From Marsupella aquatica (lineage: Eukaryota > Plantae > Marchantiophyta), in the NCBI GenBank assembly GCA_973895155.1, contig OZ316893.1:6085239-6149238 (forward strand): DNA of 64,000 nt. The letters are read 5' to 3'. Numbering within the stretch: the first letter of the stretch is position 1; each line of letters begins with the position of its first letter. The position numbers were made by a program, and so were the translations under genes. This document shows, piece after piece, positions 1 to 64,000 of the stretch. Below the pieces are notes generated by a model that was not told the origin of the DNA, did not search any database, and worked only from the letters and a program-made list of their open reading frames with translations.

Positions 1-527
1 ATTTACTTGCTAATTTTGCCATTTCTAAGCCATTGCATCTTAATGGAAAGATGACTCCTGCTTAGGGCAGAGCTCCAGCCCTTGACCTGACAATCCCAAC
101 CACCACCAATATGCTACCCAATAATGTTGCATGTAGTGTTCCTCATATTATATTTACTTTCAGAAATCTTTATGACTGACCCCTGCTCACACCCCCTTGC
201 GTGCAGACAGGTTTCCAGACCTGTGCGCCTTGATTCTCCACATAGTTCACGTTGGAAACTTTACAATAAATTCATTTGCATAACTTCACACTACATATAG
301 TGCCTCAAGAGCATGTTCATTGGAACACAAGGGACGTTCTAATATGTGCAATCAACAAAATGGAGGTTTGCCCTTGGAAGGAACAATGTACTCTAGCTGT
401 CCTACTTGGGCTTTTCTGATGACACCAGTCTATGTACCCTTTACCATTTTATTTTGCCCTTCCTTGCCACTTTGTGGAGTCTCCCTTTTCAACTCAAATT
501 GTCAGTTCTTCCTTGGGCAAGACTTTT

Positions 528-615
528 GCAATTAGGCTCCTAGAATCCAGGCATGCATTTAGAACAGGCCCGCAATTAGGCTCCTAGAAGTCAGGCATGC
601 ATTTAGAACAGGCCC
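528..615. repeat. Two-copy 44-bp tandem duplication
   Basis: gcaattaggctcctagaa..caggcatgcatttagaacaggccc at 528-571 and 572-615, 2 mismatches. Confidence 0.85.
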
Positions 616-826
616 AACTCCTAATAAGAAAAACACTTGAAATGAAATGTCAAGCCAAATCCCCCTAAATCGCATGTGCTCTCTATGGAGCATTTCTAAC
701 CATTCTTTCCATTGCTTAACCCTAATCAAGGCCTCCTGTCTGTGTATCTTAAGAAATTACCTATAGAGAACTTTGTGAACCCTCCCCTCCACTCTACTCC
801 CCTGCCACGCCCCCTCCCCATCCCCC

Positions 827-828
<2 letters not shown>

Positions 829-862
<34 letters not shown>
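829..862. repeat. (CA)n microsatellite
   Basis: Pure CA run directly visible. Confidence 0.95.
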
Positions 863-864
<2 letters not shown>

Positions 865-1059
865 GCAAAAAAGAAAATTGTCCATCCCTTCCCAACAGAA
901 AAAAAATCTTTTCCTCCCCATTTTTTTTTCTCAAAATGACCAAAAAACACCTCCTTCCCCTTCATAAACAGGCATTTATTAGTGAGTGGGCTCCCTACTT
1001 ATGTATGGTTTAACTTGAAGTAAATTAATTTTTTATAATTGAGACCAATTTGGGGAATT

Positions 1060-1480
1060 TGAAGCCCCCATGGACCACAAGGTTGGTCTTTGAAACTCCC
1101 ATGGACTACATTTCCTAAAATTTGAGTTTAATTGTACATTCAAATAATTTTTAGTTTGGGGATGTACTAGAGGAGTAGATTAGCTACACTTCCATCAAAG
1201 TGGAAGTGGAACTTTGCCCAATTTGGCTGAGTTTCTCATCACAAAACTTGGAGGGGTGAATTCCATTAGTTTAATTTTCACTCTACTAATATGAAATATT
1301 TGGGCTTTGCTTTTTTTGAGATCTTCTCCTCTCTAGTTGCCTTGCAGGTGCAAAACTAAAAATCATACTAATACTCATAGTCATTAAGTTATGGAGCCCA
1401 AACTCCCATGGACCACCAAAATGTGGTACACAGGAGCATTGTGTCCACCAAGGTGTTCCATCCCGGCTTCAGTTCCCAAT
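1060..1480. repeat. Degenerate dispersed repeat (TE remnant); inverted homolog at ~20890-21300
   Basis: 1141-1310 aligns by eye to the reverse complement of ~21025-21195 (tagaggagtag, ccatcaaagt, gaggggt, aattttcact, taatatgaa, atttgggctt); the atggaccac motif also occurs at ~20897 and ~31842. Confidence 0.55.
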
Positions 1481-1481
1481 T

Positions 1482-1925
1482 TGGGAAATCAACTTTTGAT
1501 TACTTTGCCAGTAAAGATGTTATAATTCACGATACTGTCACTGTTTTTTTTGTATTTATAAAAATGCCACTGTTTTATATACGGATAACAAGTTTACCAA
1601 GGTAACTAGGGGAACTATATAAAAAAACCATGACATTTTTGTAAATACTAGAAAAATAGTGGCAATATTGTAAATTCAAACATACACAGCGACAATGCAT
1701 TAAAGGCTCTTTGGGAAATAAAATTAACAGTTTTTAACTACATTGTCACTAAAGATGTTTGAATTTACAATACCGCCACTAATTTTTTTTGTATTTACAA
1801 AACTGCCATAGTTTAAGTTCTCTTAGTTACATTAGTAAACTTGTTATCCTTATACAAAATAGTACAGAAAAAACAGTGACAATATTATGAATTAGAACTG
1901 GCAAAATAATAAAAAGCTGGAGATA
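1482..1925. mobile_element. AT-rich foldback / MITE-like element upstream of PheRS-beta
   Basis: ~1490-1690 is an imperfect inverted copy of ~1740-1920 (tttgccagt/actggcaaa; ggataacaagtttac/gtaaacttgttatcc); each half is also internally palindromic; TSD not resolved. Confidence 0.55.
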
Positions 1926-2071
1926 ATGAAAACTTGTGAAATAGCATAATGAAAACTTGACAAAGGTAAAAAAAAAAGGGGAGGTACACTCGGCCCCTAG
2001 ATTGATCACACCTTTGCTCTGCAAAAGATGCCCTCGTTGCTGACCTTCTGAGAAGCCGGTAAACCTTGTGT

Positions 2072-2079
2072 AAACCCTA
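2072..2079 (+). promoter_or_regulatory. Telo-box (AAACCCTA)
   Basis: Exact AAACCCTA 140 bp upstream of the PheRS-beta ATG; this motif is known to be enriched near plant translation-machinery genes. Confidence 0.5.
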
Positions 2080-2211
2080 TTCCGTGCCCTCCCAAGTTTC
2101 TCGAAACCCTTCAATTCCTCGAGTTCTGTCCCGTCAGGAAAGTTGAGAGCGAGACGATATGCAAATTGGCGATTCTCGTCCAGGTCGAGGTTCAGGTCGA
2201 GGTGGAGAGCA

Positions 2212-5200
2212 ATGCCGACCGTCAGCGTGAATCGGGATCGTCTCTTCACAGCGTTGGAGGAAAAGTTCAGTGCGTAAAATTCATCACCTCACCTGTGCTC
2301 TACAATCCCTTGTTCTGCTTCTCTTGTTTCATGGGAGTCCGTCTTTCCACATCTCCAGTGACTTTCTCACCATTCCAGAGTTTCAATGCTTGAATGTGGA
2401 GCCTTAGGTGTTTGTAGCAGTCGAGAACACTTTTAGATTCGGATGATGTGATTCAAACGATTTGTGTATGCTGGTACAAGGCAGTGAACTGGTTTCTGAA
2501 CGTTGGAATTAGTAGCTCGTTGCATTTTGAAGTGTGTTAGATACATTCATAAAATTTTGGCATGGAGTTGAGTAGCTGCTGCAGAGCCAGCCATGCGTTT
2601 GACAATTGGATCAGCTTGACTCGGAACTAGGGCTCTGGCATTTTGGGGAATGCGTTTCGAGCGTGATTGAAATCTGATTGGATCTTTGTTGGATACGTTT
2701 CGAAAGTAACGCTTTCGCGATGCTGACAGAGTTAGTTTTTGTGGCTGTGCAGCGGAAAAGAGTTTTGATGAATTGTGCTTCGATTTTGGAATTGAACTCG
2801 ATGACGTCGTAAGTTAAATTTGAACGGATCTTTCTACTCGTGAGTTGGACAGTTGCTGTCTTATGTAGCCGTCGTTTGCAATCACATTCAAGGATAGCAG
2901 CTTTCGATTGGAAAAGTAACCTCCGAAGCTAAAGTCCTTCATTGAGGATCTGAGGGCCTGTTGATAAATATTGGTGCAGACCACAGAAGAGAAGATCATA
3001 AGGAAGGAGAAACATCTGGCCGACGAGTCAGCAGCTGGTGAAAACGAAGAGATCATTTATAAAATTGATGTGCCTGCCAACAGGTGCGTCCTCAAGTGTT
3101 GATTAGCTCTGTATTGCTTCCCTCTCGCAACGACTTGACTGTGATTTACAAATTCCTCTTTTGGTACCTGGCAGGTATGATCTTTTGTGTCTTGAGGGTA
3201 TTGCACGAGGATTACGCATCTTCAAGGGAAAGGAGGAGGTGCCAACCTATAATCTTGCTCCAGTTTCCAGCGCTAACATACAAAAGCTGACTGTCAAGCC
3301 TGAGGTTAGTAGTTCTTACTATTTTAACACTTCTCAGATTTGGTACGGGTTCGACATTGAAATCCAGCATTTTGCAAATCAGGTTTTTGGAGTCATGTTC
3401 CCAGTACGTTGTTTCTAAGGGTTGAAATTTTATTGTTACAAATTAAGGGGTCAATTGATGATGCAGACACCAATTGGTAAATTTGTTAGGGCTACAGAGA
3501 CTGGAAAATGCCCGCGGCTCACTAGATAGAAGGCATGCTATCGCTGGAATGGATGATAAATTTCAGTCGAAGCTGCTTCCCTGTTGATCTCCTTAGCATA
3601 ACGCATTTTTTGCCCCTGCAGACATCACAGATTCGTCCGTATGTAGTGGCTGCGATTCTGAGAGGCATAACCTTCAATAAAGCTCGATATGACAGCTTCA
3701 TTGACCTGCAAGACAAGTTGCATCAGAATATTTGCAGGTTGGCATCCTGTGTTCGAATCCATTTCGTATCTATTTCCTTATGAATAGAAGCATGACATTC
3801 GCACTTAGCAGTGGCACTTCGTTGAATGTGTTCAAGACATCAGTTCAATTCAAGTTCCCATTGCGACGTTTCTAAAAATATCCTAGAAGACCGCTTGTGG
3901 TAAGGTTCTGTGCATATTAAGTTAGGTCTTAGCAAGTCATGTGTCGTTGTAGCATACGATAAATATTTGAAGGTGGTTTATCTATGTTTTTCCCATCAGG
4001 AAGAGGACGTTGGTTGCCATCGGAACCCATGATTTGGACACAGTACAAGGACCCTTTACGTATGAGGTTAAGAATCGTCCTGGAACTTTATCATCTTCAT
4101 GTCAATTTCCTCAAGTCTACAAGCAGCGCATTTCTCGCAGGACAATCAGCTACCCCTAGCAACTGTCTTGAAGACAAATGCACTCCGAAGTTTCTTTCGG
4201 GCTAAGAAGTAACTGATTTCTATGTAACTGGAATCGTACGTGATTGTCTTAAATACGTCAGCCCAATTAACTTAGTCTCGACACGCTACAGTGTTTTGAT
4301 TTGAAGAAACTTCTGGATTTTCGTCAACTGAAATTGTTCCCTTTTTTTTTAACTTGCAGGCACTGTCGCCCTCTGAAATTAAGTTCATTCCACTTAAGCA
4401 GGTTTGTGACTACCATCTATGTTGATTGACGTAGAAATTTAATGCGTTGATGATGGAGAATTCACTCTCATTCTTTGAGGCTGCTGGAGCACAGTTAGGA
4501 TACAAAGTATTGTCTTCGAAACAGGGATATTCCGATGGAATTGTCAAACTATGACGATCGTTTGTTCCCTTTCCCTCAAGTACCACCGACTGGATTTTTC
4601 TAAGACCTTTTTTTAATTGTCTGGTTGCAGAAACGAGAGTTTACGGCTCAAGAGCTCATGGAATTCTACAAGGTATAACCATCTGCCTAACTTTATAAGG
4701 GTTGACTTGTGGCGCGAACGCCTTCTGGCGCCTTGTACACTGGATAAGTTAGACTTGAAAAAGTGAGAGGTTTGGTTAGACGTTGACCTGCATTGGAAGT
4801 CATCCTCACAAAAATAACTGTCCTTGAACGTGAAATATGATGGAAAACATCCGTTTTATTTGAAGCACAGAAGGAGGGTTGAGTAGTATCTTCAAAATCC
4901 TGGAATCCTGACAGAAGTGTCGGTATGGCAGGATGATGTGAAGTTAAAGAAGTTTTTGCCGATTATTGAAAGCTCTCCTGTGTACCCAGTCATCTATGAC
5001 AGGAACAGGTAACTTGAGTCTTTTCGTGCAATATATTTAATGAAAGAGATGGAATTTGGGTTACTTTAAAAAGCACTAATGTGAACATTTGTTGGATCCT
5101 GACTCCGTTTTTTCCGGGTGGCGCAGGACTGTTCTCTCCTTGCCTCCAATCATAAATGGTGCTCATTCAGCAATTACCTTAAGCACTAAGAATGTGTTTA

Positions 5201-8200
5201 TTGAGTGCACAGGAACTGACCTGACAAAGGCTAAAATTGTTTTGAATACAATGGTAAGCGCTTTTACAATTTTCCCTCTGTGAAGAGTAGTTCTTCATGA
5301 ACTTTGGTTATTGTGAATACTAGCATTTTACTCCCAGTGGAGCAAGTCTACTACGTAACTTGAGTGATAATTAGCCTCAAGCAGATTTTTCATCTTGCAA
5401 CTCTTCTCAGCAATGCCACTTTGAAAATATTCATGTCCATGAACTGCACCGTTAAATAGGCCAAATTTTAAATTAATAAGTCCACTATCCCTATGTGCAG
5501 CTGGCTGTAGTTGTGTTAATTGGGGAATACTTTTTTTTGGAATGAACCAAAGGTTCGGAGTGCTGTTTAAGGTCCGGGTCCCACGACGGTCCCTGATTTA
5601 GGCTTGATATTACCCAACATGTCCCTGTTTTTAGTTTAATATGTTGACACAATCATCTCATACAAACTACCTGTCGGCTCCATCTCTACCCTGAGCGCAT
5701 CTTCTCCCCGAGCTTTGACCCATATTTTAGTTATGATGTCCATTCATCTCGGTTGGGCCATGAAAATGCTGGTGTTGTTTGTTGATGTGAAGGTGACAAT
5801 GTTCTCTCAGTATTGTGCGCGGAAATTTGAAATTGAGCCAGTTGAAGTAATCAACGAAGGAGAGTCAGTTCGGTATCCAGATTTGTCCTTGCGGAAAATG
5901 GAAGTGGATGTGTCTTACATAAACGACACCATCGGAGTCAAAGTTGCACCAATGGATGTGAGTAATTTGATCAGTATTGTTTCCATGGGCAGGATGATAA
6001 GCAGGTACTTTTGTGTCAATTCCATAGCCTGTTTTCTGACAGTTCGTACATTAGATTGCTCGTCTTCTGTACAGTATGCAGCTACCAACAAAGGTTACAA
6101 AGTGTGGGGAAAACGCTAAAGTGACCGTGATTGTTCCTCCAACAAGAAGTGATGTTCTCCATCCTTGTGACGTGATGGAGGTGACCCCATAAGCCTTTTC
6201 GTTCCCTGTCTATGGCTGCTAAACTTGGCAAAATGTGTATTGGTTGTAGAGATGCTTTGGGTTCTGGTTCAATCCTTTTCGATTTGCTGATTTCCAAGTT
6301 AGAAAGTATCCCGAGGTGGGAATTGTATAGAAGCCTTCTAGCTATCGGCTTAAGACATCAAAACATACATCAAGAGAGGACAGCTGTTCATGAAGTTTTG
6401 TTTGTGTTCCAAGAATTCTAGTTTTAGATTTAAACGGTTTGGGCTTGTCTGTCTGGATAACAGGATGTCGCGATTGCATTTGGGTACAACAACATTGAGA
6501 AGACAGTTCCCAAGTCACATACGCTTGGCAAGCAACAGGCTCTGAACCATTTCACTGACTTGCTTAGAGAGGAGGTATTTTCTGCATGATTGCTACATGA
6601 TTTGGCTGGCTCATTGATATTAAAGTGATGCCTTTCTTCGTATTTTAATATGTTTCCAAGCGCTCTTCATCATAGGTAGAATTTTTTTATTAAAGCTTGT
6701 CACCAGGTTTCTACTTGGTTTGTTGCTTTGCTAAATGCCTCACCATTTTTCCAAGCTTCATCCTTGAAATCGATCCAAAAAAGAGAGGATGGACAATTAT
6801 GAATGTCATAGCTTGAGATGGTGAGATCCAACGGAGAAAAACAATGCCACCCGCAAACTACAAAGTGTCCAAAAATCTGCTTCCAACATCTCCATACAAT
6901 CTATCCAAATTGTGCATGCCGTATAACTTTCACCAGAGATTCAGCCCATAAGTATCTGCGGAGTTGTGAGGCCTTTTAAATAAAGAAAACCACATCCAAA
7001 TCTTGACTCTTAACGAACGCTCAAATTGTTTTAAGTAGGAGTGACAATTCTACCAAATTCTTCCTTTCCAGTGAACAATTCATTCTTAATTGTAGAGAAT
7101 ATTCAAAACTTGGCGACCGCATGCTTGGCAGTGATTGACCAAACGTGTTGAATATTTGCAGATTGCGCTGGCTGGCTTCACCGAGATCCTTTCATGGATA
7201 CTAGGTTCAAATGTGGACAATTTTGTCATGTTGAATCGTGAGAAAAGCAAGGAGAAAGCTGCAGTGGTTGGCAATCCACGCACATCTGAATTCGAGGTTT
7301 GGATCCTCAAACACGTGTGACGTCTTTTGAGGGTGCCGCTGACAGCAATGCCTCCGTTGACCGAGTGCAATGTAGGCCACATGACACTTTCAATATTTGC
7401 GGGAACAATGTTACCCGGTCTCATTAGTCTTCCTCTGGAAATGGAATTTGAACAGGGGACAATGATGGTATCTTGCTTAATACCAATTAGGGGCATGTGC
7501 GTGCCACATTTGGCTTTAGCTCAGCATTTAGTTCAGGACATTTTGAAGTTTTGAAGCCGCACTGTAGGGCTTGGTACTGAAAATGCTTTATGCCCTCTGT
7601 GCAGGTTGTCCGTACAAGCCTCCTACCAGGGATGCTGAAGACTATGGCTCACAACAAGAAAACTCCGCGGCCTGTAAAGGTGGCGTAAGCCTTACATGGC
7701 ATCAGCTGCATAGTTTAATAGTTTTCTTTTTTGCATTATTTCTAGTCGTTTGCTATGCATCCTCTAGTTGCCTTTGCGGGAGATTCGATAATCTTCTAGA
7801 GGTGACTTGCTGTGGGTAGGAACGGTAGCAAGCATACTTCCTCGATAATGCTCACCTTATGCAAGGGTGAGGTGTCCTGCAAATGTTTCTGCTATCAATC
7901 TTTTCGGGATCTTCTTCGAAGAATATGGCAGGCATGCATAATCGGGTGGCTGTGAGCGTTGTCTTTTGTTACTCAAGTAGACAATGTCGCTTATCTGTGT
8001 GACCTCCTTGCGCAGCTGTTCGAGGTATCTGATGTGGTGCTTCTAGACAATAACGTGGATGTGGGCGCTTCAAATCAACGGCACATTTGTGCACTGTACT
8101 GTGATCAAACATCTGGATTTGAGGTAAGTGTCGCTCTGGATGTTTAGAAATTCCATGTTGCACAAAGTTTGGACGTTCGACCAGAGGTATGAAACACAAC

Positions 8201-9096
8201 ACTTCGACAACTTGTTCCAGGTTGACCCAAATTGCTTCTAAGAATCGTCAAGGAGGAGGATGATTTCTTGTCGTCGAAGGTTGGCGAGAGGTTGTTGGCT
8301 TACACTGTTTTCTAGTTGCAATTTCCAACTTTCAGCATTCAAATTGACAATCTGTTGCCTGTGCAGGTTATTCATGGCTTAATGGATAGAGTTATGACAA
8401 TGGTAGGTGTCTCGAGATGTGCTGATGGCGAGACAAGTGGGTACTGCATGAAAGAGTCGAACGTAAGTTGCCAAGTTAAAGGGGCCACGATATGATCTCG
8501 GGATAGGGTAGAATTCAACAGGTTGAGAACAGCAAATTAATTACTCCAGCGTCGTAATCAAGATTAGTATAGGGTGATATGGACGTCCACCTCAGTGCTA
8601 CCATAAATTGGTCCGTTCCCGTTTGGTCCATTGAGATGCATTTGTCTATGGACACGTATCCTCTTCCAAACAGCACCTACTCCCGGCGCAGGACTTACTT
8701 TGTGTCTACATTTGGCAGGACCCAGAGTATTTCACCGGACGGCAAGCCTCTATTATATATAACGGCGATACAATTGGAAGCTTCGGGATCATCCATCCGG
8801 AGGTTCGTTTTCTAGTTCCCTTCCATTAAGAATCTACATGTGCCAAACTGGTTTGGATTGCAAGTGTTGATTATCAAAATCAAGGCCTATGGCAACGCTG
8901 CAGTTCGTTAAGGTCTGATGGATGTCATGAATGAAGCCTAGTAACCATTGCATAATGATCCATCAGCTTGTTGTACGTTTGCATGGATCACTTCCCTTCT
9001 GGCCATAAACATCTATTCTTGATGCAGGTTTTGGAACGTTTCGATATCCCAGACCCTTGCACAGCTATGGAGTTCAACATTGAAGCATTTTTGTAG
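2212..9096 (+). CDS. FARSB: Phenylalanine--tRNA ligase beta subunit, cytosolic (19 exons, 595 aa)
   Basis: Exons 2212-2269, 2753-2808, 2980-3083, 3175-3304, 3622-3737, 4000-4066, 4360-4401, 4631-4672, 4932-5008, 5127-5253, 5793-5957, 6055-6180, 6464-6574, 7162-7296, 7605-7679, 8016-8123, 8367-8462, 8719-8802, 9028-9096; all introns GT-AG; total 1788 nt in frame. Motifs: [84 protein letters not shown]. Confidence 0.97.
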
Positions 9097-12000
9097 TCTA
9101 ATTTAGGGCCATTTATACTCGATTGTGAGCAACATATTATTTGAGGTGAGTGTTGTAGTTGAGGCCTACCTTCTGTGCCCCCCTTCAGGCGGCTCTTAAT
9201 TGCAACTTCCTTGGGAGCCAGGCAATGAGTGATATTTCCTCTGATGTCTGGGTGTCTTTCGGATTGGACTTTTTTCTGGATTGCTTGAAAGGTGGGTTCC
9301 GTTGGTAGGATGTGTGTCGTCACCGTCTCATGAGGCTGGTCCAATAATATCGTATCAAGTTGCTTGATCCCTTTAGATCATTACGAGGGCGCTTCTCTTC
9401 AGATCGAGTTGTTGAACAGCGAGTCGGCCAAGGGACATCAGCAAGTTTATCAGTGGGAAACCAAATACGTACAGGAAAAGCGTTTTTAAATTCCAACCTT
9501 TAGTCTGCCCTTCCCCTTTCGTTTGTGCAATTTGTGTGGGCTGATTTGTGACTGCATATGATAATTGAGAGTGTTCTTGGGCTCTTTTGTGATGGCCTGA
9601 AGACAGTTCCAGTTCGTGGTACTATTCCCCAGCTCAAAGTTATCATCAACAAAAACTATGCCGAAATTTGTAGTGGGGGCTTTCTCGTGAGTAAGAAAGA
9701 ATACAAGTAAAGCTGGTGTCTGAAACTACCCGCAGAGCTAGGACCAGTATTTGAAGCAGACCTATTTTCTTGGATCTCCAAAGCTATGGAAGCATCATTC
9801 CCCATCAGAACCTTCAAATTTCTCCAATCAACTTCATGAGCTATTATAGCTAGTGCGCTGAACTCTTTTGCTACCCAAGCCCCTTCCCTTCTCCTTAATA
9901 CACGCAAAATGGCCAAACAACCCTAGCCATAACTAGATCAGGTCTGCAGCATGACAAAATGTGTGAACCCAGTTCGGGGTTGTTGGGGCAATGCGTTCAG
10001 CCCCTTCCCCCACACTCCCATTGTACTCCCCTATGTCTGGTTGGAGGGAGTTGCCATGCCAGTTTCATACTCATCCCCACCCCTGATCAAGATCTGAACT
10101 GGGTGAGTGGAGAGCATCTCTAAGCTATCTGGAATATTTTAGCAGGCTGAGTGATAAGTGAGCTTGATTAGGCTCATATCAAAACGACACCCCACCAACT
10201 GTAGACCAGACAGCTTGTCGTCCCACATCCAAGAAATTCATAGAGTTTTCAGCTATGGCTGGGCTTTGTGATGCCCTAATCTCTCGTGATACTGAAAAGA
10301 GATTCACAAACTTGGAATGCCCATCCAAAGCCAATCATCTATGCTCTTACTGTTTTGAGATTACATCTATGTTTGCTTTCCATACATCTAAAGCAGAGCA
10401 ACTTCAACATATGCAGACTGTCCAACGGTTATAGTATAGTGCACCACAGAATCTGGGCCCAAACAAAAACTATGATGATACGGTTGTGACTAGAAGTCCA
10501 TTTGAAGGGTTCTTGGGCTCAAGAAAAACTAGGAATAAAAGCTAACTCCCCATGAACTTAGAAAGTTTGTTTGGGTAGAATGGTGCCCCAATACCTAGAT
10601 GGGAACCCTTGGTAGACAACTAGCATTGGCATCATAAGAAACTAGCAGTGTCATGGGTGGCTTGAAGCTTTGGGATACCTGGGTTGGTAAGGAGCATGGG
10701 TCGCGTTTGAAGCCCAACAGGGCCATGAGTGGCTCCATTGCACTTTGTGAGTTGTAGTGTTGGGAACTTGAAGGAGGGAGGGGGGGGGGGGGGGGGGAGG
10801 AGGAGAGGCGGGGATTGAAATCTTTCAAGAACACACCAGGTGTGTGGCAGCTTGTACTAACTATGTATTGACAGTTTTTCTTGAGACCTCGTACTTAGGA
10901 ACAATTTCCTTAAGAGCCTCCTAGCCATTTTCCCACATTTTTCAAGTTCATTGGATTTCTGTGTGCCTCTTGGAGATTATTTTAGATAAATTGGGTGGAA
11001 ATTGCATAATCTTTCTCTGCAACTATTTCTAAGTACTCTAGTTACCAAGAAAATTGTGTGAGTTATTCTAGATATTGACAATAACACTAGAGTGACCAAA
11101 GCAAACATACACTTTATAAATGTTCTCTATATGCGGTGTTTCTATGCATCTCTCTCCTTTATAAACTCTCAATTGTGAATGCTTACTTATTACACTAGTA
11201 TGAAAATGCACACATCCACTCATATATCTATACAGCATCAAGTGTCCCAAAGAAGCGACTATGACATTGAATCCAAGTTCTTTAAACTTCTATACAAGAA
11301 CTTACCTAGAATTGGCAACTTCTTTTGCAGTATAAGTTTAATACTTATGGCATAACGCAAATTCAACAATGATGAACTCTAGTTCAAATCAATATTGACA
11401 TTCATAATGACTATATACCAAATAAGTAATAGAGATTTAATGGTTGAACCATCCTTACTTGTTCGAATAATAGCATCTTTATAATACTAGCCACATAAGA
11501 TCTTTGTTAGATTCAAAGTTTCATCTTTAAGACACTTTGACGTGGTGACAGTGCCTTTTCATGACCAAGATTTTATGAAGTCAACTCAAAATACTTACAC
11601 CTTAGAGTTCGACAGTAAAACCATTTTATTTAGTCTAGAACCTTCTTGGACATAGAAATTCTATGGTGCAAGAACTTTTTGCTGCAAGGATTCTTGCATT
11701 TAGAAGTGCCTAGATCTTCCACTTGTATTGAGATAAATTGTAGAAATTATATTTTACCATGGTAATCTGGATTTATGATTTTAACTTTGGTAAAAACCAA
11801 AGTTTACTTTCTACTATAACAAATCTTGCAAATGACTTTATGGAAAATGTTTATTTTCCTATCTTGACACAAAATCAAATTATTCATTGGATACTCCTTT
11901 TTTTGCTACAATGTATCTAGGGAGAGGGGATTCAACTTGAAAAGGACACTTAGTGGGAGGTCCATGGCTGATCTGCTGGCCTAGAACCCAAATTATGAGA

Positions 12001-13228
12001 GAAGAGAGTTTGAAACACAGAAAAGGACCAACTTACTAAATGGGCTAAGCAGAGAACAATGGGGTAAAACCAAAAGAGTACAAACACAACAGTCACTCTG
12101 AAGAAGAAGGCCAATGAAAAACCCAAAAATCTAGAATGAACAAATATTACAAAATAAGATCAACCAGTGCATCAGTCTCCTCTACCACACGACTAACGCT
12201 AAACTCCAAAGAAATGCCAACCCCAAAAAGCTTACAACAAACAAAAACTAAGATATAAAGACAGACTATTGCAAAAGTTTGAAATACTACATCACTCCAA
12301 CTAACAGTGTAAATATGCAATCCAACTATTTCTTTCCTGTGGTCTATTTAGTAAGCCACATCCAACTATTTCTTTCTCATGGTCTATTTAGTAAGCCACC
12401 CTAAGAGATGTTTTTTCCTAACCATGAGATGACCTGTAAGACAGCTGTGCACCTTTCCATGCCCAACTGCTCGCTCTCCTAGTAGCTTGCACACTCCTTG
12501 TTTGCTAGGCCAACTTGCCGACTCCTAGTGCTGTCCGACCACCTGGCCATGCTCCTTAACACTCTGAGAATAGTGTACGCATTAGGGCGTGTCAAAGTTT
12601 TTAACTTAAACCGTAACCAAAGTGTTACGGCTTTATTTTTTTTGGACGAACCACTCTTATGGGATATGTATTTTGGTAACCCATAACGATCCTCTCCTGA
12701 CCTTAAGTGAGTTTTATTTCCTGAGTCGCAACTCAGGTACACCTGTGCTTTGACAAGCCCTATTGGGCCACTAATGCCATAGAGCCCACATCTTGCACTA
12801 ATGTGATAGACAACACGCCAACAAAGTATTGCAACAATCAAACAAAATTGCTCACCATACTGAAAACTCCTCATTCTAATGTTGATAGAACACACCATAA
12901 AAAGTTTGTAGTGAACAGAAGCGTTTGCTATGCTGAAAGCTCCTTCTCCTCCTCAGAGAACGACATAGGCATTTGTTTCGACAGGACTTGGCAGCAGTCA
13001 AGCATGTAGAAATTTCCACTCGAAGAATTCGCAGCCGAGAATCGGGACACAGCAGCAGCTGCAGCAACCATGAAATTGTAAAATGATGTCTGGTTCGAGT
13101 CTATCGGACCTCTCATCTCTCTGCTCAAAAAATCAATTGATTATTGCGTTTCGGAGGTTCTTTCGGACGAGGCGAATTCAGAGAGAGACTCGAAAACCTA
13201 GAGGCAGTTTTTGAGGAGGGAGGAAGAG

Positions 13229-14739
13229 ATGGGGAGATCTGTAGCCCTGGTGCGCCTTCTGCATGAAAATGTGTGCTGGATAATTTCTCCTTCCATGAGC
13301 AGGCTAGTAGTGTCTCAACGAGTCCTTAAACCCTACTCGTCGTCCGTGTTCTCTGAAATTCCGTCCACCTTCTCTTCAGCCTCCGGAAGTGCAATGTCCG
13401 AGGAGGCTCGCCTGAAGTCTTTGGCGGATCTGAGACGAAAATACGAAGAGCAGACATCCGTGCTGAGGAAAAAATACGCTGCCGATATCCAGGCGAAGAG
13501 ACTACAGAAGATGAAAATTGAGGAGGAGCAGAGGAAGGAAATCAAGGAGCAGGTGGCTGTAAGAGCGGCCGCTAAGAAGGAACGAACTGCCGCTCGTGCA
13601 ATTGTAGTGGCAGAGGAAGAGGAGGAACTTCAAGCTTTTTTGGTGCGTTTATTCATTCTTGTCTCGGAAAAAATATGGAACACTCTGTGGTGCACTTTAT
13701 AATGTAATCTGGTCAATAACCGTAAGACAGTCTGCATTTGGGATTGGTCTGCTTTAGATGTATGGAAAGCGAATCTAGATGTCGAACTCAAATGGACTAG
13801 GAACGTAAAGGTTTAGGTTTGGATGCTCGTCGCAAATTCGTGAATCTCTCTCTCTGGCCCCCCCGCCCCCCCCTGGATTTCTAGTGGATGCGTCCCTTTC
13901 TCGCTTCAGTAGCCTTTGTCTCATTTGTCCCTGATCGTAGAAGTAGGAGTTTATCACGTGTATGATGAATGGGAGTCTCCTTTTGCTTGCTTGTGGGTGT
14001 GTATTTCCTGTCTATTTCATTAATGGTTAGTCTTTCTGACCAGATGGCACAAACTTGTGTGGTAGACTTTAAGTCCCGGTCTACTCTTCTATAGTCGATG
14101 GATTCGTCCGAGTCTCTCCATTTACAATTTTTGGCAATTTTATTTACACCTGAGCTAGTACATTTTGGCCAAGACCGCAATCTTCTCTGTAGTGAATAGT
14201 TTATTTTCACAAGTCATTGATGTGCTTGGTGCTACCGCTAGGCGTATCCGCTGTTCTCAGTTCTGTACTTATCATGTGCAAAATTCGTGCGATTAAGTCA
14301 GTGGTAAGCTTGAAGTGTAAACTTAGTCTTCTGAGGGACTTGGTCTTCTGAGCACAGAGTGTAGTTCTTTTTATAACAGTTTTGATACTGACTTCTGTGA
14401 AGTTCCTAATTTTATTTGGGGTCTGAAGCATCCTCTGTCTTTACTAGGTTCACCTCATGAGGTTCATTTCCATAGAAGCTGACTTCTCTGACGATTGTAC
14501 TGCAGAAAGAGCAAAGAGAAGAGAGTGCGCGCCAAAGGGCCCGAGTGGAGGGAAGACAGGGTTACATACGATTCAAAAGAATGGAAGCTATACGCAGGCA
14601 GAGCTCCATGTGGATTGAACAAAAGGATCTAGAGAGGAGGATTTTAGAGGCTATAGCCAATCCTTACCATTTGGCAGGGTCTGTGGGTGTGGAGTCCCTT
14701 GATAGAGATGATTCGTACTATGAGGCCGACGAAGCCTAA
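13229..14739 (+). CDS. Coiled-coil protein with N-terminal transit-like peptide; probable mitochondrial ribosomal protein mS26-like (2 exons, 215 aa)
   Basis: Exon 1 13229-13642 (donor GTGCGT) and exon 2 14506-14739 (acceptor TGCAG) join in phase 0; Ser/Arg-rich N-terminus; E/K/R-rich coiled coil; C-terminal RRQSSMWIEQKDLERRILEAIANP resembles the mS26 family tail. Confidence 0.75.
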
Positions 14740-15269
14740 TGCTTTAGGTTTTACTGTCAGAGATTTCGAGATCTCTAAGCAGGATTTGGTTGCTAGTTCT
14801 CGCCAATCTGTTTAACAAGGCGATACTTTCAGTCGTTGAAATGGCCGCAGCTGCTGTAAGCCATTCGGTTCAGAGAATGAGTTCCCCAATTTGTTTGAAA
14901 ATGTGGGGATCAAGTTTTGCTCCTGGAGGAATAGCCAATATGTTCATAACTGTTGCAGTCTCCTCGATGGGTGAACAAGTAGTTTGAATAGTGTCTATTA
15001 GGGAAGACGCTTTGAGCCGTTGACTAAGGAGATTTACACCTTTATGGAAACTAGATGCCAAAGTTTTGTTCAGTTTGGGTGTAAGTGATTGTCATTTTTT
15101 GGTCCATGAAGGAATCCTTAATGTATTACACGGGTGAGCTTGAGTGCCTAAATGAAACACCTCCGGCCGCCTACTGAAATGAGACAAGAGCTGACGACTG
15201 TTCTGGATATGGTCGCCACTTTTCCTCCTCGATGATCACGACACACGTTCGGACAAATTATTCCAAGAA

Positions 15270-17450
15270 TTCCAAATTCCTCCATTTGCTTTCCTTTCTC
15301 TTCTTTTTCTGCCCTCAGGCATGGAGGTGGGGTGCCCTAAACGTGGAGGTAGTCCCTATTACACGCCACTTACGGTCCAGATGTCCCCAATGCTTGACAT
15401 GATTTGAGCGCCAACAGATGACCTTGTCTCTTTCATGTGTGTGTGGCAAGAAGAGGAAACCTGAAGGAATTTGGAAAGAGTGTAACTGCGATTCATTATT
15501 ATTCCCTCCAATACATAAACAACAGAAGATATGTTTTGGGTCCTCTTTCGTGATGATTTTTAGTCCCAGCAGGTCAAAGTTATCCCAAATTGTTTTTATA
15601 AAACATGGAAATACCCTCTCTGGAAAGCATGCCAGGTTTTTTTTTCCACATATTTTTTTCCCCTCATGACTTGGATAGCTTATAATCATTAGGTGGGTTA
15701 GTTTCCATTCCGTCTTATGCTTATGCTGTTTCCCCTGTTTTGTAAGCTACAGAGTAACACCTGTGTGCCAAGATTTTAAGCCCAGAGAGATCTCCATAGA
15801 TTTGAGCAGAAAATCCTGAGGAGAAAGTCCTGTGAAAAGGATTTTATGCTTTTCCTGATTTCGAGTATTATGCAGCTGGAACTCAGTAGGGCTTCTCCAT
15901 CCACAGCGCAAGGGGGTTAGCTCAATCAGCACCCTCCACCAGGCGGGAGCATCCTTCAAGTCATTGCAACCGCTGTTGGCTGTCAACAATGGTAATGTCA
16001 TACGTTGCCCTAATGGGGATGGTAGGGGCAGGTCATGTTCTGGGCTGGTTTCTTGGCACAGTGCTTTGGATTTACAAAATCCAGGCAGCAAATGGTTGCT
16101 CTAAGCTGATTGCTCTGATGATCTGGGACTCAGAACTGTCATTTCGAAAGCCACCAACATTAAAACAGCTTCAAACAACAATTCATGGTTAGAATTCAAG
16201 CGATCTTGTTTAAAAATCAGAGCAAGCTTCAATTCAAGACGTGACATTGACGGAGACAGATTTACGGAGCCCTAGTCTTGGACAGCTCTTGTACATGATG
16301 TCGAGAATTTCACAGTTTCTCTGCGTTTTATAATTCGAGACTACCAAGGTTTAGGGTTATGCATACCAAATGGAAAACGAGTCTTACTGAACGATATCTT
16401 CAAGGTTAAGGTGGAAGCCTTCACACGCTGATGTGGTTTTGCTTTGATATTTGAAAATTCAGGGTACGCAAATCCTCACACTGAAATGCATGTTGAAAAA
16501 GCTTTCTAAGTGGATTTTGGTTTTTCCGTTCAAAGCATGCCGGTGAATATACCTGATGCTTTTCTTTGAGTAGGTTGTACAAGAAGAGTACTACAGTCTA
16601 AAACGAAGTGACAATGTACACAACGAAAGCAATTCTGGGAAACAAGTGGAAAAGAGCACATCAAGGAACGTAAGCAAATCGGCCTATTGATTAAAAAGTT
16701 TACAACAAGGTTCAACTAATAAAGGACTGAACGCTTAAATAACAGATTCTGGTTTAGGTACCTTAAACAAATCGAAAAAAATCTTACGCATCTGGCTTTG
16801 AAAATGAATAAGGAAAGAGCAAAGACCTGTCTGGGATAATTCCTTCGTTCGTAGAATTGCTTCCTGTCTGGAATAATCGTAGAACCCGAGGAAGATCTGC
16901 TCAATTACTCTAGATTTGTGCATAATAGTCCCGATTTCAAGCCATACTCAGCCGGAAGTTGATAGGTCACCACCTCAGTAGTGGGTCAGTAGGGAAGCAA
17001 ATTTGGCAGCATGGACAAGGTTCTCATGTGGAAATCTCTGGCAGCATCCTCCAGGTCATCATTGCCAATGATGACGCTGGCTGTCCCTTATATAATTCCC
17101 TGACCGTCGTACTTTCGATTGATGCTTGGGGACTCGAGTGTCATATTGCGGGTTGGCATGAGATGGAGTGCAAATCTCTCTAGCCACAAAAGCAATGGAG
17201 TGCATACAATAATGAACTCAGGGGCAAAATCGTTTACCTTGAATAGCCTGAATCACATGTGTATGTATTGGTTTATGTTTTATTTGTACAGCTGACGTAG
17301 ATTTAACGTGCGGTCTCCCAAACTCAAATATCACACGACACTAATTTAGGAATCCAGAACTCACACCAAAACGAAAAAATCTGTCACTTCCAAAGTTGGA
17401 CAAGATATTGTTTGCTTGGACTGAATCTGCCCATCAGAAACTATAATAAC
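15270..17450 (+). pseudogene. Decayed plant LRR (RLK/RLP-type) ectodomain pseudogene
   Basis: Frame-hopping translation gives a signal-peptide-like FLHLLSFLFFFCPQAWRWGALNVE, then ISIDLSRKS, GCSKLIALMI, NIPDAF, KNLTHLALKMN, DLSGIIPS, ISGSIL, YNNELRGKI, matching the plant LRR consensus LxxLxLxxNxLxGxIP; many stops and frameshifts. Confidence 0.6.
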
Positions 17451-17599
17451 ATGTTGCGCCTTTTTATGCAGTGGTGGTTATTCAAATGGTTTTCTGGGTA
17501 AAAAAACAAACACTGCAAAAAGTGATTAATATTTGGTGTGAATGAAAAAGTAGATGCACGTTTTTCCAAGTAGAAGAAAAAAGTCAATATCTTCTGTAC

Positions 17600-17850
17600 A
17601 AAGTGCTATCCCTCTACTATCCACGTTATATCATGCTCCTCCCTCAACCATCCATGCTATACCATGCTCCTCCCTCAACCATCCATGCTATACCATGCTC
17701 CTCTCTCAATCATCCATGCCCTACCATGTTTTCCCTCTACCATCCATGTTATATCATGCATGCTACACCATGCAGCTCTCTTCCTTCTACCATTCATGCA
17801 ATACCATATTTCTCTCTTTACCATCCATGGTATATCATTCATGCATACAA
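17600..17850. repeat. Degenerate ~28-bp tandem minisatellite
   Basis: Repeated accatccatgctataccatgctcctccctca variants. Confidence 0.8.
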
Positions 17851-18079
17851 GTGCTCTATAATGATAAGAGTTTAGTTGCAACTATTCTATAGTCAATAAA
17901 TAAGTGCACAATCTAATCAATGAGAGAGAGAGGAGATTAAAAAAAGTGAAAGAAGGGAACCAGAATAAAGTGGGGAGAGCGCAGGGTGTTAAGCTTTGAA
18001 AGGAAAAAAATGATTAGAAAATAAATAAATCATTCTCGCTTTGTTATATTTGGTGGGTCAATGTCGTCTCTCTCTGGAC

Positions 18080-18815
18080 TGATGATATCTTTTACTCGAC
18101 GACATTTTTTATGCAATGAGATCTTTCTAACAAACAAAATCTTTTACACAAGCTACTTTTTGCACCATAATTTTTCTCAACTACATCTTTAGCACAATGT
18201 CATTTATTACACATTGACAACTTTTTATGAACAATACCTTAGTTTTAGTAAATTACATATAATTAACAGCATCTTTTGAGCAACCACGTATTTTACTGAA
18301 TGACATCTTTTGAGCAACCACATATTTTACTTAACGACATTTTTTGCGCAATGGCATCTTTTACTTAACGACATCTTTTGCACAACAACATATTTTACTT
18401 CACAACATTTGTTGAGCAACTACGTATTTTCTTAACGGCATCTTTTCCTTAACGACATCTTTTACTGAATGATATATTTTATTTAACTCAACGACATCTT
18501 TTAGGCAATGACATGTTTTACTTAATGACATCTTTTGAGCAACCACATATTATTTTACTTAATAACATTTTTTGCTTAACGACATGTTTTGCTTAAGTAA
18601 CTATATCTTTTACTTAACGATCTTTTGCGCAATGATTTATTTACTTAAAAATATCTTTTGTGTAACGACATCTTTTACTCAAGAATATATTTTACTTAAC
18701 TACATCCTTTGTGCAATGATTTATTTACTTAACAATGTCTTTTGCGTAACAACATCTTTTACTTAACGACATCTTTAATGCAATGACATGTTTATGCAAC
18801 AACATCTTTTGTGCA
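18080..18815. repeat. AT-rich degenerate tandem array (acgacatctttt-acttaa/gcgcaa units)
   Basis: Many ~16-17-bp units visible; similar motif in opposite orientation at ~59270-59430. Confidence 0.75.
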
Positions 18816-19399
18816 ACGCATGGGGATTGAACTTGTTCTATAGAAAACCCGCTTGCAATTCAAGCGAGTGTTTTGGCCACTAAAACGAGCCCCAGGGTGG
18901 TCAAGCCTTCCTGTCTTGATGTATGCCAGTGGTTTTTGATCGGTGATTTATCACCAAAGACCACGCTCTAAATTTGCACAATTTGCACTGGCTAATCAAT
19001 ATAAAAAATGGAAAAAATTAAAGTACAAAGCACCAAAAGTCCATGGGATCCTAGTAAGTCTCCATTTTTTCTTTTCTAATCTTTAGTTAGTCACATAGTG
19101 GCAGTTGGCTCGGGAGTTGGCTGGTTGGTTGGTACCCTCTTGTTGGCTGGGCCAGATTGCTAGGAGCCATGGCTTGTGAAGTTTGGGCCCAAGCTTCCCT
19201 GTATCATTTTGCTTGGGTTGTCTAGTATTTCCTTGCAGGAGAAATGCTTCTTGGAGGGATGGGACATTCTTGATAATTTACCCACATAAAGCTTGGCCAG
19301 GAATATGCTCCTCGTATTGAACAACAGATGATTTTTAAGCTTGCATTCACTAAGGCTTATGACTGGATGGCACACTCATTCCTGTAGATGGTGCTGTGA

Positions 19400-19580
19400 G
19401 TGATGGTGATTGGCAAACGTGTGATCCGTTTGGTGAAAGGGCTTGCGGAGCAAACTAATCATAAGCCCAAAGTGCACATCAATGGCAGGTTCACTGAACC
19501 TATCACCCTGATGTGGGGCGGAGGATGGGGTAGACCACGCCGGGTGCCCCTCGTACTAGTTCTGTTTCCCGTCACTACCC
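19400..19580 (+). mobile_element. Short degenerate LINE reverse-transcriptase fragment
   Basis: IRLVKGL...KVHINGRFTEPITL resembles the LINE RT segment preceding the QG motif (compare 43107-43700). Confidence 0.45.
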
Positions 19581-19899
19581 TTGGGGATTTCACTTCCACA
19601 AAATTGCACATCATGCTCGACATCATGTGCAATGGGGATTGAAGGAATTTTTGGAGAAGAATATTATGGTCTTTTAAATCTCGGGGAGGTCACTATATGG
19701 AAGGCCATACATCACGTGCAACAGTTTGGGTCATTTATGACCCCCCTAGGTCACTTTCTATAAAATTGCACGACACCAATCATGTGATGACACATGTGCA
19801 TTTTGCAATTAAACCACCCTATATTTTCATTGAAGACTTAATAAATCTTCCGCCAAAACCATTTAAATGGTCAACCCTAGACTTTGTCGCACGTGATAT

Positions 19900-19992
19900 G
19901 CCCTTGAGTTTTAAATCCAAGTTTATGACCCCCCTAAGTTTTAAATCTAAGTTTTTAGAAGTGACCCCCTGAGTTTTAAATCCAAGTTTTGA
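19900..19992. repeat. Three-copy ~30-bp tandem repeat
   Basis: ccc(c/t)t(g/a)agttttaaatc(c/t)aagttt x3. Confidence 0.8.
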
Positions 19993-20137
19993 GACTTTAT
20001 TATAAAAACCTTAAGGTCTTTAAGTTAAAAATAATATATTCTTGCATTTTAGGGGTTGAAGGCCTAAAAATGTAGCAAGTGACGGGGATGTCTCCATATA
20101 GTGATCCCGGAGTCACTACCCAACCATTAGAAACTGG

Positions 20138-20482
20138 TGTTAGGCATTTACTCTTTAGTCTAGAGTTACAACTGTTACCATAGTTAGAGCTAATCGTAGT
20201 TGCGGGCTTGGTTAAGCTAGTCATGTTGCACACTATATCAGAAACAATGTTTGCTTGAATAGTAAGAACCTAAGCTCATGTTAGGGAGCTAGTTGAAAGA
20301 AAAGGAGATCTTTTGTTGAAGAGACTTAGTATGGCCAACGGGCCTAGAGTGCAATAAAACTCTAGCATTGTGCTCCCATGGACATAACCTCAATTGAAGT
20401 GAACCACATATCTTTCTATGTCAATTACTTGTGTGTTGGATGATTATGGGCTTGCCGTTGTGAATGTAGTCTTTACTCAACA
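20138..20482 (+). mobile_element. Solo LTR of the same copia family as 34493-40374 (older, diverged)
   Basis: TG...CA termini (tgttagg...ctcaaca), 345 bp; colinear with the reverse complement of 34493-34836 (ggagctagttga, ggcctagagtgca, gtgaaccac, tgggcttgccgtt); flanks actgg/actag are a near-perfect 5-bp TSD. Confidence 0.88.
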
Positions 20483-21940
20483 ACTAGCTTTACTCGAGCA
20501 TGAGCTAGGGGAACTGCAAGCTTAAACAGGGGTTTTGCATGAAATGTTTAGGTAGGTAACACCACAAATTTACTGAAACTATTTTTTGCCTCTATCTTTT
20601 TTGGAATATCCTAATGTATTCTCAAATTTAGTTTGTAATACCCTATCTTTTCTTGTGATTCTTACTTTAAGCGGGGAGGGCGTGGGGTGCCACTCAAATA
20701 TTCCCAACCCACCACAAACCAAATAATTAAGAAGAGAGTTTTAAAATTTATTTAGACTTAAAATTAGAGATTTATTTAGAACTAGATTAAAGTATTTGAA
20801 TCCAATTTTGAGTCTTATAATGAAAAATAGCCAGGTTTTACACACAAATGCGATATTCCAATCTGAGTATTCCAAATTAATGAAAGTGAAGCCCAGATGG
20901 ACCACCCAAATGTGGTCCACAGAAGTTTTGGGTAATAACTTGATGATTATGTGTCATTAGAAAAATAGTTTTGCACCTACAAGGCAACAGACTATTGTAG
21001 AGAAGATGAGTCTACCTTAAAAAACGCAAGCCCAAATAATTCATATTAACACAGTGAAAATTAGTTCTATAGAATTTACCCCTCTTGATTTCATGATCAA
21101 TAAGTGGGCCAAAAATTCACTTTCATTTACTTTGATGGTAGTGTCATTTACCTACTCCTCTAGCACAATCATCCTCAAAACTAAAAAATACTTGAAATTA
21201 CTAACATCAAATTATCACAATAAGTGAAATGTGGTGGATAGGAGCATCATGTAAAATTTGGGAATTGTGGTCCATTTGAGCATCATGGAGCATCGGTGAA
21301 TAAAAATTAAAATAAGCTGAAAGTGCAATGCATCAAGTCATCAACGCCAGATCTTGAAAATGCACATGGAGAAGTACTATTCTTGTATCATGTCAGTGAA
21401 TTGTCAGTATTAGGGGGTCTCAAATATCGGCCCGGGACATTTTAGCGGCCGGCCGAGTTAGGTTCGGGTGGACACGGCTGAAAAGTGTGCGGCACACCCT
21501 TAGCCTAGCCCGCACACACCTCCCGCGGCGATTTACCGTTGCCCGGGACTGATACTTTGAAACGGTCGACTGGCCGTAATTTTGAACTAAAGTTGCATCT
21601 CGCGACTTTCTTCTCCAACGTCGGGCCATCCTCACAGAAGGACGACCACCATAGCTTGTGCTGCGACTATGCACAGATACAAGGGAGCTTGGCGACGCGA
21701 GTGTGTCATCGCCTTGATTCTCAACATTCATCGGTAGGAGTGGTGATTGCGCAAGCTTGCGTACGTGGAAGAAGAAACCAAATCCACAACTCAGTGGGCC
21801 TCTCGTGACATCAAATTTGGTGAGTTCATATTTCCATTGCGGTGTAGTTGAAAGCCACTAGCACTGGATTCCAATTCTCAACGAGAATACATGTGAAGGG
21901 CCGGCATGTCTGAGTTCAATTTTTGTTTTCACAGGAAGAT

Positions 21941-22600
21941 ATGGGAGAGTGGACCTGTCTCTCTGAGGTCGATGATAGTATGGACAGAGGCGACAACTCG
22001 ACCTTCCCTCCCGCATTAGTGTGGCTAATCAACTACATTGCTCCTAATCCGTATCCTCGCAAATTTGTGTACAATGCCTGCTCGCATAGACTATCAAACG
22101 GTAGGATTTGTTCCAAATCCTTGGAATTTGGGCCCTGTTCCACGCATACTTCCGGCCCTCTGCTGAAGTTTAGGTTTAAGGTCATCATATTTGATGCCAT
22201 CCATGGAGGCACGCCCCCTCTCCATGTCAACCTATGGGATGATGCATCGGTGCTCCTTGGATGCAATGCCGAGGAATTTAGTACTTGTACTGAGAGACAA
22301 CAAATTGCTTATTTGGATGCACTCATGCAAAGCACTCCGAGAGCAAAGGTGCTTTTGAGAACTACGGACAAGGGAATCACAATACAGCATTTGACTTTGT
22401 TGAATGCTCCGCAAATCCCTATGCCTATTACGTTACACTGTTGCGGGAGTCCAGAATCTGGAAGTAGTTCTTACCAGACACCGACTAAAAGCAAGTGTAC
22501 TCCTGCAAAAACAGGCACTTCTACTCGGGGTTCTACTAAGAAATTGTTGGAGGAGCTCTCCAAGGCTATTAGGAGTGTAGATTTAGGTGATGAGGACTAG
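21941..22600 (+). CDS. Transposon-borne RPA1 C-terminal OB-fold / zinc-ribbon-like protein (219 aa)
   Basis: Open ORF; FVYNACSHRLSNGRICSKSLEFGPCSTH...FRFKVIIFD...VNLWDDASVLLGCNAEEF parallels RPA70 DBD-C (Y-x-AC...C-x-K...C-x2-C...RY-x-L...I-x-D...T-x-F...A-x2-LLG-x2-A-x-E); upstream intron 21820-21934 (GTGAGT...TTTTCACAG). Confidence 0.7.
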   Translation: MGEWTCLSEVDDSMDRGDNSTFPPALVWLINYIAPNPYPRKFVYNACSHRLSNGRICSKSLEFGPCSTHTSGPLLKFRFKVIIFDAIHGGTPPLHVNLWDDASVLLGCNAEEFSTCTERQQIAYLDALMQSTPRAKVLLRTTDKGITIQHLTLLNAPQIPMPITLHCCGSPESGSSSYQTPTKSKCTPAKTGTSTRGSTKKLLEELSKAIRSVDLGDED

Positions 22601-22787
22601 CTTTCATTCAGGGCGTAGGACTAACAGTTCTGTGTACTACTATAGGTTCTGTGATATATGTATCCACGATCATGATATATTTCAAATGAAAATCACCTTT
22701 TCCAGTTCTGATTGTAATTGCGTATGTTGAAAGAGTGTTGTATGTGCTCCCTTGCAGTGTCGGGGTGAAAATTGCCATTCTCAAATC

Positions 22788-24274
22788 ATGCCAAAGGTCT
22801 CAAATCGCCAACAATGTCTGAAATGGGCTCGAGAACAACTTTATTTGAGTATCATGATGGAAAGCTCTACTGACAATGATGGCATGAGTGGGTCCTCTGA
22901 TTCCTCCTCTCAGAGTAGTGGCTTCATCACCTCAAATAGTGATATTGCTGATGCTGACTCATCTTCAGATTCAGATGATGGAATAACAAGTGATCCCACT
23001 GATCTGAATGCAAAACCATCCCAGTGGCTGGACTTGTATGCTCTGTTGGATAGCGAGAGGTACTATGAGAAAAGATCTAAAACTCCTCGAGCTAAGGAAT
23101 TTGCTGACACATTTTTTCGAACAATCCTCCCCCAGAGTGACTTCCGGCAAATTTGTAGGATGGATAAAGACGCTTTTTTTGGCCTCCTGGCCTTGATTGA
23201 ATTGAATCCTATTTTCTTGAACAATTCACATCATCAACAGGCCCCAGTCTCACTTCAACTAGCCACCTGTTTAGATAGGTTGGGACATACAGGAAATGGA
23301 GTTTGTTTGAAGAGAACTCTGCTTCTTTGGGGTGTCAGTATTGGATCCTGTGTGAACTACACAAGTAGATGCATCACTGCCTTGGAGTGTGCCCTTACTG
23401 ATTTGCTCAAATGGCCGGATAGGATTGAGCGAAGTCAGATATCACAGGAATTTTCAAAGAAGGGCTTCCATGGGTGCGTAGGCCTGATTGACAGTACTAC
23501 CCTGCCATTGACACAATGTCCCAAAAATCACGGGGAGTGTTACTTTGACAGGAAATCAAGATACTCCATCAATGCACAGGTAGTTTGCGACCATAAGAGA
23601 AAAATAACTTACCTCAGCGCAGGTGAGGACCATTATTGTTTTTCTTTGCATGATTTATGTATTACTCTAAATTTATGAATTGTAACTTGCTCATGTTTTG
23701 AAGTGCAATGACAGGAATGCCGGGGTCTTGTTCAGACATCACAGTCTTGAAGAGGAACATCCTTTGGCAGAAAATTCATGGAAACTCTGCATTTGATGAA
23801 GGCCAGTATCTCATTGGGGATTCAGGTTATGTGAATGCACCTCACATGGTGGCAGCTTACAAAAATACATTTGGACAGAAGGACAAAGAGGATTGGAATA
23901 CATGTATTGCAAAGACTAGATATGTGAACGAGCATTGCATCGGGGTTCTCAAATCGCGTTGGTTTTCTTTGAAAGAGATACGCACACAGCTTAATGGGAA
24001 AAAGGATAATGTGTGGATGTGCCGTTGGATTCGTGCGTGTGCGCTACTGCACAACTATGTTTTAGGACAAAGGGATGAGTGGACAGAAGCTGAAATGTCT
24101 GCATGGCCACCTGGCCCTCCTGAAGAGGATGATAGACATGTAGGCGGAAACATACATTCTGACATTGCCAGGAGTAGGAGGGCAAGAGCAGCTGGTACAA
24201 GGTTACAGAGGGCAGTCATGGCTCGTGTGTTGCAGCTGAACAGGCAGCCAGGTGGATCCTTGTGGGAGGCCTGA
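22788..24274 (+). CDS. Harbinger/PIF-type DDE transposase (2 exons, 464 aa)
   Basis: Exons 22788-23622 and 23715-24274 (GTGAGG...ACAG); motifs FRQICRM, QLATCLDRLG, GLIDST (D1), YSINAQVVCD, GMPGSCSD, GDSGY (D2), RYVNEHCIGVLKSRW (E), CALLHN; no stops. Confidence 0.93.
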
Positions 24275-24540
24275 CTACGCAAGTCTCAAATTTGCAGAGT
24301 GGGTACATATTTGCAAATTAAATAATAGAATAGTGCTCAGTGACAGCAAGATGACTATGCAAGGTGACCTAAGTGTCGTTTGTAAATGTATTACCACTTT
24401 CAAATAAAGTCGATCATTGTATTTACGCAAAATAATAATGATCAAATCCTACATTTGATTCTCATTGCTCAAAAATTGCACATGTACATTCTACGTTCAC
24501 GTCTACTACCACTACTTCTTGGTGCAACGAACATGAATAG

Positions 24541-26287
24541 CTACTTAGCCACATGCTTCTTTGTAGCCCGCTTACGAGTGCCTTCACTGTCGACGCCTTC
24601 GCTGCTCTCGTCACGGCTGCATTTCGGCTGAGTTGGGACGTTGCTGCCATGGTCGTAAATTCCCTCTCTTATAGTAGTAAGTACTACATATTTCTTTGTT
24701 CCTGTTCACCTAGTAAAGCCTCTAAAGAACTCTAGCCAATGTTACTCCTGGTCTCCATCATCAACAGGTGGTCCTGAGTCGGTGGACATGGTACATTCTA
24801 CCATTCTCATCAATCTACTAATCTCTCCCTCTGATTTGCCGCTCTTGAACAAATCAGACATCAGTTGTCCACGCAAGGTGATTTGTGCCATCATCATTTG
24901 GTGGTGTTGGTCCATTCGCATTCGCTTTTCAGCTTGTGTTGCACTGAACTGTTCAAGCTTCATCTTGTGATTCCTATCTAACTTGTCTTTCTTCGATGAG
25001 TCAACCCGTGCTTTGCGTCTGTCTTCAATCTCATCTTTCTTCCACTGATTTTTGTTGCCAATGAGCTCTTTTCTGAAGAGTGCCTTCTCCCTTTTCTGGT
25101 CTGCATACATTGCTGCCAAGCTCCCTTTTGAAGTAGCAGATCCCTCTCCATTTGCTTTAAGTCTTGTTGGAGCTGCCTTGTCATTCCCCCTCGGCGTAGA
25201 CTGTGCTCGAACTGGTCCTTGCGGTGCAGATGCAGAAGGGATTTGGTGTGTCCCAAATTGTGTAGGTCTGGATCCACCTTCACTGTTGGGGGGGGGGGGG
25301 GTCCGAATTGGAGCTTGTTGGGGGGCATTGGTTGTCCGAATGTCTTCGGTCCCTCCCCTAGAGGGCTCAAAATTCTCTGGAACAGGAGTAGGAGGCTGTT
25401 CATCGACACCACAATGAACAGATTCGTTCTCCATGCAAATAACAAAAGGGGATGTAAATGAACATATATGCACATAACAGACAGCTGAATACATCAAAAG
25501 TAGGAGACAGTTTGTGGATTTAATTACCTGCCATTAGCCAATTTGGAGAACCTGGTTCTTCTCCACCATCAGGGACTTCATTATCGCTCTCCTCAACAGG
25601 GTCTTCAGTCTCCTCTGGAGACTCAGTGATCCCACATCCTCCAAAACCGTGGTCTACCATTCCAGGAGGTTGAACGTTGGCACGCTCCCCACATATTGCA
25701 TGCATGCGATCAAACAGCGGACACATTTTGTCCAATTTTTGATCGATAGTAAGACCACATTGGAATTCCTCCTCTGTGAGGCCCCCACCGGAAGAGTTCT
25801 TCAACAACAAAGCCTTCTTGTACATATCCTGATACCTCCCGAATCTTTTAGCAAGATTTGCCCCATCCATCTTTGGAAAATCGTAATGAGCCAACACTGC
25901 AGCCATTGAGGTAAAGACCGATTTCTTGGATTGATAGCGATTACCCGGCCTGGTTTTTCTTCCAGCCCCGAAGATGGCATTGTAATTATCTTGGACCTCA
26001 AGATAATCGATAATCAGGGCATAATCCTTTCGAGTTAGTTTTGTGGTCACAGCTGCGGTACCTCCGACACCTCGTCTACTTCTTGACATGCCTTGTCGTG
26101 ACAGTCCTGCCTCCCGTGCTGGATGGAATGCACGATTGCCTTGTGCAGCGACTTCTTGCTCAGATGGCCCAGGGACCAGAGTGCGTGGAGGTATGAAACC
26201 GCGTCCACTCGTACCAGACCTTTGTGCCATTTCAGAAGACATGTCCTGCACACCAATCGCATCCTCTGCAGGGATTTGCATCTCCAT
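24541..26287 (-). CDS. Harbinger partner Myb/SANT(trihelix)-like DNA-binding protein (about 3 exons, ~505 aa)
   Basis: Proposed exons 26287-25528, 25376-24746, 24667-24541 join in frame (first acceptor uncertain); IIDYLEVQDNY...KRFGRYQDMYKKA...CPLFDRMHAI, acidic linker, basic coiled-coil C-terminus; convergent to the transposase inside the TIRs. Confidence 0.75.
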
Positions 26288-26595
26288 GTCTCCCAGTCTC
26301 GCCTCCCACCAAAAGCTCAATTTCAAACTTGTTTGAGTTAAACGCCTAAAGATCTTCGCGCGATGGTCCTTAACATTCAAAATCACTCTGCATCCGGGCC
26401 GTCTCAGTATTGGGCACCATCTGTCAAAGTTCGGCCGCAGCCGGTTCCTTTAACCGGAACTCACACTTTACGGGCCTAAAAAAATTGGGTCACAAAAGAA
26501 AGGTGGTGCCGGTAAACTTGCCCGCGACACTCATAACGGACGCGTCTGACCTCCCGGGAAATAATGTCCTGGGCCGATATTTGAGACCCCCTATT

Positions 26596-29500
26596 GGACG
26601 TACCAAATTCGTTATTCAGTTCGGCTATTCCGTTCCAAGCATGCCGATCAAATCACAATGCTACTTTCGTCGATTTCTGTTGGAGAGTAGGTTGCTAGAG
26701 TTGTCAGCAAAACCACATTCTGACTGTCAGAATTACGATACAACCATTTGAATCACTTTTTGCATATTTGTGTGTATAATAATGATCGTAATGACGCATC
26801 TGGTAGAAATGCGATCTCAACAATAATAGTTTAGTCTCAGCCCCATACCCTCACTGAGAAAGTACTGATCAAGACATTGTTCAGGGCTATCCTCCGATCC
26901 TCGTGAGCATTATTGTGTACATGTCGCACGCCTGAGCAACAAATTCTGCATCAGGCTGGAGTGACCTCTAGTGTTCACCGCATGATGGCCACGAAGGTTC
27001 AACGTTGGAGGATGCATTACTACCAAATCCCAGTGCCGTATGCCATAAGTGGAAGTAGGTAGGGTGTCCACGCTTGAGGAAAAGTTGATTGGACATTGTC
27101 GCCAGCCAAACTGCTCCGATCCCTACGTGTTATCCCATCAAGCAAATGAAGTTTGAGGCAGGGAGCTGCAGATACACTCGACGGTAGTCAGCCATTGATT
27201 GTGTTGGCATGGTCACTTGCAGATGTGGAGTGACATAGAAATTCACGATCGAACAGGACGAAAATTATTCCCACATCAAGTCTGTCTTGCCTACTTACTG
27301 GTGTCCAAAAACCCGAATTTGAGCGCGCAAGAAAGAAAGCAATGGCCACTCTAAAATTCCTCATAATTTATGATTTCCACGTTTAGTAATGCTTTCCAGA
27401 AGAAAACTCGGAAAGTTGTGCCATGGTTCGGGATCTTTTGAATTCCTCGAGCTACCAACGTTTTCCTTCCCGTTTTAATTTACGGTAGTTATCTCTAAAC
27501 CAACTGAATCGGCTATATGAGGAAGCAATGTTTCTGTTACCATTCTTAACTGAACGCATGCGGAGCACGTTCACAGTAGTTTGTCACGTCTGATCCGCTT
27601 CAAGGATGTTTGAAATTGGCTGCTGTGGTTCTCCACTTTTCCCAAATTAATCAGTAAATTCTGTGACAATTTAAAAACGTGCCCGCTTTGAAAGCTCCTC
27701 ACTAATTCAATGTATTTTGTTTTGTTTAGCTCACTCAGGTGGGTGCCCTAAGTGAGGATACAGGTGTGGTCCAGCATGAGCACCCATGTCTACTTTGATA
27801 AAAACATTCGTGAGTTAGATCATGAAATCTCTCCTTAAACTATTGATATTACAGTCAGTCGTCGCTCACCTTACCTTGTTTTGTCCGAGTCCGCTAGCGA
27901 TCACAGATGGAGGGCAGTGCTTCAATCCCTAGAATCTGCACAATCTGAACTCTCAGATTGCGTCTCTCTTGATCAATTCAAAAATAACTGAATACCGCTC
28001 ACTGGAGAAGACAGCAATATCGATTATCGAGCTCAGAATTGATCCTCGCATGATGGGTTGTATTACTTAAAGCCAGAACACTCACTCCACCGTAGTAGTC
28101 TTCAATAGATGAGATGATTGCGTATAAAAACTCGATCTGCGCGTGGGACCCATGACAACTGAATGGCTTCCACGACACTGACTGGCTTCAACGACACACA
28201 GCGACATCCCAAGAATTGCAAGCAATCCTAAACTGGATCTAGAAGCTCAATCAAGTTTGCTGAGTATATAGTTATGCACGGCATCCGTTTCTAGCATTAA
28301 AGTTCGAGCTGCTTTCTACGTACGTAATTCTTTACCTGCGGGGCCACATCTCCGGCTGCACCATCACACAATTGCATGACATGCCATTGACTACATCTGA
28401 AGCTCCCACGTAAATCCTGTAGCTGGTCAGACACTGATCAGAGTAGATTCTTTGGTCGAGACAAGACCAACCGGCTTGTCGAGACTTGTTGCATCGTAGT
28501 AGAATGGAATATGTGGGTACGTAAAACCAACGGATTCAGTCTTGTATAGTCCATGATCGAGGAGTTATGGACGGGCTCTGCCGCGGGCTATGTTCACAAG
28601 CATATTTCGCAGTAGCTAGGGGCCTTCATTATATTGGTTAGTCACTATTCTTTGATTTGACCTAAAATTTACTCAACAATCATGGTTAAATCTTGCGCTA
28701 CGGTAGCTGCCTGAATCTTTGACACGGACACCCAAACGAATCTAACGACAAAGATTTTCTTTATTGTCTTTTTTTTTTTTGTCTTGAACGGAAATGGGGA
28801 GGAAATACAATTAGACTCCCCCATCCCAATGTGACAATTTTACTGTAGGGAACCCAGACCCGCACCAGGAAAGAGAGAGGATTAAATCAGGGCCACAAAG
28901 TGGACGACCAGGGGCCAAGCAGATAATCAGAATTCCAATGCACTACCCACAAAACCATCCCACCCACACACAAATACCCTCCACATCCCAGTGTGTGAAG
29001 GGGGGATTGAACCTGGGACCTCTCAGTTCCAGGCAAATCCCCTAACCAATTGACCTAAGCCAATTGGTTTCTTTATTGCCTTCTTGGAGTCGCGAAGGAC
29101 CTTTGTCTTTGGGTTTTGGACTGCTCTACTCGGAAGGTTTTATTTCTAGATACACCAATCAGTCCTTGATTCGATTCTGTTGCAAGGGCAGCTTAATTCA
29201 TTCGACACAATTGTTAACTCCTTCTATTAGGATCGATCCAGCCCTTGAAGAGGAACTTCAAGACAACTTTTAGTCTAGCTCCAAAGGATATCACAAATGA
29301 TACCTCCAAAGGACACCTCCAAAGGACTTTGTGTAGCAATGACTTCTTGTGAGTGCTTCAATCCAGTGATGAGTGCGCTCTGTTTAACCTCGCGTTTACA
29401 CATGAATCTGTAATTTGTGTTCGATTCGAGATGTCCCAAACGGTTTCTGACCAGCAGATTGAGTATAAGGGTTTCCCAAGATTCGGAAGCAAAACTAAAT

Positions 29501-30950
29501 ATGTCTCTCATTGACCGATTTGACTGATATTTATGGCAATGCTGATCGTTACCGCGAGTTTTGTGGATCTATTTGTGAGAACTACGATCAGTCTAAACGG
29601 GGTCTACAGGATTGGGGAATGTGCTTTCTCAAAAATTGACTTCAACCTAGGATTCCATGCCTTCAATAGCATAATTAACTCTCAAAAGCCTCGATCTGTA
29701 GATCAGCCAATTCTGGCCAGACAGCACCTTATTCCCGTGCCTTCCTCGTATGGCGGGAATGGAAAGAAAGACAAGAGACTGGATCTTCAAGAGTCCAACA
29801 GGGGTCATCACATCATTCGATCCATCCATTCCTGAAATTAATGCTCTCATTGGGATCCTTTCACAGAAGAAGAACTAAAAGAAGTAAAATGCCTTTGAAC
29901 AACTCACCCGGCCTTAGCAGAGCGTTGTGTGATAACGGCTGAGATTAGATGCCCTCTGGACTGTCGGATATGAAGCTCACGAGGTACCACTTAAATTTTC
30001 TATGTAGGAGTCTATGTCGGTTAACCCGTGCATTGCACACCACTGCTAAACGGCTTTGTCCACTGCCCTCAACCTTCTTATAACCCAGGAAGTGAGATGC
30101 CCATAGTCTGCCTAAAGTGAGCAGTTTGAGAGATTCTAGGGACCAAAGAGAGAATGATCAAGTTTAGGGGTACGGGAAGATTCCTAGGCATCGAGTTGAC
30201 TTCAGTAGTTTGTCAAACAAAGCTCTTCGACAGCTCAGGATGCGCTAATATGTCAAAATAATAGCCTTTCGAGCCTACGAAGTGCTGCTATCGATCATAG
30301 CCGCCCCACTAACTTTGCGAGAGACGAGAGGCGTTGACAATGCCCAGCCCAGGTCCAGGCTTGCCGAATTGAAAATGGAGCCGCCCTAAATTTTGAGAGA
30401 AGTTAATGAGGCCTTCTGACTCTCGAAGTCCATTCTAAGATTCGGAGTGACGAGATGCCTGCAACAGTGGCTTGCTCCATCCATGAAATGTACGTTCGAG
30501 CACCAAACTCAAACGTTGTGAATTCAATCTAGCTAGCAGTGAAGCGGTGAATTCACTACTGCACCAGTTTCGGTGAACTAGGCTCTTGAATATTATTTTG
30601 TCCAGCTCGAGCACAGTACTTCTTCCCTCTTGATTGAGAATGTTGAAAGCCACGCGGGAGGCCATGCCAAGCTCCAAGCTCCAGAGTCCAACCCAAAGCC
30701 TACGTCCCCCAAGGGCAGCAAGATGCGGCGACGTGGAGCAGAATTCGTCTTCAGATCCAACCAATTGCAGTGTATGTAGTGGATTGAATTGCCGGCGGGG
30801 ACCATGCCTTGGGACAAGAGCCTTTGAAGGGTCACGTACACTGCTGCTTATAGACAGCTGATGAATGATGCCCCCGGTTGTGATTCTGGTGTTGCCAAGC
30901 CAAGCCAAGCACGGCAAGAGGCACATGCCTCGGACAAGGCGCACTAACAG
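26596..30950 (+). pseudogene. Decayed LRR pseudogene(s), continuing from 21330-21411 across the Harbinger and SINE insertions
   Basis: Empty-site junction reads ELSVLDVPNSLFSSAIP; further relics SASIPRI, SDIPRIASNPKLDL, VILYLRGHISG, FDLT*NLLN, IPVPSSYG..RLDLQESN, LNL(S)YN, GKIPR..FSSL, TSFGELGS. Confidence 0.6.
28771..29067 (-). mobile_element. tRNA-derived SINE
   Basis: Minus-strand 5' head has an A-box-like taggtcaattgg and B-box ggttcaatcc; poly(A) tail at 28771-28780; 15-bp TSD tttctttattg(t/c)ctt at 28756-28770 and 29068-29082. Confidence 0.85.
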
Positions 30951-31928
30951 TATCTCTCAAATACCTTCGTGGTTTTTCTCAGTGTAATTTTTGTACTCTC
31001 TATGGAAGAGAATGCACATCACACATAGATGTGCAAGGGCATTTTGAGATTTGTCCGCTACTTGTCTTTTGGTACATAAAGTGAAATTATCTCAACTTGC
31101 ATGATATTTGGCTGTGTCTTCAAGCTTGAAGAAGGGAGAAAAATGATCAAAAATAGTAAGAGTGAGAAATTGTTCTGGTATTAAAGTGTGATCTCTTTAC
31201 GAGTACATTATTCTGAATACTAATCCCTGCCTTGCGTAGACATTCTTGGCTCTGGGTCTCATTCAAAGTAGAATGATGCTTGTCTGTATGTCGTTTTGGA
31301 TATTAGGGGTTTGGGGTAGTAGATAAAGATTTGGGTACAAGGAGGACACTGGAAGAATGGTTCAATCAGTACAGTTTGGGGTTCTATTCCAAGATAGGTG
31401 CCTCCAGCCCCAGGGGCTATCTCAACTTGACAGCGTTCTTCAGGTGGCTCATGAGATGACTGATTCTCGGGGGAGAAACAGTCAACTTTTGTGCAACATG
31501 CAACACTGACAACACCTGCTGATCTCTTTTTTTTTTTTTTTGGTTTTTTTTTTGGGGGGGGGGGGGGGTGGTGGGATATGTGTCAAGTTGAGGTACCTCT
31601 CTCACATGGCATAGCTCTTAGTCATGTTTTGGGTGGGAGTTTCATGACAAACGTACTCAAGTTACAACTAATTCTAAATCTCAGGATGAGTCCACTTGCC
31701 TACCAAACAAAACTCCTATAATAGGTACAATATAGTCTCAGGAGATTTATCAATACACGCGCAATGAAGTAAGTTAGCAAAATGAAGCCCTGGATAGACC
31801 TCTAGGTTTGTCAAAATGCTCCCATGTATTTTGCAACTCAGATGGACCACATTGTACTCACAAATGTGATAGTGAATATTTTCAATTAGTCCATCCCAAT
31901 TGGAATATTCCCAATTAGTCTACTTTCC

Positions 31929-32221
31929 ATGGGAGCATCATCCCAATTGTATGCTTTTAAAAATTTGTCTACGGTCCATTGGGAATATTCCGGTCAGTGC
32001 TATGGGAGCATCATCCCAATTGTATGTTTTAAAAAATTTGTCTACGGTCCATTGGGAATATCCCGGTGAGTGCTATGGGAGCATCATCCCAATTGTATGT
32101 TTTTAAAAATTTGTCTACGGTCCATTGGGAATACCCCGGTGAGTGCTATGGGATCATCATCCCAATTGTACGTTATTAAAAATTTGTCTACGGTCCATTG
32201 GGAATATCCCGGTGAGTGCTA
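31929..32221. repeat. Four-copy 73-bp tandem repeat
   Basis: Units start at 31929, 32002, 32075, 32148 (atgggagcatcatcccaattgta...gtgct), near-identical, no spacers. Confidence 0.92.
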
Positions 32222-32229
32222 ATCAATCG

Positions 32230-33740
32230 GGCCGCTTTTACCCACTTTGGATCGTTTGGAACTGCTCACAAGCCAGATGAATGCCACATGGGATGCACTA
32301 CGGTTTTCAATGAGAATGTGACGTTCTTCATCAGATGTCATGGATTCTTTGGGGTTGGAAAGCAATCTCCATTTATTTTTGAATAAAAACCCAGGCAAAG
32401 ACCTTGGTCATCTGCATGCCAGATATCCCTCCTTGGGCGGATCCCTCCTTTTGCTCCTCAGCCTATGGGGTATTAGCAACCGTTTCCAGCTGTTGTCCCC
32501 CTCCCAAGGGCTAATATTGAAAGATTGAAGTAACAGTTCCTAAAAAATCTTGATTGCTGGCTAGCCTTGTCCGGTAATTCAATCTGCGTATCTTTCTCTC
32601 TTGTCACAGTCTTGCGGCGTACTGACTGGTTAATTTCAATCAATCAGTCCATCGAGACGGATATAACGCCGTCATAATTCTCTGGGCAGATGAAGCCTCT
32701 CGCCAAACAAGACGAATATATGTGAGCTACTAAGTGACCAATTTGGATAGACATCTGCCACCGATGAAGTAGATCCAGAGTGGGTATCCACGCAGAGGCT
32801 TTGGCTTGGGTCCCGGCTTGGGTGCGGTCCTCACCCAGATAAAGAAGATTCGAATGCCACTAGGCAATTAGGACTTTCGAAACCATACTCATATATTCAG
32901 GAAGTCGTGCATGTCAACAGTTCTACACCGACGTACAGTTGAGCTTCCCTCAATCACAACCGGTCTGCGTATTGCTCTTGACGGTTAAATCAATGCCAAT
33001 GGTTTGTTCCCATCACGACGAAAGCCAGGTTCCAAAGGCCTAATACACATACGCCACAAATTGCAGCAGTTATGCAGTAAAACTTTGCTGCTTTTTGTTG
33101 TTGTTGCTTGGTTGGTTTAGATAAAAGCTTCATTCGAGGATAAGGAAGGTGTCACATAGCCTTGGGCATGTCTTACAAATATTACTTTGGACACTACTGT
33201 AAACGTTTGATCTGGAGTGGTTCTCACAGACAACTGCACCTCTTTCGGCTTTCAGAAAGTTTCACGAGTGGCTGAACACGGTCACGAGCGTAGAACGAAA
33301 CTGTTCATAGGCTGTCTTTCTGTTATAACTAATAATACTTTTTCACGCAGATATTGTTCATTGGCTGTCTTTGTGTTGCAATGCATGGTTTTTTTTTTTT
33401 TCTACACAGGAACTGTTCATAGACAAGTGGACCTCATTAGTTTCACGGCGGGCTGAGCAAGGTCACCTGCATAGAACGCAATTGTTCAAATAGACCTCTT
33501 TTAGTCCTAGCTTTCTTTGCTTGGTGCCCAAGGTCTGGTGGAGTAGAGGCGGAGAAGTTTTCAGTATAGTTATCTAGAAAATTTGTGAATGACAGCAACT
33601 GCAGTAAGTAGTTCAGTCAACGTGATCGAACTAAGGTTTCCATAGAGTGATTTGCAGTGGACAACCTTTCCGGTATTAAATATGTCGTACAGCCAAGACA
33701 AGGAAACCTCAACGGCGTTCTCATAAAACCACAGATTCAC
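32230..33740 (+). pseudogene. Decayed LRR pseudogene segment (resumes at ~40865-41010 after the MULE/copia insertion)
   Basis: Relics IPPW, VPKKS*LLASLVR*FNL, AVDNLSGI; after the MULE: LHNYLLG, LHGE, PSHLGK..SILY. Confidence 0.45.
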
Positions 33741-34492
33741 TATAGAAGAGATATATGTTTGATGGCCCTTAGTGAACCTTTCTTAACCTGATGGGCCCTT
33801 AGTGAACCTTTCTTAACCTGATGGGCCCATAGGTAACTTTTCTTACCTAATAGACCTCTTGACCTCTTGTCAGTATTTTTGGTCATATGTTCTTATCCCA
33901 GGCACTTTAACAAGTTTTTCCTTCATGGAGTGACCAATCACATTTTCTAGAAAGACTATAATCAACCATGACTCCAAGCAAACTGCACGGTTGGATCGTG
34001 TGGCCGACCCTGCATGGTTGACCGAAAAACCATGGAGATCATTCGGGAAAAACCGCGAAAAGTGGCCGCTGCTGCCGAAACTGTGATTTGAAGACAATAT
34101 GCATGATGTCTTCGGACTCAAAAGTTGACCAATCGCAAAGGTAATCATTAGGTCTGCTTGAACGGTTTTTTGTGACTGTTGGACCATGCGGGAGGTCACC
34201 CCTGCATGGTCGAAGAAACATGTGGGAGAAACAAGTGAAACTATGGAGATGATGTGAGAGAACCGCAAAAAGCGGCCACTGCTGCCCAAATCACGATTTG
34301 AATACAATATGGATTACGTCTTCGGATTCAAATTTTTACCCTATCACAGGTTAGCCATTAGGTATGTTTTTCACGCGGTGTGCACTGGTTTTTCACGATG
34401 TTTTCATGCACGACTATCAGCGTCAGTGTGGAGTACATACCTCCAAATGTCCACAATGAATATTCAATTTCAATGTTTCGTATTGCCCCACT

Positions 34493-37400
34493 TGTTGAGC
34501 ATAGACGACATTCGTAACGGCAAGCCCATGAACCATCCAACGCACAATAGTCGACACAGAGAGATACGTGGTTCACCTCCACATGAGGCTACGTCCACGG
34601 GAACACACAAGAGCTTTACTGCACTCTAGGCCGACCGGCCATACCAAGCATCCACAGCACAAGCTCTCCCTATCTCTCAACTAGCTCCGTAACAATGAGC
34701 CTAAGTTCCACCAGGGTCTGGCATCAGCCCTGGCTATATACACAACAGCACTACCGCTAACATTAGCTAAGTCCTAACCCGAGTTAGACTAACCGTGGTT
34801 AGCACATGAGTCACAAGACTAGAGCAATATCTAACAAACTCCCCCTTGACTCTTGTCTTGGGGACTGGATTAAATGCAACCATATGGAATCCTCAGCGGG
34901 AAGTTCTAGACAATCACCAAACCAGGTCTCCCCCTAAAAACCACAAGGGTTAACTAAGGGTTAACTAGAACTAAACCGTAGCCAAAAGGAATGAGTAATC
35001 CATATACAAATAGTCTCACATTGCTAAATAACTCTACTTGCATTACAACTGCAAAACCTGCAAAGTAGCACGGTGTCTTGAGAAACTCTCCAAAGGAATC
35101 ACTTTGGTAAAGGCATCAGCGGGATTGAGCTTTCCATCAATCTTGACTAGCTCAAAAGTTTTATCAGACACTGCTTGCCTGATAAAATGGTACCTGATAT
35201 CAATGTGCTTCACCCTGCTATCCATCACCTGGTTAGCAGCCAAGTGAAGAGCACTCTGACTATCACAATTTAGAGTCATTTTTCCATGCTCTAAACCCAT
35301 CTCCGCGATCAACTTATCCAACCAAATTGCTTTATTTGCTGCTTCTGCTGCTGCAACATACTCTGCTTCTGTAGTAGACTGAGAAATGCACTTCTGCAAG
35401 GTAGATTTCCAACTGATACATCCTCCTCCAAGAGTGTATACAAACCCAGTTGTAGACCTCCTTGTATCCAGACAGCCTCCATAGTCAGAATCTACATAGC
35501 CAACTAACGTTCTCTCTGATCTGTTATCAAACAGTAATCCATAGTCCTGTGTACCCTTCAGATACCTGAGAATCCACTTCACAGCTTCCCAATGTACCTT
35601 CCCTGGATTTGACATGAATCTGCTAACCTTGCCCATCGCTAGGGCCAAGTCAGGCCTAGTACAAGTCATCAAATACATCAGACTACCTACTGCCTTCTCA
35701 TAAGGAATCTTAGCCATCAGACCTTTCTCCACAGCATCCGTAGGAGAGAAAGCCGATGATAACTTAAAATGTGAAGCTAAAGGAATACTCACTGGCTTAC
35801 AGTTTTCCATGTTGAATCGTGCAAGTACTTTCCTCGCATACTGGCCTTGACTCAAGCACAACTGTCCAGTATCAGAGTTCCTAAAAATCTCCATCCCTAA
35901 GATCCTTTTGGCTTTATCAAGATCCTTCATCCTGAATTCAACACTCAATTTTGCCTTGAGATTGTCAACCTCAGATTGATCTTTAGCCACAATCAGCATG
36001 TAATCCACATAGATCACCAGAATGATGAAACCAAACACATCATTCTTGACTGATTTCGTATACACACAAGGATCATACACCATCCTTGTAAAACCTTGAG
36101 CAAGCATGAAATCATCAAACCGCTTGTTCCACTGTCTGGGAGACTGCTTCAATCCATACAAGGACTTGAGCAATTTGCAAACTAAGTTCTCTTGGCCTTT
36201 CTTTATAAAGCCTAGCGGCTGTCTCATGAAGATCATCTCTTCCAAGTTGCCACAGAGAAAAGCAGTAACAACATCCATCTGATCCATCACCAGATTAAAA
36301 AACACAACAAGCTGACACAAGATCCGAATTGTGGAATACTTAGCCACCGGTGAAAAGACCTCATTGTAGTCCACTCCTTTCTCCTGAGTGAACCCCTTGG
36401 CAACAAGCCTTGCCTTGTAGATCTTATCTCCACCCTCTGAAGGACTGTCTTTCAACTTGTAAATCCACTTGTTGTTCACCACTTGCTGACCTCTTGGAAG
36501 CTCCACCAGCTCACATGTCTTGTTGTCACTCAAAGATTGCTCTGCATTGCTGCATTCCACTCATGCTTCTGCTCCGAAGCACAAGCCTCACTGTACGAAG
36601 AAGGCTCTCCTTCTTCCAAGATCACAGCCATGTCATCATCATCAGGTGCAATGTCAATATCATCTAGCTTAGATGAGTCTGCCCATTGACCATACCTGGT
36701 AGGAGCTCTAGTAGAACGATTGGAAGTTCTTCTAGGAGATGACTCAGGCTGATCTGCTGCTATTGCTGGTTGAATTGGAGGTACCCTAGCAACAATCTGC
36801 TCCTCTTGTTCCATCACAGGAACCAGCTCCAAGCCCGAAGCTTCTCCATCTCTCCTGTCATGAACAGCATCATGACTAATCTCCCCCTCAACCGGGTCCA
36901 GGATGGGAGATTTCCCCTTGTCAGTATGGGAGTCCTGAGAACTCTCCCCCTCCTTTGATGATCTGGACTCATTAAAGGACACATCTCTACTGACAATTAG
37001 TTTACAGGTTACTGGATCCCATAACCTATAACCCTTCACACCTTTCTGATAGCCAAGGAAAATGCACTTCTTTGACTTGGACTCCAGCTTGGATCGAAGC
37101 TGGGAAGGTGTAAGCACATAAGCATCACATCCAAAAATCCTCAGATGTGAATAATCTGCTGGACGCCCGTACCTCATTTCAAATGGCGTCTTGAATCCAA
37201 TAGAACTGGATGGAGAAAAATTTACCAAATAAGTTGCAGTGTTGACAGCTTCAGCCCAAAACTCATGTGGTAAGCATGATTGACTCAACATACTCCTCGA
37301 GCGGTCCAATAGTGTTCGGTAGAGTCTCTCAGAAACACCATTCTGCTGAGGAGTATAACTTGTTGTGAGATGGCGTGTAATCCCCTGCTCCTTACAATAC

Positions 37401-40374
37401 GTTCCAAATTCCCCGGAACTGTATTCACCGCCGTTATCCGATCGGAGATATCTCACCTTATTACCAGTCTGATTCTCAACTTGGGCTTTCCACTCCTTAA
37501 AAGTGGCAAAAACATCAGACTTACTATGTAGAAAGTATATCCACACATACCTTGAGTAATCGTCTATGAATGTGACATAGTATAATCATCCAGAATGTGA
37601 GAGAGTAGGGGCTGGACCCCACACATCACTATGTACATACTCAAGTACCTCCTTGCTGGTGTGAGTTCCAACTCCGAAGGGTTTCCTGTGCTGCTTTCCT
37701 AGCACACAGTGCTCACAAAATTCCAACTTACAAGATTGCAAATTAGAAAGTAATCCTTTCTTCTGAAGAATAACCAAACCTTTTTCACTCATGTGGCCCA
37801 AACGGAAGTGCCACAGTCGGGCCGTCTCCTCATGAGATAAGGTTACATTGGCTTCATCACAAACTACATTGCCCTCCAAAACGTATAGATTGCTATGTCT
37901 CTTTCCCTTCAATACAACTTTAGTACCAGTTGAAACCTGAAGGACACCATTAGCAGAGCTCCACTGATGGCCATTTGCTTCTAAAACTCCAAGTGAAATG
38001 AGATTTTTCATCATGTTGGGAATATGTCTCACATTCCTCAACGGTCTCACAACACCATCAAACATCTAAAATCTTACAGATCCAAGTCCAACAACTTGAC
38101 ATGGGATTCCATTTCCCATCAATACTAACCCGTTGGAAACCGTGTAAGAACTGAAACAATCTCTCCTAGAGCAAATGTGAAAAGTACATGCACTATCTAG
38201 AATCCAGTCATCACTCCCTGGATTTGACACTACGTTGAGAGCATAACCTTGACATCACAATATGTCATCATCATCGAGTAAATCTACCTCATGCGAGCTT
38301 GATGCCGCGTTAGCAGATGCAGTAGGGACCTTTACTCGACAATCCCTTTTCATGTGGTCAGGCTTGCCACAATTCCAACATGCAAGAGGCTTCCTTTCTT
38401 GCGATTTCCCTCTGGATTTAGATCTCCCCCGTGATGTAGATCTAAACCTGTTCTGTCCATTTGAGCGCTGCGCTGCTCTCCCACGGTTCACATTCAGCGC
38501 AGTGCCAGAAGAAGATGCTGTCTGTGATTGACCCAACTTCTTCTGAGCATCATCAGACAGTAAAGAGCTCACCACCTCATTATACGAAATGGACTTCAGA
38601 TCTCTGTACAAGAGCACCTGTTTCAAGCCCTAATATGACGGCGGTAAGGAGCTTAGCAGAAGCAAGGCCTTATCCTCATCTTCAACTCCTTTTCCCAGGT
38701 TTGACAGATCCACCGCTAGACTGTCAAACTCATCCAAGTGATCCTGCATCTTGCTCCCTTCCTTGAGCCTGAGGCTCATCAAGAGAGACTTCTTGTACAG
38801 CCGGTCTGACGCATCTTCCCGGTAGTACTTCTCTCTTAGAGCCTTGAATAGTGATGCGCAATCCGCATAATCATCCAGCTGCTTGATGATGTGCGGCTTC
38901 AGATAAAGCATCACTGCATTAACAGCAATCACCTGCTCCTGTCTCCACTGCTTTTCTGAGATCTCCTCCTCTCCATCATACTGCTCTCGCGAAGAGAGCA
39001 GATGAGCTAAGCCCATGGCCCGAAGAACACCCTTCACTTGCTTCTCCCACAGCAAGTAATCAGTACGACCATCGTGCTTCTCCACCTCAAACTTTACTCC
39101 TCCGAATCTAGCCATCTCCCTCTTCTTCCCAACTACCAACAGCTCTGGTAGTAGTACAGCTTCCTCCACTGCACGCCGCACCGGTGATCGTACCGGTGTT
39201 ACTTGTTCCTCCTCAAATGGTAGCAGCTCCTCCTCAGACTCTCCGTCTGACCGTCGCGATCCTGAAGCTCCACCGATGCCAATTCTTCCAGTATCCTCCG
39301 AGTCACTCATATGAAACAATCACGAAAAAACATCTTTTTTCGAAACTTCTCATAAAACTCAAAACTCAACACCGCTGCGTAGCCCATGAAGCTAGGAGTC
39401 CAATACTGAAAGCCAAAATCAAAATCAAAATTCGACGGAAAAGTTATTCAAATTTCGGTCGGGGTGGGTAAAACCTTGGGAAACTCCCCCGTCTTGACCA
39501 CCTCAGAGAATAACCGAAATACCAAGTACAACCTGTCGTCGGAATCGCGATGTGATCGGTGCGCCGCGTTGCTAACTCCAGTGGCAACGTCCTCACCAAA
39601 AAAAAACCAAAAAAGTTACCGTTCGGCGGACGGAATCTTTGTCGAACGGCCAAAAAACAGCTCTCTGTTTTTCGGGAATATTCCCGCACAGTACAGCAGG
39701 TCTCACAGGGGGCCGTTCCCCCTGTCGGAGCGGTTAAAACGGAGGGTGACCGGTCCCGGGACAAGAGGAAAAGCAAGGGGAAAGAAAAAGGCTTAAAATA
39801 GGGCCAGCGAGTACAAAGGAAAAAAGCGCGCCGTCGCGATGGCAGTAGCAGGGACGCGAGGGCGAGGCCCTAAGGCACGGCACGGCCGGCCGAAGGGAGG
39901 CAAGGGGCGAGGAGGGCGGGCGCGGGGTCGCAGGCGTAAAGGCCAGGGGGAGTGGCGCCGGCTGAGCCCGAGCACGCACTTCGAGCAGGGCAGCAAAGGG
40001 TCGGGGGTCGCAGGGGGCATTGGCGGCAGGCAAGGAGCATAGACGACATTCGTAACGGCAAGCCCATGAACCATCCAACGCACAATAGTCGACACAGAGA
40101 GATACGTGGTTCACCTCCACATGAGGCTACGTCCACGGGAACACACAAGAGCTTTACTGCACTCTAGGCCGACCGGCCATACCAAGCATCCACAGCACAA
40201 GCTCTCCCTATCTCTCAACTAGCTCCGTAACAATGAGCCTAAGTTCCACCAGGGTCTGGCATCAGCCCTGGCTATATACACAACAGCACTACCGCTAACA
40301 TTAGCTAAGTCCTAACCCGAGTTAGACTAACCGTGGTTAGCACATGAGTCACAAGACTAGAGCAATATCTAACA
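34493..40374 (-). mobile_element. Ty1/copia LTR retrotransposon, full length but defective
   Basis: LTRs 34493-34836 and 40035-40374, identical over the shared 340 bp by eye; 5-bp TSD ccact (34488-34492, 40375-40379); PPT aagggggagtt at 34837-34847; domain order gag-PR-IN-RT-RH. Confidence 0.96.
35043..39319 (-). pseudogene. Copia gag-pol, disrupted
   Basis: Gag LLLSSLP and CWNCGKPDHMKRDC knuckle, PR WILDSA, GAG-pre-integrase WHFRLGH, IN SDNGGEY/PQQNGVSER, RT YKARLVAKG/SLYGLKQ/YVDY, RH KHIDIRYH/ADAFTK; in-frame stops at ~38630, 38255, 38066, 37586 and a frameshift at ~36540. Confidence 0.93.
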
Positions 40375-42009
40375 CCACTACCGCCATGATAAAAATAGTC
40401 AAATGATCAATGAATGCGCTTGAAAATGGCAATACTCCATTGCACAATGCATACAAACAATTCCAAAAGAAGACAGACCTGAAGGTGTCGGGGTACACCC
40501 TAAACCCTAAACCTTGAAACATGGGACGACGTAGTTCATTGTGTCTTCAGGTATTAACCCGTTGAATCCTGTGGTAATGGCATCGTTGCTTGTTTTGATG
40601 AACCGCGGTAGACTACGGTGACCTGCGGGTGGACTAGACGCTGTAGACTGCAACAACAAGCGTGATAGACTGGGCCTAGGAACACACTGCACTACAAGGC
40701 AATGGGTGTGGTTAACAGTAGGCACCACACAAAAACAGGTATAGACACCACAGAGGAAAAACAGGTGTCTGGGTCATTAAGAGGGTCCCACTTGGTAAAA
40801 AAAGTTTCATGAAGGCCCATCAGGTAAACAAGTTTCACCAGGGGACCCATCAAGCATATATCTCACTACACAACTATCTTCTGGGCTTTGCCTTTTGGGA
40901 CTGAAAGCAATTCTGTACATCTACATGATGTATTATGACTGTCACACTTCATGGAGAAGAATGCACCATCACATTTGGGCAAATCTTGTGATAATTCTTC
41001 CATACTCTACTAAACTTAGTAAGGGTTAGGCCACAACAAGTTCAGGACTACCAAATGGATAGTCCACAAATTCATAGTCCATAATAGTTCAGGATTGGTT
41101 GCATACCCACTCTGGATCAAACATTCTGGATTTGATTTACAGCAAAAAGTTATGGACTATGAATGAGATTGGTTGCATGTATGCCATGGCTATTACTCAC
41201 TGTAGAGGCAAGTGAAGAGAAAACCAAAACACTTTTACATAACATTGTGAAAACATTATGACCATTCATTTATGGGGTAAAGCTACCATTCTCAAATCTG
41301 AAGCAGGTCCTGCTTTAGAAGAAGTCTAGGGCACTTCTTGTTTAAACCAATGCAAACTAGAAAGCCACTTATTGTTCTAAATATATACTCAACACCAAAG
41401 ATCTTTTGATTGAACTTCAATACAATAATTCAAATCCTCCAAATGAAGGAGTCAAATTTTATAAATGTTATAACCAATTTTGGAGGTGGCCTAAAGTTCT
41501 AGATAAGCATGCCATGTCAACATTTACCTGGGCTCGCTTGCCATGGAGGATAGATAGACACCATGCTTATTGGGGGGAGGGGGGGGGGGTTTCCTACAAA
41601 GTCAACTGCAACAGTTTCCACTCATTATAGGGTCCAGATTATTTCAATCTTAGAGGAAATGAAAAGACAATTATAAGTTCTTCATGTCCAGTCAACCCCC
41701 ACCCCTTGCATTTCCTACCAACGTCCCATGCTAGCTTTTGCTTAATGCAGTTAGTGTATTTTCTCTTTGTAATTAACAGTGCAGTGACATAGGAAAAAGC
41801 ACATTCAAGATTTGGTTTGGTTCATAATAAAACTTTTTGTCTACTTTTACTAAAAACAGTAACAAGAAATCTTTTCTTGTGTATTAATGTCTCGTGGCAA
41901 TAATAGCCCCCCAAAACTGGAGCCAAAGCCCTTGTTTTTCAGGCCAGTTTTCAGGGCATAATTGTACACAATGCTACGCATACAGGACATCACTATCTTC
42001 CTTGAAATT

Positions 42010-43730
42010 GTTTTTCATTTTTAAAGTAACCTGGCCACGAAAACCCAGTGGCAGCTAGGGGGGAACATTCCTCCCTCCATTCTATGCCTAAACATAACCA
42101 CTGGGAGGGCGGCCAGTAGACAGTAACAGCACAGACAACAAGGCAGCATCACAGCCAAGGCACCGCCGAACCCCCATGTTACCCGCAGGGGGAGACCCAG
42201 AATGCGAGAACGTTGCAGCCCGGTCAAACACTCTATAAAGGACCAGCTGGACAAGACAGGGTCTCATCTGGAGGAGATACTCACAATGCATCTATGCAAT
42301 CAAAATATTCTTTCCTGATTAAGGATCTCTTTCACTTTTAGCAATCTAGTGTGATGCCTCCCTGGGACAAGCATAGACCAACAATGGCCACATGATCAGC
42401 AGCTTCTGATAAAATGAATCTAAGGTCAAATTTCCTGCGGCCGTTTGCCCCGAGGTATGCCTGGAGCATCTATGTATTTTGCCCAGCCCCAGTAAACCAC
42501 TTTGATATTAGGAGAGCATCAGCAACAAAAAATCCTTGAGGCCAAGTCCTCCCTCCACTCTATGCCTAGCATCCTGGCCCATGAAACCAGAGGTACCCAG
42601 TTACCCCCCCTCTGGGTTGTATCCCCACAGAAAATCTCGGCATAGTGCAATCAGTTTCTTAGCCAAACCCCCTGAGGCCTTTAGGAACCAATTACAGTGG
42701 TATATAGGAATGGCCTGTAGTATGTGTCTAACTTGCAGTACTCTTAATGACAAAGACAACAATTTGTTTGCCCATGAAGAAAGCCGCGCTCCAACCTTGT
42801 CTAGAACAAGTTAAGCGGTGCAGCTGATCGATCCTCAAATCCACTTCCATAGGGCCCCCCAAGTATTTATGTGTCTCCCTGTTTTTGCTAATCAGGCAAC
42901 CAGTGGTTGTCAACCATTGAGGGATAGATAGTATGGGTAATGAAAGGAATCACTACTGATTTCCTCAAGTTAAGTTTTGCTCCTGTAGCTGTCTCATAGC
43001 AGTTCAACACTATTTTGGCCATGTGAAAACTTCTCTCAGTTGTAGGGATGACCATTCCAATGTCATCTGCAATAGTCTGTAGCAGATTGTTAGTGCCTCA
43101 GAGATTTTAATCCCTAGTAGCTAGCCTCCCAGCCTTCAATTCCTTATCCATGAGATCCATAAGCGGTTGAGTTGATATTACAAAAAGCAATGGTGACGGT
43201 GGACATCCTTGTCTAACTCCACGTTTCAGCCGAATGGTCTTAGCCAGCAGGCCATTCACCATTGCTCGTGACGTATCATCTGTTAATAGAGCTTGAACCA
43301 GCTTAATAAAGTGACTACTTATCCCTAATAAATGTGTCGTCTCCCATATGTACTCGTGGTTAACTCTATCAAATGCTTTCTCAAAGTCCAGCTTGAGAAA
43401 TAGAGATTCCTGTTTCCTATTCTTCACCCAATCACATGTCAACCAGGCAAGTGATATGTTCTCCAAAATGTTCTTGCTAGGGATAAACCTTGTCTGTTGA
43501 GCATTTATCAATTTAGGTAATATGAGCTTCAACCTAGTAGCCTCAATCTTAGCAATGAGTTTATATATCGCATTCAACATATGTACTAGAGGTCTCCAAT
43601 CCTTCGGGAACAGGTTGTCTAGTTTTTTAGGGATAAATTTAATGATCCCATCTTTTACCCTTGCTGCCAACTCACCAGTCAGCCTGAAAACGTGTATCAT
43701 AGCAGTCAGATCAACCCCTGAATGAACTCT
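42010..43730 (-). mobile_element. 5'-truncated, degenerate LINE (L1-clade-like) RT fragment
   Basis: ORF 43107-43700: DWRPL..LNAIYKLIAK, KLDFEKAFDRV, RGVRQGCP.SPLLF; frameshifted ADD at ~43065, KYLG at ~42860; boundaries approximate. Confidence 0.85.
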
Positions 43731-46524
43731 TAATTAATATTATTTTCCCTTCATACTTGGCCCTAGCTTAATATGTACTAGATCTATTCAAGAGTTTGTT
43801 GCACGTGTAAGACTTTCATTTTTTAATTAACTCACTAAGGTACATTAAAAAATATCATTCTATTGTGCTAGAAGACAAAACATCAAATTATGTTCCAGTA
43901 GGGCCAGCTCAAATATTGAGCTATTCTAAGTGCATGTACCTGGCCTTCATGGCCATTGCATAGAGGGGAATCAGAAGAAATTCATTGTATCTACCTACGA
44001 TTTTGGTGACCACCTTGTGAGGTGACCTTGCTGATTTTGTTTCTTAACTGATCCTCTAACCTGGGTTCCTTTGACAATTTTTGGGGAGTCTTACAATAAG
44101 CTTGTTTGATGCTTCTGTCGGATGCATCATGGTGCTTGAAAGTAATATTTGTGGTTACTCTATGTATGAAATTTCTAAATTTGTTGTGTCAAGAGCATGA
44201 AATAGTAAATAGGAAACCTTAACAAGTTGTCGTCCCTATTTGCTCCCATTCTTGCAGGGTCCTTGCATGATTGTTCATTAACTAGTATTTGTGAAGCAAA
44301 TTATCTTTTTTGAACGTTCAATATTAGTACATCTTACAACATACTTACCCTCTTAAAAATGACAAGTGAAGAACCCTTGCACAACATTCTCTCAAATTAG
44401 GTAAGAAGAGCAACAAGTCTAGAAAATCATTAGGGAGGTTTAAAGCTGACAGTTTGATGGACCTGAATTTCCTAGTTACAGGTTATGGACACAAAAACTT
44501 ATGTACTATGATATTCATAGTCCATAAAATTTTGCAGTACTATGATAATTATTCATAATCCATAAATTTTACCCACAAAGATTGGTCCTATGCTATACCT
44601 ATTAGTCACTCTAAAGGCTGATGACAGAAAAAAACAAAAAACCCAGGTTCCTGGGAAGACTCCAAAACTAGGGTCAGCGGTTCAGGATAATTTGTATAGG
44701 ACTAAATTTGCCCTATCGCGAGTGGCTCTTGATCAATGTGAATGTGTTCAAGGCATATTCCACCTACAACTCCCATTCCCATATTTTTCTATTTCCCACC
44801 AATATTTATTTTTTTGCCGCTGGCTGCTTTATTTACACAACCTTGTGAAAAAGTTATGACCATTCGCCCTATTAATTGCACACATTTTGACCTACACACA
44901 AAGGGCATTCTACTGGTTTGGAGGGTCCATAGATACCTCCTAGTTCATGCACAAGGAGCTCAAATATTGCAGAAGCGACAGTGGTGGATTCACCCCATGC
45001 GCATGCCACGTGCGGCAACCGAATGCAAAGCTACGCTTGACACAAGACGATACGAGTAATACCACTTTGGAGAAATGCTTCAAATAAAGACAAGATGCCA
45101 CCTTCGCTGATGCCCCGAGAACTGCAAAGCCAAAATGTTCACCTATAAAACACTAGAATTCCTAGGGAAGGTAAAAAAGTTAACATACAGGCTGATTGGC
45201 TTGCAGGATCAGACACAAGGCAATCGTGCATGCACGAATTGCACGATAGATCACTTGGACGCTGAGCTTGTCCTTGACTGCTTGCATGGTGAACGACCGC
45301 TACTGACTTTTTAGCTACCTAGCTGTATAGCTTCGTAGCTTGTACGATGCTCGTTGAGGATCTTCAGATGCGTGCCCTGGAGCCAGCAGCTGTGGCACCA
45401 TTCCCCAGTCGTATTAGCTCACCGGCCAAAGAGATCCAAGCCTTCCAAGGGAATGTAAACGCCTAAAGCATGTAAACCAAGGTTGGCCAGAACCTTGGCA
45501 GAGTAAAAGCCTGGGAGCCAAGTTTGTGTGTACCAATTAAAGTGCTGCTCAACTGCTCTGTCTTACAGTCTCCGAGTAATTTTCATCCTGAGAAATCTCT
45601 AGCAGTCTAAGGAAACAAAAACAGAATTTGAATAATCTTCTCGTGAGAAATGGTTAAGGAAACAAATTTAGAATATGCAGAACCTGCTCACGTTCAGTGG
45701 CAAGGTAACAGAACAAGATTCAACTCTACTAAGAAGCCAAAGACAAATCAATTCCTGCAAAAATACTTGCTGAAATTCTAAATTTAGAAAATGATGAATG
45801 AGTACTACCTTCAAGTATGCAAGAGCACTTTCATGAATGCAAGCTCCGACAGAAAAGCACTACCGTAGTCGTCATTAGGTTCGCGGTGAAAATAATTAAA
45901 TCCAGAAAATTGGACGGCCAGCGCACAAATTCGTGACTGCATACGTGTCAGGCCGGGAAATTATTTTTTACAGTCCGTGAAACAGTTCAATCTTTTTTTT
46001 ACCAGTCCCGTTTCACCCACTTTTACTGGGAATTATTAAAATGTGGGACTCATTCGGCCCGGGTACTCTTGGACATTTTTTCCCGTCATTGAAACACGAG
46101 ACATGAAATTTCGCACCATTTACGACCGCGATGTGCAAGGCAATTCACGGAGCACACATTCATGGCTCACAGGAAGACATTCATGATTCACAGGCCCACA
46201 CGTAGACAGATCCAATGTTTCATGGAGAATGCAGGAGTGTTATTCAGATGTTGAAAGCCAAATCATCCACAAGCGGATGGAGGCCTACTTCATTGACAAA
46301 TTCAATGAATCGTGGAAGATTCAATCCGAACAAAATTTGACAAAATCACAGAATTGAGTGTGTACACACTTAAAGAAGAGCATACAGGCAAAACGCCCTT
46401 AAGTGCCTTCGAGCTTCTATCGATAAAGTTACTACGGCTCATCAACTACACTATAAACTACTTGGAATACTCTAATCTCTCTAAACTACTTAGAACGTTG
46501 TGGTCGTTTGGCAAGCGTTTTGGT

Positions 46525-47166
46525 TCACGGGGCTCGTCCATAGCGCCGTCTAATACTCGCCCGAGCTTCTTCAAGCATCGCAGCCTCCTCCCGTTGTAAA
46601 CGCCTGTCAAAGTTTGTCAAAGCATTGTCGACGATGCGACGAACATGTGTGCCAACCTCATCTTGTACAGCAGCGCTGGCGCGAGGTGATTCCGCATTGT
46701 CGGGAGGAGGCGTTGCCTCCCTTCGCGATTGGTTGGGCGGACGGTTATCTGACGTGAAATGCTTCGGATCCAAGTCGTATTGGTCCTGTGGAATGGATGA
46801 AAGTTGGAAGAAAATGTCGGCAAGAACCTGCACTGCAATTGCATACACATCCACTCCAACACATTTGAACAGAAGCTCCTTGCCAAAGCAAGTCCTAAAA
46901 GCCTCCTTTGATGCGTTGGTCCAATTGCTAACATTGGTGCAATAGAGTGTCTGATAATGCATACGTTGGGGTCCATGAGCTGGACTTGAAGGATCCTCGG
47001 GCCTGGGCGAGAAGAGTGACTCGCACAACATTGTATCATAGTTCACAGGACATGGCAGCAAGCGAGAACGGTTGTAGTCTACCGGTGTCAAGCTTGAATC
47101 CGCGTTCGACATGGAGCTCCTTACACAAGTCCCACACAATGAATCAGAAACAATCCCCAAATCCAC
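46525..47166 (-). CDS. Unknown accessory protein of the pogo-like element (last exon of a probable spliced gene)
   Basis: 213-codon open frame with a globular-looking core, Pro-rich linker and C-terminal charged helix; candidate acceptor (GTCGCAG, ~47177) and an upstream small exon (~47388-47433, TTGCAG...GTACGT). Confidence 0.5.
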   Translation of the reverse strand: MDLGIVSDSLCGTCVRSSMSNADSSLTPVDYNRSRLLPCPVNYDTMLCESLFSPRPEDPSSPAHGPQRMHYQTLYCTNVSNWTNASKEAFRTCFGKELLFKCVGVDVYAIAVQVLADIFFQLSSIPQDQYDLDPKHFTSDNRPPNQSRREATPPPDNAESPRASAAVQDEVGTHVRRIVDNALTNFDRRLQREEAAMLEEARASIRRRYGRAP

Positions 47167-47735
47167 ACAAAAGGAGCTGCGACGCCAGAGCGAAGTCGAT
47201 TAGGCACAATGCAAGACACCAGAATGAGTTAGTCCTACCAGGCAAGCCAAAATTTATCCCAAATCCAGTAAAATCGACCCGTTGTGTCTTCAGTGCCGGT
47301 TACGCTCCTCACACTTCGTCATTAAGACATTTCGAGATGACACAAGCAAAGTTTGTACTGGCCAAAGTAAATCAAGAATGTACGTACCTCCAAGTGGGTG
47401 GAGATGTTGACGTCTAACGTCCAATTTCGCTCCCTGCAAGTGTACTTGATTGGCACTTGTGGGATGCAAACCCAGACTATTAGCCTCAACTCCAATTAGT
47501 CATTCATTGAGCACATACAAGGAGAAAAAAACCTCTGAAATCCTTTAGTTAATCTTGCATTCCAAAATGTCTCCTTGCGGACGAACTACAGGACTACAGA
47601 ATACAAACGGCAAGTGCTAATCTGTAACTAACTACCGCAAACAATTTAACCCAAGCCTCCTGACCATCCCCAAACAAAATCGCGCCGTCTAGATTGGCAT
47701 CACAATCCAAGCTGCAAGAGCTTCAGCCCTTTCTC

Positions 47736-49700
47736 TCAGGTGTTTGCATATGGAGTTGTAGCATAGGGATCCGTAAGGTATGTTTGAAAGTCTGTAGGAC
47801 CACTATTAACGACCTGTGTGAAATCAAACAATCGATCATCCGAGATGTCACCGATCATCGCTAACTCGTTCAAATCTGGTAAGCGTGTACCACCAGCACA
47901 ACTCTCAACAACTTGGTTCAAATCCAAGTCTCCATCCCACTCCTGCATGAGTACAGCTCCAGGACACGGTTCTGGCTCCAAAGAGGTGTCTCCTCTGGCA
48001 GTCCAATTGTTAAACAACTGGCCTCCCTCCTGAACACTGAAAGCTTCCTCCTGAAACTCTGCAGTCCAAGCTCGCAACAAGCCACACTTGGTCCATCCTT
48101 TCAACAACATATCATTCAAAGCAAAAATATCTATAAATGCTGTGTACAAAAATTCCACTCCTTTCACTCGCAATGTGCATATTGCCAAGTCCAATCTGGA
48201 TGACTAAGGGATGATCCCAGATGAGAATTGATTCGCTATCATCCTGGTGGCCCACACATGGCATTGCTTTTGAAAAGCGGCCTTCAAAGGCCTCTGAACA
48301 ATCACGTCACATGGCTGGAATTTTGAAGTAGTTCCAGCTGGGACAAATAGCAAAGAAATGCAAGGGTAATTAGTGGTCAAGAAAGCTCTGAAGTCTGCCG
48401 ACCTGTGCACACTCCAACAGTCAATCAACAATACCATTTTCTGCTTGCCCACCATTCGGCCTTGCTTCCTACACACCTTCACATACCAGGGGCGCAAAAT
48501 CTCATCTACCCAATCCTTGGAAGTCTTCAAGTTGCTCCAATGATTCTGAGATTGTGTCAGCATCCATCCCAAGTGCCTCACGAGGATAGAAGTTGTGCAA
48601 CTTGGCACAACATTCTTTGTTTTGCCCTCAAAAATCAGCTGCATTGGCAACATATGTCCACTTGCTGTTACTGCCGGAACACAAGTGATGGACCGCTTGT
48701 CATCCCTTCCTGTCACAGAAATCTCTCGTGCTCCTCTCATTGAGTACGTCCTCTCCCCTGCACATGGTACTAGCAAAATGCCTGTTTGATCCATGTTCAC
48801 AACCAACTCAGGTGGGATGTTATGTGCCTTCACTAGGTACGCTAACCTCAAAGCTAGAGTATTTCCTTGCTCCTTCCAGTCTAAAGGAAGCTTTGATGCA
48901 TTGGTAGTACTAGCTCTAAATGTCCAATTCATGACCTTACGCAAGTACCTTGTCACATATGTTTGGCTGCAAGCAAAAGGACCTCCATTCTCAAGCAATA
49001 CTTCGGGTGCCTTGGACATGAGAAACCCCTTCAGCAGAATCTGGGTTGTGATAGAATTCACAACCTGTCCGTTCTCGCGTTGATGCCTTAGGAGAGCCCG
49101 CCACTCATCCTCCAACTCCTCCCTTCCCCTCCAAAGACTCACTCGATGTCCAAGTTGAATTGAACGATCGTTGGTGGGTGCCCCACTTGCATGAATTGCA
49201 TCAATAGCAAGCCTCGTGTTGGTTTTGAATGTCCTCCCGTCAACTAAAAACCATCCTCTCAAGGTGGACTCATTCAACCTGTCAAACAGACCAGGCCCTG
49301 TTGCAGTCGAAGGATGTCTTCGGCGTAGGTGATGAATCGTGGCTGCTGGACTATACTTACATTGCTTCAAAGCATTGTCAATGTGCGGCCAACACTCGAA
49401 GGTAAACCAATTGGTGTACCCTGCAGCTCTCCCCCTTTTCCGGCATGATGAATTAGCTGAGGATTCGCTCGAGTCCCCCACAAGACTTCCCTGTGTGGGC
49501 TCCATGTCTTCTGGAGCAGGCAACACAGTTGCCTTTCGAGGCCTGCCAACTCGTCTCTTTGTCAACTCTTGCGCAGCAACAAGCTCGGCTTGTAGAACTT
49601 TCGACCGCAACGCTGTCTCGGCCAATGTCGCTGCCTCTCTCTCCATCCTTGACATGTACTCGTCCGATGAAATGAATGGAAAACCGAGAGAAGAAGCCAT
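47736..49700 (-). pseudogene. pogo-like DDD transposase (~654 codons) with one in-frame TAG at 48204
   Basis: AT-hook KRRVGRPRK, LNESTLRGW HTH-like segment, VVNMDQTG (D1), LLIDCWSVH (D2), FQPCDV (D3); the frame continues past the TAG (IIP*SSRLDL..TLR..KGWTKCGL). Confidence 0.88.
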
Positions 49701-50421
49701 CAGAACTTGGAGTCTTCGCTGTCGCACCCCTCCGGGTCAATGATTGATGGTGGTTGGGGCACGTCTTCAGAAAGAGGTGGATCCTCACTCAACCTCCCCC
49801 AATCAGACGAGTGCTCGTAATGCTTAGGCTCAACAATGAGTCGCTCCACCTGAAGAGGGGTACAAGTTCTGTACTGCAAGAATGTTGGCCTAGATCAACG
49901 TCAATTCTCTCCGGGCTTGGATACAACTCAGTTCTCTGATAGGTCCTCTGTTGATAGGGCCTGCTTGCAAAATCAATGAGAAATTGATGGAAGGCCCTCT
50001 CAGAATCCTCACTGATCTCGTCTGGAACACTACACTCAGTCTCAGAGGAAGAGATCTCTAGAATTTCAGTCTCGATCGCCTGAGAGAGAACTTGATTACT
50101 TCCATGGCTTCTCGAGTGCACTTCAGACGGGCCACCGACCTTTCGATTGGGCCCGTTCTGCTTCAAGCACTGGGCAAAGGGTGAGAGCTTGGGCCTCAAG
50201 CAATTGCACCTCTTGCGCTTCTCCCGAATGGCAAAGTCTAATCCAATATGGGACCGACTGACTAATTTGCATATACACCAGAATTGTGCCCAATCGGGAT
50301 TCTCCCTCTCAAATAGACAATCGGGGCATGTACAAGAACCAAGAATATTGGATGCAGACATCAAACAACCAGTGGAGAGGTAGTAGAAAAGGCTGAAGCT
50401 GTCGTGACATACAACGAACAC
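49700..50421 (-). CDS. Unknown Cys-rich accessory ORF of the pogo-like element (structure uncertain)
   Basis: 210-codon frame 50421-49789 with CTCPDC..WCIC..H..RCNC and an acidic tract; a second frame 49849-49700 (after CTCTTCAG) ends in a TGA overlapping the transposase ATG; candidate upstream GTAAGT donors at ~50620 and ~50836. Confidence 0.4.
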
Positions 50422-53400
50422 TAGATAGAGAGGGCAGAAGCTCTAAAGTTCCAATTACAACATGACCAGCAGTATGCAATGCTTGGGGAATTGAGCACCC
50501 ACTTCGAGCAATTTCTATGTTTAGAATGTGTGACAGATATCGAGAAGGTAAGTCACCACAATCACTACTTATACAAAGCCGGCCATCACAAATCCATGCA
50601 AGGTTTGAGGCAGCACTTACTCCCGCTTCTTTTCCTCGCCATCTTGCAGCCCTTCCCTCCATAGCTGCTAATTCAATTACAAATCCCCTCACGCTTGCAT
50701 TCAATCAGAATTCGACACTCAATCAGTGAACAGCCGTCAACATTCACATATGTGAAAGAGAGCTTGCACTTCAAGAATGTGAAAGAAATACAAGTTCAGT
50801 AACTACCTACGTTTTAGTTCATGCGAATGCACTTACCTTGTCCAATATGAACGCTATTTCCTCAGATGCCTGTAACGTATAACAAGAAAGATTGTACACT
50901 ACAATGTACCTAGAAAGAAGAGAGTAATGGAGCTACGAATCAAACATGCAAGCACTTATGGGACTTCAAATTGTAAGCGGCACACTAAAGGGCTCCAGGA
51001 TACGGTCGTAAACACATGATTCTATGATTCTACGATTCTATGAAGGTCTTCAACTCCCGCTTCAGCTCCAAATTCAACCGATTCACATCGACAATCAAAA
51101 TGAGCAGTCCCGACAATCGCGAACCTTCCATTCGGCAACAATCTCACTCCCGCCGCTCGCGAAATCTCCAAACAAACCCTATCGACGCGCCAAACCGTGA
51201 AAGCTCCAAGGAAACCATCGCTGCCGCGAACACAACATTCATCGGTCCCTCTACCGTGAACACGAAGAGAAACCTAGATGGCGCTGCGAACAAAGGGTTT
51301 AGGGCAGGCAAACGCGAAAACACTGATATATCGATACTAGGATCATCGACGGCTGGGAAAAAATCGCCCATAGGATCGCGGCAGGTGGAAACGCCTGAAA
51401 AATAATGTTTCACGGTCGGTGACCGCAAACCTAATGACGACTACGGTATATGGACCATCTGGACCCCTCACGCTCATTTGGGACACTGCCCTCACAACAA
51501 CACTCTACCTTACACAGTTGAGGCCAACGAGACAGTCCATGTACCATATTTAGTAGCAGATGGTACTCATTTGGGACCTTGAGCGGTCCCTCCAAGATTT
51601 CAAGTCATTCTAGGGAGGATAGTAAGTGTACCATATTTAGAAGTGGGTATTACATAATTTTGAGGATATCTCTACGTCATTGTCCACCGTCTGTGATGAG
51701 ACAGACTTTGACCAGACCCTACGCAGAGCGCACGTTGTGAGAACCACTTCGGCCGGCATCCTTGAGCCAAGGGGAACCTTTGTGCTGAGTTACTCCAAGG
51801 ACCGATTGTTCATTGGCGTGCGATTGAATGCCCATTTCGTTTAGTATATAAGCAACGGAACGTAGCCGGAGAGTCATCAAATTATAAAAAGTTTTCTCCC
51901 AGGTCACCAGCTGGGCTCTCCAGTAGTAGCTAGGCATGCAGAGGGGATCATACGGCGGTTTAGATGTTTCGACACAAACAGAGCACGAAGCGGGTTGGTC
52001 CTCCACAGAAGCCTCTTGGGCCCGAGACTTGTTGACTCTGGTAACATTGATGGACTAAAAGATGGGCCCGGATGGAAAAGAAATGGAGGTGTGTGAAATC
52101 GTATATAGGGCTTGGGAGACACACACAAAGGATGAGAGAGTGAGAGAGAGAGTCCAAGCAGCTCCTTCTTTTCTCAGCACATTGAGAGATTCCGTAGATT
52201 GCAGACTTAGCCACCTTGTTACGAAGGGAAACTTCTCGTTACGGAGGGAAACTTTTCGTTACGAAAACTATCGCTTATACTGCCTTATGATGTCATCGGA
52301 TCTCTGCTGTTGCTGGACTGCTGAGTCCACAGAGCGAGGTCGCTAGCAAAACAGAATGATGTCCGGTCAGTCTGTCCACGATGATCAGAGGGGTTAGCAA
52401 TTTGCTAAGCGCACCCTTAAATCTACATACAAAGATTAGGCGACCTCAGAAGCGCGTTCCCTGGCCAAGTCGCATTCATTGCGAGCGAGGATAGGCTAGA
52501 GCTACGGTAGCAAATGAATGGAATTATTTTGGGGCAGAAGTGAAGTAGATGTTCCTTAGATCCGTTGGGGCCCGCGTTGGTGATGGGTCTATGTGCTATT
52601 TTCTCCAATCAACGAAGTCGCTGAGAAAAACTTCTCAAATTTGAGATTAAGAGAGAAGTGGGGCCTCTGTGCTCATTGTTACAGTTTGGTGAAGAGCTTC
52701 CTCAGTGTTTGAATACACAGGGGCATCCGATCGAAGCTCTCGCGTATCGAAGCGGAACTGAGAGTCCATCTCGTGATACGGATGTCAATTGCTTGGTGCG
52801 TACGTACGCAAAGCAATGTCGTGCGGCGCAGACGCCGACTCGCAATCTCAGACAATCGCCAGCCCTACCGGGATAGCTCTCATTGCCAGCGAGAACACTG
52901 CAGTTTGCACGTGAATAAGATGCATCATTGATTGCAGAACTGCTTGAAGGTGGATTCGAGAGTTCGAGCACTGATGGTGGTCTTTATGGCGTTCACACCC
53001 ATAATCAGAGCTCACTGATGATTACTTCGGTGTAATTTCTCGATCATCGAACTGGAATGTTGGCTCTACCATTGTTCATTTTTTCAGTCTGACAGAGAAC
53101 TCGAGGAGTCTTCAGTCCTCATCGGCCCTCGACGCAAATCACGATCAATATAACTCGTAGTCCACCCTGTGACCGTTCTGGTGCTGGCCCGTTATCAATT
53201 GCTTGCTTACATAAAGCACTCCGTTTGTTCTTGGAGTTCCGTTCACAAGTACGGATGTAGATGATAATCCGGAAGACAAATGTGGAAGAGCCTCCATTTC
53301 ATCCTATGCGCTTCTCTATCTGGCAATGATTTTGAGGAGAACTCTACCACCACGAATGGAGGGCAAGGAGACCCACGCTTTTTGTTACGATGAAGAACTC

Positions 53401-54449
53401 GACCTGCAGACGGTTCTTGGCGTGCAATGAGTGTGGGCTGCGAATGACCCGAATGGGTTGCGTATGTGCTTTCTTACACTTGCGCGTAGCAGACATGATT
53501 TTCGAGGACATTTTACCATGAAATCTTCCGAACTTGTGCGCCTGCCAATTTGCGCCTAGAGCTAGTAGGCTTCACTTGTCGACGAAGGCCCAATCCAGGA
53601 CTGCAACAGCAGTACAGGTAACAGAAGATTTTCACAGACTCGTGTCTGCACAAGAAGAGTCTCTCCGATGACGCCAAGACTCGTCGAATCGTGGCATTTT
53701 TTGACACTTCGTGTGAGTGGTTCTACGACAGTTTCACCAGGTCCCGAGGTCGCGTTGTATCCAATTATCTAACCCTCAACCATAGTGTTTATTCGGTACT
53801 GTAAGGTCTGTTCGAAGGGACGCCTAATGAGATTAGATTTTAACTATGTCATGTCTCATGATCTCACAGATATTGACCTTGGACGAGTATTTGATGAATT
53901 ATTTGATGTTGGGCCCGTTCCGTTCCGTAATTCCTTGCCATTCTGTCATTTGTGCTTAGCCCACTATGCCAGCTGTAGTTAATTTATAGTTCACGCCTGT
54001 CTAGCACTGCTGTTATATGCTTGGTAGTCTTTGATGCAGATCGCGAAGGTATGGTGTCACTGATTGCTACTTCGCTAGATGATTCAGGTCACGATTCAAC
54101 CGAGGTCAATAGGAGTCTCCGGCAGGTCTTCGAATTTCTGAGAGGCAATCACTGAATCAATGTTAGGAAGGTGGTACTGCCGCATATGTGAACGCAAGTA
54201 GGGCATATTTGGAGCAGGAAGGCCTCTGATGAAAAATCAGATCTCCCTAAGGAAGATTGGAAAAATATTTTTCTGATTCATTTGACGACCTGCAGCCCCT
54301 CCTTGTGTGAACATATGTGGCACTACCATTTCCTTAACTTAAAAACACAGCACGCGTACGGACTTTACTAAAAGTGGATCACGACAGCATTCACGCCGAT
54401 TTGCAGTCGATGCTCGAGCGCTACAGATGGTCTAGTGTTCTCGGTACTC

Positions 54450-55280
54450 AATCTTAGTTGTTCTTCTCTACCACTTACAGTTCCTGCAGCTAAGGGGGAT
54501 TCATTGAGGCTCGAATCTTCCAATCAGTAAGCCTGGCATTGTCTGTGGAAGGCCAGTCAAGATGCAGGATCATCAAGGTGAGTCACGAAGTTCAGTTCTA
54601 AGGTTGCCTTCCTGATATGCAGAAAATCAATATTTATGCCCAGGTTAGGATGTGCACAAATCAATATTCACAATATCACAATCAGAAGTAGCACCTACAG
54701 TTTCCTTAGTTTGTGCATTGTTTTGATAGATTTCGCTCAGTTTGCTTTCCGTCCTAAGCCTAGGCAAGTAACTCATTCAAAATTTGATGGTGTGAACCTC
54801 TTCGGAGAGGTTTGATCGGAAGTAGGAAAGGCTCGTTCTCGTAGAAATTCCAGAGAACTTGGGGCTACCCTAGGCCTTAGGAATTTGCGTTTGACACCGT
54901 TATGGACTTCGTCTAGTCTAGTACTCAGCTGATTTGGAAGCAATGCGATCTCTGACTGGGACTAGAAGTCTTCATCTCGTTTTGACATCTGTTTTTTGAG
55001 AGTCGAGCAAGTATGAAATTTCCTAACTTGCTACTAGACTCATCGATGCTCTTTGGTCGATTAAATTCCCGCGCAAGACATTTGATGATTCCCTAAACAT
55101 GTGGTGTTGATGTTGGTGGGCAGTGTGAGAGGAATGGTAATATCGATCATCAATCTCGCTGCTGCAGTTCTGATTAAGGGGAAACGAGCAACCCAACCAA
55201 TGCAGGTCGTTTGTTTGAGAAACTAACTGAGGGTAACTCAGTTGATTCGTGGTGTTCGGACCTCAAACAGTCTTGCTACA
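54450..55280 (+). pseudogene. Additional decayed LRR N-terminal fragment
   Basis: PGIVCG, QF*GCLPD, NLFGEV*SEVGK, VEIPENLG, LLLDSSMLFGR. Confidence 0.4.
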
Positions 55281-55299
55281 ATCAGAAGTATAAATTGAA

Positions 55300-57560
55300 A
55301 GTAATTGAGTAGGTATCTGGCTTTGAGAAAACTTGAGTCGAATAGATGTAGTCACAGCGACCACCACCAGAGAAATTGAGAATCACGCAGCTAGAGGAGC
55401 GGAGTGGCTCAATATCTGGCTGCACTAAGAGTCGATTGCAAAAGGAATTTAGTGGAACCACTGGATGAATCATAGCAACTGAAAACTCTATGAAAACCCT
55501 CTTATTAAGCTCGACCAAGAAATGCGTAAGATGCAAGAACAAACAGGTCGAGAAATTGTGCGCTGAATAGATTCTTCGTTAAGTTTCTATGTTCGGCAGC
55601 CTACAACGGCTACTCGCCACGAGATGGCTGATAGTATGTACTCGCTATCAAGATGGTGACTGCACCAGGCAAGTACTGTCGGCTACGGATTGCAGGATTC
55701 ATGACACATGACTGCATTTTTAGATACAATGACAGCTAGCAAGCTGCCAGAATTTGGTAATTGGTCGGCCATCTCGACGGTGACTGAGCCCTTAGCTTTG
55801 AGGAACTCCAGCTCGCTACGGCTTGAAATCGCTGGGAGAGAGCCGGACAAGCCATTGACTTCTTTCCGCATGTTCCTGTCCTTTTATAATCAAAATCGCT
55901 GTGGTATCTCTCAACGAGTAACGTAAATGATGAGGAAAGAAGTTTGAGGTCCCATCCCAGATTCAAAATCCGCCCCGGTTTGATTGTCGTAGCAACAATT
56001 GTCTCATATCTGCTGTAATGTTGGGTACTTATATTCCAGCATTCCAAGAGAGTAAGGAATAAACTACAATATTCAGGACATCGGTATATGCTTAATTTTG
56101 TCTCGTAGCCCCTCCAGGTTCGTTCGTAAGACTTGCCCTGTTAGAACACGCTTGTTAGAGCTTAAGGAGCGCTTGTTTGAGATGATTATGTCTTTTCAAA
56201 TTAATACTAAATTTGAAAGGGTGTCGCTATACAATCGCTATACAATAATAACATTGTACACTAACCACCCTCTGAGTCTCGCAAGGCGTTCAGGCACCAG
56301 CCGTCAAGAAGAAAATTATCGCATCACTGGGTGTGAGGGGCGAGGGAGATCGACGGTCCCACCACAGCCGTTCATCCCAGTTCCAATATTCAATGGGGAG
56401 GATAGCATCTCGCAAGTAGTGTTGCTTTGGTTGTAATACGATGGATTTGAATTACAGTCGTAGATGCGCTGTGGGGCAAGGCAACAGCCGTCTGAAACGG
56501 GCGGGCATGGCTACAAAACAAAGATTACTAAGTGTGGGCTAGTACCCTCGGTCGACAGTCCAAATTGGCAGAAAGCTGTAGACGAGAGTGATGTTCAATA
56601 CTGTAAATATGTGGATCGGTTTGATATAGAAATCTTACCTGTTAGCTCTGATGGATATAGGACCTTGACTCCTGGTTGACGTCCTTTGAACTCTTGCAAT
56701 GAAATGTATAGTTTTCTGTCACATGATTCTAAATTGCATTCATAATTTTTTGTGGAAGTTAAGTGGATCGATCGACTGTAGCTGACCGTAGCAATGGCGG
56801 CCTTAGGTCTAGGAGAAGGCAGAGGAGCAATTGCTGGGAAGTTTGATAACACACGGAGTTTTACGAACAAAGTTCAAAGTCTAGCAGACCACACGTGACA
56901 TTGCCGGAGGGATCTGTATTTGCTCATGAGATTGTCAACGGCAAGTTCATAAGCGACAAACAAGGAGTTCGACTCAGATAGCTACAAGAGCTGGTCAGCT
57001 GGTGACATACAGTACAACAACTTTAATCTAGTAACAGGAATTAATTCGATTGTGGATGGGCAGGACCAACTCACCAACTTGCCAAACTGTTCACATTTTG
57101 ATCCAAGGAAGGATCCTCGAATAGTCGAATGTGAAGCTGCCAGGTACAGTGCGGGATTAACGCAGGATTTGACAGCAGACAGCAGTTTACCAACTGACAT
57201 GAACGACAAAGACATGAACGACAAACTGCGCTTACGACAGCGTCGGGATCGATCGAGGCACGGCGTTCTAACAAGAACCAGAAAGGATGAATCGTTTCTG
57301 GATCACAGCCTAGAATCACGGCACTGAAATCGTGTCATCATTCTGCAGCCCACAAAGTCTACAGCAAAGTTGTTTGAAAGCTGAGCATCTCTGGAACTTT
57401 TTGGAGGCAAATTAATCAGTCACTTCTGAAACAATATTCTGCACGATACCATTGATCGTACAGCCCCTGTACAGTGTACATTTCACGATGTTGTCACCCA
57501 AACTTGTTTGGCTGTGCGGCACGATTGCGAAGGCCTGGCAATTAACAATTCTGAAAGGAA
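55300..57560 (-). pseudogene. Decayed LRR pseudogene on the opposite strand
   Basis: QLSNNF..DFVGC, GKLLSAVKSC, EQFGKLVS, QIPPAM..TLNF, VKVLYPSELTGKI, RILNLG, NGLSGSLPAISSRSELEFL. Confidence 0.5.
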
Positions 57561-58959
57561 CTATCAAATTTATTTATTCATTATGGGTCTTAAAGCTTAA
57601 AAGTTGCACATGATGACTTTTTTTTAAACTCGAAAAAACTAATTGAAATCATAGAAAAAGCCAATATACAACATGGGTGGCCCAGAAAAGGGGGGAGGCA
57701 GGGGGGGACCAAAGGTAGTGGAACCCAAGCAACCTGAGAGGCCGACACCAGGGGAGAAGCGGGCCCAACCAGAAAGGTGCCAAACAAGATATTTAACTAA
57801 TGCAGAAGGAGGAGCAAAACTCCAAAGACGGGGCCAGTGGAGAGGTACCGGCAGGCCACCTAACTTACAGTGGGTCCATGATAAAGCAAAACAATATCAG
57901 TCTAGCTCCGAGTGCAATTTCTACCCCTGAAAAGAACTCTAAATCATGGGGGATGGGGAGGCACCTGTGGGACTTGCAGGATATCCTCATGAATTTCCCA
58001 GAGTCCATCCCAAGATCCATAGTTGGTAGCCATGTTATTGACTACATTGCTGAAATAGGATTTCACAGCCCAAATTTGAAATGTTGTTTGGCCCAGTCCT
58101 TTTGGGCTCATGAGACTTTTGGCTAAAAACAAATATGATTTTTGGCCATAAATTAAACAAATGGTGCTAACTTTCTTACAAGGTTTTGAAAGTTTTCTCG
58201 TTTTTTACTAGCCTCTACATTGACTTAGGTCATATGCAATCTTTATGACAAACAGAACTTATGGATTATCAATTTGGTTGTCAATATTTTTTTTGGTCTG
58301 GAATCTCAACTACTAACTGAAGGTCCATCAAATTTGAAGTTCTGAGACCCCCCATGAGAGACCCATGAGTGGAGAGAGGGAAATAAAAGACCATCACCAG
58401 GATTTTGTTTTTGGATAGCAACGTCTGTAATCATGACAGTCATCGTTAGGGTCCCAAGCTCATGGCGATGTTCTCAAACCAGCAACCTTTGGGCTCCAAC
58501 TGTTTGCCTTGTCTTTGTGAAAAGCTTTACACTTTAAAAATACATTATTGTCTCATAGTTTTCCACCACATTTTCATTGATCGATCTATGAATGACACAG
58601 AGAGTAAACTGACAGTGTTAGCAGAGAAAGGGAAAGGAAAGCAGAGAGCAAGGAAACCGGGTGGGGAGAGGAGACCAGGTCCCAAGCCAGAAACATACAG
58701 GAGTATAAGCTGGCCAATGGGGAATATTAATAACTAAAAATCAGCATCCAAGAAAGGAGACCATCAGCCTGAATTGTCCACAATAGCAGAGTACCTGCCA
58801 CCACGGGAAATGACAGCCCAAGAACTCCACTAACTGTTAAATTAAGCCATGTACATCATAGGTAACCAGCGAGCAATGGCACCATAGTAGAAAGATGCCT
58901 CAACACAAGAACTAATGTGTGTCTTGCTATTATTAATTACTAGCCTGATGCCAGCGTGT

Positions 58960-59450
58960 TGTACAGAAAATGTTAAGGTGAGGAAAAGATGGTGAGGAGA
59001 GAAACATGTGTCAATGTGAGATGAAAATGTCAAATTAAGTGAGAAAAAGAATGATATCAAGATATTAAGAAAGAAAAATGTCAAAGGGAAGAAAAGATGT
59101 TGAAGAGAGAAAAAATATGTTGAGGTGAGAGAAACATGTCAAGGCTGAGCAAAGACTGATGTCAAGACAAGACAATTAAATATAAACATTAATTGCAAGG
59201 TAGTTCTTCAAACTGTGTGTTAAATCTAAGTCAAATTAATGTACATGAAATTTAAGATGCCATTGAGTACGAGATGTCCATCTCAACAAAATGTCATTGT
59301 GCGTATGATATCAAGTGGAAAAGATCTTGCAAAATATGTATTTGCATAGAAGATTTTGTCATACAAAAGATGTCATGGAGGAAGTCATTGAGAAAAAAAC
59401 TGTCATCAAGGAAAAGAAGTGTCGCCTGTCACTCAAGGAAACCATGACAC
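58960..59450. repeat. Degenerate purine-rich tandem array (gagaaacatgtcaaggtgaggaaaagatg-like); inverted counterpart at 63760-64000
   Basis: The same motif is seen as catcttttcctcaccttgacatgttt at the window end. Confidence 0.6.
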
Positions 59451-60898
59451 AAAGAGAGAAGCTTTTTTTCTCTGTTCTTTGTTCCATAACCATCTTTTTT
59501 CCTTCTGGTCTCCTCTTTTCCCCATTCACCTTACCTCCACTCACTCATGCCCCCCCCCCCCCCACCCCACCCATTCAAGGCTGGAGCCCTTTAAGGAGCT
59601 GCCCTGCATAGAGAGTGTGCCCCTCGCCCTCACCGTACACCTTGTCATCAACTTCCATGCCCTGCTCTTTACATTGTCTTTGGGCCTTCTTGCATTTGTT
59701 CTTTTGGGACTGAAAAAGACAGGGATAATGAAATCGGGTGAGTAGTTTTGATTTGATTAGTCTTGTAGTACCCTATTGAATAAATAATATATGCATTTAC
59801 CAATACTACATGAATTAATATAATATCACCTTATTGAGTATGTATAAATATTTATTTGTTTGTATCATGGAGAGAGGATACTCCTTGGTCCTCGTGCATT
59901 GTGTTAGGGTGGTTACTTTTTTTGTTTGTTTGCTTTTTCTTTCCTGCTTGGACAATCGTGCCATTCTCTTTCATTCACATTACAAAAACTACAGACTTTG
60001 TCTTCATTCCTTCTCTTTGACCTGATTTTTTAATTTTTTGGACACTGTAAACTTTAAAATTTGAATGACGACCACCACAATTTTTGGCCCAACATGTTAT
60101 TCAAGTCTTTGATGGTGTATCATAGCTCCTTATTGTCGCCCTTTCCATATTTTGTGTTATTTATTTTATTTTCTGAAAGCAAATATCCCAACCTCTTATC
60201 CTCAAAGTTGAAACCCCCATAGATCGCAAAAGATCCGGAAAGGTGCCCCAAGCTTCCCCTTATCCACATGAACTACCCAATAAATGAATGGGGTACGTAT
60301 AAGTGCATGATTACATAAACTTACACATTCGATTGGAGCACTTAGAAAAAGAAATTAGGGCTTGATCACCTATACCCTAAGTCCAACCTTTATGCCCAGT
60401 GTCTTGCCTTCTCAATTCCTCAGAGTTTGAGGTAGGTATCTCAATCCCAATGTTAATATGGTGAAGTTGCTATCAAATCACACACCTTAAGTCCTGGTAC
60501 CCTAAACCCCAATACAATCCCTTACGAACGAAATAAGTAAATGTAAATACTCTATACTCAGATATGTAGATATTGCAATATCTACATTTATAATATAGAA
60601 TCTTGCCAAAAGAAGTTACAAACTAGCTTTTGGTGTGAACTGTGTCCACCGTTAGATTTATTCTGTCACTTTTGGAAACTGTGACATTATCTACAGTTGA
60701 GGCAACCTATAAATTGTGGATAAATACATGAATAAATAATTTATGATATTTACATACAATTTAATATACATAAGTACATGTATAAAGAGGTACAAGGTAC
60801 AAGCTCCACTCAAGCATTATTAGGAGAACGATAAATAAGGAGAGGGAACGAAGACCACAAAATAATTTTCATTCATTGATAATTTCCTCTTTTTTTAG

Positions 60899-61696
60899 AC
60901 CGTGCGTTAAATCTGCATTGCGTTAATGCTCCCGGATCTTCTTGGGACCCCCCATACACTGCCCGTACTAGTCCCCGATGTTGCTGCTCGCTACGGCCCG
61001 AGTTTGCCAGAACATAAACCACAACTCTACCATATTGTCACATGCCCTGGCTTGATCAACTTTGTGCTGTCGACTTTGAGTTTATGTTCTGGCACCCTTC
61101 ACTTGCTTTCGCCCGCTCCGGCCCAAGTTTGCCACAACATAAACCAATACTCTATCATTTATCATGACTCTCATCCAAAGTACCAGGCTTTGCCTGAACA
61201 CTTACTTAGACTCTATTTTGAAACAAAGATGACTCCATTGGAAAGAACTGTTGTCAGAACATGAACCACAACTCCATAGAAAAGAAGCATTTGGCAGAAC
61301 AACAACCAAAACTCTATCAATCATGATTTCTAACCAAAGTACTAGGCTGTACTTGAACACTTAGACTCTCTTACGAAGCAAGCATGACTCCCTAGCCGGG
61401 CATGACTTTGTTGGACAAAAATGTTGCCAAAACATAAACCACAACTCCACAAGGAAGAAGTTGATGGCACAAAGTTGATCGGGCCGAGCGAAAAAGTGAA
61501 GGGTGCCAAAACATAAACCTAAAGTCAATGGCACAATGTTAATCGGGCTGGAGTGGGTGAAAAAATGATAGAGTCTTAGTTTATGTTCTGGCAAACTCGG
61601 ACCGGAGCGGGCAACAACATTGGGTATTGGGACGGGCAGTGTATGCGCCCCAAGACAATTGGGGAGCATTACCGCGATGTAGATTTAATGTGCAGT
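60899..61696. mobile_element. Foldback MITE / Mutator-like non-autonomous element, 798 bp
   Basis: ~230-bp imperfect TIRs (the spurious ORFs 60926+ and 61361- translate to similar peptides); perfect 9-bp TSD tttttttag at 60890-60898 and 61697-61705; internal aacataaaccacaactc repeats. Confidence 0.82.
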
Positions 61697-63759
61697 TTTT
61701 TTTAGAAGGGTTTTATTTCTTTCCATTTTAATTTTTTGGGAGAGATTGGGAGATACCTTTTGGGAGTTTGTTATTATATGTAATTTTCTTTGGTTGTTGT
61801 GTGGTGCGGTTTCTTTCCTTTGGGGGAAGGGAGGGGCAACATTTTTTATAATAGGAAAGTCAATTAACATGTGTGAGAAGGTGTGGGTATTGTTGGGTTG
61901 GGAGTGGCATGTATGGGGGTGCAAGGTGATTAATTAAGTGGCCTCCCTTGAGACTTGCCGATCTCTCATCATGATTGGATCCACCTCTCAATTTATTGAT
62001 TGTCCTGTTAAATTTTTCTTTTGAATTCATTTCATGTCGTTCCCCCCCCCCCCCCCTCTTGCCTTCCTTTTGCCACATGCCAGATGTAAGGCAAAACCCA
62101 ACTGCCCATGCCTCCATCCACAACTCACTCCCTGCCCACCTGACTGCACCCTACATATGTTCCATCTTTCTTCGGGTCTTTCTTCCACCCTTCCACTCTC
62201 CTTATGCCCACCCTCACTCCTCACCTCTTGGCACCCAACTACTCCACGGGCCTGTCCAGCACCACAAGCCCTCTCCAAGTCATGCGGGGGTGGGGAAGGA
62301 AAAGGAAAAAGCAAGGAGGAAGGAAAAAGATAAAGAAAAAAGGGTAAGGGAGAAAATTAAGGATGTGATAAAATAAAGGTCATCTAAATTATGCAACATT
62401 TTTGGTGACCTTTGGACTCCCGACTAGGGGGAGAAGATTATCGGACCAATTGGAGAGAGAAGCCATTAGGGAGACACCCATTGCTCATCTAGAACAACTC
62501 CTTCCTTGGGTGCAGCCGGGTTCCCCCTCGTACCTATCCATCACCAACTGATCGCCCTGCCCCCAAGACATGCTCATGGCCCAAATTATAATAGCATAGC
62601 TTGTTCTAAAGCTTGTCCCAACACGTCGGGACCAAAATGGCCCTGACTCTTGCATCCAACTCCAGATTCTTGCTTGACGTATGGTTTAGGGGCCAAGTGC
62701 ATTGGAACTCATCCTCCATGCCTACTTGGCCTAGCCTCCCCAACGCAAGCTCCCTTGAGAGACTGAACGTGGCTTGACTACTGTTTTGATAGGATTTGGC
62801 AAGCGGGCGAGATAGCCCCCGCAAACCCCAAGAACCTATGGTTCCCCCAGACCCATATGAGCTCAAGAGGGCATAGCCTTCCTCAAGAGCTTTCCAACAC
62901 ACCCAAGAAGTCCTCCAACGGATTTCCCTTTGGGAAGTTATCACCGTTTCTGTTTGACATTTTTCCTTAGTGTCGCGACTGCCGCGGCTCACGACTTCGG
63001 TTCTCCCTTAGCCCCCAAGGAGACACCACTCCCCTCATATATACTTCTGGAGACTTGTCACCCCCGGACCAACTTTGGTCCCCAACCCACATGTCTGGGC
63101 GCGCCACCAACTGGCAATGCCCATAACTTTCTAGTTAGGCGTCCCCAAGCGGTGTGCCTTAGCCCGTTGTGATTGGACTGACCCAATGCTCATGTCTAGG
63201 CCCTCAGACATCATCGTCGCCGGGGACCCTCGATCGGCCAAAGTTGGATTGAGCCATAACTCGTGCCCCAAGCGTCCATTGCCCTTGGAGTAAACTCCAT
63301 TGGCCTTGGGCCCAAGAGGAGCTCTCACTCAAGCCCTCAGAACTCAAATTCCGGACGGTCGACCTTGAACCCAGCCCTTGGCTAGTCTAATTCCTTAGTG
63401 TGTGCCACCAGTTTAGCGCCTTGACTTTGCCAGTGCCACCCCCCATTGCCCACAAGTCTCCCCATGCTAAGTCCTCCACGGATGGCCTTTCCGGGCCTGG
63501 ACCATAGGGGAGCTTGGTGTCGGAGTCAGCAACGCCGGAGCTAAGTGTTAAGGTAGTCGAGTTCCATGACTCATTCTCAAGAGCAGCATCTCCTACAAGT
63601 ATATAATTATTAAAATTTTACTTCCATATTCCAAGGCGGGTCATGCAAGGTTGACCAAAAATGTTGTTTATGTCTAAGGAGGTTCTTTATTGAGTGTGAA
63701 TAAAGTTTGCATGAGTGTGGTATCAATCTCTTCAACATGTATTCATGTTTATATTTACG

Positions 63760-64000
63760 CATCTTACATAGTTACTTTATCTTTATCATCTTTGCCTCCC
63801 ATGACATCTTCTTTCACCTTGACGTCTTTGTCTCATCTTGACATATTTTTCTCATCTCGGCGGCTTTTCTCTCCTTGACATGTTTTGTCCTCACCTTGAC
63901 ATGTTTTTTCCTCACTTTGACATCTATTTCTCACTTGCACATTGTTTTCTCTCCTCGCCATGTTTTCCTTTCCTTGACATCTTTTCCTCTTCTCAACATC
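63760..64000. repeat. Pyrimidine-rich degenerate tandem array (ccttgacatgtttt units)
   Basis: Directly visible; reverse complement of the 58960-59450 array. Confidence 0.6.

Follow-up and report, generated by a model that had tools for sequence, protein, structure and literature searches.

The element at positions 21412..26592 of the window, the 64-kb stretch of DNA analyzed here, is 5,181 bp long and fits the PHIS/Harbinger superfamily, in the Pangu (Harbinger2) branch rather than among the classical TWA-type Harbingers. It carries a DDE transposase, a second gene (ORF3) and, upstream of the transposase, a third gene (ORF1) predicted to encode a single OB domain of the RPA70 type. We propose, at a probability of about 0.4, that this is a Pangu-type element, likely from a liverwort, to which a one-domain, zinc-binding, ssDNA-binding protein with a tethered helix has been added, and that this protein would favor a restored donor copy after a jump. 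Somewhat more tentatively, a liverwort-wide cut-and-paste lineage may have made the trimer-building domain of RPA1 a dedicated third transposition factor, a tethered mini-SSB that would steer donor-break repair or hijack host RPA2-RPA3, a non-replicative element thereby gaining copies in a haploid genome. An RPA-derived domain of its own on a cut-and-paste element suggests control of the step at which copies are gained. If the liverwort-wide reading is true, the element would be the first of the DDE kind to bring an ssDNA-binding protein of its own.

The left terminal inverted repeat (TIR) is 30 bp long (21412..21441, plus strand), begins with AGGGGG and is complementary at 29 of 30 positions to the right TIR, also 30 bp (26563..26592, minus strand). 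A 22-nt TIR pattern has two matches in the window, against 0.00 expected from 100 shuffles. ATT stands at both flanks (21409..21411 and 26593..26595, neither assigned a strand), a 3-bp target-site duplication (TSD) of the ANT type, placed on the left by flank comparison and empty-site arithmetic. Contigs from two of four runs (X2 and X4) connect 21409 to 26606 with 12 letters between and lack exactly the element plus 3 bp; seven of the 12 letters are those of the predicted empty site, and the remaining five are transitions. The empty site is paralogous and supports the duplication of ATT. The initial annotation had described near-perfect TIRs, a perfect TSD and three genes without evident nonsense codons. 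All of this is borne out, as ORF1, the transposase and ORF3 each have a frame free of premature stops. In the non-coding DNA of the element, no repeated motif was found beyond shuffles (k = 6–8, p 0.52–0.81).

Two plus-strand exons encode the transposase, 22788..23622 with D235 and 23715..24274 with D314 and E351, and match Pfam DDE_Tnp_4 with E values of 1e-5 and 3e-14, respectively. Frame and homology place a 92-nt GT-AG intron between them (23623..23714, plus strand). The spliced product has 464 amino acids, the catalytic triad D235/D314/E351 and a start that agrees with the N-termini of its relatives. The nearest transposases outside the liverworts are from Phytophthora (35–40%). In a quick tree, which carries no named Pangu, Harbinger or Nuwa references and in which the row of the metagenome locus L001 fills 48% of the columns, a liverwort clade (99) lies beside Phytophthora and L001. 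Residue 236, next to the first catalytic Asp, is Ser here and Gly in 17 of 17 relatives.

ORF3 is a second gene of the Pangu type on the minus strand, with a helical domain in exon 1 (25528..26287) and a low-complexity linker followed by a charged helical C-terminus in exon 2 (24742..25433). The Myb-like label proposed for this partner is only a lead: ORF3 has no match to Pfam or PDB sequences and scores 0.80 to Myb/SANT (Myb_DNA-bind_4) clusters in the ESM Atlas. ORF3 and the second gene of L001 are nonetheless homologous, being 29% identical across 145 aa (E 2e-16). Sixteen bp at 25433 are missing here and present in contigs of all four runs. They include the G of the ORF3 splice acceptor; exon 2 has lost its normal acceptor and first bases, and an in-frame cryptic acceptor lies at 25376. 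Because of this lost acceptor and the DG-to-DS change at the catalytic Asp, the present copy is probably damaged. The element had been thought possibly active, which now applies to the family, which may still be active, rather than to this copy. Copies were assessed in Logan contigs only, where depth is a hint and not a copy number.

The assignment to Pangu/Harbinger2 is based on the ANT duplication and the AG-starting TIR. Pangu is marked by an ANT 3-bp TSD and TIRs of 11–40 bp starting with AG or GG (PMC4482050), and is equated with Repbase Harbinger2 in the available text of PMC12730594. Here we find an ATT TSD, a 30-bp AGGGGG TIR, a PHIS-type DDE_Tnp_4 transposase without an additional domain, and a second ORF without known motif whose relative is the second gene of L001. 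The classical TWA duplication is absent: read from the G, the TIR leaves flanks of TTA and TAT, and read from AG, it leaves ATT and ATT. The Harbinger superfamily is confirmed as PHIS, and the subgroup is refined. The 15 genomes named in the available text of the founding survey (PMC4482050) include no land plant; relative to that survey, Pangu-type elements would be extended to land plants.

ORF1 appears to recur at the same place in related elements. Run X1 has contigs at single-copy depth that join the TIR to the ORF1 start (21432>21941, depth 20.4; 21443>21924, 18.1) and others that lead from ORF1 to the beginning of the transposase (22245>22788, 20.4; 22264>22788, 19.9; 22264>23022, 21.7). 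The elements concerned match ours only in islands, at 81–87%. With the joints attributed to single elements through equal depth, not by reading the contigs, these data indirectly show three or four diverged sisters in which ORF1 lies after the left end and ahead of the transposase; a one-off capture, named at the outset as a possible refutation, does not account for them. Similarity among the sisters is highest on the conserved motifs of ORF1 (21910–21970 and 22154–22336), not between the genes. In one X1 contig (depth 12), the TIR runs into the transposase and nothing matches ORF1 at 80%; the ORF1 contig of X4 has a 1-nt deletion at 22111, and low-depth contigs of X5 have gaps in ORF1. L001 has AGGGGG ends, an ATT duplication and a tail-to-tail gene pair as here, and no ORF1. 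Metagenome scans with the transposase gave three loci, none with ORF1, of which L002 and L003 are just 1.7 kb and cannot show absence. Scans of viral and prokaryote collections gave no transposase matches, and the metagenome scan gave none for ORF1-relative DNA. In small samples of cluster representatives, none of seven ORF1-family accessions of Calypogeia adjoins any of four sampled transposase accessions (nearest 377 apart), and in Riccia sorocarpa the two ORF1-family tags both stand away from all 19 transposase tags, by 50 at the closest.

ORF1 (21941..22600, plus strand) encodes 219 aa. Upstream, the sequence suggests a probable 5'-UTR intron (21820..21934, plus strand) with a GTGAGT donor, a pyrimidine tract and a CAG acceptor 6 nt ahead of the ATG; two homologues (P0001 and P0010) have a comparable acceptor-like stretch directly before the same start. 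The protein is predicted to consist of an OB fold with a C3H zinc ribbon (aa 1–155; ligands C47, C57, C66 and H69), an S/T/P-rich linker, an amphipathic C-terminal helix and an acidic tip. An AF2 model based on a 47-sequence alignment (pLDDT 95, pTM 0.87) finds human, yeast and Ustilago RPA70 DBD-C as its top Foldseek matches (E 2e-5 to 7e-5). VIA gives Z scores of 13.8 to Teb1 OB-C and 13.6 to Ustilago RPA70, with an rmsd of 2.5–2.8 Å across 134–135 residues, and 8.5 to the best row outside the RPA1/Teb1/POT1/CST-type OB-C domains. From the model, ORF1 is predicted to be RPA70 DBD-C alone, a zinc-ribbon OB domain amounting to about a quarter of RPA70. The chain has no DBD-F, DBD-A or DBD-B, and the OB domain begins near residue 1. 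The OB-fold similarity expected of an RPA1-like gene is therefore present, in a single domain and not in a whole RPA1. Pfam similarity is weak (Rep_fac-A_C, E 0.03; E ≤ 0.1 in 4 of 47 members), and the ESM neighbors of ORF1 include plant Rep_fac-A_C clusters. A TnsA match obtained with a three-sequence profile (E 0.075) was dismissed as chance, and no profile similarity was found between ORF1 and the transposase.

HMMER returned 102 matches to ORF1, from which four unrelated proteins of other domain families (P0028, P0071, P0072 and P0088) were dropped before lengths were counted. The family comprises 98 clusters below 50% identity, with a median length of 210 aa and at most 300 aa in 91 of them. 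Among 27 members looked up, seven were named, and all seven are liverwort proteins. The family, for which we made a quick tree, appears to be kept by selection at the protein level. In the 47-row alignment, the zinc ligands are retained at C47 in 47 rows, C57 in 46, the third Cys column in 44 and the His in 42 of 46; in the groove, Y44 is kept in 45 rows, an aromatic in 46 at W99 and 45 at Y32, and a basic residue at K41 in 43. In yeast RFA1, the Tyr of YPAC aligns with Y44 and the Phe of LTLF with W99; we take Y44 and W99 to be the counterparts of the base-stacking Y487 and F541 of Ustilago RPA. Both of the latter are on the list of base-stacking residues in the available text of PMC8329085. 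The groove is altered: a basic residue mostly (64%) occupies the Trp position preceding W99, and the final loop is a short one. Over 12 rows, the OB core carries a charge between −8 and +4, close to neutral. Of the 47 tails, 33 show the C-terminal helix pattern (shuffled mean 4.3, maximum 11), which a linker of some 40 aa (median 41) separates from the OB domain. S/T-P sites are present in 43 of the tails, and 10 of 47 rows end in xDL[TSDG], a count made without shuffle control for what presumably resembles a SUMO-interaction motif. These roughly 100 divergent stand-alone DBD-C proteins form an unannotated family that would be misread as liverwort RPA1 fragments.

In the mechanism we favor, the transposase would cut at the TIRs and the second protein would bind them, as described for Ping/Pong in the available text of PMC10288884. 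The predicted ORF1 product may bind ssDNA, because its zinc ligands and the aromatic and basic residues of its groove are kept. Its helix would attach to the transposase and ORF3 in complex, to itself or to host RPA2-RPA3, and so bring ORF1 to the element, to act at replication forks or where excision has broken the DNA. By keeping hold of ssDNA that is resected or exposed at a fork, ORF1 could shift donor-site repair to copying from the sister chromatid, which would be the sole repair template in the haploid gametophyte; alternatively, ORF1 might place jumps in S phase. By either route, cut-and-paste would become a net gain. Cut-and-paste elements do not copy themselves, and increases in their number are attributed to host repair or to the timing of forks. 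Against our explanation, a single OB domain alone binds ssDNA weakly, Pangu elements that have only two genes transpose as well, and the effect of RPA on microhomology joining, hindrance or help, is itself disputed according to the accessible part of PMC13733916. The altered groove, the near-neutral OB core, the contigs in which ORF1 is unmatched or interrupted and the lack of adjacency in Calypogeia and Riccia also count against it. In its favor, work in yeast gives limited support to copy gain through mending of mPing donor sites on homologous templates (PMC10288884, available text).

ORF1 might instead bind host RPA2-RPA3 as a decoy, the stunted or alternative RPA loosening replication-coupled silencing of the element, which we consider unlikely if worth serious attention. 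ORF1 is the trimer-building part of RPA1, DBD-C and C-terminal helix, without the main DNA-binding and signaling domains; its best structural matches are the RPA trimerization core and Teb1 OB-C, and its helix persists in most rows (33/47). In RPA70, however, the C-terminal helix directly follows the barrel, whereas that of ORF1 stands behind its long linker. The retained groove aromatics would be needless in a pure decoy, and titration of RPA would be toxic rather than element-specific. In favor of such a role, the RPA trimer depends on a bundle to which each of its three subunits contributes its C-terminal helix (PMC8329085, available text), and transcriptional gene silencing is altered in Arabidopsis RPA2A/ROR1 mutants (PMC3950690, available text). 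It is quite unlikely that the element carries ORF1 passively and without needing it, as a fragment of RPA1 that was captured once from the host or a Helitron, or that moves among transposon types. Neutral cargo would be expected to decay, but in the 98 clusters the one-domain frame stays open, with zinc ligands and tail helix preserved, and similarity among sisters peaks on ORF1 motifs. The two-gene L001, the ORF1 indels in some contigs and the lack of adjacency in Calypogeia and Riccia are consistent with passive carriage, as are TET/JBP genes, which move 'frequently but passively' among fungal transposons (PMC12730594, available text), and the fragmentary, optional RPA genes of Helitrons (PMC11417382).

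Also improbable, if anything slightly more so, is a repurposed domain that recognizes RNA, the element ends or an R-loop, with a tail through which factors linked to chromatin or SUMO would be recruited for the element's protection or expression. The altered groove, the xDL[TSDG] ends and S/T-P sites of the tails, and the POT1 and CST folds among the structural matches would agree with this; DBD-C-type folds, as in POT1 and CST, can be sequence-selective. The non-coding DNA nevertheless offers no repeated motif, and the SUMO-like motif is found in a minority of rows, counted without shuffles. That ORF1 came from a nested Helitron, or another insertion in this one copy, is very improbable. RPA-like genes are typical Helitron cargo (PMC11417382, PMC9033089), as the initial annotation noted for plants, and the plant Rep_fac-A_C clusters among the ESM neighbors would fit; but no Helitron end was found around ORF1. 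Of nine CTRR-T sites in 21442–22790, one lies on the plus strand downstream of ORF1, and its hairpin (−1.8 kcal/mol) equals the background median. No helicase frame is present among element ORFs of at least 50 aa, and ORF1 holds the same position in diverged sisters.

The Pangu-type element with an added ssDNA-binding domain can be compared with four known systems. It resembles Pangu (Han et al. 2015, PMC4482050) in its ANT TSD, AG TIR, DDE_Tnp_4 transposase and motif-poor second gene, and shares its tail-to-tail layout with L001 and the ANT-type Harbingers of Ectocarpus (PMC12477816); unlike Pangu, it has a third gene upstream of the transposase and measures 5.2 kb, against a Pangu average of 3.5 kb. 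According to the available text of PMC12730594, two other kinds of element also keep an accessory gene beside a PHIS transposase within their TIRs: HarbingerS of Phytophthora, a relative of Pangu that carries a SET domain, and, in rust fungi, PHISTA with TET/JBP. Since three-gene Harbingers are known already, the architecture is not undescribed in its gene count, and what is new is the cargo: theirs is a chromatin- or DNA-modifying enzyme, whereas ORF1 is a predicted ssDNA-binding, non-catalytic OB domain. An RPA/OB gene in a cut-and-paste TIR transposon was not found in the literature searched, which did not cover Repbase and most subscription journals. Helitrons likewise carry RPA-derived OB genes, captured more than once (HLE1/HLE2; PMC11417382, PMC9033089), and such cargo has an obvious use there because Helitrons move via a single-stranded intermediate; our element differs in its TIRs, 3-bp TSD, DDE enzyme and DBD-C-only gene. 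Finally, ORF1 shares the zinc ribbon interrupting the OB barrel and several retained base-stacking positions with RPA70 DBD-C, Teb1 OB-C of Tetrahymena and the DBD-C-like domains of archaea (PDB 1l1o, 4gnx, 3u50; PMC8329085, available text), and its C3H ligands with some archaeal RPAs. It differs from these domains in its low identity (12–20%), the absence of DBD-F/A/B, a short last loop, a helix displaced behind a disordered linker, and its place in a transposon.

The element spans 5,181 bp (21412–26592) and terminates in 30-bp inverted repeats with one mismatch. The repeat motif has only two matches in the window, the element's own ends, against an expectation of none, and ATT is present on either flank as a target-site duplication. 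Contigs from two of the four sequencing runs join 21409 to 26606 through 12 intervening letters, a joint that leaves out exactly the element and a further 3 bp of the window sequence. Seven of the 12 letters are identical to the predicted empty site, and the remaining differences are all transitions. This joint is a paralogous empty site, and the stretch hosting the element is repeated. The near-perfect repeats and target-site duplication reported in the initial annotation are thus borne out, as are its three frames without nonsense codons. High-copy host repeats surround the insertion (20400–21409 and from 26606), with contig depth in the thousands at 20400–20640 and 20882–21363. The CpG observed/expected ratio is about 1.0 at the ends (21412–21934 and 26285–26592), and the coding parts are depleted (0.35–0.56); by base composition, the termini and promoters look as if they escape methylation.

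All three genes are open. The transposase (464 residues, two exons) contains D235, D314 and E351, and ORF3, on the minus strand, has two exons and lies tail to tail with it. The element had been assigned to the Harbinger superfamily. That assignment is supported at the level of the superfamily; within it, the element is not a classical PIF/Harbinger, which is defined by TWA duplications, and instead matches Pangu, characterized by ANT duplications, AG- or GG-starting terminal repeats of 11–40 bp and a second gene that in most cases has no recognized motif (PMC4482050). The ATT duplication, AGGGGG ends and motif-less second gene fit this definition. Pangu is Repbase Harbinger2 according to Kojima (PMC12730594). 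Among named relatives of the transposase, the closest belong to two liverwort genera, Calypogeia and Riccia (45–55%), with Phytophthora next (35–40%), and a quick tree places the transposase in a liverwort clade with support of 99. A liverwort is therefore the probable host. The only support for the proposed Myb-like identity of ORF3 is an ESM score of 0.80; Pfam and PDB-sequence searches returned no match. Among 29 of the 34 Pangu rows of Table S3, two give Myb_DNA-bind_4 for the second gene (PMC4482050).

The third gene, ORF1 (21941–22600, plus strand), encodes 219 residues with weak sequence-level similarity to replication protein A (Pfam Rep_fac-A_C, E 0.03; ESM 0.91). A profile search gave 102 clusters at 50% identity, or 98 after removal of four unrelated proteins, with a median length of 210 residues (300 or fewer in 91 of 98). 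An AF2 model built from 47 sequences has a pLDDT of 95, and its top-ranked Foldseek match is RPA70 DBD-C, the zinc-ribbon OB domain (E 2e-5). A wider structural search yielded Z scores of 13.8 for Teb1 OB-C and 13.6 for Ustilago RPA70 DBD-C (rmsd 2.5–2.8 Å over 134–135 residues); the lack of OB-fold similarity that would have counted against the initial annotation is therefore not seen. Yeast RFA1 DBD-C is also found by the family profile at the sequence level (E 0.006). The base-stacking residues of Ustilago DBD-C have been listed (PMC8329085). In the ORF1 family, the zinc ligands C47, C57, C66 and H69 and the groove residues Y32, K41, F42, Y44, K59, R78 and W99 are conserved, as residue or class, in 81–100% of the 47 aligned sequences. 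The positions that we take to correspond to Ustilago Y487 and F541 seem to be retained; a basic residue mostly stands at the presumed W537 position, and the F590 loop is apparently missing. The barrel is followed by a linker of about 40 residues (36% S/T/P). Of the 47 sequences, 33 then show the pattern of an amphipathic helix (4.3 in shuffles) and 10 a C-terminal acidic tip (1.5 in shuffles). We conclude that ORF1 is DBD-C alone. The "RPA1-like" description holds for the OB fold and not for whole RPA1, of which one domain is represented.

Seven of the 27 family representatives looked up are organism-named, all from liverworts (five Calypogeia fissa, two Riccia sorocarpa). One Calypogeia cluster has three members on three contigs, and Calypogeia members are scattered across the family tree, a pattern of the kind a mobile, multi-lineage gene would leave. 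In one subgroup that includes Riccia (P0048, P0069, P0079), the proteins run on into a long unrelated C-terminal extension (357–675 residues, no Pfam match), perhaps a fusion carried by another element. Accession numbers of ORF1-family members do not adjoin those of the sampled transposases (7 versus 4 in Calypogeia, 2 versus 19 in Riccia); distant members may ride on other elements.

A metagenome locus, L001, provides a control. Its element (3,472 bp at 1287–4758) has AGGGGG ends, a perfect 22-bp terminal repeat and an ATT duplication, and its second gene, tail to tail with the transposase, is 29% identical to ORF3 (E 2e-16). No ORF1 match was found there, even with HMM filters off. The L001 element is of Pangu type, complete, and has two genes. 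The same contig holds another inverted pair at 5537–5892.

Depth in run X1 is 17–19 in unique flanks and 47–48 in the element interior (31–36 versus 81–97 in X2), a hint that suggests about three near-identical copies; across 4,560 bp, 10 substitutions and 21 gap letters separate them. X1 contigs of single-copy depth join mid-ORF1 to the transposase start (20.4, 19.9, 21.7) and the terminal repeat to the ORF1 start (20.4, 18.1). They align only in islands, at 81–87% identity, and the ORF1 islands coincide with conserved motifs. In our reading, these joints come from diverged sister elements, three or four in number, with ORF1 kept in place, and do not show the absence or decay that a one-off capture might leave. 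Against this reading, one contig (depth 12) joins the terminal repeat to the transposase with no ORF1 match, the ORF1 contig of X4 has a 1-nt deletion, and the Calypogeia and Riccia accessions noted above do not adjoin. In X6, a run recorded as another organism, two short contigs are identical to the ORF1 end and transposase start (22537–22662, 22698–22861), with little else of the element. Short non-autonomous derivatives retain both ends (joints 21616 to 26452 in three of four runs, 21517 to 26577 in one); in the derivative region 21422–21690 plus 26452–26592, a loose end at 21690 runs into right-end sequence, and many different flanks occur at 21404–21411.

The element was previously considered possibly still active. 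The family is young, whereas the window copy is probably impaired, judging from two lesions. Ser236, beside the first catalytic Asp, is Gly in 17 of 17 relatives, and 16 bases present in contigs of all four runs are missing at 25433, including the last base of the ORF3 splice acceptor. A cryptic acceptor that lies in frame at 25376 might restore splicing.

Elsewhere in the window, 45863–51446 (5.6 kb) is another multi-gene DNA transposon. Its inverted arms are 27 nt long, the terminal TA included, and 96% complementary. It contains a frame of DDE_1 type (pogo/Tc1-like) at 48204–49736 and two long frames without Pfam match at 46525–47199 and 49789–50442, all on the minus strand. Also on that strand are a Copia-type retrotransposon (gag, integrase, RT; 35043–39319), broken by a few stops, and a LINE-type reverse transcriptase fragment (43107–43733).

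The anatomy of the element and the fold of ORF1 are well supported; the function of ORF1 is predicted. Excision by the transposase and its partner would leave a donor break, to be mended either through end joining or by use of a homologous template. In the haploid gametophyte, the sister chromatid is the sole homologous template. Repair from a homologous template can give an extra copy (PMC10288884). Our tentative proposal, with a probability of about 0.4, is that ORF1 binds ssDNA while tethered, either at the resected donor site or at forks, and thereby increases the net gain of copies. Because it is disputed what RPA does in microhomology joining (PMC13733916), it is uncertain in which direction a repair bias would run.

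The main rival, itself unlikely, is that ORF1 serves as an RPA decoy: within RPA1, DBD-C together with a helix is what builds the trimer (PMC8329085), and Arabidopsis RPA2A has an effect on transcriptional silencing (PMC3950690). That ORF1 is passive cargo is rather improbable, and that it is a repurposed binder ranks just after. Origin from a nested Helitron, which the initial annotation had raised as a counter-explanation, is very improbable, as no Helitron end lies behind ORF1.

The architecture had been proposed as undescribed. Extra genes as such are already known in Harbinger-type elements (PMC12730594), and ANT-type Harbingers of Ectocarpus carry two genes (PMC12477816); the part that stands is the cargo, since the literature searched yielded no TIR element with an RPA or OB gene, Repbase lying outside that search. 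HarbingerS and PHISTA share with this element the possession of an extra gene, but theirs is SET or TET/JBP (PMC12730594), whereas here it is an RPA-derived domain. Helitrons share the RPA cargo (PMC11417382, PMC9033089), but here the carrier is a TIR element.
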